A stretch of 64,000 nucleotides of DNA from Methanobacteriota archaeon (GTDB taxonomy: Archaea; Thermoplasmatota; Thermoplasmata; SG8-5; DAIRED01): NCBI GenBank assembly GCA_043799545.1, contig JAZDNO010000029.1, positions 1-64,000 on the forward strand, written 5' to 3'. Shown here one piece after another: positions 1-64,000 of the stretch. Position 1 is the stretch's first letter, and the number at the start of each line of letters is the position of its first letter. Made by a program: the position numbers and the translations under genes. The notes below the pieces were generated by a model, which was not told the DNA's origin, made no database searches, and saw only the letters and a program-made list of their open reading frames with translations.

Positions 1-12
1 GAGAGGGTACGT

Positions 13-1005
13 CTAGGGGCGCTTGGCGAGCTTTTTAACATCGCTTGGCTTTACCACTCCGCGCTCTGTGATAAATGCCGTTATGTATCTGGCAGGCGTG
101 ACGTCGAACGCCGGGTTTCTCGCTCGGGCGCCTTTCGGGGCAACTCTGACTCCGCCGAGCTCCAGCACCTCCGATTCGGAGCGCTCTTCGATTGGAATCT
201 CATCTCCAGATTTTAAGCTGAAATCGAAGGTCGTCAAAGGCGCTGCGACGTAGAAAGGTATGCCGTTCTCCTTGGCCACGACCGCCTTTTCGTATGTGCC
301 TATCTTGTTCGCCGCGTCGCCGTTCAGGGTTATCCTGTCCGCGCCGGTGATTACTAATTCAATCTCCCCGTGCCGCATGAAGTGACCCGCGGCGTTGTCG
401 GCGATGACCGCATGCGGTATCCCCTCGTTCAGAAGCTCCCATGATGTCAGCGCCATTCCCTGGAGCCTCGGGCGAGTCTCGTCTGCGAACACGAAGATGT
501 TTCTCTTGGCGGCGTGCGCCGCCCTTATCGGGGCGAGCGCCGTGCCGAAGTCAACCGTCGCCAGCGCTCCGGCGTTGCAATGAGTCAGTATCTTCGCGCC
601 TTTGGGAATGAGTGGCAGGCCGAATTCGCCTATGCGCTTGCATGCGCTTGCAACTTCCGTGGCGTACCGCTCGGCTGCAGCGAAGGGGTCGCCCTTTGAC
701 GCCAGCATGTATTCTATCGCCCTGAAGAGGTCCCTCGCCGTTGGCCTGGTCTTCCGCAACCTCGCCGCTGCTTTATTCTTTCCCGCCTTCCAGCCGATGG
801 CCATTCCGTAAGCGGCGGCGGCGCCTATTGCGGGCGCCCCCCTCACGGTCATGTCCTCGATTGCCACGGCAACGGATTCAAGGGTCTTGCATCTGACGAG
901 CTTGAAGCTTCCCGGAAGAACGAGCTGGTCTATCATCACGAGGGTCTTGCCCTCCAGCCACAGCGCCCTCATCTGCCTGGCCTTTCCGTTGACGACGACG
1001 CGCAT
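13..1005 (-). CDS. mtnA: S-methyl-5-thioribose-1-phosphate isomerase (eIF2B-like family)
   Basis: Motifs VRGAPAIG, THCNAGALAT, ETRPRLQG, GADRI..NGDAANKIGTY, NPAFDVTP. ORF track start is 1032; the ATG at 1005 (MRVVVNG) is more plausible. Confidence 0.9.
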   Translation of the reverse strand: MRVVVNGKARQMRALWLEGKTLVMIDQLVLPGSFKLVRCKTLESVAVAIEDMTVRGAPAIGAAAAYGMAIGWKAGKNKAAARLRKTRPTARDLFRAIEYMLASKGDPFAAAERYATEVASACKRIGEFGLPLIPKGAKILTHCNAGALATVDFGTALAPIRAAHAAKRNIFVFADETRPRLQGMALTSWELLNEGIPHAVIADNAAGHFMRHGEIELVITGADRITLNGDAANKIGTYEKAVVAKENGIPFYVAAPLTTFDFSLKSGDEIPIEERSESEVLELGGVRVAPKGARARNPAFDVTPARYITAFITERGVVKPSDVKKLAKRP

Positions 1006-1080
1006 GGACGGGTGGATGCGGAGCGGATACAAAACCGTATTGCGAAAAGGATATATACCGAAGGGGGGAATGACCCCCCG

Positions 1081-2082
1081 ATGGAATGCGAGGGCGAGCT
1101 GGTTTCCGCCAGCGACATCGAGAAGTTCGGCTACTGCCCGCTGAGCTGGTGGCTCAGCAGGAACCTCCAGGACGACGAGGACAACGAGCCGTTAAAATCT
1201 GGGACGGCCCTCCACGAAGTGCTGGCCCAGGAGCTGGACGGCATCAGGCACCACGAAACCAAAGCCAGACAGTCGGAGACCATAATCATGTGGTTCGCTG
1301 TCGCCGCCAGCTTGATTTCCCTCCTGGGGTTAAACCTGATACTCGACTTGGGTAAAAGCATCGGAGAGATACTCGCGGTGCTCTCCCTCATTTGGCTGCT
1401 CGCCGCGGTGTTTTTCCTCTATCGCGCCGAGACGAAGGCCACGCCCGAGAATCACCTGACTTACCAGCGGATTGTCCTGGTCTTCGCGATAGTTTCCGTG
1501 GTCATCGCCTTGAACGCGGTCTCGGTTCTCGAACTGAGCGTGTTCTGGAGCCAGGTGCTGGAGATTTCAGCTCTCATGTGGCTCGTCGGGGCTTCCTATT
1601 TCCTGTACTGGTCCCTGCGCCACATGCAGGATTCAGCTCTCAAGCGCGACAAGCACAACGTCGTCGGAGAGATAGAATATCTCGATTTAAACGCCACAAA
1701 ACCCGAGATGCTCGTGTCTAAGGCCCATTGCATCAGGGGGCGGCCGGATTTGATTCTGCAGCAGGAGGGTGCTTCCATACCTGTCGAAATCAAGACGGGG
1801 CGGGTGCCGCGCGGGCCGCTCTTCTCGCACATTCTCCAAGTGGCCGCATACTGCGTCATACTTGAAGACATCAACGGCAAGCCCGCGACGCACGGATTGC
1901 TTCGCTACGGCTCCGTCGAGCACGAGGTGGAGTACACTCCCGACCTGAAGAAACTGGTGCTGGAGAAGGCTGCGAGCATCAGGGCGGCCAGGAAGGCCGG
2001 CGGCGCGCACAGGAACCACAACCGCCCGAGCAAGTGCAAGGGATGCTCGAGGAGGGCGGCTTGCCCGGAGAAGCTGGAGTGA
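1081..2082 (+). CDS. Solo Cas4/Dna2-like PD-(D/E)xK nuclease with 4Fe-4S cysteines and ~4 inserted transmembrane helices
   Basis: N-terminal SASDIEKFGYCP, catalytic GRPD...EIKTG, QVAAY motif, C-terminal CKGCSRRAAC. A long hydrophobic block lies between the first Cys and the nuclease core. Start inferred at ATG 1081. Confidence 0.8.
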   Translation: MECEGELVSASDIEKFGYCPLSWWLSRNLQDDEDNEPLKSGTALHEVLAQELDGIRHHETKARQSETIIMWFAVAASLISLLGLNLILDLGKSIGEILAVLSLIWLLAAVFFLYRAETKATPENHLTYQRIVLVFAIVSVVIALNAVSVLELSVFWSQVLEISALMWLVGASYFLYWSLRHMQDSALKRDKHNVVGEIEYLDLNATKPEMLVSKAHCIRGRPDLILQQEGASIPVEIKTGRVPRGPLFSHILQVAAYCVILEDINGKPATHGLLRYGSVEHEVEYTPDLKKLVLEKAASIRAARKAGGAHRNHNRPSKCKGCSRRAACPEKLE

Positions 2083-2148
2083 ACTCGAAAACGTTGTTGG
2101 TCTGAATGCGCGAATGGATGTTTGTGAAGGGCTAGATATACGCAATCT

Positions 2149-5100
2149 TCATAGCAAACTGCTCAGCTGCTCCTTCATCCTCTCCAGGTACGCCTTGCGC
2201 TCCTCCAGCATCTTCTCCTTCTTCGCCAGCGCGGCCTCCTTGTCCTTCAGCTCCTTTTCCAGCTCGGCGACCTTCTTCTGCGCGTCCAGCGAGCCCTTCT
2301 CCGTCTTGCGTATCTCCTTCTCCTTGGCGTTGAGCTCCTTCTCCAGGGCGGCGAGCTTCTTCCCGTTCGCCTCCAGCTCCGCCTTCTCCTTCTGCACGGC
2401 AGACTGGACCTGGGCCTTGATTATCATCTCGGCGTCGGCAGCCTTCGCCGCCTCGGACTCGACCTGCTTCCAGACGTCCGCGACCTCCTTCTTCTCTGCG
2501 ACCAGCGATTCGTACTCTGAATTGAGATGCTCCGCCTTTGAGCGAAGCTCGTCCTCCATCTTTTGCAGCGATTCGTGCTTCACCGCGTGCTCTCGCTCGG
2601 ATTTATCCAGCGCCTCCTCCTTCACCTTCAGGCGCTCCTCCAGGTCCTTTTTGACCGCGTCGAGCTTCTCGCGCTCCTCCTGCAGCAGACGCAAGGTCTC
2701 CTCGCTGCGCTTCTGCTCCGCCCCCTTGGCGTACTTCATGAGCGAAAGCGCGGACTGCTTCATCTCGTTCAGCTCGCCGCGCTCCGACTTGAGCATGTCG
2801 CGCTCGGCGTTGCGCTTGTCCATCTCCTCGGCCATCAGACGCTGGAGCCTGTTCAGCTCGGCCTCGCGCTCGCGCAGTCCCTTCTCGGACTTGTCCAGCG
2901 CCTTCTCGCGCTTCGGCAGGTCGCCCTTGAGCGCGTCCAGCGACGCTCGCTCCTCCTTCATCGATTCGAACTTTGACTGCAATTCCTGCTCCATGGCGTT
3001 GAGGTCGCTCTCGCGTGTCGTCAGCTCCTGGTCCCTGCGCATCAGAATCTCCCCGCGCAGCTTCTGCTCCTCGACCTCCTTTGCCATGTTCTCTATGTTG
3101 GAGTTCATCTCCTTCTCGCGCTCGTCCAGCTCGTCCGCCCGGTAGCGGAGCTCCTTCTCATGGTCCTTCAGCTGGACGTCCCGCTCCTTGAGCGATTTGC
3201 GCTCTTCCTCGAGCGCTTCCTCTGCGTCTGAAAGCTTCTTGCCGCGGCTCTCCAGGCGCTTCGACTCCTTGCCTATGTTGCGCCAGACCTTGTCCGTCTC
3301 GTCCTTCTCCACTATCAGCCTCGCGCTCTCGTCCTTGAGGTCCTTCTCCTTCGCCCGCAGCTCGGCCTCCCACTTCTCGAACGTTCCCTTGGTGGCGTTG
3401 ACCTTCTTCTCCAGAGCCTTCGCGTCCTTCTCGCGGGAATCGAGCTCGCCTTCGCGGGCGTCCAGTTCAGCGGAGCGTTTCACGAGGCCCTTCTCGATGC
3501 TTTCTATCTCCCCCTCGCGCGTGTCCAGTTCTTCCCTTAGCGCTGAAAGCTCCTCGGAGGTCTTCTCCAGGTCTCCCTCGCGCTTGAGCGTGTCCTTGCG
3601 CTTGGCCTCGACGGCCGCGCGCTCCTTGTCCAGGGCGGATTCGCGCTCGTCCAGGTCCAATTCCTTGACGTGCAGGTCCGCGAGGGTCGTGTCGCATTTC
3701 TCCTCGTACTCCGCTTTCTGCGCTTCGAATTCCTTGAGCTTCGACTTCAGCTCCTGCTCCCTGTTCAAGAGCTTGTCATCAAGCTCGGAAGCCCTGGTCT
3801 CCTGCTCGTCGAGAGATTCCGCGCGCTCGTCAAGCTCTGCGTCCAGCTCTACGAGGCCGCGCTCCTTGCCCTCGACAGCGGTCTCCCGCGCGTCTAACGC
3901 GGCCTGCCTCTCCTCAAGGGTGGCTTGAAGCGCCGCGACCTTCTCGGACTCCTTGGCCAGGTCCTTCTCCCTCTTCCGCAGGGACTTGTCGTCGTCGCGC
4001 AGGAAGCCGTCCCGCTCGTCAAGTTCCTCCTCCCGCGCCTCGATCTCCGATGTTCGCGCGACCAGCGCCTCCTCGCCCTTTGCTATCTCCTTTTCGCGCT
4101 TCTTGAGCTCCGATGAATCAGACTTGAACTTCGCCTCCCGCTCGTCCAGCTTCTTCTCCTGGCGCTCCATTGAGGTTCGAAGGTCTTCCAGCTTCTTCTC
4201 CCCTCTCTCCACGGCGCGCTCCCGGTTCTTCGACGCGGCCTCAGAAGCCTTCAGGGCTTCCTCCCGCCCAGCAAGGTCGTTCTCCAGCTCTCCGAGCCTT
4301 GTCTCGGAATCCATCAGCTTCTTCTCGGCCTCGGAAAGTTTCGCCTTGCGTTCGTCAAGGGTCTTCGCCTCGACAGCCAGCTCCTCCCTCCTCTGGAGCA
4401 TGTCGGCTTCCTTCTCGCCAATCTCTCCCTGGGTCATCTTGATGCCCTGGCGCATCTTCTCCAGGTCTTCCTGCTGCGAGTCCAGCTCCGCGCTCAACTT
4501 CGATAGGGCGTCTTCCCTGGCCTTCAGCTCTTCATTCTGGGCGGCGGTCGCCTTCTCCAGGTCCTTCTCGCGCTTGGACAGCGACTTCTCCGCATTTCTG
4601 AACTCCGCCTCGCGTCCGCGCAGCTCTGCGTCCGCCTCGTCGAGCTTCTTCGAGCGCTCGTCCTGCTCCGCCTCCGACGCTTTGATGGCCTCCTGGCGTT
4701 TGGTGAACTCCTCGAAGCCGCCCTCCATCTCCTTCTTGACGCGCTCCGCCTCCTTCTCGCTTTCCGCAACCTTCTTGTCGCGGGCGTCCAGCTCGGCCAG
4801 CCTGTCCTCGCATTCCTTCCTGAGCTTCTCCGCGGATTTCTCCGACTTGTCCAGTTCCGAGCGGCGCTTCTTACTCTCGGCATCGGCAGCCTTGTCGCGC
4901 TCGTCCAGCTCCGCCTCGCGCTTCGCGATTCCCTTTTGAAGCTTCTCCTGCTCCTTCTCCCTTGAATCGGATTCCTTCTCACGCCTGATGAGTCCCTCTT
5001 CGAGCTTGCGAAGCTCCGATTCTCTAGCTTCCAGATGCTTCATGGTTTCGCTGGCGCCCTTCTGGCGTGTTTCATAAGCCTCTGAATCTGATTTTAGCTT

Positions 5101-6150
5101 CTCCTGGGCGTCCTTGAGCCACGATTCGCGCTCCCCGATGTCTTCCAGCAGCTTCCTCTCCTTGGATTCGTAGTCTTCAGCAGCTTTTTTCGCCTTAGAT
5201 TCCGCTTCCTCGCGCCCGCGCTTCTCCTCCGCCAGGCCATTCTCGATTTCCTTTTCCCTGGCAGCCAGCTCATCCCTCAGCCTCTTCTCCTTGGCGGAAT
5301 AATCCTTGGCCGTGCTGTCGCTTCCAGCTTCCAGCTCTTTGACCTTGGCCTGGAATCCCTCGTTCTCTTTTTCCAGTTTCTTGAGCCTGGCATCGAGCTT
5401 GCCGTTCTCCGATTCGAGCTCCTTCGCTTTCCGCTCGGTCGAATCGACAAGCTTCTGCACTGCCTTCGCCCGCTCCTCGAACGGTTTCCCACGTGAATCT
5501 GGAACGAGCGTGTCAAGCGTTGTCCCCACAGACTCCAGGGTTGTCTTGCCTTCGTTGATGGCCCGCAGGCTTTCCTCCTTCATGGAGGCTAGCTCCTTCT
5601 CCAGCTTGTCCACGCCCGCTTTCTTCTCTTGCAGCAGCATCAGCTTGTTGGGCAATCCCTTGCCTTCGGGAACAATCGCAGCGACCTGTTTCTCTATGTC
5701 CGCCAGTGTCTTCTTGGCTATTTCCAGCTCGCCAGCCGACTTCTCGTATTTGGCGCGGAGACCGGCCATCTCGGATTCCAGCATGGCGACCTTCTTCTCG
5801 AGCTGCTCGGCTATGAAATTCGCCTTTTCAGCATCCTGGTCGGTTTCATCGCTTTTCTCTGGGCTCTCGGAAGGCTTTTGCGCCGTGTCTTCCCGACTCC
5901 CTGGAGCAATCTCCTCCGATTCCCCGGCTGAAATCTCAGTAACCGCCGGGGGCTCATCCTGGATTGTGATGAGCATCTCGCTCACAATTTCATCGGATAT
6001 CTGCTCGTCAGCGGGCGTATCATGGGCGGGCTCGGTTTCCATCTGGATTTCTGGGGCGCGGGGTGTAACCGATTCGGGCGCTGGCTGTGGCTGTTCTGCC
6101 GGCTGCGCCGGTTCCTCCAGAGCCTTCTTCGCCTTGTCCCTCAGACCCAA
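2149..6150 (-). CDS. Very long coiled-coil protein (1333 aa) with acidic/Pro-rich N-terminus
   Basis: About 1200 aa of E/K/R/L/A-rich heptads (REAELDE, REKDLEK-type), almost no Pro in the rod. TTG start 2 nt after the upstream stop, preceded by GGGGAGGG. Confidence 0.8.
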   Translation of the reverse strand: MGLRDKAKKALEEPAQPAEQPQPAPESVTPRAPEIQMETEPAHDTPADEQISDEIVSEMLITIQDEPPAVTEISAGESEEIAPGSREDTAQKPSESPEKSDETDQDAEKANFIAEQLEKKVAMLESEMAGLRAKYEKSAGELEIAKKTLADIEKQVAAIVPEGKGLPNKLMLLQEKKAGVDKLEKELASMKEESLRAINEGKTTLESVGTTLDTLVPDSRGKPFEERAKAVQKLVDSTERKAKELESENGKLDARLKKLEKENEGFQAKVKELEAGSDSTAKDYSAKEKRLRDELAAREKEIENGLAEEKRGREEAESKAKKAAEDYESKERKLLEDIGERESWLKDAQEKLKSDSEAYETRQKGASETMKHLEARESELRKLEEGLIRREKESDSREKEQEKLQKGIAKREAELDERDKAADAESKKRRSELDKSEKSAEKLRKECEDRLAELDARDKKVAESEKEAERVKKEMEGGFEEFTKRQEAIKASEAEQDERSKKLDEADAELRGREAEFRNAEKSLSKREKDLEKATAAQNEELKAREDALSKLSAELDSQQEDLEKMRQGIKMTQGEIGEKEADMLQRREELAVEAKTLDERKAKLSEAEKKLMDSETRLGELENDLAGREEALKASEAASKNRERAVERGEKKLEDLRTSMERQEKKLDEREAKFKSDSSELKKREKEIAKGEEALVARTSEIEAREEELDERDGFLRDDDKSLRKREKDLAKESEKVAALQATLEERQAALDARETAVEGKERGLVELDAELDERAESLDEQETRASELDDKLLNREQELKSKLKEFEAQKAEYEEKCDTTLADLHVKELDLDERESALDKERAAVEAKRKDTLKREGDLEKTSEELSALREELDTREGEIESIEKGLVKRSAELDAREGELDSREKDAKALEKKVNATKGTFEKWEAELRAKEKDLKDESARLIVEKDETDKVWRNIGKESKRLESRGKKLSDAEEALEEERKSLKERDVQLKDHEKELRYRADELDEREKEMNSNIENMAKEVEEQKLRGEILMRRDQELTTRESDLNAMEQELQSKFESMKEERASLDALKGDLPKREKALDKSEKGLREREAELNRLQRLMAEEMDKRNAERDMLKSERGELNEMKQSALSLMKYAKGAEQKRSEETLRLLQEEREKLDAVKKDLEERLKVKEEALDKSEREHAVKHESLQKMEDELRSKAEHLNSEYESLVAEKKEVADVWKQVESEAAKAADAEMIIKAQVQSAVQKEKAELEANGKKLAALEKELNAKEKEIRKTEKGSLDAQKKVAELEKELKDKEAALAKKEKMLEERKAYLERMKEQLSSLL

Positions 6151-6152
6151 GC

Positions 6153-7607
6153 CTAACCCTCCCCTAGGTATCTGTCCATTATCTTCTGGTAGAGCTTGAA
6201 CTCACCTGACTTCGCGAACGCGTCGATGGCGTCGTCCGGGAGCTTGCCCAGTAAATCATCCACGACCTTTAAAACTTTCTTAAGGTCATCGTCGAACTCC
6301 TTCGCGGCCTTTTCCGCCTCCTGGACAACGATTTTTTCATTCTCCAGCTGCAAAATCTTCTCCTCGAGTCCAGCTATCTTCGCATCGAGTTCAGCGGTCT
6401 GGACCGGTTCCGGAGGAGCGGCGGCGCCTGTCGGTTCGGCGGCATTCTGGCCATCAGGCGTATCCTGGCCAGGTTCGAGCGAGCCGCGAATCCCGATGAG
6501 TTCGCTCTGAATGCGCTTCTGCTCGGCGAACCAGTCCTCCCGAGCCTTCTTGGATTTCTTGAAGACGTCCTCGACCTCGTTCGGGTCTATTATCCATTTG
6601 CCGTAGCTGTCCGGGGCCAGCGCCGGAGCCGCTCCACCCGCCGGCAAGGAACTACGCTGCGCCTTCAGCTCCTCGAGCTGGCGCTTGACCTCGTTCTCCC
6701 GGGCCTCCAGCGTCCTCTCGCGCTCGGCCAGCCGTTCGAGCCGCGCCGCAGCCTCCTTCTCCTGGATGTGGAGCATCGCCTCTTTCTTCTCCATCCTGCG
6801 CTTCTCGTCCTCCCTGCGCTCCATCTCCATCTTGAAGGCGTCGAGCCGCTCCTTGAGGTTGGCCTCTTTCGCCTCCAGTTCCCGCTTGTGGCCCGCCAGG
6901 AGCTTTTTATATGTCTCGTCGATGCTGTTGAGTCCGTTCTCGAGCTTCTCTATCTCGTTCTTTTCGGTCTCCAGCAGGGCGCGCTTGCGCTCGAGCCGTT
7001 CGCGCTTCGAGACCGCCTTGGGGTCCTGCCTGGAGTTGAGCTCTTCAAGTTCCCTCGCTATTTCAACCAGTTCGGCCTCCGCCTCCTTTATGCTCGCCTG
7101 GCGCGCCTTTATGGCAGCTTCCAGGGGTTCGGCTATCGAGAGGATGCTCTCTTCACGGACTTCGAGGTCCTTCTTCTCCATGGCGGTTTTCTCTATCTGG
7201 ATGATCGTCTCCTTCTGCATCGTGGTCGGTTCTTTTGAGCCCAGGACGGTCTTTATCACGCTGTGCGCCTGCTCCTTCTCGACCACATCCTCTTCAGTCT
7301 CCTCCTCTTCCTCCTTCGTCTGCATCTTCTTTCCCCATTCCAGCAGGCGCTTGAGGAACTCCTCGTCCTCGGTGGTTTTCTCAACCACTGGCTTCTTCAT
7401 GGCTTTGAAGCGAAGGCCGCAGTTCGAACACTCGTTCGAGAAACGCTTCAGGACGGCGCTGCAGTACGGGCATACCATCGCCTCTAGGTCGCCTTCCATG
7501 GATTCGCTGCACTGCGGGCAGGCGGACGACTCTGGCTCCAGCAATGCTGCGCAGCTTGAGCAGACGATTTTCCCGTCCTTGACGTGCGCGCGTAGAGCCA
7601 TGTTCAC
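6153..7607 (-). CDS. Zinc-ribbon (4x CxxC) plus coiled-coil protein with small helical C-terminal domain
   Basis: CSSC, CPQC, CPYC, CSNC at the N-terminus; central coiled coil; C-terminal VDDLLGKLPDDAIDAFAKSGEFKLYQKIM. Confidence 0.8.
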   Translation of the reverse strand: MNMALRAHVKDGKIVCSSCAALLEPESSACPQCSESMEGDLEAMVCPYCSAVLKRFSNECSNCGLRFKAMKKPVVEKTTEDEEFLKRLLEWGKKMQTKEEEEETEEDVVEKEQAHSVIKTVLGSKEPTTMQKETIIQIEKTAMEKKDLEVREESILSIAEPLEAAIKARQASIKEAEAELVEIARELEELNSRQDPKAVSKRERLERKRALLETEKNEIEKLENGLNSIDETYKKLLAGHKRELEAKEANLKERLDAFKMEMERREDEKRRMEKKEAMLHIQEKEAAARLERLAERERTLEARENEVKRQLEELKAQRSSLPAGGAAPALAPDSYGKWIIDPNEVEDVFKKSKKAREDWFAEQKRIQSELIGIRGSLEPGQDTPDGQNAAEPTGAAAPPEPVQTAELDAKIAGLEEKILQLENEKIVVQEAEKAAKEFDDDLKKVLKVVDDLLGKLPDDAIDAFAKSGEFKLYQKIMDRYLGEG

Positions 7608-7769
7608 CCCCTGCAGCTAAATTTGAATTGGCCGCGGCTTCGCGAAGACCACATTGCCTCAAACAAAGCCGATAATACCACGAAAATGTATCGGCCCTCA
7701 CATATATATAAGTTATTAATTCGCGCGTTTGTTAAAAGGGCGATGCTGGCTTTCTGCAATCGCAGATTG

Positions 7770-7944
7770 TCCGACCTTTTCCCATTTTTCCAGCTTTTCT
7801 ACGCTGGCCAAACACCCTTTTTCCTGTCTCGCTGCGCCGGATCGGCCTGCGAGGAAAAAGTTTGTCATCCAAAAAGTCTCGGCCAACCCTGCTCGCTCGA
7901 CCTTCATCCGACCTTTTCCCATTTTTCCAGCTTTTCTACGCTGG
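7770..7944. repeat. 38-bp exact direct repeat (7770-7807 and 7907-7944) enclosing a 99-bp hairpin-rich spacer
   Basis: tccgaccttttcccatttttccagcttttctacgctgg occurs twice. The second copy is the last codons of hxlA. Confidence 0.9.
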
Positions 7945-9202
7945 ACAATGTGCCGCCGCGCTTTATCTCCTCGCGGAGGCGGTTTTCCCTCTCCGCAACG
8001 TCCAGAGCCCTGTTGGCGGTCTCCCTCGCGTCCTCCTGCGGAACGACGACGACGCCGCTCTCGTCCCCGATTATCCAGTCGCCCGTCCGCACGCGCGCTC
8101 CACCGCAGGTTATCTCGCCGCCTATCTCCCCGTGGCCCTTGGGCTCCCCGGCGTTGGGTGAAACGTGCCTGCAGAATACCGGAAAATCCATCTCGAGTAT
8201 CGAGTCGAGGTCCCTTGCCGCGCCGTCTATCACGACCGCCTCGACTCCCCTGGTCTTGCAGCTCCAGGATGCCAGCTCGCCCCAGATTGCTGTGTGGCTG
8301 CCTCCCGCATCTATGACTATGACCTCCCCGGGGCCTGCTCGGTCTATTGCCTCCACTGGCTTGGCCCAATCCCCGTCGATGGTGCGCACGGTCAGGGCTT
8401 TGCCGACGACCTTGCGGTTGCGCTTGACCCGAGGGATTATGCCGTTCATGGCGCCCTTCCTGTGCATTGCGTCGGATATGTTGGGCGTTGACGCCTTGAG
8501 AAAAGCTTCGCGCAGCTCGTGCTGGCCGTACTTCCTAAAAAGGTCGGAGCGCACGGACTTGCGCCCCTCCATCGCAGACTTGATTACCCTTGTCTGCGCG
8601 GCCACGTCTTCCGACTTGATTATCGCTCCGCCGACTATGATTATGCTCGCACCCAATTCCAGCATCTCGGCGACCGTCTCGCTGTTGAGCCCGCCAGCGA
8701 CCGCGACTGGGATTTCCGCCACTTCGGCGATTTTAGCCAGCTCCTCCCTCGGGCTGCGCCCCACCATCTGGCTGTCGATTCCGACGTGGATGCACAGGAA
8801 GTCGACGCCGAACCTCTGGAGTTCCAGCGCCCTCGCAGCCTTATCAGCCACTCCCAGCATGTCGGCCATTATCTTCGAACCGTACTGCCTCGCGGCCTTG
8901 ACAGCCTCGGTGATTGTCGGGTCGTCCGAGATTCCCAGGACGCAGACCACGTCCGCCCCGGCTTTCGCGGCGATTTCGACCTCGAATCCGCCCACGTCGA
9001 CGGTTTTCATGTCGGCGACGATTGTGTGGCCCGGGAATGCCCTTTTGAGCTGGCGGACGATCTCCATCCCCTCGCTCTTTATCAGCGGAGTCCCCGCCTC
9101 AATCCAGTCAGCGCCGCCTTCCACAGCCTCCTTCGCCATCTGGAGCGCCCTGTGGGCGTTCATCATGTCCAGGGCAATCTGAAGAACTGGCTTTTGCAAC
9201 AT
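7904..9202 (-). CDS. hxlA: Bifunctional 3-hexulose-6-phosphate synthase / RraA-like (MenG-like) domain fusion
   Basis: LQIALD, WIEAGTPLIK, ADMKTVDVGGFE in the N-terminal half; TPNISDAM, AIWGELAS, IDGAARD, GDWIIGDESGVVVVP in the C-terminal half. Confidence 0.9.
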   Translation of the reverse strand: MLQKPVLQIALDMMNAHRALQMAKEAVEGGADWIEAGTPLIKSEGMEIVRQLKRAFPGHTIVADMKTVDVGGFEVEIAAKAGADVVCVLGISDDPTITEAVKAARQYGSKIMADMLGVADKAARALELQRFGVDFLCIHVGIDSQMVGRSPREELAKIAEVAEIPVAVAGGLNSETVAEMLELGASIIIVGGAIIKSEDVAAQTRVIKSAMEGRKSVRSDLFRKYGQHELREAFLKASTPNISDAMHRKGAMNGIIPRVKRNRKVVGKALTVRTIDGDWAKPVEAIDRAGPGEVIVIDAGGSHTAIWGELASWSCKTRGVEAVVIDGAARDLDSILEMDFPVFCRHVSPNAGEPKGHGEIGGEITCGGARVRTGDWIIGDESGVVVVPQEDARETANRALDVAERENRLREEIKRGGTLSSVEKLEKWEKVG

Positions 9203-9364
9203 CAGACTGTGAAGTGGCGGCGGTGGATAAAAAGGTATCTAAGCGTAGTGGCATTCATCGAGCAAGCATCGGTCGAACCGAGCTGGCGAGGTCCGACTTT
9301 CTTTCCACCCAGAGCTTTCTTTGGAAGGACCGAACCAGCGAGGTGAGACCTAAAGAAAGGGCTG

Positions 9365-10801
9365 TTAGCTGAAAGATTTCAAACTTCTCTGGAACCTAAC
9401 TCTCTCCCCCGGGACCTCGACAGGGTACTCGCCTGTAAGGCAGCCGAGGCAGAGGTCTTCCGCGGGATGGTTGATGGCCGTGATGAGCCCCTTCATGCTA
9501 AGGTAACCGACGCTGTCGGCCGTTATCTGCTCCGCAATCTGCTCAAGGCTGCGCCCGGTGGCGACGAACTGGCCGCGGCTCTTCATGTCGATTCCCAGGT
9601 AGCACGGGGAAACTATAGGCGGGCATCCTATCCTGACGTGGACCTCTGAAGCCCCGGCCTTCTTGAGAATCTGGACAATCTTGCGCATCGTTGTTCCGCG
9701 AACTATGCTGTCGTCCACGAGAACGACGCGCTTTCCCGCCACGTACTTCCGGATCGGGTGCATCTTCAGGTGGACCGTGTTCTCCCTGTCGCTCTGCTCC
9801 GGCATGATGAAAGTCCTCTCGATGTACCTGTTTTTGATGAGCCCTTCGAAGTACGGCAGGCCGCTGGTGTTGGCGAATCCGAGTGCGTGCGCCCTTCCCG
9901 AATCTGGTACCGGCACAACCATGTCCGCCTCTATTGGGTGCTCCCTCGCCAGGGTCGCGCCGATATCGTACCTCACGTCGTAGACAAGCGTTCCTTCGAG
10001 GATGCTGTCCGGTCGCGCGAAATAGACCCATTCGAACATGCAGTGCGCGTGGCGCTTGGGCGCGGACGCCTTGATAGATTTGAAACCGTCCAGGGATATC
10101 TCCACGACCTCCCCCGGCTCCACGTCCCTTATCAGGTCGCCCCCGAGCGCCTCGAAGACGACGCTTTCCGAGGCGACTGCGTATCCTCCCGGCACCTTGC
10201 CAAGCGAAAGAGGCCTTATCGCCAGCGGGTCCCTGAGCGCGTACACCCTTCCGTTGACCATGAAGACGAGGGAGTAGGAGCCGCAAATCGAATTCATCAG
10301 CGCCTTGGCGGCCTTCGTAACGTCGGGGTTCTGCGTGAGCTCGTTCGCCAGGAGCCTGATGATTATCTCCGAGTCAGTCGTCGAGATGAAGGCCCAGCCC
10401 TTCTTCTGCAGGTCGTCGCGAAGCGCCGCGGAGTTCACAAGGTCGCCGTTGTGGGCGAGCGCGACGTCTCCCGCGCTGGTGGTAACGATTATCGGTTGAG
10501 CGTTTGCGGCCTTGGAGCTTCCTGTCGTCGAGTAGCGGACGTGGCCGATGCCGCTCGTGCCCTTGAGCCCGTCCAGCAGCTCTTTGTTGAAGACCTCGTG
10601 GGCCAGCCCCATCCCCTTGTGGCTATGGGTCACCCCCCCGAATGTGGCTATTCCGGCCGACTCCTGGCCCCTGTGCTGGATTATCCTCAATCCGAAGAAA
10701 ATGTCCTGCGATACCGCCTTGTCGGAGACTATCCCGATTACGCCGCAAGAATCCTTTGGAGAATCGTCGCCCGATTCGAAATCGGGGACGTTCCCGGACA
10801 T
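9365..10801 (-). CDS. purF: Amidophosphoribosyltransferase
   Basis: Propeptide then CGVIG; QHRGQESAG, GHVRYSTTG, HNGDLVN, VDDSIVRGTT PRPP motif. Confidence 0.95.
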   Translation of the reverse strand: MSGNVPDFESGDDSPKDSCGVIGIVSDKAVSQDIFFGLRIIQHRGQESAGIATFGGVTHSHKGMGLAHEVFNKELLDGLKGTSGIGHVRYSTTGSSKAANAQPIIVTTSAGDVALAHNGDLVNSAALRDDLQKKGWAFISTTDSEIIIRLLANELTQNPDVTKAAKALMNSICGSYSLVFMVNGRVYALRDPLAIRPLSLGKVPGGYAVASESVVFEALGGDLIRDVEPGEVVEISLDGFKSIKASAPKRHAHCMFEWVYFARPDSILEGTLVYDVRYDIGATLAREHPIEADMVVPVPDSGRAHALGFANTSGLPYFEGLIKNRYIERTFIMPEQSDRENTVHLKMHPIRKYVAGKRVVLVDDSIVRGTTMRKIVQILKKAGASEVHVRIGCPPIVSPCYLGIDMKSRGQFVATGRSLEQIAEQITADSVGYLSMKGLITAINHPAEDLCLGCLTGEYPVEVPGERVRFQRSLKSFS

Positions 10802-10802
10802 T

Positions 10803-10970
10803 CTAGTGCACCTTCGCCCAGACTCTGTTGGTCATCTTGCGCGAGGCCCCGAAGCCGCACGACGCGCAGACCTTGTGCTGCGTGTGGTAGGCGTGCCTTC
10901 CGCAGCGCCTGCATCTTATGTGCGATTTCTTGGAGTTCCTTTTTCCCTGTGCCGGCGTGCCCTTGCTCAT
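10803..10970 (-). CDS. rpl37e: 50S ribosomal protein L37e (55 aa, missed by ORF track)
   Basis: Manual translation [55 protein letters not shown]. Lies downstream of LSm, the conserved archaeal arrangement. Confidence 0.95.
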
Positions 10971-10986
10971 TGTCAATCCTCCAGAA

Positions 10987-11205
10987 TTACGGCGATATGA
11001 AAATGACGTTGTCGCCGCGGACTATCGCAAGCTCCAGCTTCCTCTTGACTTCCCTGTTATGCATCTCCTCGACATTCTTCAGGACGAGGTTCATGTGCGG
11101 GTCGTATCCGTCCAGCGTTCCCCTGTAGCTCCTGTTTGCCTTGAGCTCGACCATGACCTGCTTGCTGATGTACTGGTTGAGCACTTGGAGAGGCTTCTGC
11201 GCCAT
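10987..11205 (-). CDS. LSm/SmAP (snRNP-like) protein
   Basis: Sm1 [14 protein letters not shown] and Sm2 IVRGDNV motifs; true start MAQKPL at 11205. Confidence 0.93.
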
Positions 11206-11493
11206 TTCACTCACAAAGCCCCATACAAGTAGATAGTATAAAACAATTGCGCTGGAATGCTGGGAAAATGTGGAGTTGTAGAATGCCAATGAGATATACT
11301 GCGAAAAGAAGATTGAACTTGCCCCTCGAACGCGCATACATAATGTCAAAAGGATTTGTTTATGCAAGAGCATCCAATGGCTCAAGGAATCCAAAATGTG
11401 ATTCTTGAGCCAGATACGGACGAGCTCCTTGTTCTGAGAACGACGGAGACCGCTCGTCCTATCCCCTCTCCCTTAATATTTTAAATAAATCTA

Positions 11494-11576
11494 TGCGGGA
11501 GAGGGGATTCGAACCCCCGAACCACTAAGGACAGAATCTTAAGTCCTGCGCCGTTGGCCAGCTTGGCTACTCCCGC
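11494..11576 (-). tRNA. tRNA-Leu (anticodon TAA), no encoded CCA
   Basis: GCGGGAG acceptor stem pairs with CTCCCGC; anticodon loop CTTAAGA; long variable arm; GGTTCGAATCC T-arm. Confidence 0.93.
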
Positions 11577-11580
11577 GTGT

Positions 11581-12894
11581 TCAGAACTTGGCGAGGATTG
11601 CCGCCAGGTCTGGCTTGCCTATCTCTTTCAGAGAGTACCGGACGCGTATTATCGGCTTGTTTATCTTGATTATCCGACTTAAATCTATGGGCGTTCCCGC
11701 AAGCACGACGTCGCACGGGACCTTGTTAATCGTGTCCTGGAGGTCCTTCACCTGCTCCGTACCGTATCCCATCGCCGGGAGCAGCTCCTTGAGGTGCGGG
11801 TACTTCTCGAAAGTTGCGGCTATCGTGCCTACTGCGTAGGGGCGCGGCTCGACTATTGTCTTGGCGCCGTATTTCCTCGCCGCGACCATCCCAGCACCGT
11901 AGGTCATCTCCCCGTGCGTCAGGGTCGGGCCGTCCTCCACGACGAGGACGTCTTTCCCCTTCACCGCTGCGTGGCTCTCGACGGTTATCGGCGATTCGGC
12001 CTCGATTATTATTGCGTCCGGGTTCTCAGCCTCGATGTTGTCCCTCACCATCTCGACGTTCTTGCGGTCCGCCGAGTCTATCTTGTTGATGATGACGACA
12101 TCAGCGAGCCTCAGGTTCGTTTCTCCCGGGTAATAAGAAACCTCGTGGCCGGGCCTCAGCGGGTCTGCTATCACGATGTAAAGGTCGGGCTTGTAGAACG
12201 AAGTGTCGTTGTTCCCGCCGTCCCAGACTATGACGTCGGCTTCCTTCTCCGCCTCGGAAAGGATTGCGCCGTAGTCCACGCCCGAGTAGACGATGATGCC
12301 GTCGTCGATGTGCGGCTCGTACTCCTCGCGCTCCTCTATCGTGCACTTGTGCTTGTCCAAATCATCGTAGGTTGCGAAGCGCTGGACCTTCTGCTTCACA
12401 AGGTCGCCGTAGGGCATGGGGTGGCGTATCGCGACGACCCGCTTTCCCTTTTCCTTGAGTATCTTGCAGACCTTTCTCGTCGTCTGGCTTTTGCCGCTCC
12501 CAGTCCTTACGGCGCATATTGCGATGACCGGGACGTTGGCCTTCACCATCGTCTTCTCGGCGCCTATGAGCAGGAAGTCAGCGCCGGCCGCGTTGACGAT
12601 GGATGAGATGCTCATGAGCTTCTGATAGGACACGTCGCTGTACGAGAAGACGGCCACGTCCACCTTCTGCTCCTTGATGAGCTTAGGCAGCTCGTCCTGT
12701 GAGACTATCGGTATCCCCTGGGGGTACAGTTCCTTGCCCGCCAGTTCCGGCGGGTACGTCCTTCCGTCGATGTCCGGTATCTGGGCTGCCGTGAAAGCTA
12801 TTATCTTGAACTCTGGCTTACCGCGGAACAGGACGTTGAAATTGTGGAAATCCCTGCCTGCCGCGCCAATTATCACCATCTTCTGCTTTGTCAT
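11581..12894 (-). CDS. COG2403 P-loop protein (cyclic 2,3-diphosphoglycerate synthetase family), closest in motif content to arginine synthetase ArcE
   Basis: IIGAAGRDFHNFN, AVRTGSGKSQT, IRHPMPYGDL, WDGGNND, VEDGPTLTHG. Start MTKQK at 12894. Confidence 0.8.
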   Translation of the reverse strand: MTKQKMVIIGAAGRDFHNFNVLFRGKPEFKIIAFTAAQIPDIDGRTYPPELAGKELYPQGIPIVSQDELPKLIKEQKVDVAVFSYSDVSYQKLMSISSIVNAAGADFLLIGAEKTMVKANVPVIAICAVRTGSGKSQTTRKVCKILKEKGKRVVAIRHPMPYGDLVKQKVQRFATYDDLDKHKCTIEEREEYEPHIDDGIIVYSGVDYGAILSEAEKEADVIVWDGGNNDTSFYKPDLYIVIADPLRPGHEVSYYPGETNLRLADVVIINKIDSADRKNVEMVRDNIEAENPDAIIIEAESPITVESHAAVKGKDVLVVEDGPTLTHGEMTYGAGMVAARKYGAKTIVEPRPYAVGTIAATFEKYPHLKELLPAMGYGTEQVKDLQDTINKVPCDVVLAGTPIDLSRIIKINKPIIRVRYSLKEIGKPDLAAILAKF

Positions 12895-12981
12895 GCATAT
12901 CGACCTCTTTGATAGCACCAGAAGAACTCATTCCACATATATCTTTGGTCAAAAGAGTAAGGGTTTTGGGAAGAAGGCTGT

Positions 12982-13752
12982 TTATCGCGACCCTGGCGCC
13001 AGGGGGGTCCTCTCGTCGCCGCGCGAAGACTGGAAGTCCGAACCGCTCACGGTCACCATGCCGGACTGCTGAAGCGCGTCCTCTCGCTCCATCTCGTTCA
13101 GGCGCTCTCTGATGTACTCCTTATTGAGGTGCTCCTCGAAGTTCTGGACGATTTTCAGTGCTCCCTGGTTGATCAGGTCCATCCCCTTTACAAAGTCCAG
13201 GTCCTTGACCCTGAGCAGGTTCTCGTTGTCTATTGCGATTGTGAGGTTGGTCGAGCTTTTCAGCTTCCTCAGCGAATCCATCGCGGTCGCCCGCCTCGGA
13301 GTCTCCGCGCTGAAAGGCAGGACGACGATGCCGAAGGTCGAAATCCCCATGGACTTGGCGACCTCGGCCACGTACGGCGCCGCGCCGGAGCCGACCCCTC
13401 CGCCGAGGCCAGCCACGACTATCGCCATGTCCGCACCGCTGAGAGCCTCTCGGATTTCCCCGTCGCACCTCGCGGCGCAGGCTTCGCCAACCTCGGGGTA
13501 TATCGCAGATTTCCCGAAGGTCAGGTCCCTGCCCACCTGCACGACCTTGCCGGATTTCGCCCTCGCAAGGCTCGCACCGTCAGAGTTCAGGTAGGTTACT
13601 GGCACGTGCGGCATATTGCTCGCTATGTACTCCCCGAGGTTGCAGCCCGCCCCTCCGCAGGCGATTATTCGCATGTCATGGTTCACAGCCAGCGCGCGCT
13701 TGCACTCGTCGCGCTCCCTGGCTCTCACGTCCGATTCGCGGGTCTTGGTCAT
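12982..13752 (-). CDS. Truncated FtsZ/tubulin-like paralog (N-terminal GTP-binding domain only)
   Basis: IIACGGAGCN, LNSD, PEVGE, AGLGGGVGSGAAP, VVLPFSAE, IDNENLL; the sequence ends without an NxDFAD T7 loop or C-terminal domain. Start uncertain (13674, 13752 or 13809). Confidence 0.8.
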   Translation of the reverse strand: MTKTRESDVRARERDECKRALAVNHDMRIIACGGAGCNLGEYIASNMPHVPVTYLNSDGASLARAKSGKVVQVGRDLTFGKSAIYPEVGEACAARCDGEIREALSGADMAIVVAGLGGGVGSGAAPYVAEVAKSMGISTFGIVVLPFSAETPRRATAMDSLRKLKSSTNLTIAIDNENLLRVKDLDFVKGMDLINQGALKIVQNFEEHLNKEYIRERLNEMEREDALQQSGMVTVSGSDFQSSRGDERTPLAPGSR

Positions 13753-13881
13753 GTTCTCACGCTCCACTTTTTCGCTAGCCAGGCCGCCCGTGCATCCCAT
13801 CCTTTCCATCCTGTCGGCTAGCCCGCTCCGCCTCCACGGCGAAGACCAGGCGGTCTGTGCTTTGCTCCGCGTTCTGCAATA

Positions 13882-14265
13882 TTACCTGGAAACCGTCTTC
13901 TGCTCGTTCTCGGTCACGCTTAGGGCAACTTCCTGACCCGAGGACCGCGCCATGACCCTGAACCGCTCCTCCAGCCGCTTGACCTGCTCCGGCTCGAAGA
14001 ATATGTCAATCATGCGCCGCAGAGCCTTCTCCCTGCTCGAGAACCACTCCCTCTTCACGACGCTGTCGAGGTAGTTTATCTCGGCCGGAGACAACTCAAC
14101 GCAGATTGCCACGTCCTGTCCCGGCGACGGCTCGTCCATCGCCCGGTCCAGTGCGATCCTGACCAGCTCGGACCTCGTAAGCCCGAGCCTCTTGGCTCTC
14201 TCGGTAACATCGTTCACGTACTCTGGAGAGAGGCGTATGGTCATCCGCTCGTTTACCTGATCCAT
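13882..14265 (-). CDS. Tandem ribbon-helix-helix (CopG/CdrS-like) transcription regulator
   Basis: ERMTIRLS...TRSELVRIAL and a second VELSPAEI...SREKALRRMI; directly upstream of the FtsZ-like gene. Confidence 0.75.
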   Translation of the reverse strand: MDQVNERMTIRLSPEYVNDVTERAKRLGLTRSELVRIALDRAMDEPSPGQDVAICVELSPAEINYLDSVVKREWFSSREKALRRMIDIFFEPEQVKRLEERFRVMARSSGQEVALSVTENEQKTVSR

Positions 14266-14293
14266 CTTTCACCCTTCGCGTCAGATTCTCATC

Positions 14294-14374
14294 GTAGGAC
14301 GCAGTAGGACATGTATAGGATTTTAAGTATAAATAGGTTTCGCTTATTCTCGGATATTGTCCTACCCATGGGAC
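14294..14374. promoter_or_regulatory. Candidate RHH operator: GTAGGAC repeats around a TATA-like box
   Basis: GTAGGAC at 14294-14300 and 14304-14310, degenerate copy at 14315-14321, inverted GTCCTAC at 14359-14365; AT-rich TATA-like tract ~14322-14335. Confidence 0.5.
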
Positions 14375-14454
14375 ATGAATCGGGAGGTATAACTATTTTT
14401 CCTTTCAATGCACAATATGCAGAATTCCACGCTTTCCAACGGTATCGCCAGCCG

Positions 14455-15288
14455 TCAGAATTTTCCCGCGGCATACTCCAGTACCGACTCGAATATCGCC
14501 TTTCCGTCGCCCCTCGGCCCCGGGTAGCTGCGCGTCCAGTCCGGGTGCGTGTAGCGCGTGAAGACCCTCTCCGGATGAGGCATCATGCCGAAGACGTTGC
14601 CCTGGGGATTGCATATGCCGGCTATGTCGTCCAGCGAGCCGTTCGGGTTCCACGGGTATCCCGGTTTGCGCGAGCCTTCCGCGTCTGAGTACCGGAATAC
14701 GATTTGGTCGCTGTCAATCAGGCGTTCCAGCAGCTTTTTCTGCTTGTCCTTCGGGAGCATGAACTTGCCTTCTGCGTGCGCGGACGGGCACATGAGAACC
14801 TCCCTTTTCTGAATGCCCCTGGTGAACACGCATTTGCCCGCGTTGTCGTGGCGCAGGAACGTCGGCCGGCACTCGAATCTGGAGGAATCGTTGGTGTTCA
14901 GCACGGCCTCGGGGACCGAAGCCATCGTTTCCTCGAAGGCGGGCAGCAGCCCCAATTCGACCAGCACCTGGAACCCGTTGCAGACCCCCAGCACAGGCTT
15001 CCCCGAATCGACGAAGCGCACGAGCTCGCGCGAGATCCCGCTCTTCATCCTGGCAGCCCAAATCGCACCAGCGCGAACGTAGTCTCCGGCGGAGAATCCC
15101 CCGGGTATCATGAGAATCTGGTAACTGGACAAGTCCCTGCGCAGTGCTGAAGGGCACTTGCCGAGAAGCTGCTTCAGGTGGACCTTCTCCGCGTTGGCGC
15201 CGAGTCGCTTGAAAGCCAGATATGCCTCCTCCTCGCAGTTCGTGCCCTCGATGCGCATGATGCACACCTTGATGTCGCGGACCCTCAT
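14455..15288 (-). CDS. purQ: Phosphoribosylformylglycinamidine synthase subunit I (glutaminase)
   Basis: EGTNCE, PGGFSAGDY, GVCNGFQ, AHAEGK, MMPHPER. True start at 15288 overlaps the purL stop (ATGA). Confidence 0.95.
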   Translation of the reverse strand: MRVRDIKVCIMRIEGTNCEEEAYLAFKRLGANAEKVHLKQLLGKCPSALRRDLSSYQILMIPGGFSAGDYVRAGAIWAARMKSGISRELVRFVDSGKPVLGVCNGFQVLVELGLLPAFEETMASVPEAVLNTNDSSRFECRPTFLRHDNAGKCVFTRGIQKREVLMCPSAHAEGKFMLPKDKQKKLLERLIDSDQIVFRYSDAEGSRKPGYPWNPNGSLDDIAGICNPQGNVFGMMPHPERVFTRYTHPDWTRSYPGPRGDGKAIFESVLEYAAGKF

Positions 15289-17660
15289 CCCATCACCGTC
15301 CAGATGCCGGAGCGCCAGGCTTTCTCGGCGCGCGCCAACGGAATAGATATAGTCCGTTTCTTGAACGACAGCTTGACGTTCTTGCCTGCCACGAGGCCGA
15401 CCTTCGCGAAAGGAACCCCCTCCATCGCAGATTCGAATCTCGCCTCCCTGCCGGCAATCACCTCGACGAGCCAGCGGGTGTTCCCCTCGTTGAAGAACGC
15501 TTCGTCGGCGCGCTTGAAAGGCAACTTCGACAGGTCGACGTCGGCCCCGGCCTGCCCGCCGAAGCACATCTCCGCCAGCGCGACCGCCGTTCCGCCGTGC
15601 GAGATGTCGTGGCATGCCGCGACGTGGCCGCCGCCCATCGCCCCTAGGAGCCCCTCAATCGAGCGCTTGAGAATCGCGAAATCGACGCCTGGAGCTTCCG
15701 GGGACGAACCGCCGGCGATGTTGTAGAAGAGCGAGCCGCCCATAGCAGACGTCGCAGGCCCCACAAGGTAAATCGAATCGCCCTCACGCTTGAAGTCCGA
15801 GGAAATGCAGAGGCGGATGTCCGGCTCCAGTCCGCAACCGAGCACGACCGCCGTCGGTAGAACCGCAGTGCCGTCCGCCTCGTTGTAGAAGCTAACGTTG
15901 CCCGATGGTATCGGCAAACCCAGCGTCTTGGCGGCCTCGCCCATCCCGCGCACGGTCTCCCTGAACTGGCCCAGCACTTCAGGCTTCTCGGGGTTTCCGA
16001 AGTTCAGGCAATTGGTCAGCGAGTGGGGCTTAGCCCCGACCGCCACGAGGTTCCTGCAGACCTCGTCCACTATGGCCAATCCCCCCTTGTACGGGTCCAC
16101 GCTCGCCAGCCAGGGGTTCGCGGCCGTCGCAATCGCGAGCCCTTTCCACGAATCCTCCACTGGCTTCAGGACCGCTGCGTCGCCGTGGGTGTCGTGGCCG
16201 ATGATTCCCTGTAGCGGTTTCAGTACTGTCGCGCCCCGGACCTCGTGGTCGTAAACCCTGATTGCCCAGTCCTTGCAAGCGATGTTCGGGTCCGCCAGGA
16301 TTTTCAGGAGGAGCTCATCGTAATCTCCCGGCTCCTTGGGGATTTTCTTCTTCACCCTTTTCGACGGCGCGGATATCCTGCACGGCCTGCAGTAAAGCGG
16401 CCCGCCAGTTAAAAACTCCAAATCGACCTCCAGAATCTTCTTGCCCTTGTATCGGACCCTCGCCACCTGCTCCTTGACGACCTTCCCGATTGGCGTGGCC
16501 TCTATGTCGAAAAGGCGCATTATATCTAGCACGGCTCCCAGTTTCCCCGGCTCAACCGCGAGCATCATCCTCTCCTGCGACTCGGATACCCATATCTCCC
16601 ACGGCGCGAGCCCCTCCTCCTTCAGCGGGACCTTCTCCAGGTCGACTTCGGCTCCGAATCCCGCCGCATAGGCGAGCTCGCCGCAGACGCACGACAGGCC
16701 GCCGCCTCCGAGGTCCTTCATCCCAGTGATGAGCCTCTTGGCAGCAACTTCCAGCACTGCGTGGATTACTGGCTCTTTCGTGATGGGGTCGCCGAGCTGG
16801 ACCGCGCCTCTCGATGACTCCTCGGACTTCTCCGAGAGGACCGCCGACGCGAATGTCACCCCGTGGATGCCGTCCCTGCCAGTCCTTCCCCCTACGAGGA
16901 CCAGTATGTCCCCGACCCCTCCGGCCTTGTTCCGGTAGAGGTCCTTCTTCCTTGCGATGCCGATGCAACCCACGTTGACCAGGCAGTTGCCAAGGTAGCT
17001 GTCGTCGAAGTTCAGGCTCCCGGCGATCGTGGGAATTCCAATCCTGTTTCCGTAGTCGCGTATGCCGGCGACGACTCCGCCCAGCAGGTACCGCGGGTGC
17101 TTCACGCCCTTAGGCATCTTGGAAGCCGGATGCGTCAGCTCGCCGAAGAACAGAGGGTCCACGAGCGCTATCGGCTGGGCACCCATGCACAGCACGTCGC
17201 GCACGATTCCCCCTATGCCAGTCGCCGCCCCGCCGTATGGCTCGACCGCGCTCGGGTGGTTGTGGCTCTCGATGCGCAGCGCGTAGGCGTTCTCCTCGTC
17301 GAAGCTCATGACCCCGGCGTCGCCGCGGTCTATTACCTCGGGAGTGTCTATTCCGAAGACATGCTCCTTCAGAATCAGCTTCGAGCTCTTGTAGCAGCAG
17401 TGCTCCGACCATGCCTGGCCGAGAGCCTGGAGCTCTACGTCCGTGGGATTTCGCCCCTTCCTTGAAAAGTAATCCCTGACCCTCTTCATCTCGTCGAGGC
17501 TGAGCCCGGTGCCGCTGTCCGCGCTTACTTCTTTTAGCTGCGCGTCAGTCGCCCCAAGAAGCATGATCTCAGACAGCGGAAATCCTTTCCCTGTCGGTTT
17601 GTACAGTGGTTTGCCAGGCTTATGCGATTTCTGGGATTTTATAGGCTTGCGGACGGGCAT
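15285..17660 (-). CDS. purL: Phosphoribosylformylglycinamidine synthase subunit II
   Basis: WSEHCCYKSS, ESHNHPS, GGRTGRDGIHG, SESQERM, NCLNFGNP, GNVSFYN. Start inferred at MPVRKP (17660). Confidence 0.95.
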   Translation of the reverse strand: MPVRKPIKSQKSHKPGKPLYKPTGKGFPLSEIMLLGATDAQLKEVSADSGTGLSLDEMKRVRDYFSRKGRNPTDVELQALGQAWSEHCCYKSSKLILKEHVFGIDTPEVIDRGDAGVMSFDEENAYALRIESHNHPSAVEPYGGAATGIGGIVRDVLCMGAQPIALVDPLFFGELTHPASKMPKGVKHPRYLLGGVVAGIRDYGNRIGIPTIAGSLNFDDSYLGNCLVNVGCIGIARKKDLYRNKAGGVGDILVLVGGRTGRDGIHGVTFASAVLSEKSEESSRGAVQLGDPITKEPVIHAVLEVAAKRLITGMKDLGGGGLSCVCGELAYAAGFGAEVDLEKVPLKEEGLAPWEIWVSESQERMMLAVEPGKLGAVLDIMRLFDIEATPIGKVVKEQVARVRYKGKKILEVDLEFLTGGPLYCRPCRISAPSKRVKKKIPKEPGDYDELLLKILADPNIACKDWAIRVYDHEVRGATVLKPLQGIIGHDTHGDAAVLKPVEDSWKGLAIATAANPWLASVDPYKGGLAIVDEVCRNLVAVGAKPHSLTNCLNFGNPEKPEVLGQFRETVRGMGEAAKTLGLPIPSGNVSFYNEADGTAVLPTAVVLGCGLEPDIRLCISSDFKREGDSIYLVGPATSAMGGSLFYNIAGGSSPEAPGVDFAILKRSIEGLLGAMGGGHVAACHDISHGGTAVALAEMCFGGQAGADVDLSKLPFKRADEAFFNEGNTRWLVEVIAGREARFESAMEGVPFAKVGLVAGKNVKLSFKKRTISIPLARAEKAWRSGIWTVMG

Positions 17661-17671
17661 CCTTGTCACTC

Positions 17672-17914
17672 CTAAACGAGGTCTATCTTGTAGTTGTGTA
17701 TCACGGGATTCGACAGGAGCTTCCTGCACATCTCGTCAACGATTGCGCGCGCTTTTTTTGGATCCTTCTCATCCAATGTTAGAACGTACGTCTTGATCGA
17801 GCATACTCCGGACACTCCCTTGAAACCCAGAAGCTCCAGCGCCTTGCGGGTGTTCGCACCCTCAGGGTCTGCGACTCCCTTCTTTAGCTCTATTCTGACC
17901 TCGGCAATAACCAT
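17672..17914 (-). CDS. purS: Phosphoribosylformylglycinamidine synthase subunit PurS
   Basis: LKKGVADPEG...LLSNPVIHNY; first gene of the purS-L-Q operon. Confidence 0.92.
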   Translation of the reverse strand: MVIAEVRIELKKGVADPEGANTRKALELLGFKGVSGVCSIKTYVLTLDEKDPKKARAIVDEMCRKLLSNPVIHNYKIDLV

Positions 17915-18128
17915 GACGCCACCCTGCACCTGAATGGGCAAATGGTACTTAAGATGTTGCGCCCGAGCCGACCGAAACCCTTTATCAACGGTTGAATAAA
18001 ACCGCAAAGCCAGAAGACGCGTATTTTATTTCAATGTTAGAATTAAAAACATCTATTTATAGGGCGAGCGCATCCCCCGCTTCCCGCAACAGTTTGCAAA
18101 GAGAATTGATTAGAAGGGGGAGCGATTT

Positions 18129-18341
18129 ATGATACTCAGGCCCGACGTCCGCGCGTTCAAGAACCGGGAGGACAGCTACGACCGGTGCCGCAAATGCGGG
18201 ACCGCCATGGTAATCCTGCCGGACGACCGTAGGCAGGGTTACTGCCACGACTGCTTCGAGCCTCTGGACGTGAGCATGCACGAGTTCTGCACGAGAATCC
18301 CGACGCAGGAGGCTTCCTTCGGCCTCCCCGACAGGCATTGA
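18129..18341 (+). CDS. Small putative zinc-finger protein
   Basis: CRKC...CHDC pairs in 70 aa; 3 nt before the next gene's start. Confidence 0.5.
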   Translation: MILRPDVRAFKNREDSYDRCRKCGTAMVILPDDRRQGYCHDCFEPLDVSMHEFCTRIPTQEASFGLPDRH

Positions 18342-18344
18342 GTT

Positions 18345-18800
18345 TTGGGAGCAACAGAATTGATAATCTGGACTCGGCCTTTCAACCAATCAGACGCGAA
18401 TCCAATATCCGAGATAGTCGGCGAGGCGTTCACGGAGGTTTATCCAAACCACATCTGGGCTGACATTGCCTCCTACTGGCCCGACGGCCTCGTGGTGATG
18501 CTCGACGACGGCGACGTGGTGGGAGCGGCTGTCGGCGTCGCGGAGCCAGACGGGACCTCGCGCATCCTGATACTCGTGCTGAAGCCCGCATATAGAAGTC
18601 GAGGACTGGGCAAAGTCCTGCTAGAGAGGCACTACGAGGCATGTAGAAAAAGGGGCATCTCGAAGGTCAAGCTCGAAGTGCGCCACGGAAACGAGGGGGC
18701 GATGAGGTTCTACGGACGGAACGGATACAAACTGGAAGGAAAGCTGCCCTGCTTCTACACGGACGGGGCGGACGCCTGGCAGATGAGCAAGACCATATGA
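18345..18800 (+). CDS. GNAT N-acetyltransferase (RimI/Ard1-like)
   Basis: [11 protein letters not shown] acetyl-CoA motif, [25 protein letters not shown]; TTG start. Confidence 0.85.
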
Positions 18801-18924
18801 TTCTCCCAACATCGGCGAAGGGGCGGGCGCAGGCCTTTCCGCCAATCATAAAGTAGTTATAGTAATAAGTGCAGTTCAGATGCAGTCAGAATGTCAGAAC
18901 CTCAGTTTCTGGGGAGGTGACAAT

Positions 18925-19116
18925 ATGAAAGGCAAAGTAAAATGGTACAACGGAGTGAAGGGATTCGGCTTTATAGCGGTCGAAGGCGCGAAAGATGTGT
19001 TCGTTCACAGGAACTCTATACCCGCCGGCACAACCCTGAACGAGGGCGACAACGTGGAATTTGAGACCGAGGACTCACCGAAGGGACCTCAGGCGACGAA
19101 GATAGTGAAACTTTAA
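18925..19116 (+). CDS. csp: Cold-shock domain protein
   Basis: [15 protein letters not shown]...DVFVH (RNP1/RNP2); GGAGGTGA ribosome-binding site upstream. Confidence 0.93.
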
Positions 19117-19195
19117 ACCGTTAGGTTCGGCGCATAAATTTTTTCCAAATTTTTAAATAACCTAAGTTACACTATCGAAAGGATGGACATTTCAA

Positions 19196-22100
19196 TCAGC
19201 GCTTGACAGCCAGCGCGGCCGCGCATTTCGCAGACCAGAACCTATTTCCCATATCTTCGAAAAGGTCTATTGCGGTGGCCATAGCTTTCATGGCCTCGTC
19301 GGCGCGGCCCATCCGTTCCAATAGGATCGCCTCCTCGTAAAGCGTCCTGGCGAAATCTCGGCGCGCTTTCAATTCCGTGAAGATGCCTTTTGCCTCGCGG
19401 ATGCACTCCAACGCCGCGTCGAAGTCGCCCGCCTCCCTCAGGCACATCGCAATGGCCCTGTGTGCCATGCCGATGTCTATCTTGCATCCCGATTCTACGA
19501 GAATCGCCAGCCCCTCGCGCGCCTTTTCCAAAGCCCCTTCCACAACACCGTCTGCCAGAGCCAGCTCCGCCAGATCCGTCATCGCCGATGCCGCGTCAGC
19601 CCTGTTTCCGTTTGCGCGGTCAAGTGCCAAACGCTCTTCTTGAAGCTTTCTGGCTTCGGTTGTTTGTCCGAATGCCCGGTGGCAATCTGACAGATTCTTG
19701 AATATCACAGGCAGCACAACCTTGTCCCCTATTTCCTCGAGAATGGCTTTGCTCTCTATGAACCGTTCGCGCGCTTTCTCATATTCGCCTTTAAATTTAA
19801 GCTGGTTTCCTATGTTGTTCAGCGTGTATGCCACGCCCTTTCGGTCGCCGATTCGCCTCCGGGTCTCCAGGCTGCGCGAGAAATAATCGATGGCTAGTTC
19901 CACATCCCCCTTGTCCGAGTGCTGGCTCCCTATGTTGTTCAAAACGATTGCCTGGGCCTGGATGTCCCCGATTTTCTGGAAGCGGGCCAGGCTCGCCTTG
20001 AACATATCCCCGCTTTTTTCGTAATTCCCCATGTCGTTGTAGACGTTGCCGAGGTTCACCTCCGCCCTCGCCGTGAGCCTCTCGTCGCCGATTCCGAGCG
20101 AGATATCCTCCACAATGAGCATGCTTGCTAGCGCCGCTTCGAGATTCCCCCGCCGCCATTCGATCGTCCCCCTGAGATTGGCAGCCTCCAGGCGATCGCG
20201 CTGGTTCTCGGGGAATTCCAACAATTCCCTTTCTGCTTCGGTCAACCCCAGGATGGCTCCGTCGAATTCGCCTTTGAGCTTGCGCACGACTGCAATTTCA
20301 ATTAAAATCCTGCCGCGCTCCGCATCGCGCGTAGCCCCGAGCGAATGCATCGCCAGGTCAAGCACCTTCAGAGCTCCGTTATAATCACCCCTGCTCTGCA
20401 AGACGCTGGAAGTTTTGCGGAGCAGCCTTGCCTTGACGACCGGTTCCACGGATCCTTCGGCCGCCATGGAAAATCTACTCTCAGCCTCTGTGAACGCCCC
20501 CATATGCGTTAGTATATCGCCCATTCTTTCGTTCAGGTCTGCCATCATTACGAGGGATTCCGCCCCCTTCTGCATCCCCTGCAGCGCTTCCAGCGCTTTC
20601 CCGTAAAACGCGATGGCTTGTTCGACCGCGTACGCCGCCTCCGCCTTCTCCCCCGCCATGACGCCGTAACGGTATGCTTTTGGCTTGTCCGAAGTCATGG
20701 AGAAGTGCCTCGCCAGCTCGTAGGCGGCCTCGTCCAGCCGCCCGTCGTATGCCCGCTCGTAGTGCTCGCCCAGTCCCTTGTGGTAAACGCTCTTCCAGCG
20801 CGGAACGATGTTCCCGTATATGGCATCCCTGTAGAATGCGTGCGAGAACTCTCCCGCGCCAGATTCAGAGATGAGGACAATCCCCGCCTCCCTCAGCTTT
20901 TCCAGGGCCATCGGCGAGTCCTTAAGGGAGCGCATCGAAAGCGCGGCAGACACATGGAATTCCTTTCCGGCGCAAGAAGCGTACTCGGCGAGGGCAATGG
21001 CGTCGGGGTCAAGGGAGTCCAGACGGCGCTGCACAAGCTCGTCCACCGTCTTTGGCAGCGGTGTGTCTGCGAAGAGCAGGCTGTATCTTCCCTCTGAAAG
21101 GCGGATGTTCCCGTCTGCAAGCATCTGCCGCAGCACCTCCGTCAGGAAGAAGGGGTTGCCCTTGCATTCCAAGGCCATGCGAGATGAAAAACCCAGCGGG
21201 AAATCGTTCGGGGAGAATTCCTTGGTCAGAAGGGCGGAAACGGCATCCGCGCTTATCCCGCGCAGATCAAATACCTCCGCCGCTCCTTCTAATGACAGCT
21301 CCTTCAGAGCCCCGTCTACCTTAGGAGACTCGGATTGCCTCGAGGTCGCCACGACCAACAGCCTGGCCTGAGGCGCGTTCCGCGCCAGATAACCCAGGGC
21401 GTGCAGCGAACCTTCGTCGGTCCACTGGATGTCTTCGAGTACCAGCAAAACCGGACTCTGGCGCAATCGGCGCTGCAACCTCGTTAGAATCTGGTCGGCA
21501 ATCCTCAACCGTTCCTTGTCGAGCTTCACCCCGGCAAGTTCGCGCCTGACGAGGAAGCGCGCGGTCGCGAGTTTCTCTATCTCCCTCTGCACCGCCGTGA
21601 CCGATTCCGTGCGCCCGCCCCAGGTTTGTAAAATCGTTCCGTACGTCTGGGCGATGCGCTTCGCGCCGGACTTCACAAAAGGCGCCATCTCCTGGTGCTC
21701 TGTCCCCTTGAAGAAGGCGACCAGGATGGCCGGACCCATCGATTCCATGACTATCTTCATCTCCCCGTACTCGAGCCTGCCGAGGGAGCCCTCTCCGCCG
21801 CCGAACGAGTCCTTGACGAAATTTTGGACCGCCGTCAGCATGCCAGCGAAGATGTCGGAGTCCACATCCTCCGCGCCCTGTGGCACGGCTTTTGCCACGA
21901 GCAGGCCGCTCTCGTCTATCACTAGAATCTGGGCGAACGTAACGTGCTCCTCGCTCTGCACGAGGTCCTCGCCTAGAGATTTGCAGAAAGCCTCGTACGG
22001 GCGCGCGGAATCCTTCGAGAACACCCCCTGCACTACCTCGAACCCTTTGGATTTCGCGGCGCGTTGGATTTCTGCGACAAGCCTGGTCTTGCCCACGCCC

Positions 22101-22213
22101 GGTTCGCCTACTATGGAGACCGTTCGCCCCTCGCCTCCGCTTGCAACGTCCATGATTGCCGAGATGCGCTCCATCTCGGCCTCGCGTCCGAAAATCCCCC
22201 AGTCACGAATCAA
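19196..22213 (-). CDS. STAND-class (AAA_16-like) ATPase with longin-like insertion and C-terminal TPR array
   Basis: Walker A GEPGVGKT, Walker B LLVLEDIQW, GNPFFLTE motif, multiple TPRs (e.g. LNNIGSQHSDKGDVELAIDYFSRSL). Confidence 0.8.
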   Translation of the reverse strand: MIRDWGIFGREAEMERISAIMDVASGGEGRTVSIVGEPGVGKTRLVAEIQRAAKSKGFEVVQGVFSKDSARPYEAFCKSLGEDLVQSEEHVTFAQILVIDESGLLVAKAVPQGAEDVDSDIFAGMLTAVQNFVKDSFGGGEGSLGRLEYGEMKIVMESMGPAILVAFFKGTEHQEMAPFVKSGAKRIAQTYGTILQTWGGRTESVTAVQREIEKLATARFLVRRELAGVKLDKERLRIADQILTRLQRRLRQSPVLLVLEDIQWTDEGSLHALGYLARNAPQARLLVVATSRQSESPKVDGALKELSLEGAAEVFDLRGISADAVSALLTKEFSPNDFPLGFSSRMALECKGNPFFLTEVLRQMLADGNIRLSEGRYSLLFADTPLPKTVDELVQRRLDSLDPDAIALAEYASCAGKEFHVSAALSMRSLKDSPMALEKLREAGIVLISESGAGEFSHAFYRDAIYGNIVPRWKSVYHKGLGEHYERAYDGRLDEAAYELARHFSMTSDKPKAYRYGVMAGEKAEAAYAVEQAIAFYGKALEALQGMQKGAESLVMMADLNERMGDILTHMGAFTEAESRFSMAAEGSVEPVVKARLLRKTSSVLQSRGDYNGALKVLDLAMHSLGATRDAERGRILIEIAVVRKLKGEFDGAILGLTEAERELLEFPENQRDRLEAANLRGTIEWRRGNLEAALASMLIVEDISLGIGDERLTARAEVNLGNVYNDMGNYEKSGDMFKASLARFQKIGDIQAQAIVLNNIGSQHSDKGDVELAIDYFSRSLETRRRIGDRKGVAYTLNNIGNQLKFKGEYEKARERFIESKAILEEIGDKVVLPVIFKNLSDCHRAFGQTTEARKLQEERLALDRANGNRADAASAMTDLAELALADGVVEGALEKAREGLAILVESGCKIDIGMAHRAIAMCLREAGDFDAALECIREAKGIFTELKARRDFARTLYEEAILLERMGRADEAMKAMATAIDLFEDMGNRFWSAKCAAALAVKR

Positions 22214-22348
22214 ACGAAACCTCGCACCCAGTAATGGTCATGTTGGGATTAATAACTGTCGCACGGCACGGGCGAATGCGATTCGCCGCAGATGCCGGCG
22301 GCGCGACTATGGCAAACTCTTAATCCCCGTATACGGATGAACCCTCAG

Positions 22349-23614
22349 ATGTTGCTCTTCACCAATTGGCTCGGCAGTTTCCTCGTCGAGAATGGCCAGC
22401 TAACGGACAAGCGGCTCTTCCCGAAGGACGCCAGGGAGATAGCCCGCCGCCTGGCCGCCGTCCAGGACTTCGAGGTTCTGCCCGAGGAGCTGGAGCTTTC
22501 GCGCGGGCTGGAAGGTCTGGAAGTCTCAGAGAAGCGGCTTGCAAAGCTGGGGAATTACATACGCCAGCCTGTTCCTTTCGTAGCGCCGGAGGAGCACGGG
22601 TTCGAAGCAAGGCTGCTGCACGAGGCGATGCTAATAGTGGCGAAGGAACGGACCCGCGCGGCGGTAGGTCCCGACGTGCACCTGATCCATGCGATAGACG
22701 CTCTGGACGAGCTGGCGAAGCAGCACAATTACCAGCTGGAGCGCCTCCGCGAATGGCACGGCGCGCACTTTCCGGAATTCTCCGGCCTCGTCGGCGATGA
22801 GAGATACCTGGCGATGCTATGCGCGGGCCCCGAGCGCGAGCGCCTGTCTGTGGAACTCGGTCTCGAAGGGGAGAGCCTCGGAGCGGAGGCTTCGGAGGAG
22901 GACCTCGCAGCCATCAAGGAACTGGCCGTCGCCGCGAGCGGGACGATGAACGCCAGAAAATCCACGGAAGAATACATCCGTTCAAGGGCGCGCCAGCTTG
23001 CCCCGAACACGTCGGACGTCGTGGGAGAGCTTCTTGCGGCGAGGCTCATAGCTCTCGCTGGGGGGATGGAGCGCCTGGCAAGGATGCCCTCAAGCACTGT
23101 GCAGGTGTTGGGAGCGGAGAAGGCGTTCTTCAAGCACATCAAGACCGGGGCGAGGCCGCCGAAGCACGGAGCGATATTCCAGCACCCCCTGGTTCACCGC
23201 GCCCCCTACTGGCAGCGCGGAAAGGTCGCACGCGCTATGGCCGGCAAGATATCCATAGCTGCGAAGGTCGACTTCTACCGCGGAAAAATCGACGGTGGAG
23301 ACCCGAACATTGGGAAGGACCTGGCGGCGGTGGTCGAGGCGCGGGCGAAAGCGGTTGGCAGGCAGTTCCCCGTGGCTCCGAAAAGGATGAGAATCATCAG
23401 GCAGGATACGAGGGGCGGAGGGCGCAACGAAGGGAGGCGCGGCGACCGTCAGGGCGGGAGGGGAAGTCACGACCGGGGCGGGCGCGGCAGGGGCGACAAG
23501 CACCGCGGCGTGAATTGGCGCGATGACCGGGGGGGCAGCGAACGCCCTATTGTCGGCAAGTCTGATGGTCATCCGGATTGGCAGAAGGGCAGAAGGATGA
23601 ACAAAAGGCGTTGA
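22349..23614 (+). CDS. nop5: Nop5/Nop56 C/D-box sRNP core protein with RG-rich tail
   Basis: ERLREWHGAHFPE, LAARLIALAGG, PSSTVQVLGAEKAFF, PPKHGAIFQHP, RGKVARAMAGK. Start uncertain (22337 or 22349). Confidence 0.9.
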   Translation: MLLFTNWLGSFLVENGQLTDKRLFPKDAREIARRLAAVQDFEVLPEELELSRGLEGLEVSEKRLAKLGNYIRQPVPFVAPEEHGFEARLLHEAMLIVAKERTRAAVGPDVHLIHAIDALDELAKQHNYQLERLREWHGAHFPEFSGLVGDERYLAMLCAGPERERLSVELGLEGESLGAEASEEDLAAIKELAVAASGTMNARKSTEEYIRSRARQLAPNTSDVVGELLAARLIALAGGMERLARMPSSTVQVLGAEKAFFKHIKTGARPPKHGAIFQHPLVHRAPYWQRGKVARAMAGKISIAAKVDFYRGKIDGGDPNIGKDLAAVVEARAKAVGRQFPVAPKRMRIIRQDTRGGGRNEGRRGDRQGGRGSHDRGGRGRGDKHRGVNWRDDRGGSERPIVGKSDGHPDWQKGRRMNKRR

Positions 23615-23898
23615 AGTGCTGCCATTTGAGCCCGTAACAATTATCGTCTATAAGGCCGATAGAAACTCGTCGGTGGATATTTCCGAATCTCTGAGTATCG
23701 CCTTGAGCGTCCCTCGCGCAAGCTCTGAGTGGTTCGGAAAATTCATGGAGGCACATTAATATCATAACGCTGGTGGATTAATTTATTGGTAGTACATTTA
23801 ACCAGCCATTTCCAATCATTTTAATGAAACCATAAGGTATAACTGCACTTCGATAAAACCATGAGTAACTCACATGTGACAAATTCATTTATATTCTG

Positions 23899-24615
23899 AT
23901 GCGCACAATATCTGACTTAATGCAGCCTCGAATCATAGTCAAAATCGCCCGATTGCTATTGGCATTCAGCATTACCGTGGCGCTCCTCCTCCCTGCGATA
24001 GACTGCGCGAAAGGTGAATCTGCGCGAACCGTCCTAATTAAAATCACCCAGGAAATCGACGGATGGCACGTAACGTTCGGGGAGCCGACAATGCCTGTAT
24101 CGCTGTCTGAAATTAATATGCGATACTATACGCCGTACAGCGGTTTTGGCAGCCAATTCAACTTGTATACTTTAGAAGAACTCACCGCTCTGGATAATTC
24201 TACCATCTATGTAAAATATGTCCAGATAAATGAGGGGGCGAGTAATCTCACACAAGGGGATTACCTATGGTTGAACTCTAATTATTTTTTCAATAATGAT
24301 ACTATTTGGCTCAATAACATTCACTCAGACCGCATTTCTTACCCCTGGATTTATCTGATAAACGATACCTTGATGGTAATTTCCCTAGACCCGAATATCA
24401 ATTATAACAACCGTTTGGCCGATTATTATGGAATGATAGGGGGCATCGTTTTCATTTGCGGCGCATCCCAGTTCGCCGTCGGGGTCCCCATCCTGCTACT
24501 GAAAAGAAAAACAGCGTACGATCGGTGGCTTCTGGCGCTGTGCCTGGCATCAATTTTGATGATGCTTTTCGGAGGTGCCCTACATTTCATTTCAATGACA
24601 TCGTATTATACATGA
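23899..24615 (+). CDS. AT-rich hypothetical exported membrane protein (signal peptide, two C-terminal TM helices)
   Basis: Hydrophobic N-terminus, two C-terminal hydrophobic segments; composition visibly more AT-rich than flanks. Confidence 0.6.
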   Translation: MRTISDLMQPRIIVKIARLLLAFSITVALLLPAIDCAKGESARTVLIKITQEIDGWHVTFGEPTMPVSLSEINMRYYTPYSGFGSQFNLYTLEELTALDNSTIYVKYVQINEGASNLTQGDYLWLNSNYFFNNDTIWLNNIHSDRISYPWIYLINDTLMVISLDPNINYNNRLADYYGMIGGIVFICGASQFAVGVPILLLKRKTAYDRWLLALCLASILMMLFGGALHFISMTSYYT

Positions 24616-24662
24616 TTACACAAAGGAGTGCCATGTTCGTTACTCTCAATCAATTGATGGCA

Positions 24663-25469
24663 TTAAACCAATTTTTCGACCTTCCAGGCAATTCCTTTCC
24701 CCGATTTTCGCGCGCTCAGCAAATCCCCGTTCCCCATCACGCGCCAGCTCCCCTTGCGCGACTTCTCGGACATGACCACGAGCTTCGTTTTTCCGGGCAG
24801 GTAGCACATGGTGTAGTATCCCTGGTCGCCCATGCACAGCGAATATGGCCGCTTCTTGGGTTGCGTGGAATACCTGCACCAGGCATAAAGCTCGTTCTCT
24901 CGCGCCAGCACGATATTCAGGCTCGTGAAAGGGCCCTCCTTCAGCGTGCAGCCATCCTCCAGACGCTTTTCGACGAGCTCCAACGCCTGTGCCACGTCTC
25001 CTTTCTCCTCGAAAGCCCTGATGAAGTGCCAGAAGTAAAGCTCGCTGTCGTTCGTGCCCTGCACAAGTTTCGCATATTTTCCCAGCGCCTTCTTCGCTCC
25101 TGCGGAGTCGTTGACCTGACCGTTGTGAACGAAGGCCCAGCCGTGTGCGCAGAAAGGCTGCACATTCTCCGGGACACGCAACTTAGCCTTGGTGAGATTC
25201 ATCGGATTGCTCGCCCGGCGCAGATGCGCTAACCCGACGGAAGATTCAAGGCCACGCGCCACAGACTCGAATGCTGGGCGCTCGCGGTACGCGGCTCCTG
25301 TGCTGCGGACCCAGAACAGGGTATCAGACGGTGCGGCGAAGCCCCAGCCGTCAGCCTGGGGTTTCTCCTTCGCGGCGTTCGACTGGGCAAGGAGTGAGCA
25401 GGGGTCGCCAATTAGGAAACTTACGTAACGCGAGGGTTTTACAGATAGCGCGCCGAAGAGCCGGCACAT
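24663..25469 (-). CDS. Class II glutamine amidotransferase (YafJ/EgtC-like Ntn hydrolase)
   Basis: N-terminal MCRLFG nucleophile, DGWG, AHLRRAS, FVHNG, GTNDSE. Confidence 0.85.
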   Translation of the reverse strand: MCRLFGALSVKPSRYVSFLIGDPCSLLAQSNAAKEKPQADGWGFAAPSDTLFWVRSTGAAYRERPAFESVARGLESSVGLAHLRRASNPMNLTKAKLRVPENVQPFCAHGWAFVHNGQVNDSAGAKKALGKYAKLVQGTNDSELYFWHFIRAFEEKGDVAQALELVEKRLEDGCTLKEGPFTSLNIVLARENELYAWCRYSTQPKKRPYSLCMGDQGYYTMCYLPGKTKLVVMSEKSRKGSWRVMGNGDLLSARKSGKGIAWKVEKLV

Positions 25470-25474
25470 GCAAT

Positions 25475-26527
25475 TCAGAGCCCCAGCGCCTTCGCCACAT
25501 CCACGTTCTTCCGTATCCCCTTCTCGATTTGGGCAATCTTCGCTTCCTCCGTGGGCCTGACCTCCGGGACGATTCGCTCGACGAGCTTCGCTGTTGTGTA
25601 TGTGTCGGTCTGGACCGAGAGAATCGGAACGCCGACCTCCTCTGCCTTTGCGAGTATGTTCGAATGCGGGACCACGCCGTTCGTGAGGATAATCCCCGAA
25701 GTGTTGCTCTCAAGGGCCAGAAGGATGAAGTCCACCCTGTCGCCGCTTGTGATGATTAGCTTGTGAGGCTCGTGGAACGCCCGCACTGCGATGGCGGACT
25801 CCGCGCTCATCGCCCCGACCCGCACCCTTTCGACAGCCCTCCCGAGCCCGCCGCCACCGGCCAGGACCTTCGCGGAGAGCTTTTCCACGACAGTATCCAT
25901 GGTCAGACGCCCTATCTCCGGCAGCTCGGGCACCATGCCGTAGATGTTCATGGAGAAATCGTCCTTGAGCGCATCGGCGGCCCAGCCCATCTTCTCGCTC
26001 CAGGCCGGAGATATCCGATTGATGATGACGCCGTTCAGTTTGATTCCAGCGTCGCTTGCGCATTCGTTGAAGACAGCGCATTTGTCATAGACTATGCCTG
26101 GGTCGCCGTCCGCGACAAGCAATATCTCTGCGTCCAGCGCGCGCGCTATTGAAATAGCATCCAGCCCCGCCCACCTGCCGTACGAGAAGTTGAACGCGCT
26201 CTCTACCAGAACGATGTCCCGGCCGGCAGAGACGGCTTTTAGGTGGCGCCTGAGCTCCTTGGACATGTCCGTCGTCTTGCTCTGCTTCCAAAGCAGCTCG
26301 TAATCGAATCCGAGGCAATGTCCCTCGGGGGCTCCGGGCGCGCCCAGAACGCTGCGGAAAAGGATGGCGTCGCTATCAAGAAGGTGTTTCTTTTTGTAGA
26401 CCATCCTGTCGCCGAAAGGCTTCAGGTAACCGATTTTCACGCCAATCGAGGCGAGGGCGCAGCCCAGGCCCACCGTCGTCTTGCCTGCAGACGTTCTCGT
26501 CGAAGTCACGACCATGGTTTCGCTCAA
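25475..26527 (-). CDS. Phosphotransacetylase N-terminal-like protein (AAA_26 + DRTGG domains)
   Basis: TSAGKTTV, GYLKPFG, IITSGDRVD, GIILTNG; start overlaps the upstream stop. Confidence 0.85.
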   Translation of the reverse strand: MSETMVVTSTRTSAGKTTVGLGCALASIGVKIGYLKPFGDRMVYKKKHLLDSDAILFRSVLGAPGAPEGHCLGFDYELLWKQSKTTDMSKELRRHLKAVSAGRDIVLVESAFNFSYGRWAGLDAISIARALDAEILLVADGDPGIVYDKCAVFNECASDAGIKLNGVIINRISPAWSEKMGWAADALKDDFSMNIYGMVPELPEIGRLTMDTVVEKLSAKVLAGGGGLGRAVERVRVGAMSAESAIAVRAFHEPHKLIITSGDRVDFILLALESNTSGIILTNGVVPHSNILAKAEEVGVPILSVQTDTYTTAKLVERIVPEVRPTEEAKIAQIEKGIRKNVDVAKALGL

Positions 26528-28650
26528 GTTTCCTCACCGCCTTCGTCTTTTAGAGTTATTCGAGCGTCAAGAACGACGCACCCCTTCCCTGCGTCGAGAA
26601 CCATCAGCGGGTTGAGGTCCATCTCCAAGACGTCACGCAGGACATCCATCAGCCTGCCGACCTTGAAAATGGCCGATGCCGCGGACTCCACGTCCTTCGG
26701 GGGTTCGCCGCGAGCGCCGTAGAATATCGGTGCGCTCCTGATTCCCCGCACCATCGCCCTCGCCTCGCCCTCGCCGACTGGGGCCACCCTGAATGAGATG
26801 TCCTTCAGCACCTCGACGTATATCCCCCCCATCCCGAACATCACTACGTGGCCGAAGGCCGGGTCCGTCGAGCCGCCGACGATTGTCTCGACGCCACCAG
26901 TGACTTGCTCGCTGACCTGGATTCCCTGGATGGATGCGCCGGGGTAGCGCTGCTTGCACGAGGTCATTATCGCTTCGTACGCTATCGCAACCTCTTTTGC
27001 ATCGTCTATGTCAAGCTTCACGCCGCCAGCGTCGGTCTTGTGAACTATCTCCTTCGAAACGACCTTGAGGACGACTGGATACCCCATCGCTTCGGCCGCC
27101 TCGACGCACTCCGCAACGGTCCTGCAGACCTTGCTTCTAGGCTGGCGCAACCCGAGCAGCGATATGACCTCGGAAACCTCCTGCGCAGAGAGCTGGGTTC
27201 GCTTCTCCGCCCGGGCATTTTTCACGATCGCCTTCGCGCGCCTGAGGTCGCAGTCGAAATCGCCAACGGGCTCCTCAGGCTTGTTGATGAAGCGCCAGCG
27301 TTTGTAAAGCGCCCCTAGCGATGAGACTGCGTCGACGGGATTCTGGTACGCCGGGTGCCCGGAATCGTTCAGGAAATCGAGCGCGCCTTTGACCGGGCCG
27401 CCGCCGATCATGGAAAAGACGCACGGCTTGCCCGAGTCCGTCTCGCGAATCACCCGGTCCATGGTCTTCGCCAGGTTCAGGGAGTTTGCATCGACTGTCT
27501 CGCAGTAAAGGCTGAGTACGGAATGCACGACTTTCTTGTCCGAGAGTCCAATCCTCATCACGCGCTCGTAGTCCGCGTCGCGGGCCTGGCCCGTCATGTC
27601 GACGGGATTCTTCGTGCTTCCGAACGGCAGTATCTGTCCTCCGAAAAGCTTGTCCAGGTAGGGCTGGTCGTCGAGCAGCGTCACCTCCGAGCGCTCGCAC
27701 GCGTCCGTCGCCAGCACGCCCATACCCCCCGCGTTTGTGATTATTAGCGTGCGCTCCCCCTTTGGTTGGGGCTGCGTGGCAAGAACCCTTATCCAATTGA
27801 ATGCCTCGTCCAGGTCCGAAGCGCGTAGGATTCCGCACTGGAGGAACGCCGCGTCGAATATCGCGTCGCTGCCCGCGAGCGAGCCCGTGTGGGAGGCGGC
27901 GGCCCTTGCACCCTTCTGCGAGCTGCCTGACTTGACAGCGACGATAGGCTTCCTCTTGACCACGCGCTTCGCCACATCCATCAGGTCCCGGCCCCGCTTC
28001 GTCCCCTCAAGGTAAAGGAAGATGACCTTGGTGTGCGGGTCCGCGTCGAAATGCTGGATGAGCTCCACCTCGCTCAGGTCGGATTTGTTGCCAAGGCTGA
28101 CTATGCCGGAGAGGCCAATCCGCTCCTCGATTGTCTTGCCGATGAGGGCTATCCCGAGCGCCCCGCTCTGTGTTATTATGGCGATGTTGCCCTTCGCCAC
28201 CTCCGCAGGACCGAACGTGCAGTTCAAATCGCTGGCGCGGGAGAAAAAACCGAAGACGTTTGGCCCAAGGATGCGCGAGCCGTACTTGCGCGCCGCCTGC
28301 ACGACTTCCGCCTCTTCCTTTCGCTTGCCGATTTCCTTGAAGCCTGACGATATCACCACGATGAATTTGATGCCCTTGCGCCCGCAGTTCTCGACCTCAT
28401 CCCGGACGCATGGAGCGGGTACTGCGACGACCGCCAGGTCAATGATCCCGGGCACATCAGCCACAGAAGGGTAGGACTTCTTCCCGTAAACATCCTCGGC
28501 GTTGGGGTTGATTGGGTAGACTTCCCCCTTGAAACCGTAGCCGACGATGTTGCGCACCAGGGTGTTGCCAATCTTCCCCGGAGTCCTCGACGCCCCGATG
28601 ATCGCGACAGAACGTGGGCTGAACATCCTTTCCAGCAGCGATGCCGTCAT
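26524..28650 (-). CDS. Acetate--CoA ligase (ADP-forming) family, fused alpha/beta subunits
   Basis: PRSVAIIGASR, GPNVFG, TQSGALG, GARAAASHTGSLAG, NPVDMTG, ATP-grasp YPVVLKVVS...HKTDAGGV, DLNPL. Confidence 0.9.
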   Translation of the reverse strand: MTASLLERMFSPRSVAIIGASRTPGKIGNTLVRNIVGYGFKGEVYPINPNAEDVYGKKSYPSVADVPGIIDLAVVAVPAPCVRDEVENCGRKGIKFIVVISSGFKEIGKRKEEAEVVQAARKYGSRILGPNVFGFFSRASDLNCTFGPAEVAKGNIAIITQSGALGIALIGKTIEERIGLSGIVSLGNKSDLSEVELIQHFDADPHTKVIFLYLEGTKRGRDLMDVAKRVVKRKPIVAVKSGSSQKGARAAASHTGSLAGSDAIFDAAFLQCGILRASDLDEAFNWIRVLATQPQPKGERTLIITNAGGMGVLATDACERSEVTLLDDQPYLDKLFGGQILPFGSTKNPVDMTGQARDADYERVMRIGLSDKKVVHSVLSLYCETVDANSLNLAKTMDRVIRETDSGKPCVFSMIGGGPVKGALDFLNDSGHPAYQNPVDAVSSLGALYKRWRFINKPEEPVGDFDCDLRRAKAIVKNARAEKRTQLSAQEVSEVISLLGLRQPRSKVCRTVAECVEAAEAMGYPVVLKVVSKEIVHKTDAGGVKLDIDDAKEVAIAYEAIMTSCKQRYPGASIQGIQVSEQVTGGVETIVGGSTDPAFGHVVMFGMGGIYVEVLKDISFRVAPVGEGEARAMVRGIRSAPIFYGARGEPPKDVESAASAIFKVGRLMDVLRDVLEMDLNPLMVLDAGKGCVVLDARITLKDEGGEET

Positions 28651-28768
28651 CGTCGCGAGGAAAACACGGAGCGCTAATAAGTTTATCGGGGGCGGCTTTG
28701 AAAAATGGCTTGGAGAAAGAGAGGGCTTTTATATCGTCCGGCCATCGCGCATCCATATGCCGACGGCC

Positions 28769-30766
28769 ATGTTCTGCCCGCTATGCAAATCGCTCCTCAC
28801 GCCTTACGGCAGGGGCAAAGGACAGACGCGGGTCTGCAAGGCCTGCGGCTACTCCGAGGGGGCGAAGGGCAGGGGAGCACCGCCCGCGCCACCGAATCCC
28901 AAGCACGCCGCCTTTCCGCTTTTTCCGTACGAGAGAATCCGCGACGGCCAGTGCGAGTTCATGGAGGACATGCGCGCCGCGGCGGGCGAGGGAAAGGTCA
29001 TGGTCGCCCAGGCCCCGACAGGAATCGGGAAGACCGTCGCCACCCTGGCAGTACTATTGGAGTACTGCTTGGAGAAAAAGAAGAAGCTGCTGTTCCTCAC
29101 GTCCAAGCAGAGCCAGCACACGATGGTCGTCAACACCCTCCGGGAGATTTCCGAAGCCTCGGGGAAGAGAATCCGCGCCGTCGACATCATCGCGAAGCAG
29201 GCGATGTGCCCGGAGAGCGAGTCCTCTTTGCCAGGCTACGCCTTCGCGGCATTTTGCTTCATGCGCATCAAATCGAAATCCTGCCCGTTCTACGAGGCGG
29301 ACGGCGAGGCCGCTGGCAAGCTGATTCTCCAGAAAATCATGCACGTTGGGGAACTAAAGCGCTCATGCATGCGGCTCGGCGTATGCCCTTACAAGGCGGC
29401 TCTGGATGCGATTCCTGACGTCGACGTGGTCGTCTGCGACTACAACTACATGTTCGACGTCATGCGCGACAAGATGCTCGATAAGGTCGAGGGCGGCTTG
29501 CAGGGGATGGTGCTCGTCATAGACGAAGCCCACAACCTGCCAGACCGGATAAGGTCGAACCTGAGCCGGGAGCTGAACCATTACGGGATGGCGGAGGCCG
29601 CGAGGGAGGTGGGCACGGGCGCGCAGAGGGGCCAGCGCTACACAGGCTCGCTGAAGCGGGCGCTCAACGGATGGGCGAAGGGCTCGATGGACGAGCCAGA
29701 GGAGTACGTCCAGAAGGAGCGCCTGACCGGCGCGCTGGACAGCGCCCTGTCCGAAACCCTCGGCGAGAGGGACGCGCCGGAGGATTACATCAAGTGGCTT
29801 GTGGACGTGGGCACGAAGACCATGCTGTCCGGAACCGGGGTCTCCCACGCCCTGGAGCTGGCGGAATTCCTGAAGAGCTGGATGGAATCCGGGGAGGCGA
29901 GCGCAAGGATACTCGCGCGCGGCGAGGGCGGCGCGTGGGGACTGAAGCTCTACCACATGGACCCGGCGACGATGGGCGCGCCGGTTTTCGCGGAAATCCA
30001 CTCGGCGGTGCTGATGTCCGGCACTCTGTGCCCTCCGGAGATGTACGCTGACATCCTGGCAATCCCCGAGGGGCGTCGGATGCTGAGGGTCTACGGTTCG
30101 CCGTTCCCGCCGGAGAACAGAAGGGTGCTCGCGCTGAAGGGGGTGAGCAGCGAGTGGACCCGGCGCGGGGAGGCGATGTTCGCCAAGTACGCACAGACTT
30201 TGGCGGAGCTGGCGAAAGCAACGAACGGAAACGTGGCCGTGTTCTTTCCTTCATATAAATACGTCGAGGAGGTTTCGAGCCGAATGGCGGGAAAGGCCGA
30301 ACCGCAAAACCTGCTCGTCGAATCGCGCTGGATGACGAAAGGCGACAGGGACGACATCCTCGGAAGGCTGAGGGCGCGCGACGGGCCGAAGCTCCTGATG
30401 GCTGTACAGGGCGGAAGCCTGGGCGAGGGCATAGACTACGAGAAGAACCTGCTGTCGGTCCTCGTCGTCGCGGGGATGCCGCTGGCGCCACCGAACAAGG
30501 AGGTGCTCGCCCTGAGGGCGCACTGCGTCAAGCGGTTCGGGCGCGAGAAGGGCGAGATTTACGGCTACTACGGCCCGGCGTTCAACAAGGTCGTCCAGAG
30601 CGCTGGCAGACTGATACGCAGCGAGACTGACAGGGGCGTCGTCATATTGATGGACGAGCGCTTCGCGCAGCAAAGGTACGCGGCGTTCCTGCCGCCCGAG
30701 TTCCGGCCGAAGGTCTTCGACAGGCCCATGCAGATGGTCGATGAGGTCCGGGAATTTTTCGGGTGA
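28769..30766 (+). CDS. xpd: XPD/Rad3/DinG-family FeS helicase with N-terminal zinc ribbon
   Basis: APTGIGKT, DEAHNL, SGTL, GSLGEGIDY, QSAGRLIRS; FeS cysteines; N-terminal MFCPLCKSLL...CKAC. Confidence 0.85.
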   Translation: MFCPLCKSLLTPYGRGKGQTRVCKACGYSEGAKGRGAPPAPPNPKHAAFPLFPYERIRDGQCEFMEDMRAAAGEGKVMVAQAPTGIGKTVATLAVLLEYCLEKKKKLLFLTSKQSQHTMVVNTLREISEASGKRIRAVDIIAKQAMCPESESSLPGYAFAAFCFMRIKSKSCPFYEADGEAAGKLILQKIMHVGELKRSCMRLGVCPYKAALDAIPDVDVVVCDYNYMFDVMRDKMLDKVEGGLQGMVLVIDEAHNLPDRIRSNLSRELNHYGMAEAAREVGTGAQRGQRYTGSLKRALNGWAKGSMDEPEEYVQKERLTGALDSALSETLGERDAPEDYIKWLVDVGTKTMLSGTGVSHALELAEFLKSWMESGEASARILARGEGGAWGLKLYHMDPATMGAPVFAEIHSAVLMSGTLCPPEMYADILAIPEGRRMLRVYGSPFPPENRRVLALKGVSSEWTRRGEAMFAKYAQTLAELAKATNGNVAVFFPSYKYVEEVSSRMAGKAEPQNLLVESRWMTKGDRDDILGRLRARDGPKLLMAVQGGSLGEGIDYEKNLLSVLVVAGMPLAPPNKEVLALRAHCVKRFGREKGEIYGYYGPAFNKVVQSAGRLIRSETDRGVVILMDERFAQQRYAAFLPPEFRPKVFDRPMQMVDEVREFFG

Positions 30767-30894
30767 GCCGCTCTTTGGGCAGCGCCACAAATGAGTATAT
30801 ATTTGGAGCATCTAGCAATTAAAGTAGTTTTTTTCTCTTATTTTGCTGTGCAATACAATATGCGATATTGTAGTATAAAAGGTGCGGTCGGTGT

Positions 30895-31308
30895 TTATTC
30901 GACAAGTCTCTGAATGAAATCCTTCGGAGTAATTATCTCTATGCCTCTCACTCTTTTCAAGGTAAGCAGATGTTTATCGCCAGTCACTATGTAACCAGCC
31001 TTGCCCGCAATGGCCGCTTCTATGACCTTGTTGTCATCGGGATCGTCTTTGACCAAATTCACTTTGGATTTCGGGTGGACCACCTCTGAAATCTTGATAG
31101 TCATGGCTAGGATTTCTTTGATCTGCTCTTGTGAGTAAGGAAATTTTGGCCTAGACAGGACTTCCTCGAACTCGAACAATATTTCCGGGGAAATGACCAA
31201 CCTCACCTTTTCCCTGTAGACCGCCCGGAGGGCCATGTACGGAGGCCCCTGTCCGTTCAACGCCGAAACCAGAACGTTCGTGTCGTAGATTGCCCGTATA
31301 TCGGCCAT
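30895..31308 (-). CDS. vapC: PIN-domain toxin (VapC-like)
   Basis: YDTNVLVSA, DPDDNKVIEAA, IVTGDKHLL. Confidence 0.9.
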   Translation of the reverse strand: MADIRAIYDTNVLVSALNGQGPPYMALRAVYREKVRLVISPEILFEFEEVLSRPKFPYSQEQIKEILAMTIKISEVVHPKSKVNLVKDDPDDNKVIEAAIAGKAGYIVTGDKHLLTLKRVRGIEIITPKDFIQRLVE

Positions 31309-31309
31309 G

Positions 31310-31576
31310 TCACGCGGCCTGCCTCTTTTTCCGGTATTCCCGTATCTCCTCCATGACTACTTCCTCGGTTATTCCGGCCTCTTTCGCCAGCTTGGAAGTC
31401 GCCTTCACCAGCTTGTCGAATTCCTTTTCCACGGAAGGGAAATCCACTCTCTTGAAAATAACGTAGTCCTTCTCACCGTACGCGATGAACCTGTCCTCCG
31501 CATTCAGTCCCAGGAGCGCCCTCAGCTCCGCAGGAATCACAACCTGGCCTTTCTTGGACATCTTCACGAATTCCAT
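31310..31576 (-). CDS. AbrB/MazE/SpoVT-family antitoxin
   Basis: KMSKKGQVVIPAELR; immediately upstream of the PIN gene. Start at ATG 31576 or GTG 31585. Confidence 0.85.
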   Translation of the reverse strand: MEFVKMSKKGQVVIPAELRALLGLNAEDRFIAYGEKDYVIFKRVDFPSVEKEFDKLVKATSKLAKEAGITEEVVMEEIREYRKKRQAA

Positions 31577-31818
31577 CTGTATCACCGTTGAACAGTTATA
31601 CGGTTCAACACTTAAATAACTTCCCACTAACGCCCTTGGGACTTGCAAAACATCTTTACGACCATAGCCAGCACCCAGGAAAACCGCAAATGGCATCTTC
31701 GCTGCGATTCCCAACGCAAAGCTGCCTATTTGGGGTTTTCAGCCCTCGGGCCACCGCATCTATTTCACCCTTGCTCCCAACAAGCCCGCCACAGCTTCCA
31801 ACCGACCTCTAGGACTTC

Positions 31819-31855
31819 GCCATTTTCTCTCCGCATTAGCTGGTGAGAAAATGGC
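31819..31855. repeat. 11-bp perfect inverted repeat (gccattttctc / gagaaaatggc)
   Basis: Arms at 31819-31829 and 31845-31855, 15-nt loop; between the TA pair and the small ORF at 31868. Confidence 0.7.
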
Positions 31856-31867
31856 ATCGTCCACCTC

Positions 31868-32050
31868 ATGCAACTGCCAGAGGTTGCCAAGGAAATATCT
31901 GGAGAGTTCGAGCACCCCTTAGACCAAGTGCTTAGGAGCCTGTCTTTCGGTCTTTGCCCAATCACGGGGTTCGTAATCTGCCACTATCCAGACGATTGCC
32001 CGGGCTGCATAGATATCACAGACGAGATGCTGAGGAGCGTGCTGCAATGA
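31868..32050 (+). CDS. Small Cys-rich hypothetical protein
   Basis: CPITGFVICHYPDDCPGC; its stop overlaps the next ATG (ATGA at 32047). Confidence 0.45.
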   Translation: MQLPEVAKEISGEFEHPLDQVLRSLSFGLCPITGFVICHYPDDCPGCIDITDEMLRSVLQ

Positions 32051-32426
32051 GGAAAATCATAGACCACAGGGGATACAAAATGCGCGGAATCCTCTACCTC
32101 CCGCAAGACCTCAACCGCCTGAAATGCACAACACCGAAACGCTGGACCACTGGATTGCGAAAGCCCTAGTCTTTCGCATCCTACGGAGGCTGGGGCATGA
32201 CCTCGTAACAGAGTTCGAAATCACCGGCATGGGCATCGGGGACATATTCGATCTGACAAAATCGGTCCAGTACGAAATAGAAACCGTCAGTTACCTAAAA
32301 GCTGTCCAGCGAAGGGGCGAGCAATACGCCAGGATGGGCGTCGAGGTCATCGTGATACCGATGGGAAGGCTGCCGGAGGACATCGTGGAGCGGGAGAAGG
32401 CACTGAGGGAGTGGATGTGGGAGTAA
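32047..32426 (+). pseudogene. Frameshifted putative PD-(D/E)xK-like protein
   Basis: MRKIIDHRGYKMRGILYLPQDLNRLK continues in another frame as MHNTETLDHWIAK...GDIFDL...YEIET; restoring one A at 32122-32124 joins them. Confidence 0.55.
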
Positions 32427-32431
32427 TTGAA

Positions 32432-32514
32432 GGCATCCCCGACCACGGTTTGTCGGGAAGGCTCACGCTGCCAGCCAGGCTTTTTTGGCGTTTGCGGCGA
32501 CAGGTGTAAGGGTT
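32432..32514. repeat. ~83-bp direct repeat, copy A
   Basis: Core gaccacggtttgtcgggaaggctcacgctgcc matches copy B at 30 of 32 positions; ttttggcgttt and caggt are at identical offsets. Confidence 0.9.
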
Positions 32515-32522
32515 ACGGTTGG

Positions 32523-32960
32523 TCATTTTTCAGCATCTCCCAGATATTGTCCAGTGATGCCTCCCCAGTAGCCATCAAACTTTACTGCTAAATCCATTGG
32601 TTGATCCAGCTCATATCGATTGAAAGTCACTGAAAATTGGTCACCATTAGTAAAAGTACCTCCGCCATCAGTATCTATATAATCCCACACAAAGTCTGTA
32701 TTATTCAGATAAGTACCATTGCATTCAATAATCACATTGAAATTCACAGCGTTTAGATGAACCCTAGCTGGATTTAAATAAATGTATGTGACATTAAAAA
32801 TAATGGTCTTTGAAGTGTTATTTATGCTATATGGCGTCATCGTCCCAGAAATTTCTGGTTGGTCCTCAATGATCCCATCGTAGTAATTTACGGCGAAATA
32901 GACAACTAGAATTGTCACTATAGATACAATCGCCATAATTACACCTGTAATTTTTTTCAT
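32523..32960 (-). CDS. Small protein with N-terminal membrane anchor/signal, downstream partner of the orphan metallopeptidase cassette
   Basis: MKKITGVIMAIVSIVTILVVYFAV; YIDTDGGGTFTNGDQF motif; start overlaps the upstream TAA (TAATG). Confidence 0.7.
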   Translation of the reverse strand: MKKITGVIMAIVSIVTILVVYFAVNYYDGIIEDQPEISGTMTPYSINNTSKTIIFNVTYIYLNPARVHLNAVNFNVIIECNGTYLNNTDFVWDYIDTDGGGTFTNGDQFSVTFNRYELDQPMDLAVKFDGYWGGITGQYLGDAEK

Positions 32961-34486
32961 TATATCACATCCCAATGCATACTTAACGTCACATCCACCG
33001 TCGGAGGTTCAATATTATAAACCTGCGAGAATAGAGCATTGCTAGTAGTGAACCAATATATCCTGGTACTAAAATCGAAATTTACGTCATTGGCGTCTAA
33101 GTTTTCGTCAAGTAACGCTGCAAAGGGGATGTAATTTGGGGAATAGGCAAATTCATCAAACGTAATTATCCCCTTTCGGTCCCCCATTTGCTCAACAAAC
33201 CATTCCCAGCAAGATACCCCCCGTTCATCCCAGTGTGCAGGTTCTGGCCAATAATGATTGTCGAACCATTCATCGTACCACTGATGATAGCTCATATAAG
33301 ATATATCGCTTGTCATAAGCGTGTTCCAATCAACTGAGTAGCCGACATCATGGTAAGGTATCACATTTGGCCATCCTGTTGCATAATACCCATATTCATC
33401 TCCGAATCAGAAAACATAATGGCCTAACTCGTGAACAATTGTTGGTATCATATAACAACTATCAAATGAATATCCATTATACGTCCTAGGTAAACTTACT
33501 TCGCCATCTGGGAATCCCCAGTTAATGCCGTTCCAATATCCGTTTAAGTTTTTAACATGTGGCCAATAAGTGTCACTAGTTTCGTCCGCATCCTGGTCTC
33601 CAACCCTGATATTGACATTGTTCCAATTCTGCATATTATTATAGATTGTGACATCAGAGATATAAGCGTATCCATCTGTGCAGGTCATTAGATAAAGACT
33701 AGCGCCTTTGAACCCATCTTTTATTTGATTAATTTCTGCTATTGTTGCCTCCCAGCCGATGGAAACAGATAATTTAATTTTATAGACATTCGATGAATCC
33801 CGTGGGTTCTTCCAGCCAATTAAATATTCCCATTTGCTCAAGAGACCATCTCCATCATAATCATAATCCGCATCTGATGGGTCAAATATGTTTAGACCAT
33901 ATTTATATTCATACCAATTTTGTATTCCATCTCCATCAGTGTCTATGTGAGCATCATTATGAATCGGGCTCAAGCCATTTTGTATTTCATACGGGTATGG
34001 TATTCCGTCCCCGTCCCCATCGTTCTGCCAAACATCAAACCACACCTCGCAGTCGTCCTCGTCGTCATCTCCGCTCGTCCCCGTGCTCCCGTCCTCGTTC
34101 CCGCTGACGTGCCCGTAGCCGTCGCTGTCCCAGTCCGTCGGGCCGTTCGCCGTCCCGTCCCCGTCCGAATCCCCGGGGAGCATCCAGCCGCCGCCGATTC
34201 CGTCCTCCAGCTCGTCCCCGTCCATCAGGCCGTCGTTGTCCGTGTCCCCGTATCGCGGGTCGGTGCCGCTCTGCTTCTCCATATTGTCGTCCAGGAGGTC
34301 GCCGTCGGAGTTCACCTTCGTCGGGTCCGATGTGGCGGTGTAGGTCACGTCCGCAACGGGCGCGTTGTCTATCTCTACCTGCACCAGCCAGCCGGAGACT
34401 TCCTCGCCGTCGGAGAGGCCGTTGAACGGAGGATACACCAGGACTAATTCATCAACCAGGAGTGTCGGTTGTTCCACCGGTGGCAT
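32960..34486 (-). pseudogene. Orphan C-terminal cassette: TSP3-like homology region plus HExxH zinc metallopeptidase (CLCA_N-like), interrupted by an in-frame TGA
   Basis: ORFs 33407..34636 and 32960..33364 share a frame; the junction reads IVHELGHYVF*FGDEY. The 5' part is homologous to the giant gene; no signal peptide or evident RBS. Confidence 0.75.
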
Positions 34487-34564
34487 ACCAGACCAAGGTT
34501 TGCCGGGAAGGCTCACGCTGCCGCATAACGCCTTTTGGCGTTTTCTTCGGCAGGTTCGGGGGTT
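34482..34564. repeat. ~83-bp direct repeat, copy B
   Basis: 2050 bp from copy A. Contains a hairpin, minus strand CTGCCG..AACGCC-AAAA-GGCGTT..CGGCAG; begins right after the stop of the 34566 gene. Confidence 0.9.
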
Positions 34565-34565
34565 T

Positions 34566-35261
34566 CTAAACTGCATCCTTTTTCCTCCGCTTCCGCATGA
34601 AGTATATGGCAATTCCCGCGCCAGTAACAGTAACACTCACAGCGACGCCAATTATTACCAAGAGGGAATCGCCATTAAAGTCTGGTTTCGATGTTCTAAT
34701 TTCATTATTCGTTCTGCCCGGGGTCGGGTTTGCATCCGCATAAAAATCATCCGTCACGTTGTCCGTGTCGTATCCATATTCATATCTCGCCCATGAGTAA
34801 TTCATGGGGGGATAATCATCGCCGTCAAATACATCAATATGCCCTGTCCAATCAGTATTGTCAACAATAAACCGTCCTAGGTATCGAAGATCTAATTGAA
34901 ATATATTTACAGATTGTCCTATTACCCAATCATTCTTCATTACTTCAATATCGGAAGTAAAAATAACATATTTATCCGGCTTAATTATCGCACATGTCTC
35001 ATTTAATGGATATGGGCTAATTGAACCTATACCATCAAAGCTTATAGGATGAAAGTATAAATCCATTAAATTCACTGATTTCGCTGTAGGATTATATAAT
35101 TCCACAAATGAACATTTATCCTCCATACCAGTTATGGAGTAATATATTTCATTTATCACAATATGTTTCGCGGATTGTGGTACTTCTTCAGATAATACTA
35201 TCTGACTACATACATTTATGAGACACACACCCACACAGATTGCTATTATATTTTTTTTCAT
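34566..35261 (-). CDS. Lamin-tail-domain (LTD) protein with signal peptide and C-terminal TM anchor
   Basis: IVINEIYY...FVELYNPT, SWARY...DTDN...PTPG..N; C-terminal hydrophobic helix plus RKRRKK; AGGAGG RBS. Confidence 0.8.
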   Translation of the reverse strand: MKKNIIAICVGVCLINVCSQIVLSEEVPQSAKHIVINEIYYSITGMEDKCSFVELYNPTAKSVNLMDLYFHPISFDGIGSISPYPLNETCAIIKPDKYVIFTSDIEVMKNDWVIGQSVNIFQLDLRYLGRFIVDNTDWTGHIDVFDGDDYPPMNYSWARYEYGYDTDNVTDDFYADANPTPGRTNNEIRTSKPDFNGDSLLVIIGVAVSVTVTGAGIAIYFMRKRRKKDAV

Positions 35262-35272
35262 ATAATCTCCTC

Positions 35273-38200
35273 CTAAAGATATGTGAACATATCTATCGAC
35301 ACAGTATCGAATAAAGGAGAAGCCCGTTGAGGTGTTTGCCACGCAATAGCTGCCGATTCGCCACAAATATATGCCTCATATAGGCTGATAATACCATTAC
35401 CATTAATATCGACTGAAGGATTGCAGCTAATCGCCCCTGTCGTTATATCTCCAGATAATGGAACTAAAGCATTCCGGAAATTATAATTAAAAAACCATTT
35501 AGAATCTGCCACGGTATTTACACCATAAGCATCTTCATCTGAATCTGCTGATGTATACACAATTCTCTTCGGCGACGAGAGTTCATCGATAAAACGACCA
35601 CTTGAACATGTTTCCATCAAGATGACCATCCTTTCATAATTATTTAATTTTCCGACGTATGAACTTCCTGCGAATTCATCTTCATCAATGGTTTCTCCAC
35701 TATCACCACCCCATAATTTAATAACACAATTACCCCATTGATTATCACCTGAGTGCCCGATTACTATCGTAAAAAGAAAGTCATGTGGCCCCATTACGTT
35801 ACTTAACCGAATAAAAGCACCAGTTATAGCTGCACAACTAGAAGGTGCATCAACCATATGTTGATGCTCATTAACTAATATTGCTGCATCGGGTATACCG
35901 TCATTATTATTATCATCGTCTGCTGGCCATTGTGAATTATAGCAATTTGATGTACTAATGGCGCTCCCATCTGCATAAAATACCTCGATATCCCTTTTCT
36001 GATAACTGTAATCCTCAATTAATAGGTCATACCATCTGACAATGTCATTCCATATGTTCGCATAATTATATGCTGGTCCTGTGTTTGCCCCTATTATCAA
36101 TGCATATCTTCCATTATAAATTGCAGGATCCTGCCAGCCCAAGCCTCCGGCTATGGCATTCACTTCGTATAAATCAGACATTCTATCGCCATCGGAATCC
36201 GCGATGTCTGGCCTAGTGCCATAGATTCTTTCACTGTTTCCGTCTAATCCATCTCCATCAATGTCGATATTGGTAAATTCTATTGGATTAGTATTGTATG
36301 CTGGTTGACCTGGTTGTCGTTCTTTGACTTCCTCCCAATAAGTTAACCCATCATCATCGTTATCATTCTGTTTAATGTCAAACCATAAATCGCAATCATC
36401 CTCGTCATACGTTGTACCCCAACTCCCGTCTTCATCGCCGCTGACGTGCCCGTACCCGTTGGCGTCCCCGAGAGTATCATCTCCCGACCACTGACCGGTC
36501 TTCAAATCGTACCACATGCTCGCGTATGGCCACGCGCCCCCGACATCGCAAACGTCGTCGCCATCCGGCGGTGAGTGCCCCTGGTCGTCGTCGTAGAGAA
36601 CGATTATGACCTCAATTGGATTGTTCGTGACCCAGTCCGACAATCCGCTAGACGGGAACGTAAATCTGCTCCCTATCTCGTTCGGGGTCTTGTGTGCGTC
36701 GTCGTCCCAATTCGTCACACCGTCCGCGTTCTTCCAGTTCGCGCCATTCGGGTCCTTCGTGTTGTCCCGCCCGTCGTCTTTATTCTGCCCGTACATCATT
36801 TCATCGATGAACACTTTAAGATAGAAATCTCCAGCATACGAGCCGTCCGGGTCCACCTTGTCCAGCGCCAGTATCTCCGTTATCTTCACTGTTAACTCAA
36901 GGTCCGTGATCGGGTCTACGTCGTACCCGTCCGGCGCCCCGTCCAGGTCCATGTCATGGTTCAGCGGGTCGGTCTCGCCCTCCGCCAGGTCCACGACTAT
37001 GTCCCCATCCGGGTTCTCGCCCCTGTACGTCTCGGGACTGCAATGCTTCGCCACCTTCACGGAGCCGATATAGAATACCGTTCCCGTCGAGCTGTAAACA
37101 GGCACCGTCCTCACGACCTCCGGGAGCGTCACAGGACCGCCGTCCCAGAACCCGTCGCTGTCCGTGTCAGGGGTGAGCCATGACGTTCCCTGCACGCCGA
37201 CCAATCCAGGCCGGTAGTCGGTGGTCCATTCGTAGATGTTAGTCAGGCCGTCCCGGTCATAATCTTTGTCGTAATCTGCGGCGGGGAACGGCACGACCGC
37301 GTCTCCGTTCTCTCCCCTAATCACGAACCTCTCCTTGTCCGAAAGGCCGTCGCCGTAGCTGTCCCAGTCCGTCGGGCCGTTCTTCACGCCGTCCGCGTCG
37401 TTGTCGAGCCCCTTCACCATCCACCCGCCGCCGAACGCGTCTATCAGCTCGTCCCCGTCAGCCAGGCCGTCCCCGTCCGAGTCCGCGTTTCCAGGGTCCG
37501 TCTTGTATTGATACTCCCAGTAATCGTTTAAGGCGTCGGTATCAGTATTTTTCCTCAACGGGTCCGACCTGATATGGTATGTATTGTCGATTCCGAGTTT
37601 GTTGTTGAACTCGATTGAGACGTTCCAACCTTTGACTTCGAAGCCGTCCATCAGACCATCCCTGTCACTGTCCGCTATCAGGACACCGGTACCGTACCTC
37701 GCCTCGTCGCAGTCAAGTAGACCATCCCCGTCATCGTCGGCGTCGGCGTTGTTCCCGGTTCCGTCCCCGTCAGTGTCTAGCCATTCCGTCGAGTCGAGGG
37801 GGAATGCGTCCGAGGTATCGAAATGACCGTCGTTGTCGTCGTCGTGATCGGCAGTCAGAACGGTTCCCGAGAACCACGAGGGCTTGGAAAACGCAACGTC
37901 CGGCTTGTTATCGCCATCGGTATCGATGGCTCCGGTGGGGTTCAATCGCCATTCCAGTTTCTCCTGAATGTCAAGCACCCCGTCATTGTCGTCGTCCAAA
38001 TCTAAGACGAGCATTGGGGGTGAAGGCTTGTACCAATTAGAGAATGGCTCGACATAGACCTCGTCTGGTTGACCGTCCCCATCAGTGTCTGCCCATGCCC
38101 GGGGGTTGCGCGAAAATGCGTCCGCGTCATCCAAAACCCCATCATTATCGTCATCCTGGTCTTCATTATCTCCTAACGGAGTTATCCCGTCAGGCTTGAA

Positions 38201-41200
38201 ATCCCCATCAGTGTTACGAGATTCTAGGGGATTGCGCGAAAATTCCGGAGGATCTTCCTCGACATCGGGTACACCATCATTGTCGTCATCAGAATCTCCG
38301 TTGTTCCCGATACCATCTTTGTCTGTATCAAGCCACTCCGTCGCGAACAACGGTAACTCGTCGTATTCCACACCTGCATCATAAATGCCATTGTTATTGT
38401 TCTCAGCGTCTCGGATGAGCCCGACTATGTGGTCTGGCACCCCGTCATTGTCGTCGTCCAAATCCTCCAAGAGCGGCGTTTCGACGAACCACCATGGGAC
38501 TGATAAAAATACGTTCGGCATTCCGTCGCCATCGGTGTCCTCAGCTCCTGTTGGGTTCCAAGGAAAGGCGTCTTCAATGTCCAACACGCCATCGTTGTCA
38601 TCATCCGCATCGCTGTTGTTCCCGATGCCGTCGAAATCCGTGTCCACCCACTCGGTCGGGTCGACCGGGAAGGCATCCGCCAAGTCTCCACACGGGTCAC
38701 CGTCAGAGTTGTAGTTGACCGGGTTTGTGACATAGTTGTCCAGTCCCTTAACGGATTCCTCATAATCGCTCAGGCCATCTTCGTCCGAGTCGTCCTTGGT
38801 TGGATCCGAGCCTATTATCTTCTCTTCATCATCAAAAATACTATCCGAATCAGAGTCACTCATCCCAGGATTTGAAATGACCATGTATTCCAACGGCGAT
38901 TCGTATCCTTCGATGATGGCATCCGTAATCCACCCAGACAGCTCTTCGCCATCAGACAGTTTGTCACCATCACTGTACTCGGTCGTCGGATTCGTGATTA
39001 ATATATCCACTGTCACGGAAAAATCGATTATATTGATATGCCCATACGACATCGTTGTAAACTTTATCGGAATGAAAAGATTTTCATCTATGTTATCTCC
39101 TTGTGTGGCGATGTAGTGTTGTATGTCGTTCGTCATGTCGATGTTAAATAATGTAGATTCGTCTAAGTCGAAAACGAATGATCGGCTCTCGTCTGAACCT
39201 ATATCTACGCCAAGCGTCAAAGGATATTTAAATCGTTTATAGTGGATATTTATCGGATCAAATCCGCAACTGAAACACCATATTACAACCACTCTACCGT
39301 CGATGCATGTGTCGACGCTCATCATGCCCCCAATGGTTCCACTCTCAGAGCAAATGATTTCAGGCTCCGACCAAACATTGTCGCCATACATTTGATAATA
39401 GTAATTCCATTCTGTCCCCGTTCGCCCCATCCACACAAGATGAATTTTTCCATCCTTATCAATTGCAATCGATGGCATCCTGGATTCATCAAATTTACCG
39501 ACCGGATTTAAAGGACTCCATCCGATTCTGTTCCAGGTCCGCTCGATTATACCGAACTGGTAACCCGTTAGCGGGTTAATATAGATGCCTCCCCAAAATA
39601 GATGCACATTATTATCGGGAGTGATCGAAATCGTTGGGTTTCGGCAATGACCTTTAAACCCAATTTGATTATTTATCCACTCAGTATTGCTCCACATCGC
39701 CCCATCCAATCGTCGATAAAACAATTCATCACTTACTGACTGCAAAAACTCATTCCACGCGATATGCACAACATTCATCGAATCCACGGCAATCGATGGA
39801 TAACGCGAGATGGCGGAACCAGTACTAACGACCATCGTCGTCCCCCACGACAAACCGTTCCACTGTTTATAATATATATCGCAATCAGTGCCGCTGCCAG
39901 CATAGTTCGAGTTGTCGACCCATGCCACGTGGATGCCGTCGTTCTCATCAATCACCATCGCCACCATATTATCGGCCCAATATGAAGGAACCGAGTTCCC
40001 TTCGCTTTCCGTGCTTATTCGTTCGATTGGCAGCCAGACCATGCCATTCCAACATCTGTGGAATACGTCAATGTCGTTTCCCGAGTCCATGAAGTTGGAT
40101 GTGTCGGCCCATACCACATGAATATTGTCATGTGAATCGGTCGCAATGACGGGATATGTTGGGTTTGCATCCAGATCCCCACCGTCCAGTCTTTCGACAG
40201 CGCTCCAGGCATCTCCCGTCCCAGATTTATAATATATTGTATTGATATAATTTGGATATTCTCCCGTTCGATGTGCCCACACAATGTGGGATATCCCTTG
40301 CGAGTCTGTTGTGATGCCTTGCCTCAGACCGACTGAATCGTTGGGAGCGTTGTCAGTAATTCTCGTGGAATCTGGCACCCATTGAAATTCGAGCTTCGTT
40401 CCTGAGACATACTCCAACGAGTTATCCGCTTGAGGAATATTCAAAGTTGGCATAGCTAGATCATTCCCATGAAAACTTATGACCGGGGTGGGCGAGGGCA
40501 ATCCTTCGTATGTCAGCTCAGTTATTGTTTGTGTGGTCCGCCGGGCGACATTCAATTCTTCCCCGTCGCTCAAGCCGTCGCCATCGGTGTCACTTCTTAC
40601 TGGGTTGGTTGTCAGAATTTCTACCCTCATTGAGAAATCCGATAGTTCAATTATTCCAGAGCAAGTCGCCGTCAAGGTTAATGGTATCCATATCAACCCA
40701 TCTTCTCCACCCATATCGGCACCATCCTCACTTATTGTCAAAATATAATTTAATGCATTTGTAAGTCCTTCTTGGAAAACCCCATCATGATATTCCTCAA
40801 TCTCAAAGTCATTGAAACCATCATCGCCAATGTCCAAGTAGCTTACTCCTCCGGTCTTGTCAACAATATGAAGACAAGCCTCGCTGATATATTCCATGGC
40901 AACAATATTATCTGGAACTGTTACGAAGACGACCTTGCTCTCTCCACTGTAAAAAAATAGGGTCGCATCTTCCGTCTGTATTCCATCACTGATAAAACTA
41001 TCCGTAGTTTGCGGATGGACACAGTTGATATTGAACTCCACTCCGTCTGATATACCATCGAAATCTGTATCATCGGATACCGGGTTCGTGTCGAATGCAC
41101 CTAACAAGATGGACACGTATTCGATATCAATTGATCCCCGTCTTTCGGAGTGGAACACTAATGGGATTGAAATATTCCAATCCTCATCAACTACGAGGTC

Positions 41201-44200
41201 CGGGTGGGATAATAAATATTCATTCATTGGAACAACGAGGTTAGGCGTGGTCACGGAACCTTTCACAGGGAAAATCTCACAATCCGAGACACCGTCATCA
41301 CCGATGTCAATGGATATATCTGGATATCCAAGGGGGGCGTCGTAGCAGAATATCGAGCTTGCTTCGAGATTTGCAGCAACAAGTTCTGGATACCCATTAT
41401 TATCCACGTCGAGAGTTGCGACCGTCTTCGTTGTACCACCTTCTAATGCCGGGATACAGATGAGTTCTGGTTCGAAAAACCCCCTCCCGATATTTCTATA
41501 AATCGAAATTCGCCCGTCCAATCCAGTTTGACCAGATACAACGACATCCACATATCCATCGCAATCAATATCCGAACTGCATATGTCATAAGGCCAGCAC
41601 GATAAATAGTAATCAACTTTCGGGGCGAAGGCCCCATCACCATTGTTTGCGAAAAGGGAAATCGACTTGAAACCGTCTGTTGACAAGCGATCAACATTGC
41701 ATACCACAATGTCTTGGTCTCCATCTTTGTCGTAATCCACGTTAACACCCTTGAACGGGCTGGATCCGGACATATAATCTACAGGTGATGCAAACGTTCC
41801 ATCGCCTACATTTTCGTAGTATGATACTGCATCCACCATGTAATCATGAACCACGATATCTGAGTCGCCGTCACTGTTGAAATCGTTGGTTGAGGTCAGT
41901 ATTGGATACCAACCGGTCGTCTGCAATGCACAAACCATGCTAAATTGGCCCGCCCCATCATTCTCGAACAGTTCTAGCAATCCATGCCCATATTTTGAAC
42001 CCAACATAGAGCATATGATGTCAATATTTCCATCGTTGTTGAAATCGATAGTTCCAGCACTCAGGGAAGCTCCACCGCCTGGTTGCCCGAGCATTAGAAC
42101 GGAAAATACGCCGTCTCCGTTATTTTGTAACCAACCGAATTTTCCTTCATTAAGTGATGCCACAATATCATAATCACCATCTGTATCTATGTCTGCCAGA
42201 CAAATATTATTAATAATATTATCCAGTTGACAAGAAACCGGTTCGTTGAATACCCCATTTCCGGCATTAATATAGCAATCGATTCGTGTTTGGGAAACAG
42301 CAACAATATCGCTATCACCATCCCGATCAACATCAAACGTTTCAATATCCCCGCATGTTCCATCTCCTGGTGCCAGAAGTCTAGATCTTTCCACAAGATT
42401 CGTCCATCCCTGCGTTATTGCAGGAACCCCGGACAACTGTAATTTCGCATCTACCAGATAGTCCATAGATGCCATATAATCCGGAACGTCAATGAAAACT
42501 GTCTCCCCATTACCGCAATCATCAAAGGTTAATCGCTTTGTCGCTTGACCGTCTGAAAATGTATTTATTGCTGCATACGGGGCTTTATCAAGATTCATTT
42601 CCTCCGCATCGTTCAATCCATCGATGTCACAATCGTTGCGAGTTGCTTCCGCAATTGCGAAGATACTGAAATGATTGGTGCGCCCCCAAACGTACATGTT
42701 GTTTATGTCAATAGATGTTGCTTCCCCTGCAGATTTGTTGCCCAGTACATGCCATCCTGTTTCAGAATATGTGTAAAGACATAGGTATTTTTCGTAAACT
42801 CCGACCGGAAGCGAATTGGGATTGTATCTTATTTTTATCACTGCCTCGAATGAATCTACGCTCGTTGTAGATATATTGAAACAATGCCCGATACCACATT
42901 CAAGCCCTACCGGGATGTTATCAGCCAGACTCACCGTCGGTTGAGTCGTCGATTCAACAGTGTAATCGACAGCCAATGTCACGCCTAGCGTGTCATTTGT
43001 GATAACGACATCGGAACTGAAATCATTCCCAAAAGATATGTCGAAGGCTAAAATATTATCATCTATCGAATCCGGGATGAAGTCGCCATCCAAATCCGGC
43101 ATCAAGTTGATTGACTCCCCCTCTGACCATGTGATTGATATTTTTCCATTAAATACTACCATGTTCAAAGAGAGCGCGTTGACAGACGAATCGGGGATAG
43201 CGCCACCGATTCGTGGGGTCGCCCAAGAACCGTTACCTCCGGAGTACCATAATTCATCAATACCATTCACTTCATCTTGTATCCATGTGACATACATGAT
43301 GCCCGTCGCGACATCCATCGATATTTGTGGTTGGCATACGTCCACCGATGCATGACTCAAAAGGACGCCCTCTGAGTTTATTTTCAATGTGACGACAGCG
43401 CCGACCCCACCCTCGTCAGTGTATGAAATTGCATAAACGTCACGCCCAATCGCAATTATATCGGGGCTCCTGCATTCCTCTGTGCTGAACGTGAGTAGTT
43501 CTCCTTCAGGACTGGAAATCGTACCGTCGGAGAGTACCTGGACAGTTTTCAGATATCCATCGCCATCAATCCCAGAATACGAAATCGCAAAGATGTCACC
43601 AGAAACCCTAATCATCTCCGGGAAACGCCCCCTCTCCGTGTCGAACACGTAAGAATCGATAACAGTATCAGAAATGCAACCATCGGCAGATATCCGTATT
43701 GTTTTTAAACACCCATCATTGCCTGGGCCAGTGTATGCTATCGCATAAACACCATCAAATACATAGCTTACGTCGGGAGTTAAACCAGTCAAACAATCAA
43801 ACTCTAGTATATCTATCGCAGAATTCGATATATTGCCCTCTTCGCTGATTGTGTATGTCTGGATATATCCTTTAGAATTAAAATCAGAAAATGCGATCGC
43901 AAATGTGCTCCTGCCTATTGGTATGATATCTGGCGTATTGTAATTCTTCGTGTAATACACCATTGTATCTATACCCGTAGTGGCTATCGTGCCGTTGCTG
44001 GCAATCCCTATGGTCTTCACGTAGCCGTCGTTGTTCGCGCCCTCGTAGGCTATTGCGAATACCTCGTCCGCCGTGGGTATTATCTCCGGGTTGTTGCAGA
44101 TGCCGTGGTCGAAGACATAGGAATCCACCAGAGGCCCCGCTATGCTGCCGTTGTCCGCTATTCCCAGCGTGACCAGCTTGCCGTCGTTGCATATCGTGCT

Positions 44201-44671
44201 GTAGGCTATCGCGTAGACGCCGTCGCCCGCGCGGACGATGTCCGGCACCTTGCATATGCCAGTCTCGAACTTGAACCAATCTATCATCGCGGCAGATATA
44301 TCCCCGCCCGGGCTTATGCCCACGGTCTTGATTATCCCGTCGTTGGAGGCGCTCCTGTAGACGACTGCGTAAACGTCACCGCTTATCGGGATTATCTCTG
44401 ATTCCACTCCCCTATTGGTGTCGATTTCCAGCCTGTCCAGGACACTGTTGTTCGAGATGTCGGTGTAGTTGTCGTGGAGATTGTCGTCGTAGAACACCTG
44501 ATAAACGCCGTTCACCTTCTCTCTCCAGACCTTGCGCTCGTACCCGTTCTGATCGATGAAAACGTCCACCTGCTTCTCATAGTCGTCCTCGTAAGCAAAG
44601 ACGTTCTGGAATGCGGTCACGCACATCACGCTCACGCACAACAGCGCCAGCCATTTTGTTAAAACGCTCAT
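35273..44671 (-). CDS. Giant secreted multidomain protein (3132 aa): 7-repeat propeller-like region, FG-GAP/VCBS repeats, BNR-like repeats, TSP3-type Ca-binding repeats, C-terminal clan CD (C13/caspase-like) peptidase
   Basis: Signal peptide; ~52-aa repeats P(D/E)II..GDVYAIAY; DxDxDGDxDIV repeats; many DxDxDG..D..DAFP repeats; terminal RYALIIG...GHSG...ETCSSG His-Cys dyad. Confidence 0.85.
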   Translation of the reverse strand: MSVLTKWLALLCVSVMCVTAFQNVFAYEDDYEKQVDVFIDQNGYERKVWREKVNGVYQVFYDDNLHDNYTDISNNSVLDRLEIDTNRGVESEIIPISGDVYAVVYRSASNDGIIKTVGISPGGDISAAMIDWFKFETGICKVPDIVRAGDGVYAIAYSTICNDGKLVTLGIADNGSIAGPLVDSYVFDHGICNNPEIIPTADEVFAIAYEGANNDGYVKTIGIASNGTIATTGIDTMVYYTKNYNTPDIIPIGRSTFAIAFSDFNSKGYIQTYTISEEGNISNSAIDILEFDCLTGLTPDVSYVFDGVYAIAYTGPGNDGCLKTIRISADGCISDTVIDSYVFDTERGRFPEMIRVSGDIFAISYSGIDGDGYLKTVQVLSDGTISSPEGELLTFSTEECRSPDIIAIGRDVYAISYTDEGGVGAVVTLKINSEGVLLSHASVDVCQPQISMDVATGIMYVTWIQDEVNGIDELWYSGGNGSWATPRIGGAIPDSSVNALSLNMVVFNGKISITWSEGESINLMPDLDGDFIPDSIDDNILAFDISFGNDFSSDVVITNDTLGVTLAVDYTVESTTQPTVSLADNIPVGLECGIGHCFNISTTSVDSFEAVIKIRYNPNSLPVGVYEKYLCLYTYSETGWHVLGNKSAGEATSIDINNMYVWGRTNHFSIFAIAEATRNDCDIDGLNDAEEMNLDKAPYAAINTFSDGQATKRLTFDDCGNGETVFIDVPDYMASMDYLVDAKLQLSGVPAITQGWTNLVERSRLLAPGDGTCGDIETFDVDRDGDSDIVAVSQTRIDCYINAGNGVFNEPVSCQLDNIINNICLADIDTDGDYDIVASLNEGKFGWLQNNGDGVFSVLMLGQPGGGASLSAGTIDFNNDGNIDIICSMLGSKYGHGLLELFENDGAGQFSMVCALQTTGWYPILTSTNDFNSDGDSDIVVHDYMVDAVSYYENVGDGTFASPVDYMSGSSPFKGVNVDYDKDGDQDIVVCNVDRLSTDGFKSISLFANNGDGAFAPKVDYYLSCWPYDICSSDIDCDGYVDVVVSGQTGLDGRISIYRNIGRGFFEPELICIPALEGGTTKTVATLDVDNNGYPELVAANLEASSIFCYDAPLGYPDISIDIGDDGVSDCEIFPVKGSVTTPNLVVPMNEYLLSHPDLVVDEDWNISIPLVFHSERRGSIDIEYVSILLGAFDTNPVSDDTDFDGISDGVEFNINCVHPQTTDSFISDGIQTEDATLFFYSGESKVVFVTVPDNIVAMEYISEACLHIVDKTGGVSYLDIGDDGFNDFEIEEYHDGVFQEGLTNALNYILTISEDGADMGGEDGLIWIPLTLTATCSGIIELSDFSMRVEILTTNPVRSDTDGDGLSDGEELNVARRTTQTITELTYEGLPSPTPVISFHGNDLAMPTLNIPQADNSLEYVSGTKLEFQWVPDSTRITDNAPNDSVGLRQGITTDSQGISHIVWAHRTGEYPNYINTIYYKSGTGDAWSAVERLDGGDLDANPTYPVIATDSHDNIHVVWADTSNFMDSGNDIDVFHRCWNGMVWLPIERISTESEGNSVPSYWADNMVAMVIDENDGIHVAWVDNSNYAGSGTDCDIYYKQWNGLSWGTTMVVSTGSAISRYPSIAVDSMNVVHIAWNEFLQSVSDELFYRRLDGAMWSNTEWINNQIGFKGHCRNPTISITPDNNVHLFWGGIYINPLTGYQFGIIERTWNRIGWSPLNPVGKFDESRMPSIAIDKDGKIHLVWMGRTGTEWNYYYQMYGDNVWSEPEIICSESGTIGGMMSVDTCIDGRVVVIWCFSCGFDPINIHYKRFKYPLTLGVDIGSDESRSFVFDLDESTLFNIDMTNDIQHYIATQGDNIDENLFIPIKFTTMSYGHINIIDFSVTVDILITNPTTEYSDGDKLSDGEELSGWITDAIIEGYESPLEYMVISNPGMSDSDSDSIFDDEEKIIGSDPTKDDSDEDGLSDYEESVKGLDNYVTNPVNYNSDGDPCGDLADAFPVDPTEWVDTDFDGIGNNSDADDDNDGVLDIEDAFPWNPTGAEDTDGDGMPNVFLSVPWWFVETPLLEDLDDDNDGVPDHIVGLIRDAENNNNGIYDAGVEYDELPLFATEWLDTDKDGIGNNGDSDDDNDGVPDVEEDPPEFSRNPLESRNTDGDFKPDGITPLGDNEDQDDDNDGVLDDADAFSRNPRAWADTDGDGQPDEVYVEPFSNWYKPSPPMLVLDLDDDNDGVLDIQEKLEWRLNPTGAIDTDGDNKPDVAFSKPSWFSGTVLTADHDDDNDGHFDTSDAFPLDSTEWLDTDGDGTGNNADADDDGDGLLDCDEARYGTGVLIADSDRDGLMDGFEVKGWNVSIEFNNKLGIDNTYHIRSDPLRKNTDTDALNDYWEYQYKTDPGNADSDGDGLADGDELIDAFGGGWMVKGLDNDADGVKNGPTDWDSYGDGLSDKERFVIRGENGDAVVPFPAADYDKDYDRDGLTNIYEWTTDYRPGLVGVQGTSWLTPDTDSDGFWDGGPVTLPEVVRTVPVYSSTGTVFYIGSVKVAKHCSPETYRGENPDGDIVVDLAEGETDPLNHDMDLDGAPDGYDVDPITDLELTVKITEILALDKVDPDGSYAGDFYLKVFIDEMMYGQNKDDGRDNTKDPNGANWKNADGVTNWDDDAHKTPNEIGSRFTFPSSGLSDWVTNNPIEVIIVLYDDDQGHSPPDGDDVCDVGGAWPYASMWYDLKTGQWSGDDTLGDANGYGHVSGDEDGSWGTTYDEDDCDLWFDIKQNDNDDDGLTYWEEVKERQPGQPAYNTNPIEFTNIDIDGDGLDGNSERIYGTRPDIADSDGDRMSDLYEVNAIAGGLGWQDPAIYNGRYALIIGANTGPAYNYANIWNDIVRWYDLLIEDYSYQKRDIEVFYADGSAISTSNCYNSQWPADDDNNNDGIPDAAILVNEHQHMVDAPSSCAAITGAFIRLSNVMGPHDFLFTIVIGHSGDNQWGNCVIKLWGGDSGETIDEDEFAGSSYVGKLNNYERMVILMETCSSGRFIDELSSPKRIVYTSADSDEDAYGVNTVADSKWFFNYNFRNALVPLSGDITTGAISCNPSVDINGNGIISLYEAYICGESAAIAWQTPQRASPLFDTVSIDMFTYL

Positions 44672-44960
44672 CTCAGGTCAACCCCTCTACCACTCTCAGA
44701 ACGACAATGCAATATTTAATAATAAAGATAATGAGATTGTGTATATACTTCTTTATTCAAATAATATTCTTCGATTAGATATATACATGCGCATTGTAAA
44801 TGCGCCTACATAACTATTGGAATATACCGAATGCAAAAATACCTAGTTTATGGATTTGAGCCAGACCGTAAAAGTTCAGATTTCTGATATAAATATAAAA
44901 GAATGCGCTCAATATATACTTAAATTAGTTATTAGCCAGATAGAAAAATGATCGACTTAG

Positions 44961-45160
44961 CGGTATTATCCGAAGGCACTAGGTTTGATGAGATACATTG
45001 ATCCAGACGATGCGCCGTTCATCGCTCTCGCATTATCTTTTGACAACGATGGCATATGGACTAACGATTCCCATTTTAACAACAGAACCAGTTGAGAATC
45101 TGGAATACGAAAGACTTGATCGAAGAATTGCGCGGGATGGAAGAAGAATCGCATTTGTGA
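44961..45160 (+). pseudogene. C-terminal fragment of a PIN-domain (VapC-like) gene
   Basis: YPKALGLMRYIDPDDAPFIALALSFDNDGIWTNDSHF, then frameshift near 45078 to QQNQLRIWNTKDLIEE; N-terminus missing. Confidence 0.65.
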
Positions 45161-45246
45161 GTCAAAAGAAATGAAGGGACTTGCACAGAGCGCTCGTCAC
45201 GTTAATCTACTCATTGGGCATTTAGGGGACGATGAAAGTCGTGGAA

Positions 45247-45954
45247 ATGGTCCGCCTCCAGAAGTTCCTCGCCGATTCCGGCGTAGCCTCCAGGCGCGCG
45301 GCCGAAGAGCTAATCCTCGCGGGGCGGGTCATGGTGAACGGCAAGCTGGCCGCCAAGCTCGGCACGAAGGTCGACCCTGCGAGGGACTCGGTGAAGGTCG
45401 ACGGCAAGCTGATACGGAAGCGCGTGGCGAAGCTATACGTTCTCCTGAACAAACCCGCCGGGTACGTGACCTCGACCGAGGAGTCCGAGGGCGCGCCGGT
45501 CGTCACTTCCCTCATGCCAGCGCACTTCGGCAGGCTCTTCCCAGTCGGTCGCCTCGACCTAAACTCCGAGGGTCTATTGATAATGACCAACGACGGAGAG
45601 CTGGCGCAGCAAATATCCCACCCCAGGAACAGGGTCGTGAAGACCTACGAGGTGAAGGTGAGGGGGCGCGTGGACGAAACGGTCTTGGAGTCCATGAAGC
45701 ACGGCGTGTTCTCCGAAGGCGAGCGCCTGGTCCCGCTAGGGCTGAGGCGCGCGAAGCCCTTGTCCGGCGGCGCCTGGCTGGAGTTCAGGCTCGTCGGGGG
45801 TAAGAACAGGGAAATCCGCAGGATTTGCGAGACGATGTCCCTGCGCGTCGGAAGGCTGAGGAGAATCTCAATAGGCCGGCTACGACTGGGCTGGCTCGCG
45901 CCGGGCGAATGGCGGCTCGTGTCGCGGGACGAAATCGTGGCCGCGCTGAGATGA
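45247..45954 (+). CDS. RsuA/RluB-family rRNA pseudouridine synthase with S4 domain (bacterial type)
   Basis: RLQKFLADSGVASRRAAEELI S4 domain, LNKPAGYVT, PVGRLDLNSEGLL, GKNREIRR. Confidence 0.9.
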   Translation: MVRLQKFLADSGVASRRAAEELILAGRVMVNGKLAAKLGTKVDPARDSVKVDGKLIRKRVAKLYVLLNKPAGYVTSTEESEGAPVVTSLMPAHFGRLFPVGRLDLNSEGLLIMTNDGELAQQISHPRNRVVKTYEVKVRGRVDETVLESMKHGVFSEGERLVPLGLRRAKPLSGGAWLEFRLVGGKNREIRRICETMSLRVGRLRRISIGRLRLGWLAPGEWRLVSRDEIVAALR

Positions 45955-45960
45955 TTTTTC

Positions 45961-46902
45961 TCATCTGAGCAGCTGGCGCCAGAGGTTCGCCATCCACGCG
46001 AGCCCGTGGGTCCTCTCGACGCCCATGACCTCGTTCCACATCTTGCGCCCCCTGTGGCGGACGAGCCCCTCGCCTATGGCCCCGGCAACGAGGGGGAGCG
46101 GTGTCGAGGCGTACAGAGCGGAGCCTGCGAGCGCGATGGCCTTGTTGTGGCTGCGCATCTGATAAATCCTTCCGAGCGGGTCGTCTTTGACCCTGTCCTC
46201 GTCCGGAGTCAATATCTTGCGCGAGACCTCGTGCGCGACCTCGACGCTCCAGCCGATGTAATCGCCCAGGGTGTTCGCGTCCCCGCATGGCTGGGTTCGG
46301 CCCCACTTGACCGCCTTGAAGAGCTCCTCCGGGTCGTCGCCCGAAAAGGTCGTCCAGGCGTTCCCCAGCGTCAGGGAGGTGTGCGCGTCGCTGCTGCCCA
46401 CGCGGGCGCAGCCGGAACCGCATTGCAGTCCAGCAATCTTGTTGACGTAATGGTCCCTGTGGCCCGCGTTGAGTATCTCCACCCCGTCGAGCGGAAGGCT
46501 GGAAATCTTCCCCCCTAGGCTCGGGCACTGGTAGCTGAAAGGGTGGGGCGCTATCGCCAGCCCTCCTTGCCCGTGTATCAGGTCGATTGTCTCCCACGCC
46601 GAGAGGCCTCTGGGTATGAAATCCTCTATGAATAGCCCCAGTATCTCGCCGTCGAGGGTGGAAACCTCCTCGCCGACGACGACACGGATGTCGAGCCCGC
46701 TGCCTGAAGCGTATGAACGGGCGATGTGGGCTCCTTTAACTGAGTTGTGGTCTGTGATGCAGAGGACGTCCAGTCCCGCCTTGGCAGCGGTGTCTACCAT
46801 GGCCGAAGGAGGGGTGACGGATTCCGGGAACGGCACGAAGCCGACCCTGTTGAAACCCGAGTGGTTGGTGTGGCAGTGGATGTCCGCGCGGCCCATGTTC
46901 AT
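45961..46902 (-). CDS. PHP-domain metal-dependent phosphoesterase-like protein
   Basis: DIHCHT, ITDHN, GEEVST, IAPHP, GSSDAH. Confidence 0.85.
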   Translation of the reverse strand: MNMGRADIHCHTNHSGFNRVGFVPFPESVTPPSAMVDTAAKAGLDVLCITDHNSVKGAHIARSYASGSGLDIRVVVGEEVSTLDGEILGLFIEDFIPRGLSAWETIDLIHGQGGLAIAPHPFSYQCPSLGGKISSLPLDGVEILNAGHRDHYVNKIAGLQCGSGCARVGSSDAHTSLTLGNAWTTFSGDDPEELFKAVKWGRTQPCGDANTLGDYIGWSVEVAHEVSRKILTPDEDRVKDDPLGRIYQMRSHNKAIALAGSALYASTPLPLVAGAIGEGLVRHRGRKMWNEVMGVERTHGLAWMANLWRQLLR

Positions 46903-46996
46903 GGCAAAGCCCTCATCCTCTATATTGATTTCCGCTAGAGGTACATTCTTCCCGCACTCAGCGCCATTTATTACCTAGGAGGGTTTCACGCGCCCC

Positions 46997-48154
46997 GTGA
47001 AAGGCTACCGCCTGGTCCTGCTCTCGATGGCGCTCACGTCCGTGATAAACGGCCTGCTTTATTCGGTGCTGGCGCTATACGTCTACAGTGCTAGCGAGGA
47101 CTTCTTCCTCGTTGGGCTGATGATGGCCCTGCCGTTCCTGGCGGCTGTGCCGATGACGTTCGTCTGGGGGGCTGTGTCCGACAGGATAGGCAGCAGGAAG
47201 ATGGTGATCGCCGGCGCGGGCCTCGCGGGGGGGGTCCTGTTCTTTCCGATGCCGTTCCTGGGAACAACGTGGCTCATAGCCCTGCGCTTCGTCCAGGTGG
47301 CGCTGACGACCTCGATAGTCCTGCTGAACGCGACCGTGACGGAGTTCTTCCCTGCGAAGAAGGGCAGCTCCGTCGGAGACCTGGCGCTCGTAGGCGGAGC
47401 GGGCCAGATGGCGGGGGCGCTCGCGGCCGGATTCTTGCTGCCGTACGGCGAGATGCACCAGGGCTCGGCAGCGCTGATGTCGGTATTCTTCCTTTCGGGG
47501 GTGCTGGTCATCGTCGCCTCACTCGCCGTCCTACCGATAGAGGAGGCCGGAAAGAAGGCGGTGGGCGTGAGGGCGAGGGACCTCCTGAAGTTCGGGGAGC
47601 GGAAGGGGATGGTTCCGGTTGTGCTCGCGGCGCTGGTCATCCCGCTGTCGGGGTACATAGTCTTCTCGGTATTCCCCGTTTACATAGGGAATCTGGACAT
47701 CCCCTGGGACGCGACTATGAAGGTGGGCGTCTTCACAGCGCTCTCGGCGGTCACGGGCATCTTCGCTTCTGGGTTCGCGGGACGGGCTTGCGACAGGTGG
47801 GGGCGCAGGTGGGTTCTCGTGGGCTCGGGTATCGCATACGTGCTCGTCTGGCTCGGCATGGGTTTCACACGCGACCCGTTCGTCACTGCGTTCTTCTGGG
47901 CCATGCCCGTGTGGTCGTTCTTCTACGTAAGCTCGACTGCGATGGTTTCAGACCTCACGCGCGAGGACGAGCGCGGGCGCGGAATCGGTCTCGTCAACTC
48001 GGCCATGAACCTCGGCGGTGCGGTCGGCGCAATCACCGCCGGGTACCTGCTGTCCAAGGGCGTTGTGGACAACGTATTCTTCGCAGCCGCGTTCGTTGCG
48101 GCAATCGGGACTTGCGCGGCATTCGCGTGCAGGGAAACGCTTGCCCGCGATTGA
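46997..48154 (+). CDS. MFS transporter
   Basis: About 12 TM helices; GAVSDRIGSRK and GRACDRWGRR motif A copies. Confidence 0.88.
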   Translation: MKGYRLVLLSMALTSVINGLLYSVLALYVYSASEDFFLVGLMMALPFLAAVPMTFVWGAVSDRIGSRKMVIAGAGLAGGVLFFPMPFLGTTWLIALRFVQVALTTSIVLLNATVTEFFPAKKGSSVGDLALVGGAGQMAGALAAGFLLPYGEMHQGSAALMSVFFLSGVLVIVASLAVLPIEEAGKKAVGVRARDLLKFGERKGMVPVVLAALVIPLSGYIVFSVFPVYIGNLDIPWDATMKVGVFTALSAVTGIFASGFAGRACDRWGRRWVLVGSGIAYVLVWLGMGFTRDPFVTAFFWAMPVWSFFYVSSTAMVSDLTREDERGRGIGLVNSAMNLGGAVGAITAGYLLSKGVVDNVFFAAAFVAAIGTCAAFACRETLARD

Positions 48155-48245
48155 GGCAATGGATGAGAGATAGGACGCATGGAGAATCGCTACAGGCATT
48201 CCGGGCCCGACAACCGTTAAATATCATTGCGCTCATGTTAGTATC

Positions 48246-51200
48246 ATGTGCGGGTTGCTCTGTCGCCTTTCTGCAGGGATATTGGCCATCGTCATGATAT
48301 CCGGCGCCATATTTCCATTGGCGAACGAATCGGCTGGCTCGGCGGTTCCGCGCGACGGAGGCGAGGCGTTCGGCCGCCGGATGGGGCTGCTGAGGGAGGA
48401 CCCCAGGAACTCGCCGATGCTGACGGAGGTATCCGCTGAACGAATCTGCGCGGCGTTCCCGGGTGCATTGCCGGCCTCGGTCGATAACTCCGCGGGCCTG
48501 CCCCCCATAGGCGACCAGGGCCACCAGGGTTCCTGCGTGGCATTTTCAGTCGGTTACTATCACACCACTTACATCGAAAACAAGGAGAACCCAATAAACA
48601 TGAAGAATCCGGCCAACCAGGTCAGTCCCGCGTTCGTGTACAACCATATAAATGGAGGCGAGGATGGCGGAGCGTACTTCGGCGATGCCGCGAACTTCAT
48701 AATGAGCCATGGAGCCTGCAGCATGGCAGAGATGCCCTACAACGACCATGAATGCACATCGTGGCCGTCGGACGACTGGAAGTACGTAAACGCACTCAAG
48801 AGGAGGGCAGCGGGGGCGTACTGGATAAACGTCGGTTGGAGCCCGGGGATTGAAGCTCTCAAGGCTCACCTAGCCAGCGGCAACACTGCTGTCTTGGGCA
48901 TAGAGTGCTGGGACACCTTCTTCGATATTGAATTCTACAACAACACCTACAGTTCGGCAGATCTCATCGGCAGCGATTGGGGCGGGCATGGCGTGTGCGT
49001 CGTGGGCTACGATGACTCCATGGAGACGCCGGACGGATACGGAGCTTTCCGGATAGCCAATTCATGGGGCACATACTGGGGGGATGACGGCTACTTCTGG
49101 ATGACTTACGAGGCCGTGATGGACCCCAGGATTTCCCAGCTATCGGTGATTTACCTCGAGAGCTTGGTGGATTACGAGCCTTTGATGGTGGCGAAGGCAA
49201 CATTCGACCATTCGCGCCGCGGCGACGTGACCAAATCTGACGGGCTCTGGATGGCCCTCTCAGTCGACGGAGAAGAGGCGTGGTCAAAACCGTTTTTCAA
49301 CGCTTCCGAGATGGAGGAATGGATGGAATATATTGGAGAGGACTACCAGGCAATTCCATTCCCTGACGGCCCCGTAGTTCTTGACCTCACAGAGGCGTAC
49401 TCCGAGCTGGGTCCTCCCGGTGCGGAAAACATTTTTTACCTGGTTGCAATGGATTCTGGGGCAACGGGCGGAGCCATCACCTCGCTCCAAATAATCGACG
49501 TTCCCGACTGGTCTGGAAACTGCACCCCCTGGGGCTCAAAGGAAATTCCTCCCGGAGGTTTCGCGGAGGTAGAGTTGTCGCTGGATAGAACAACATTCAA
49601 GCATCTGCCAATAAAAATCGAGGAATACCAGACGATGAAGATGAAAGCCATATCGGAGTTCTGGCAAGGCGCCGGGACTGTAGATGACCCGTACGTATTG
49701 TCCAGCTACGATATAGATGGTTCGGGATGGGGATTCTGCCTGGACGTGGCTTCTAAAAAAGATTGGGTTGTCGTGGAGAATTGCTCATTTTACGGCGCGA
49801 GCGGAACCGGATACGACCCAGTCGACACGGGGGTCCTCTTGCGCAACGTTTCCAGATGGTCGCTGTCTGGAAGCGATGTCTCCGGATGCGACTGCGGTGT
49901 CCTGATAATCGAAGGATGCGACGACAATTATGTTATAAACAATAACGTGCACGACAATATCCAATACGGGATATTCCTTGATATTACATCGGGGAACGCT
50001 GTTTACAACAACAACATCATTAACAACAGAATGCAAGCCGAGGACTACAGCGGTTTGAACCGTTGGGACGACCAGTATCCTGGGACTTACGCCGTGCCCT
50101 CCGAGGAAGCCGACCCGATAACAACCAGAACCGAGGAGACGCAATGGCTGGTCCCGGTCCACCAAGACTCGATATGGGCCCAGAACAATACAGAGGACTT
50201 CGTCAGGATGCTCGCGGGTGCAAATTATTCGCTCGCGATAAATTCCACGAACCTCCAGGCATTCGACGTATGGGTGAATGGGTACACGGACGCGAACGAC
50301 CTGGACATCGCAGTCTTCCTCGACGGCAACAACGGCCAGCCACTCGATGGAGCGGTACAGTGGCAGGAAGTACTTTCCGATTCCTCATTCGAATTCGATA
50401 TTTTCAACTCGTCAATCCCACTGGGCCATTATAGCTATTGCGCCGATGCCGACGCGAACGAGGGGATTCGCGTGCTGCATCCTGTGGACGGCACGTACTT
50501 CGTCAAGGTTCTGGGGTTCGACGTTCAAACCCCGCCAGGCGGTCATTTCGACATCCGGGTCGGGACTGAAACGGTCGAGGGCGCAATCCTGGCGAACCGT
50601 AACGTCATCACGGGAAGCGTGAACGTCACAAAAAACGAGATTTGTCGTTGGAAGGCATACCGCGAGGATGCCATTGACAACAATGCGGTGTATGACATGG
50701 ATGGAACCGAGGTCGTTACGTGGTACTTCGAACTTCCATGCATCCCCATGGCCGGAACGGTCGACCTCAGCTACTATTCCGATTCTGGAACGCCCGGAGA
50801 CGCGTCGGACGATTTCTGGGAATCGTTCGAAAGCATAGGCTTCGTCGAAGGTCTTGACTATTCAATCTACCCCGACGGGACGGTGGCAATATTCGCTTTT
50901 GACGGGACGGCAGGCGAGTCCTTGTATGCGAACTTTTCATACCTTTCTAGCATAGCAGTCCCGCCGTCTGGGTATACTGTGTTCGAAGAAGCCGGCGCAT
51001 TAATTTTCGATGAACCGCTCAGCTCGCATTTGTGCAATATCACTGTGATGTATTCGTATGTGAGTGTGGGTGGGGGGAATTACTGGTCGGATTACGCGGG
51101 CGAGGACGAACTCTCCGGGCCAGCCCAGGACCAGCCAGGATGCGATGGCTTCGGAGATTGGCCGTATATTGATATTCTCGGAGGCTATGGAGTCTGGGAC

Positions 51201-51767
51201 CTTTACCCTCTGATGGAGCCTTGGGGCGCTCCTCCGCCGTTGCCTCAGAGCTACTTCAGAGTGCCGGTCGTCGCCGGGTGGAACCTGATCTCAGTTCCGC
51301 TGACGCTCGCCGGTTCAAGCTTGCCCGCGCAGCTTCTCGACACTGACGGCGATACCTTCTGGGACCGCGCGGCGAGGTACGATCCCAACGACGCAGCCGA
51401 CAGATGGAAGCAGTACTACGATGCATGGCCGGTCAGTTTCAACGACTTCACATGCGTCGATTGCGCCGCCGGATTCTGGATAAACGTGACCGATGTCGGC
51501 GACGGATACATCAACCTGAGCGGAACCGTTCCAGTCTCGACGCATGTCACCCTCCGGGCCGGATGGAACCTCGTGGGGTATCCTACTTTAAACCCAAGCG
51601 TGATCGCTGCCGACGCATTCTGGGGTACTGGCGTTTACACGGTGGAGACCTTCGACCCGGGCGAAACGTACCTGACGAGCGCTGTGGGGCCGGGTCATGT
51701 AATGACCCCTGGCAGGGGTTATTGGGTGCACGTCGCCGCGGATACGGTCTGGACCGTGGATTGGTGA
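48246..51767 (+). CDS. Secreted C1A (papain-like) cysteine peptidase with NosD-like beta-helix and C-terminal GWNL(I/V)-repeat domain
   Basis: Signal peptide; DQGHQGSCVAF, GGHGVCVVGYDD, ANSWGTYWG; beta-helix repeats; terminal GWNLISVPL...GWNLVGYP. Confidence 0.85.
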   Translation: MCGLLCRLSAGILAIVMISGAIFPLANESAGSAVPRDGGEAFGRRMGLLREDPRNSPMLTEVSAERICAAFPGALPASVDNSAGLPPIGDQGHQGSCVAFSVGYYHTTYIENKENPINMKNPANQVSPAFVYNHINGGEDGGAYFGDAANFIMSHGACSMAEMPYNDHECTSWPSDDWKYVNALKRRAAGAYWINVGWSPGIEALKAHLASGNTAVLGIECWDTFFDIEFYNNTYSSADLIGSDWGGHGVCVVGYDDSMETPDGYGAFRIANSWGTYWGDDGYFWMTYEAVMDPRISQLSVIYLESLVDYEPLMVAKATFDHSRRGDVTKSDGLWMALSVDGEEAWSKPFFNASEMEEWMEYIGEDYQAIPFPDGPVVLDLTEAYSELGPPGAENIFYLVAMDSGATGGAITSLQIIDVPDWSGNCTPWGSKEIPPGGFAEVELSLDRTTFKHLPIKIEEYQTMKMKAISEFWQGAGTVDDPYVLSSYDIDGSGWGFCLDVASKKDWVVVENCSFYGASGTGYDPVDTGVLLRNVSRWSLSGSDVSGCDCGVLIIEGCDDNYVINNNVHDNIQYGIFLDITSGNAVYNNNIINNRMQAEDYSGLNRWDDQYPGTYAVPSEEADPITTRTEETQWLVPVHQDSIWAQNNTEDFVRMLAGANYSLAINSTNLQAFDVWVNGYTDANDLDIAVFLDGNNGQPLDGAVQWQEVLSDSSFEFDIFNSSIPLGHYSYCADADANEGIRVLHPVDGTYFVKVLGFDVQTPPGGHFDIRVGTETVEGAILANRNVITGSVNVTKNEICRWKAYREDAIDNNAVYDMDGTEVVTWYFELPCIPMAGTVDLSYYSDSGTPGDASDDFWESFESIGFVEGLDYSIYPDGTVAIFAFDGTAGESLYANFSYLSSIAVPPSGYTVFEEAGALIFDEPLSSHLCNITVMYSYVSVGGGNYWSDYAGEDELSGPAQDQPGCDGFGDWPYIDILGGYGVWDLYPLMEPWGAPPPLPQSYFRVPVVAGWNLISVPLTLAGSSLPAQLLDTDGDTFWDRAARYDPNDAADRWKQYYDAWPVSFNDFTCVDCAAGFWINVTDVGDGYINLSGTVPVSTHVTLRAGWNLVGYPTLNPSVIAADAFWGTGVYTVETFDPGETYLTSAVGPGHVMTPGRGYWVHVAADTVWTVDW

Positions 51768-51849
51768 CGGGCGTCGCGGGCTGACGTAAGGCAGGGCTGA
51801 CGCCCTCCACATCTGAACATTAAAATATCCCGACGGTTTACCAGCCCCC

Positions 51850-52803
51850 ATGACCGGAATGACCGTCGCAGTGGTTGGCGACGCTCTGTTCGCAGCGGAC
51901 CTGGGAAAGAAGGGAACTGTCTCCGACATCTCGTTCTACAACCTCAAGCGCGGGGACGTCGGCATCACTTACGTCGAGCCGTCGAGGTATCCGGAGAGAA
52001 TCCAGTCGCTCCTCACCGCGCTGGCGATGGCTGACTCGGTCGTTCTCGTCATCGAGAAGTTGGACCGGCTGGTCGGAGAGGCGATTGTAGCCATCGACTC
52101 TGTCGGCGTGCCGCGCGGGCACATCATCCTGAAGAACTTCGTCCAGCCGGAGGAAATCGCGCCGTACATTAAGGGCACGGTACTGGAGAGCTACACCCAG
52201 GAAGAGCCGGACACGAACAAGATGAACGACCGCCACGTCAACGCCGTTCTTCCGCCGTGCGACGGGCCTGTAAAGATACCCGTGGACCACCATTTCAACG
52301 TGAAGGGTGTCGGCGTTGTCATCCTGGGGTGCGTCAAGAGGGGTCAGGTGAAACTTCACGACGAGCTGCAGATTTACCCGACCGAAAAGACTGCGATGGT
52401 TCGCTCCATTCAGGTCCACGACACGGACGTCAAGCAAGCCGTCCTGGGAAACCGCGTCGGGCTGGCCGTGAAAAACGCGGAGGTCGAGGATTTTGACAGG
52501 GGCTACGTTCTGGCTCCCAAGGGCTCGCTCTCGAGCGCGGACGAGCTCTCCGTGGATTTCGCCGCGAGCAAGTTCTGGAAGGGCGAGATTGCAAAAGACT
52601 CGATAGTCCACGTCGCAGTCGGTCTGCAGATCCGGCCAGGCAAGGCAGTCGCTGTCGATGGAGGCTCCCTGAAGCCAGGGGCGACAGCGGCGCTCAAATT
52701 GAAGCTGGACAAACCAGTCGCTTACGAGAAAGGGGACCGCGCGATCGTCCTGGATCTCGACTCGAAGGGATTGAGAATCGTCGGGCGCGGAACGCTGGCC
52801 TGA
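51850..52803 (+). CDS. SelB/EF-Tu-like protein with degenerate G domain and beta-barrel domains II/III
   Basis: VDHHFNVKGVGVVILG, VRSIQVHD, GNRVGLAVK; no GxxxxGK P-loop. Confidence 0.75.
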   Translation: MTGMTVAVVGDALFAADLGKKGTVSDISFYNLKRGDVGITYVEPSRYPERIQSLLTALAMADSVVLVIEKLDRLVGEAIVAIDSVGVPRGHIILKNFVQPEEIAPYIKGTVLESYTQEEPDTNKMNDRHVNAVLPPCDGPVKIPVDHHFNVKGVGVVILGCVKRGQVKLHDELQIYPTEKTAMVRSIQVHDTDVKQAVLGNRVGLAVKNAEVEDFDRGYVLAPKGSLSSADELSVDFAASKFWKGEIAKDSIVHVAVGLQIRPGKAVAVDGGSLKPGATAALKLKLDKPVAYEKGDRAIVLDLDSKGLRIVGRGTLA

Positions 52804-52812
52804 GCGCCTTTC

Positions 52813-54735
52813 TCACGCCGCCTTCATTTCCACGCCCTTTGATGAAAGTATCCTGCAATTTCCCGGCGGCATCACCTGCATGATGTCGTCGAGCGGGAGG
52901 CCCAGCGCCTTCGACGCCTCCTTGGCAATGTCGGATTTCTTCACCTCGCCGGGGTCGAGGACGATGTACTTCGCGCAGTTCGCTTCCACGGCGGTTACCG
53001 GGCCGCACATTGCGAGGCTCTGCCCGCCGTATTCCAGCACTCCGAGAGCGCACCTCACCCGTATCTCCTGGGCGTAGTTGCGCTTGCCCCGGATGACGAA
53101 TGCGCCCTTCGCCAGATACTCCCCCGGATTCGGGGTCTTGCTGACCTGGTCGGGCGTCACCCAGTATGATGCCCCGGTTGCGAGCCCGGCGTTCCAGAGC
53201 TTCGAGAAGGTGAGCGAGAATTCGCAGGCCTCGCGCCTCGAGGAGTCGCCTATGTCGCGCGGCGAGCCGTCCGGGCCGAGGGCTTTCAGGATTGCGCTGG
53301 GCGCGCCATGGACCTCGGCGTGCGCGTATAAGTCCTGCTCCTTGAGGTGCTTCTTCACGGCCTGCTCGTTGGTCTTCGAGTCCTTTCCGGCAATCACCAG
53401 GTTCCCCTCGGATGTGACGAACCACCTGAATCTCTCAAACCAGAACAGCCTCCTCGCAGCCTTCTTGGGCTCGTGGTGCACCTTCGCCTGCTCCGCTCCC
53501 TTTGCCATGGTTTCTTCTAGGGCGCGCCTGGCCCCGTCGAGCCGTTCGCGGGATTTCTTAGCCACCTCGTACAGCCTGCCCGCGTTCTGGTTTATGTCCT
53601 TCCCCTTCTGGAGGATGGTCTCCCCGCCTTCGGGCGAGGGGATGGAGTAGAGGTGGTTGCGCGCGTCGACTATCTTCGCGCCTGTGATCATGGAGGACAC
53701 GTCCTCTAGCGGCACCGTCTTTATGCGTTCAATTATATGATTGTAATACTGATAGTTCGTGTACACGATTTCGGCCTTCTTTTCCAGTTCGGCTGTTTCC
53801 GTCTCCAGCCGCGCGATGGCGTTTCGCTGCTGCTCGATGGTGCGCTCCAGCGTGGCGCTCCTCTCCTCCGCCACCGTCTCCTCCCCCTCGTCCGCCATCC
53901 TGGGGTGGCTGTCGAAGTAGAACTGGACGGCCTCGCCGAACGTGACGAACACGCGCTCCAGCGCGCCCTCGTGTGTGCGTAGCCTGAAAGGCGAGAAATC
54001 TGTGGGATTCTCCATAGACATTATCGCGTAAGGCTCGATGGCGCCTGTCTCCGCAGCGGCCAGGAGGCCCATCACGGCCTTGTGCAGCCCTGCCACTTCT
54101 TCGCGCGTGAGCTGCGAGGCCTTCGCAGATTTCTCAATCCCGGCGATGGCGCACGCCTCCTCGGCGAACGGCCCGCCAAGGCCGGCAACTGAAGCGAGCG
54201 TCCGGACGATGTCGGACTTTGAGCCGGCGAGGACTTCGGCGGTCTTTTCCTCGGTCAGCTGCGTGATGTCCAGCGGTGGCGGTGGAGGCAGGTACGTCTC
54301 CTGGGATTTCAGGGTGCGCTTGGCCCACGAGCGGACAGTGAGCGGCTGGACGATGACACCGTCCTGTAGCAGTATCACGTTCCCGCTGCCGAACAGCTCG
54401 ACGACGAGCTCGCGCACTCCTTCCGCACCCGAGAAAGTGAAACGCACGATGCGGTCGAAGCCCTCCTGGCGCACGTCGACGAGCCTGGCGCCGGAGAGGT
54501 GCTTGCGCAGGAGCATCGCGAACGAAGTAGGCAGAGCCCCCTCGGGGAGGTCGGCGTCTCCGGCTATTACGAAGCTTCCGCTGGAGATGAGTATGGCCCC
54601 CTTGCGCTGGCCCTTGAGACGGACCAGCACGTTGAATCCGCCGAAGTGGTACGCCTTGTCGACGGTAAGCCCCACGAGCTCCCGCAGCTCGCGTATGACG
54701 CACCGCAGTTCGAGCGAGGACAGTTGCCTGCGCAT
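52813..54735 (-). CDS. rqcH: NFACT-family ribosome quality control protein (Rqc2/RqcH)
   Basis: FAMLLRKHLSG, FDRIV, ELFGSGN, WFERFRWF, IAGKD...NE, HAEVHGAPS, GAFVIRGKRNY. Confidence 0.92.
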   Translation of the reverse strand: MRRQLSSLELRCVIRELRELVGLTVDKAYHFGGFNVLVRLKGQRKGAILISSGSFVIAGDADLPEGALPTSFAMLLRKHLSGARLVDVRQEGFDRIVRFTFSGAEGVRELVVELFGSGNVILLQDGVIVQPLTVRSWAKRTLKSQETYLPPPPPLDITQLTEEKTAEVLAGSKSDIVRTLASVAGLGGPFAEEACAIAGIEKSAKASQLTREEVAGLHKAVMGLLAAAETGAIEPYAIMSMENPTDFSPFRLRTHEGALERVFVTFGEAVQFYFDSHPRMADEGEETVAEERSATLERTIEQQRNAIARLETETAELEKKAEIVYTNYQYYNHIIERIKTVPLEDVSSMITGAKIVDARNHLYSIPSPEGGETILQKGKDINQNAGRLYEVAKKSRERLDGARRALEETMAKGAEQAKVHHEPKKAARRLFWFERFRWFVTSEGNLVIAGKDSKTNEQAVKKHLKEQDLYAHAEVHGAPSAILKALGPDGSPRDIGDSSRREACEFSLTFSKLWNAGLATGASYWVTPDQVSKTPNPGEYLAKGAFVIRGKRNYAQEIRVRCALGVLEYGGQSLAMCGPVTAVEANCAKYIVLDPGEVKKSDIAKEASKALGLPLDDIMQVMPPGNCRILSSKGVEMKAA

Positions 54736-54814
54736 GGTTGGGTGAAGGGCCGCGCATACAATAACTTTGTCAAAAGGATATTATCCAACCTCTGCTTTAG
54801 GGCGCTTCGCGAGC

Positions 54815-54886
54815 GCCACTGTGGCTTAGTGGTATAGCGACTCCTTGGTAAGGAGTAGGTCGAGGGTTCAATTCCCTTCAGTGGCT
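54815..54886 (+). tRNA. tRNA-Thr (anticodon GGT)
   Basis: GCCACTG/CAGTGGC acceptor stem, ACTCC-TTGGTAA-GGAGT anticodon arm, GGTTCAATTCC T-arm; T-tract follows. Confidence 0.93.
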
Positions 54887-55100
54887 CAGTTTTTTTCTCT
54901 TCTATTCGCCTGAAGGGAATTGAACTTGACGAACACATGGGACGAAGGTTGCTTCTGGCCAAGTGTTCGTCGGTTCAAACGATCAGTGGCTCCTTCGCTT
55001 TGGTTTGAATCCTTGGATATGTAAACAATTATATCTCCGTCCATCCTTATTGACTTTGGATGCATTCGCTCTGTCGGCTCACGGCGTCGTGTTTTTGCGC

Positions 55101-56408
55101 ATGGGAGGCCGGCCTTTGGAAGTAGTCACCCTGATTATCATGCTCCTGGTCATCCTCGTTGCCGCGCGTCTCGCGGGTGAGGCCTCGGAGCGCTTCGGGC
55201 AGCCGGCGATTATCGGGGAGCTGCTGGCAGGGATAATCCTCGGTCCGACGCTGTTGGGTTTCCTCGACCCGCTGAGCTTGCCGCCCGAGGACTTGATGAA
55301 GGTCGTGCTGGATGTGGTTTCGACGCTGGCAATATTCTTCGTCGTGTTCTACGCCGGGCTGGAGATGAGCGTCAAGGACCTCACGTCGGCCGTGTGCGGC
55401 AAGGGGCTCTATTTCGCTGTGGGGAGCTTCGTCGTTACATTTCTGGCTGGATATGCCACCGGATTCTATTTCATGCAAGACCATGTCGGCGCCTCGTTCC
55501 TGGGCCTTTGCGTGGCGATAACGGCCCTCCCAGTATCGATAAAGCTGCTCGCGGACCTCGGCCGCCTGCACACGAGGACTGGCAACGCAATCATCGGCAC
55601 GGCGATGGTCCAGGACATCATCGCGATAACTGTCCTGAGCATCCTCATAGGCCTCAACGTCAAGATAGGCCATGCGACCCCGTTCACCATATTGATGATG
55701 GTAATGAAGATAACCATCTTCCTGCTCCTGATTTTCGCCCTCGAGAGGTCCTTCCACATCAAGGATGGCTGGCTCGCGGGGAAGCTCACGGCGACGATGT
55801 CGAAGGTCAAGAGCAAGGAGGGCCAGTTCTCGATAGCGGTGATAGTGGCCATGTACTTCGCAGTCATCGCCGAGTTCTTGGGGCTCAGCTACATCATCGG
55901 CGCCTTCTACGGCGGGCTCATATTCTCGAAATTCGCAGTGGGGGAGATGAACTTTGCGGCTATAAAACGAGGGACGTCTGGAATCGCCATGGGCTTCTTC
56001 GCGCCGATTTTCATCTGCTACATCGGCCTGATGTTCAACCTGAGGGAGCTGCTCCCCATCCTCGGCATGTTTCTTGTGGTCCTGATTGTCGCCGTCGTGA
56101 GCATGTTCGGGAGCGGCTACCTGGGGGCGCGGATGGCCGGATACAACGAGAAAGAAGCAAGAATCATTGGTGTGGGTATAAACACCCGCGGGATGATGGA
56201 GATGGTCGTGGCTCTCGTCGGTTACAATTACGGTTTCATAGATAAAAATTTCTTCTCGATACTCGTCGGAATGGCGCTTGTTACGACAATGGTGACTCCC
56301 TCATTACTGAAATATCTCTATGCCAGATTGCCCGAGGAAAAGGCGGCATCCGCAGAGGAGCGCGAGGAGCAGATCCTGAAGGAAATGCGCGAGTGGTTGA
56401 AGGGGTGA
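55101..56408 (+). CDS. Cation:proton antiporter (CPA2/KefB-like)
   Basis: PAIIGELLAGIILGP, ITALPVSIKLLADLG, IGAFYGGL, GINTRGMME. Start uncertain (ATG 55101 or TTG 55116). Confidence 0.88.
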   Translation: MGGRPLEVVTLIIMLLVILVAARLAGEASERFGQPAIIGELLAGIILGPTLLGFLDPLSLPPEDLMKVVLDVVSTLAIFFVVFYAGLEMSVKDLTSAVCGKGLYFAVGSFVVTFLAGYATGFYFMQDHVGASFLGLCVAITALPVSIKLLADLGRLHTRTGNAIIGTAMVQDIIAITVLSILIGLNVKIGHATPFTILMMVMKITIFLLLIFALERSFHIKDGWLAGKLTATMSKVKSKEGQFSIAVIVAMYFAVIAEFLGLSYIIGAFYGGLIFSKFAVGEMNFAAIKRGTSGIAMGFFAPIFICYIGLMFNLRELLPILGMFLVVLIVAVVSMFGSGYLGARMAGYNEKEARIIGVGINTRGMMEMVVALVGYNYGFIDKNFFSILVGMALVTTMVTPSLLKYLYARLPEEKAASAEEREEQILKEMREWLKG

Positions 56409-56562
56409 TTGTGAGCGGCGAGCGCAGGTCGACCCCCTACGGGGACGCTCGACCGACTTTGTGCGAGCCAGTTTCGAAGCTCGGAGGCATTCCCCGCCGG
56501 CACGGAAAACGAAGGTTGCGCCTGGCTCAGCGAAGGCCGCCCGTTGGCCCGCCCGAGGGCAC

Positions 56563-56576
56563 CGAAAGTTTATTAA
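56563..56576 (+). promoter_or_regulatory. Probable archaeal BRE-TATA promoter for the surface-protein gene
   Basis: CGAAAG followed by TTTATTAA about 75 nt upstream of ATG 56652. Confidence 0.45.
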
Positions 56577-56651
56577 CGTAGAGTTGTTGTCCGACTTTAC
56601 CCAAAACCATTCCAACGTAAGTAGAAATATTACAAACCAGAGGGATTTGAA

Positions 56652-64000: not shown

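Follow-up and report, generated by a model that had tools for sequence, protein, structure and literature searches.

Giant secreted scaffolds with varied enzymatic ends: a probable family of polymorphic surface-effector cassettes in Thermoplasmata

Weapons that depend on contact or proximity and have exchangeable ends play a central part in the social life of bacteria; from archaea, such systems are known almost solely as predictions.

Zhang et al. 2012 defined the polymorphic toxin systems of bacteria, among which Rhs-CT/RhsI, CdiA-CT/CdiI and MafB/MafI have orphan cassettes and whose toxin classes include caspase-like and HExxH peptidase ends (PMC3482391). In the VARTIG modules of Thermococcales, the C-terminal region of a large secreted protein is hypervariable via recombination with shorter downstream homologues, a layout that Makarova et al. 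2021 likened to polymorphic toxin systems (PMC8416519). In them, however, it is not an enzyme that varies but an Ig domain with its sorting signal, the lineage is another one, and neither a C2-like junction nor a TSP3 stalk is described for them (PMC8416519). The gingipain C25 and PPAD of Porphyromonas gingivalis belong to enzyme families met again below (Peptidase_C25, PAD_porph) and act on extracellular proteins, but they are T9SS cargo of fixed architecture and not cassette-exchanged ends on a giant scaffold.

The window, a 64,000-nucleotide stretch of archaeal DNA, contains a locus that we interpret, with a probability of roughly 0.65, as an array belonging to a family of polymorphic surface-effector cassettes that spans the Thermoplasmata. 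Its features are as follows.

30770..45220, no strand: low-GC island of 14.5 kb with the whole array, a PIN/AbrB pair and PIN fragments
35273..44671, minus: giant scaffold gene, 3132 aa (from the ORF, Pfam and sequence reading)
36272..36919, minus: predicted C2-like beta-sandwich junction domain, aa 2585-2800 (from profile, AlphaFold and Foldseek)
35276..36106, minus: putative legumain-like Peptidase_C13 end, clan CD (PF01650)
34566..35261, minus: partner gene 1, with signal peptide, LTD-like domain (sub-threshold), C-terminal TM and basic tail
34476..34590, minus: R copy 1, GGAGG..ATG (ATG at 34576) and a conserved basic leader in frame with the cassette
32960..34576, minus: spare cassette (module 2), 538 codons, broken by the TGA at 33407-33409
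32523..32960, minus: partner gene 2, 145 aa, with an N-terminal membrane anchor
32425..32540, minus: R copy 2 (terminal), ATG at 32526, 59-codon ORF

On the minus strand, the order is giant, small gene, repeat element R, headless paralogue, second small gene and R. All parts of the two like-built tandem modules proposed in an earlier sequence-only reading are found in place, including the tail of module 2 (its small gene followed by the same repeat). The GC content of the island is 0.43-0.55 vs ~0.59 in its flanks. Its neighbours, an XPD helicase and a pseudouridine synthase, lie 127 bp apart in the sister MAG (G001:C18), and the orthologous sites of array islands are empty in the sister species, in both directions. 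The arrays are island-borne and insertion of the island is demonstrated. A tRNA scan found none near the island, hence no tRNA-type att.

The giant begins with a signal peptide and a family-specific N-terminal domain, continues through propeller and FG-GAP/BNR-like regions into a predicted Ca-binding TSP3 stalk, and closes with the C2-like junction domain and the C13 end. A Sec-type N-terminus, read from the sequence, and central repeats give it the secreted, multidomain build of polymorphic toxins. In Pfam, FG-GAP_3 and Peptidase_C13 exceed their gathering scores, and BNR_4 and TSP3_bac fall below. The N-terminus and residues 435-754 are common to the giants of relatives and to giant2, a second paralogue on contig C12 of the same genome (G000), where it is accompanied by a small gene and a third R copy. 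Rhs toxins have YD repeats and an Rhs core ending in PxxxxDPxGL; neither giant has an RHS or YD family among its Pfam or NCBIfam matches.

The PF01650 match covers giant residues 2856-3052 (E 3.4e-7, 30.5 bits vs a cut-off of 22.8). A candidate catalytic His lies in VIGHSG (35747-35764) and a candidate Cys in METCSSG (35597-35617), both motifs read off the sequence. Profile and His-Cys dyad together assign the end to Peptidase C13 (legumain, clan CD), as a putative peptidase. The description of the main gene as a 3132-aa secreted repeat protein ending in a clan CD His-Cys peptidase is thereby confirmed, and so is the domain call for which an HMM search had been suggested.

Upstream of this end lies the conserved motif GYGHVSG..DEDDC.LWFDI.QND..DG.TYWEE (36326-36457), which according to the model forms the last strands of a C2-like beta-sandwich. 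The AlphaFold model of the junction domain is of moderate confidence (pLDDT 68.9, pTM 0.73). Foldseek places C2 domains at the top, from cPLA2, perforin, synaptotagmin-like proteins and dysferlin (E ~1e-4, prob 1.0; when normalised to the target, TM is mostly 0.45-0.70 against isolated C2 domains). The model resembles the eight-stranded, Ca-dependent membrane-docking sandwiches of perforin, cPLA2, synaptotagmins and ferlins, and the domain carries acidic loops (DDD, DEDD). It differs in being extracellular and archaeal, and Pfam gives it no sequence-level C2 match.

Of 401 genomes sampled from the class, 15 contain a match to the junction profile. At E<=1e-5 the profile retrieves no fewer than 210 proteins, almost all of them unnamed and from Thermoplasmata MAGs. 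Profile searches took the place of a pattern-based scan of 185,579 species genomes, whose patterns were too narrow and which found the sister MAG alone. Judged by these matches, the family appears to be widespread and undescribed, with hundreds of unnamed members, and is set apart from named systems by its parts.

Its scaffold is conserved up to the junction. The giants of a 180-kb JGI contig and of G044 share 49% and 43% identity with giant2 over ~1000 residues of the N-terminal part. The match to giant2 resumes further on as far as the junction (giant2 residue ~3335), and past this point no similarity is left. There, giant2 has a C14 end, the JGI giant an unassigned His/Cys domain and the G044 giant a Zn-peptidase. 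Five modules of G000 and G001 carry five unrelated ends. Post-junction ends exceed the Pfam thresholds for C13, C14, C25, Metallophos, PAD_porph and Transglut_core; precomputed database annotations add C11, M20/M28 and beta-helix ends, and M54/Reprolysin-like Zn-peptidase matches stay below threshold. A swappable protease tip had been predicted: the ends do vary across the scaffold family, but next to putative legumain-, gingipain- and clostripain-like peptidases and Zn-peptidases, the repertoire includes arginine deiminase, transglutaminase and phosphoesterase.

Homologues, all from MAGs or metagenome contigs, were compared by end and next gene. Unrelated ends follow one conserved junction, which supports the sequence-only reading, and in three end classes the next gene co-varies with the end. 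That reading was to fall if every homologue ended in C13 and no other locus had headless cassettes; instead, the ends differ, and headless cassettes clearly recur in G002, G044, the sister MAG and the JGI contig. The latter two repeat the order main gene, small gene, R, orphan, small gene, R, the sister MAG having the layout of the window with other ends. In G002:C11 and G044:C65, tandem headless cassettes stand behind the main genes and start at profile positions 130-171 of 204. G044 cassettes with unrelated ends are 92-99% identical to each other in the junction DNA, over 122-161 nt; in the best-documented pair (L074 cassette a vs L077), 91.8% identity over 73 nt precedes a Metallophos and a C25-like end, respectively. 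Short stand-alone forms of 438-455 aa, composed of signal peptide, C2-like domain and Zn-peptidase, are common and fit ordinary secreted enzymes equally. The architecture, the junction, the diversity of ends, the co-variation of partners and the recurrence of spare cassettes are features that we demonstrate for this family.

Module 2 opens with a leader and a TSP3 segment that is 55% identical (aa) to giant residues 2338-2442. Of the junction domain it keeps just the final strands, after which come a linker and, as its Zn-peptidase end, an unrelated HELGH domain; before that domain, identity to giant residues 2703-2865 is 36%. GYGHVSG lies at 34100-34120 and HELGH at 33419-33433. It was rightly taken for a copy of the pre-terminal region with a different, HExxH end, but it is not start-less, since R supplies an in-frame ATG at 34576, and its frame is interrupted. 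A single in-frame TGA (33407-33409) comes right after HELGHYVF; among 173 homologues of the end, the best full-length one has Gly at this position. The spare cassette of the window is inactivated by one nonsense codon at a conserved Gly. Having only the last C2-like strands, it cannot fold on its own. Junction DNA of main gene and cassette is 72-75% identical over 113-155 nt, so no recent exchange is visible here.

The model of the cassette end reaches a pLDDT of 79.8, and its fold matches are all metzincin-type, each weak alone (E 0.01-0.1). HELGH..GDEY is present, the frame being broken by the TGA. Pfam and NCBIfam assign no family to module 2; the proposed CLCA_N identity finds no Pfam match in the window copy, while homologues of the end give CLCA and M64 matches below threshold. 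The CLCA-like type of end seen in this cassette also tips full-length scaffolds of 1800-1838 aa in G060, and G002, like G060, has an intact CLCA-like end.

In nearly all cases, the gene that follows an end gene, within -49 to +20 nt, encodes an N-terminal membrane anchor. In the window, the last codons of partner gene 1 overlap R, and the ATG of partner gene 2 overlaps the TAA stop of the cassette by one base. Partner 1 had been called a small exported LTD protein: the signal and the C-terminal TM are there, but LTD (PF00932) scores 28.4 bits against a Pfam cut-off of 34.3, so the name is tentative. No Pfam or NCBIfam family exceeds threshold in any small partner, and a search of partner 2 against 5.8 billion proteins returned only itself.

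Homology between partners is seen only where the ends are homologous, and partner co-varies with end in three classes. C25-like ends are 56% identical and their partners 40% (E 5e-43), Metallophos ends 41% and their partners 31% (E 9e-24), and the PAD end class has a beta-helix partner at 38% (E 6e-20). In the unassigned His/Cys class, the partners differ. The two partners of the window are without detectable relatives, so co-variation is demonstrable only for other loci. The partners, which include LTD-like, NosD-like beta-helix and multi-TM proteins, are diverse and large, whereas immunity proteins are typically small. A complex prediction for the C13 end and the extracellular part of partner 1, run without controls, scored 0.00.

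Like bacterial polymorphic toxin loci, the arrays lie on islands and comprise a secreted giant scaffold, unrelated C-terminal domains behind a conserved junction, an adjacent gene that co-varies, and headless cassettes downstream. Four of these traits, the secreted multidomain scaffold, the unrelated ends, the co-varying next gene and the junction-sharing orphan cassettes, are among those by which Zhang et al. 2012 defined such systems. The parts are nonetheless different. YD/Rhs, haemagglutinin and DUF1020 parts are absent, in place of PxxxxDPxGL or VENN the junction is formed by the last part of a C2-like sandwich, and the ends appear to be extracellular protein-modifying enzymes, with no nuclease among those named. 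The host is archaeal, the partners are large and membrane-anchored, and an R/leader element lies between cassettes. The same genetic logic as that of bacterial swappable pairs would then be built on a TSP3 stalk, a C2-like junction and anchored partners.

In the mechanism we propose, the giant would be exported by Sec and present, behind its family-specific N-terminal domain and propellers, a Ca-binding TSP3 stalk, the C2-like sandwich, a short TSP3 linker and the enzymatic end. The next gene would encode a membrane-anchored, outward-facing partner that travels with this end. Downstream, a stored cassette would offer a different end (a CLCA/metzincin-like Zn-peptidase) with its own partner gene, and end-plus-partner units would swap by homologous recombination in conserved junction/TSP3 DNA. 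In the lineage of the window, where each cassette is also followed by R, the latter is probably a second homology arm or a site-specific recombination site. In a toxin/immunity role, the ends may act on surface proteins of neighbouring cells, docked by the C2-like domain, and the partners may protect the producer. The family supplies end/partner pairs that can be tested and a defined junction at which recombination-driven diversification in archaea can be studied.

That module 2 is a one-off decayed tandem paralogue or an assembly artefact is very improbable. Its in-frame TGA, the missing giant residues 2443-2702 and the MAG origin of the genome would fit, but an independent MAG and an independent JGI contig show the same order of parts, hundreds of proteins have homologous ends and junctions, and the truncation point (giant residue 2338) is common to an intact 759-aa cassette of the sister MAG. 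A broader alternative concerns function: the ends could be nutrient-acquiring or surface-remodelling exoenzymes whose catalytic modules are shuffled for substrate range, which we consider somewhat unlikely, and the downstream anchored proteins could be docking, maturation or anchoring factors rather than protectors, a role that seems to us similarly doubtful. C13, C25, C11, PAD, M20/M28 and phosphoesterase ends are classical extracellular protein-modifying enzymes, short secreted forms exist (signal peptide, C2-like domain and end), and the partners are large and domain-rich; moreover, the giants have no obvious C-terminal anchor, so that a membrane partner could tether them. Yet silent cassettes have no obvious nutritional use when they begin within a structural domain and carry no signal peptide, and strict co-transfer of end and partner with homogenised junction DNA is a hallmark of polymorphic conflict systems (PMC3482391), in favour of surface-effector cassettes.

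The other alternative turns on R: spare cassettes might be by-products of a mobile element whose attachment site is R, with no dedicated swapping of ends, an unlikely reading; no more likely is its corollary that recombination at R creates headless genes by linking the leader to the sequence that happens to follow. Copies of R stand behind unrelated acylphosphatase/coiled-coil paralogues too, and in G073 R heads a 5'-truncated Phage_integrase ORF. At 0.9 kb and ~6 kb past terminal R copies there are integrase genes, the terminal copies diverge at a single point beside an imperfect palindrome, and the islands face empty sites in the sister species. Tyrosine recombinases are encoded nearby at G000:C12:73575-74495 and L093 20606-21631. 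Against it, R DNA has no match at the G044 loci, so other families use no R, and the R-less families (G002, G044, G013) have the same spare-cassette arrays. A genome BLAST finds no R copy at the other end of the island. Finally, in four or more lineages the leader is joined to TSP3 in frame, with ~30 further codons conserved among these fusions, which random joins would not be expected to produce.

R itself had been described as an 83-bp repeat; it is present after both modules, but its true span is ~110 nt, with an RBS and ATG (GGAG..AAAAATG) and 31-33 conserved codons of a basic leader (~33 codons). Positions 32432-32515 and 34482-34565 are ~80% identical, and BLAST within the 2.06-Mb genome retrieves the second copy at E 1e-10 and the third, after giant2 and its small gene on C12, at E 1.3e-15: the repetition is not due to chance. 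Rfam returned nothing relevant for the three loci. Coding on the reverse strand was rejected: one reverse frame stays open in all but one of seven copies, yet it has neither a start nor a conserved continuation, whereas the forward frame shows conserved RBS and ATG with codon-like conservation. An SSV-type split integrase was rejected as well, as the far island ends lack R and the G073 ORF misses the first 27 positions of the catalytic profile.

R may be a recombination site. As with integron attC and att sites, it is a direct repeat after each cassette, found with unrelated cargo and near tyrosine recombinase genes, one of them fused to the leader. It differs from attC in its codon-like conservation with RBS and ATG of its own, in having no long imperfect hairpin, and in that no IntI-type integrase was identified. 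A dual purpose, as a site at which a tyrosine recombinase excises and captures cassettes from several gene families and as a translated basic leader heading every stored cassette, is a decidedly unlikely reading of this boundary element, puzzling for its predicted translation; if true, R and the C2-like junction would together make an integron-like platform by which a giant surface scaffold is fitted with alternative enzyme ends. In the window, the ATG of R copy 2 overlaps the TGA of partner gene 2, and this copy carries a perfect CCCGAC-N8-GTCGGG palindrome where the copies start to diverge.

The whole array occupies a 14.5-kb low-GC island (30770-45220), inserted between an XPD helicase gene on one side and a pseudouridine synthase gene on the other; the sister MAG lacks the island and has only 127 bp between the two genes. 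It contains the following features.

35273-44671, minus strand: giant ORF, 3132 aa
34566-35261, minus strand: small ORF, partner gene 1
Between partner gene 1 and module 2, minus strand: repeat R, copy 1
32960-34576, minus strand: module 2, the spare cassette, a 538-codon frame with one internal stop
32523-32960, minus strand: small ORF, partner gene 2
After partner gene 2, minus strand: repeat R, copy 2
32124-32426: 100-aa ORF
30895-31714: PIN/AbrB pair
Near 44990-45170: PIN-like fragments

Just beyond the island, a secreted 1173-aa protein (48246-51767, plus strand) combines, as judged by eye, a papain-like (C1) region with beta-helix-like repeats.

The giant protein has a Sec-type N-terminus. 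Pfam recognizes FG-GAP_3 and a C-terminal Peptidase_C13 above curated cut-off (the latter at residues 2856-3052, 30.5 bits against 22.8), with BNR_4 and TSP3_bac sub-threshold. Together with a candidate His/Cys dyad read from the sequence (VIGHSG, METCSSG), this bears out the clan CD His-Cys peptidase that the sequence-only reading had placed here. Partner 1, described there as a small exported LTD protein, has a signal peptide and a C-terminal TM segment, but its LTD-like match stays below threshold. Partner 2 (145 aa) carries an N-terminal membrane anchor and has no relatives anywhere in a protein database search.

Module 2 had been taken for a headless copy of the giant's pre-terminal region with an unrelated HExxH end, and so it is: it matches residues 2338-2442 at 55% identity and residues 2703-2865 at 36%, lacks the 260 residues between them, and then runs on into an unrelated HELGH-bearing domain, for which an exhaustive HMMER search turned up 173 relatives. 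A TGA at 33407-33409 breaks the frame immediately 3' of HELGHYVF; since the best full-length relative (48% identity) reads HELGHYVFGFYDEY at this site, the stop replaces a conserved Gly codon as a nonsense mutation, which leaves the window's copy dead. CLCA and M64 Pfam matches occur among the relatives, sub-threshold only. For a structure model (12 sequences, pLDDT 79.8) all matches are metzincin-type peptidases (ADAM, ADAMTS, MMP, karilysin), none of them strong (E 0.01-0.1), and the end is thus predicted to be a Zn-peptidase of an undescribed family. Full-length 1800-aa scaffolds in a relative's genome, G060, carry the same CLCA-like end type.

A profile of the pre-terminal region matched 15 of 401 genomes of the class, in several families, and a second one, confined to the final 90 residues, picked up at least 210 proteins at E<=1e-5, nearly all of them unnamed proteins from Thermoplasmata MAGs. 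They share the junction motif GYGH.SG.EDG..DEDDC.(I/L)WFDI.QND.D.DG..YWEE, beyond which the sequences are unrelated. The ends comprise Peptidase_C13, C14, C25, Metallophos, PAD_porph and Transglut_core by Pfam; C11, M20/M28 and beta-helix families by the database's precomputed annotations; and, besides these, two or more kinds of Zn-peptidase along with domains that have no assignment. Scaffolds that match giant2, a paralog of the giant, at 43-49% identity across some 1000 N-terminal residues, and match it once more as far as the junction, carry three unrelated end domains. Headless cassettes are lined up in tandem behind main genes at G002:C11 (two of them) and at G044:C65, starting at profile positions 130-171 of 204. 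Such tandems and the many end classes contradict a one-off module 2 in a family of uniform C13 termini. Four junction-family members (P0187, P0202, P0247, P0263; 60-73% identity) bear the NCBI label 'Candidatus Peribacteraceae bacterium', a sign of either mis-binned archaeal contigs or transfer between domains.

Behind almost all end genes, at a distance of -49 to +20 nt, lies a gene whose product is anchored in the membrane at its N-terminus. When C-terminal domain and next gene were tabulated across relatives, as the sequence-only reading had proposed, the two co-varied in three end classes: in all-against-all comparisons, partner homology is confined to pairs with homologous ends. C25-like ends (56% identity) have partners 40% identical (E 5e-43); Metallophos ends (41%), across families, partners 31% identical (E 9e-24); PAD ends, NosD-like beta-helix partners (38%, E 6e-20). 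In an unassigned His/Cys end class the partners differ. As the window's own two partners are without relatives, co-variation is claimed here for the family rather than for these two genes.

Modelled from 14 sequences (pLDDT 68.9, pTM 0.73), the pre-terminal domain comes out as an all-beta sandwich whose top structural matches are C2 domains, namely those of cPLA2, perforin, extended synaptotagmins, Munc13 and dysferlin, with E about 1e-4, prob 1.0 and, for isolated C2 domains, a target-normalised TM mostly of 0.45-0.70. The junction would thus consist of the final strands of a C2-like domain. With nothing more of the domain than these strands, a spare cassette could probably not fold by itself, which speaks for stored parts rather than genes in their own right. 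Junction DNA in G044 is 92-99% identical over stretches of 122-161 nt that precede unrelated ends, a likely signature of recombination at this site; in the best-documented pair (L074 cassette a and L077), 91.8% identity over 73 nt connects a Metallophos with a C25-like end. Between giant and module 2 the figure is lower (72-75% over 113-155 nt), and the window thus shows no sign of recent exchange.

At every point that can be judged from sequence, the architecture appears to be that of polymorphic toxin systems as defined by Zhang et al. 2012 (PMC3482391), as proposed earlier, although its building blocks differ; it also resembles archaeal VARTIG modules (PMC8416519). We infer that the ends attack or modify surface proteins of neighbours, that the C2-like domain would dock them and that the partners may protect the producer. 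Alternatively, the ends may be diversifying exoenzymes, consistent with the common short secreted forms (signal peptide, C2-like domain, end). Thermoplasmata MAGs often encode compact proteins of 438-455 aa (P0166, P0168, P0175, P0178) that consist of a signal peptide, complete C2-like domain, linker and Zn-peptidase end, which suggests that C2-like domain and end form the functional unit and the giant scaffold is optional.

The giant-protein family and the R element appear undescribed. R does occur twice in the window, but at about 110 nt rather than the 83 bp first reported. Every copy reads GGAG..AAAAATG followed by 31-33 conserved codons, encoding the basic leader M-T-F-R-N-P-R-T-C-R-R-K-R-Q-K-A-L-C-G-S-V-S-L-P-x-K-P-W-S-G-M, which is not signal-peptide-like. 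Differences among copies fall mostly at third codon positions (136 vs 59 and 48), so R probably is or was translated; copy 1 gives the spare cassette its ATG, in frame. A third copy closes a second full array (L008, G000:C12:61076-74495), after giant2 (3591 aa; beta-propeller, PKD, TSP3, Peptidase_C14 end) and its anchored 245-aa partner; this terminal R, with a 93-codon ORF, precedes a wHTH gene and a 306-aa Phage_integrase gene. Leader-headed cassettes, with about 30 more conserved codons in common beyond the leader, occur in the sister MAG (759 aa, intact, unassigned His/Cys end), on an ENA contig (993 aa) and on a 180-kb JGI contig (851 aa, PAD_porph end), the last behind a 2410-aa giant and a small gene and before a partner gene and terminal R. 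The sister MAG array adjoins eIF6, and the orthologous site in the window's genome (C15) is empty; with sites empty in both directions, the arrays belong to the flexible genome.

Terminal copies diverge straight after PWSGM, beside an imperfect CCCGAC-N8-GTCGGG palindrome, with integrase genes 0.9 kb (G000:C12) and about 6 kb (JGI contig) further on. Rfam has no family for R, a tRNA scan found none near R or the island, and a leader match in the unpublished genome G211, on which no conclusion here draws, is weak, at chance level. In G073, of a sister family, the leader follows unrelated acylphosphatase/coiled-coil paralogs in tandem (L036, C112; L040, C119) and heads a 5'-truncated Phage_integrase (tyrosine-recombinase) ORF; R thus also occurs outside giant-protein cassettes. 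In another family, the spare cassettes (L078, G044:C6; L089, G105:C27) start with another basic leader that they share, MFDxxLRRxTEQRRK.., fused to the junction. Other G044 cassettes have ..FLTWESWTIPIA.. in common as a 5' segment, as well as repeats of 220-500 nt beyond their partner genes.
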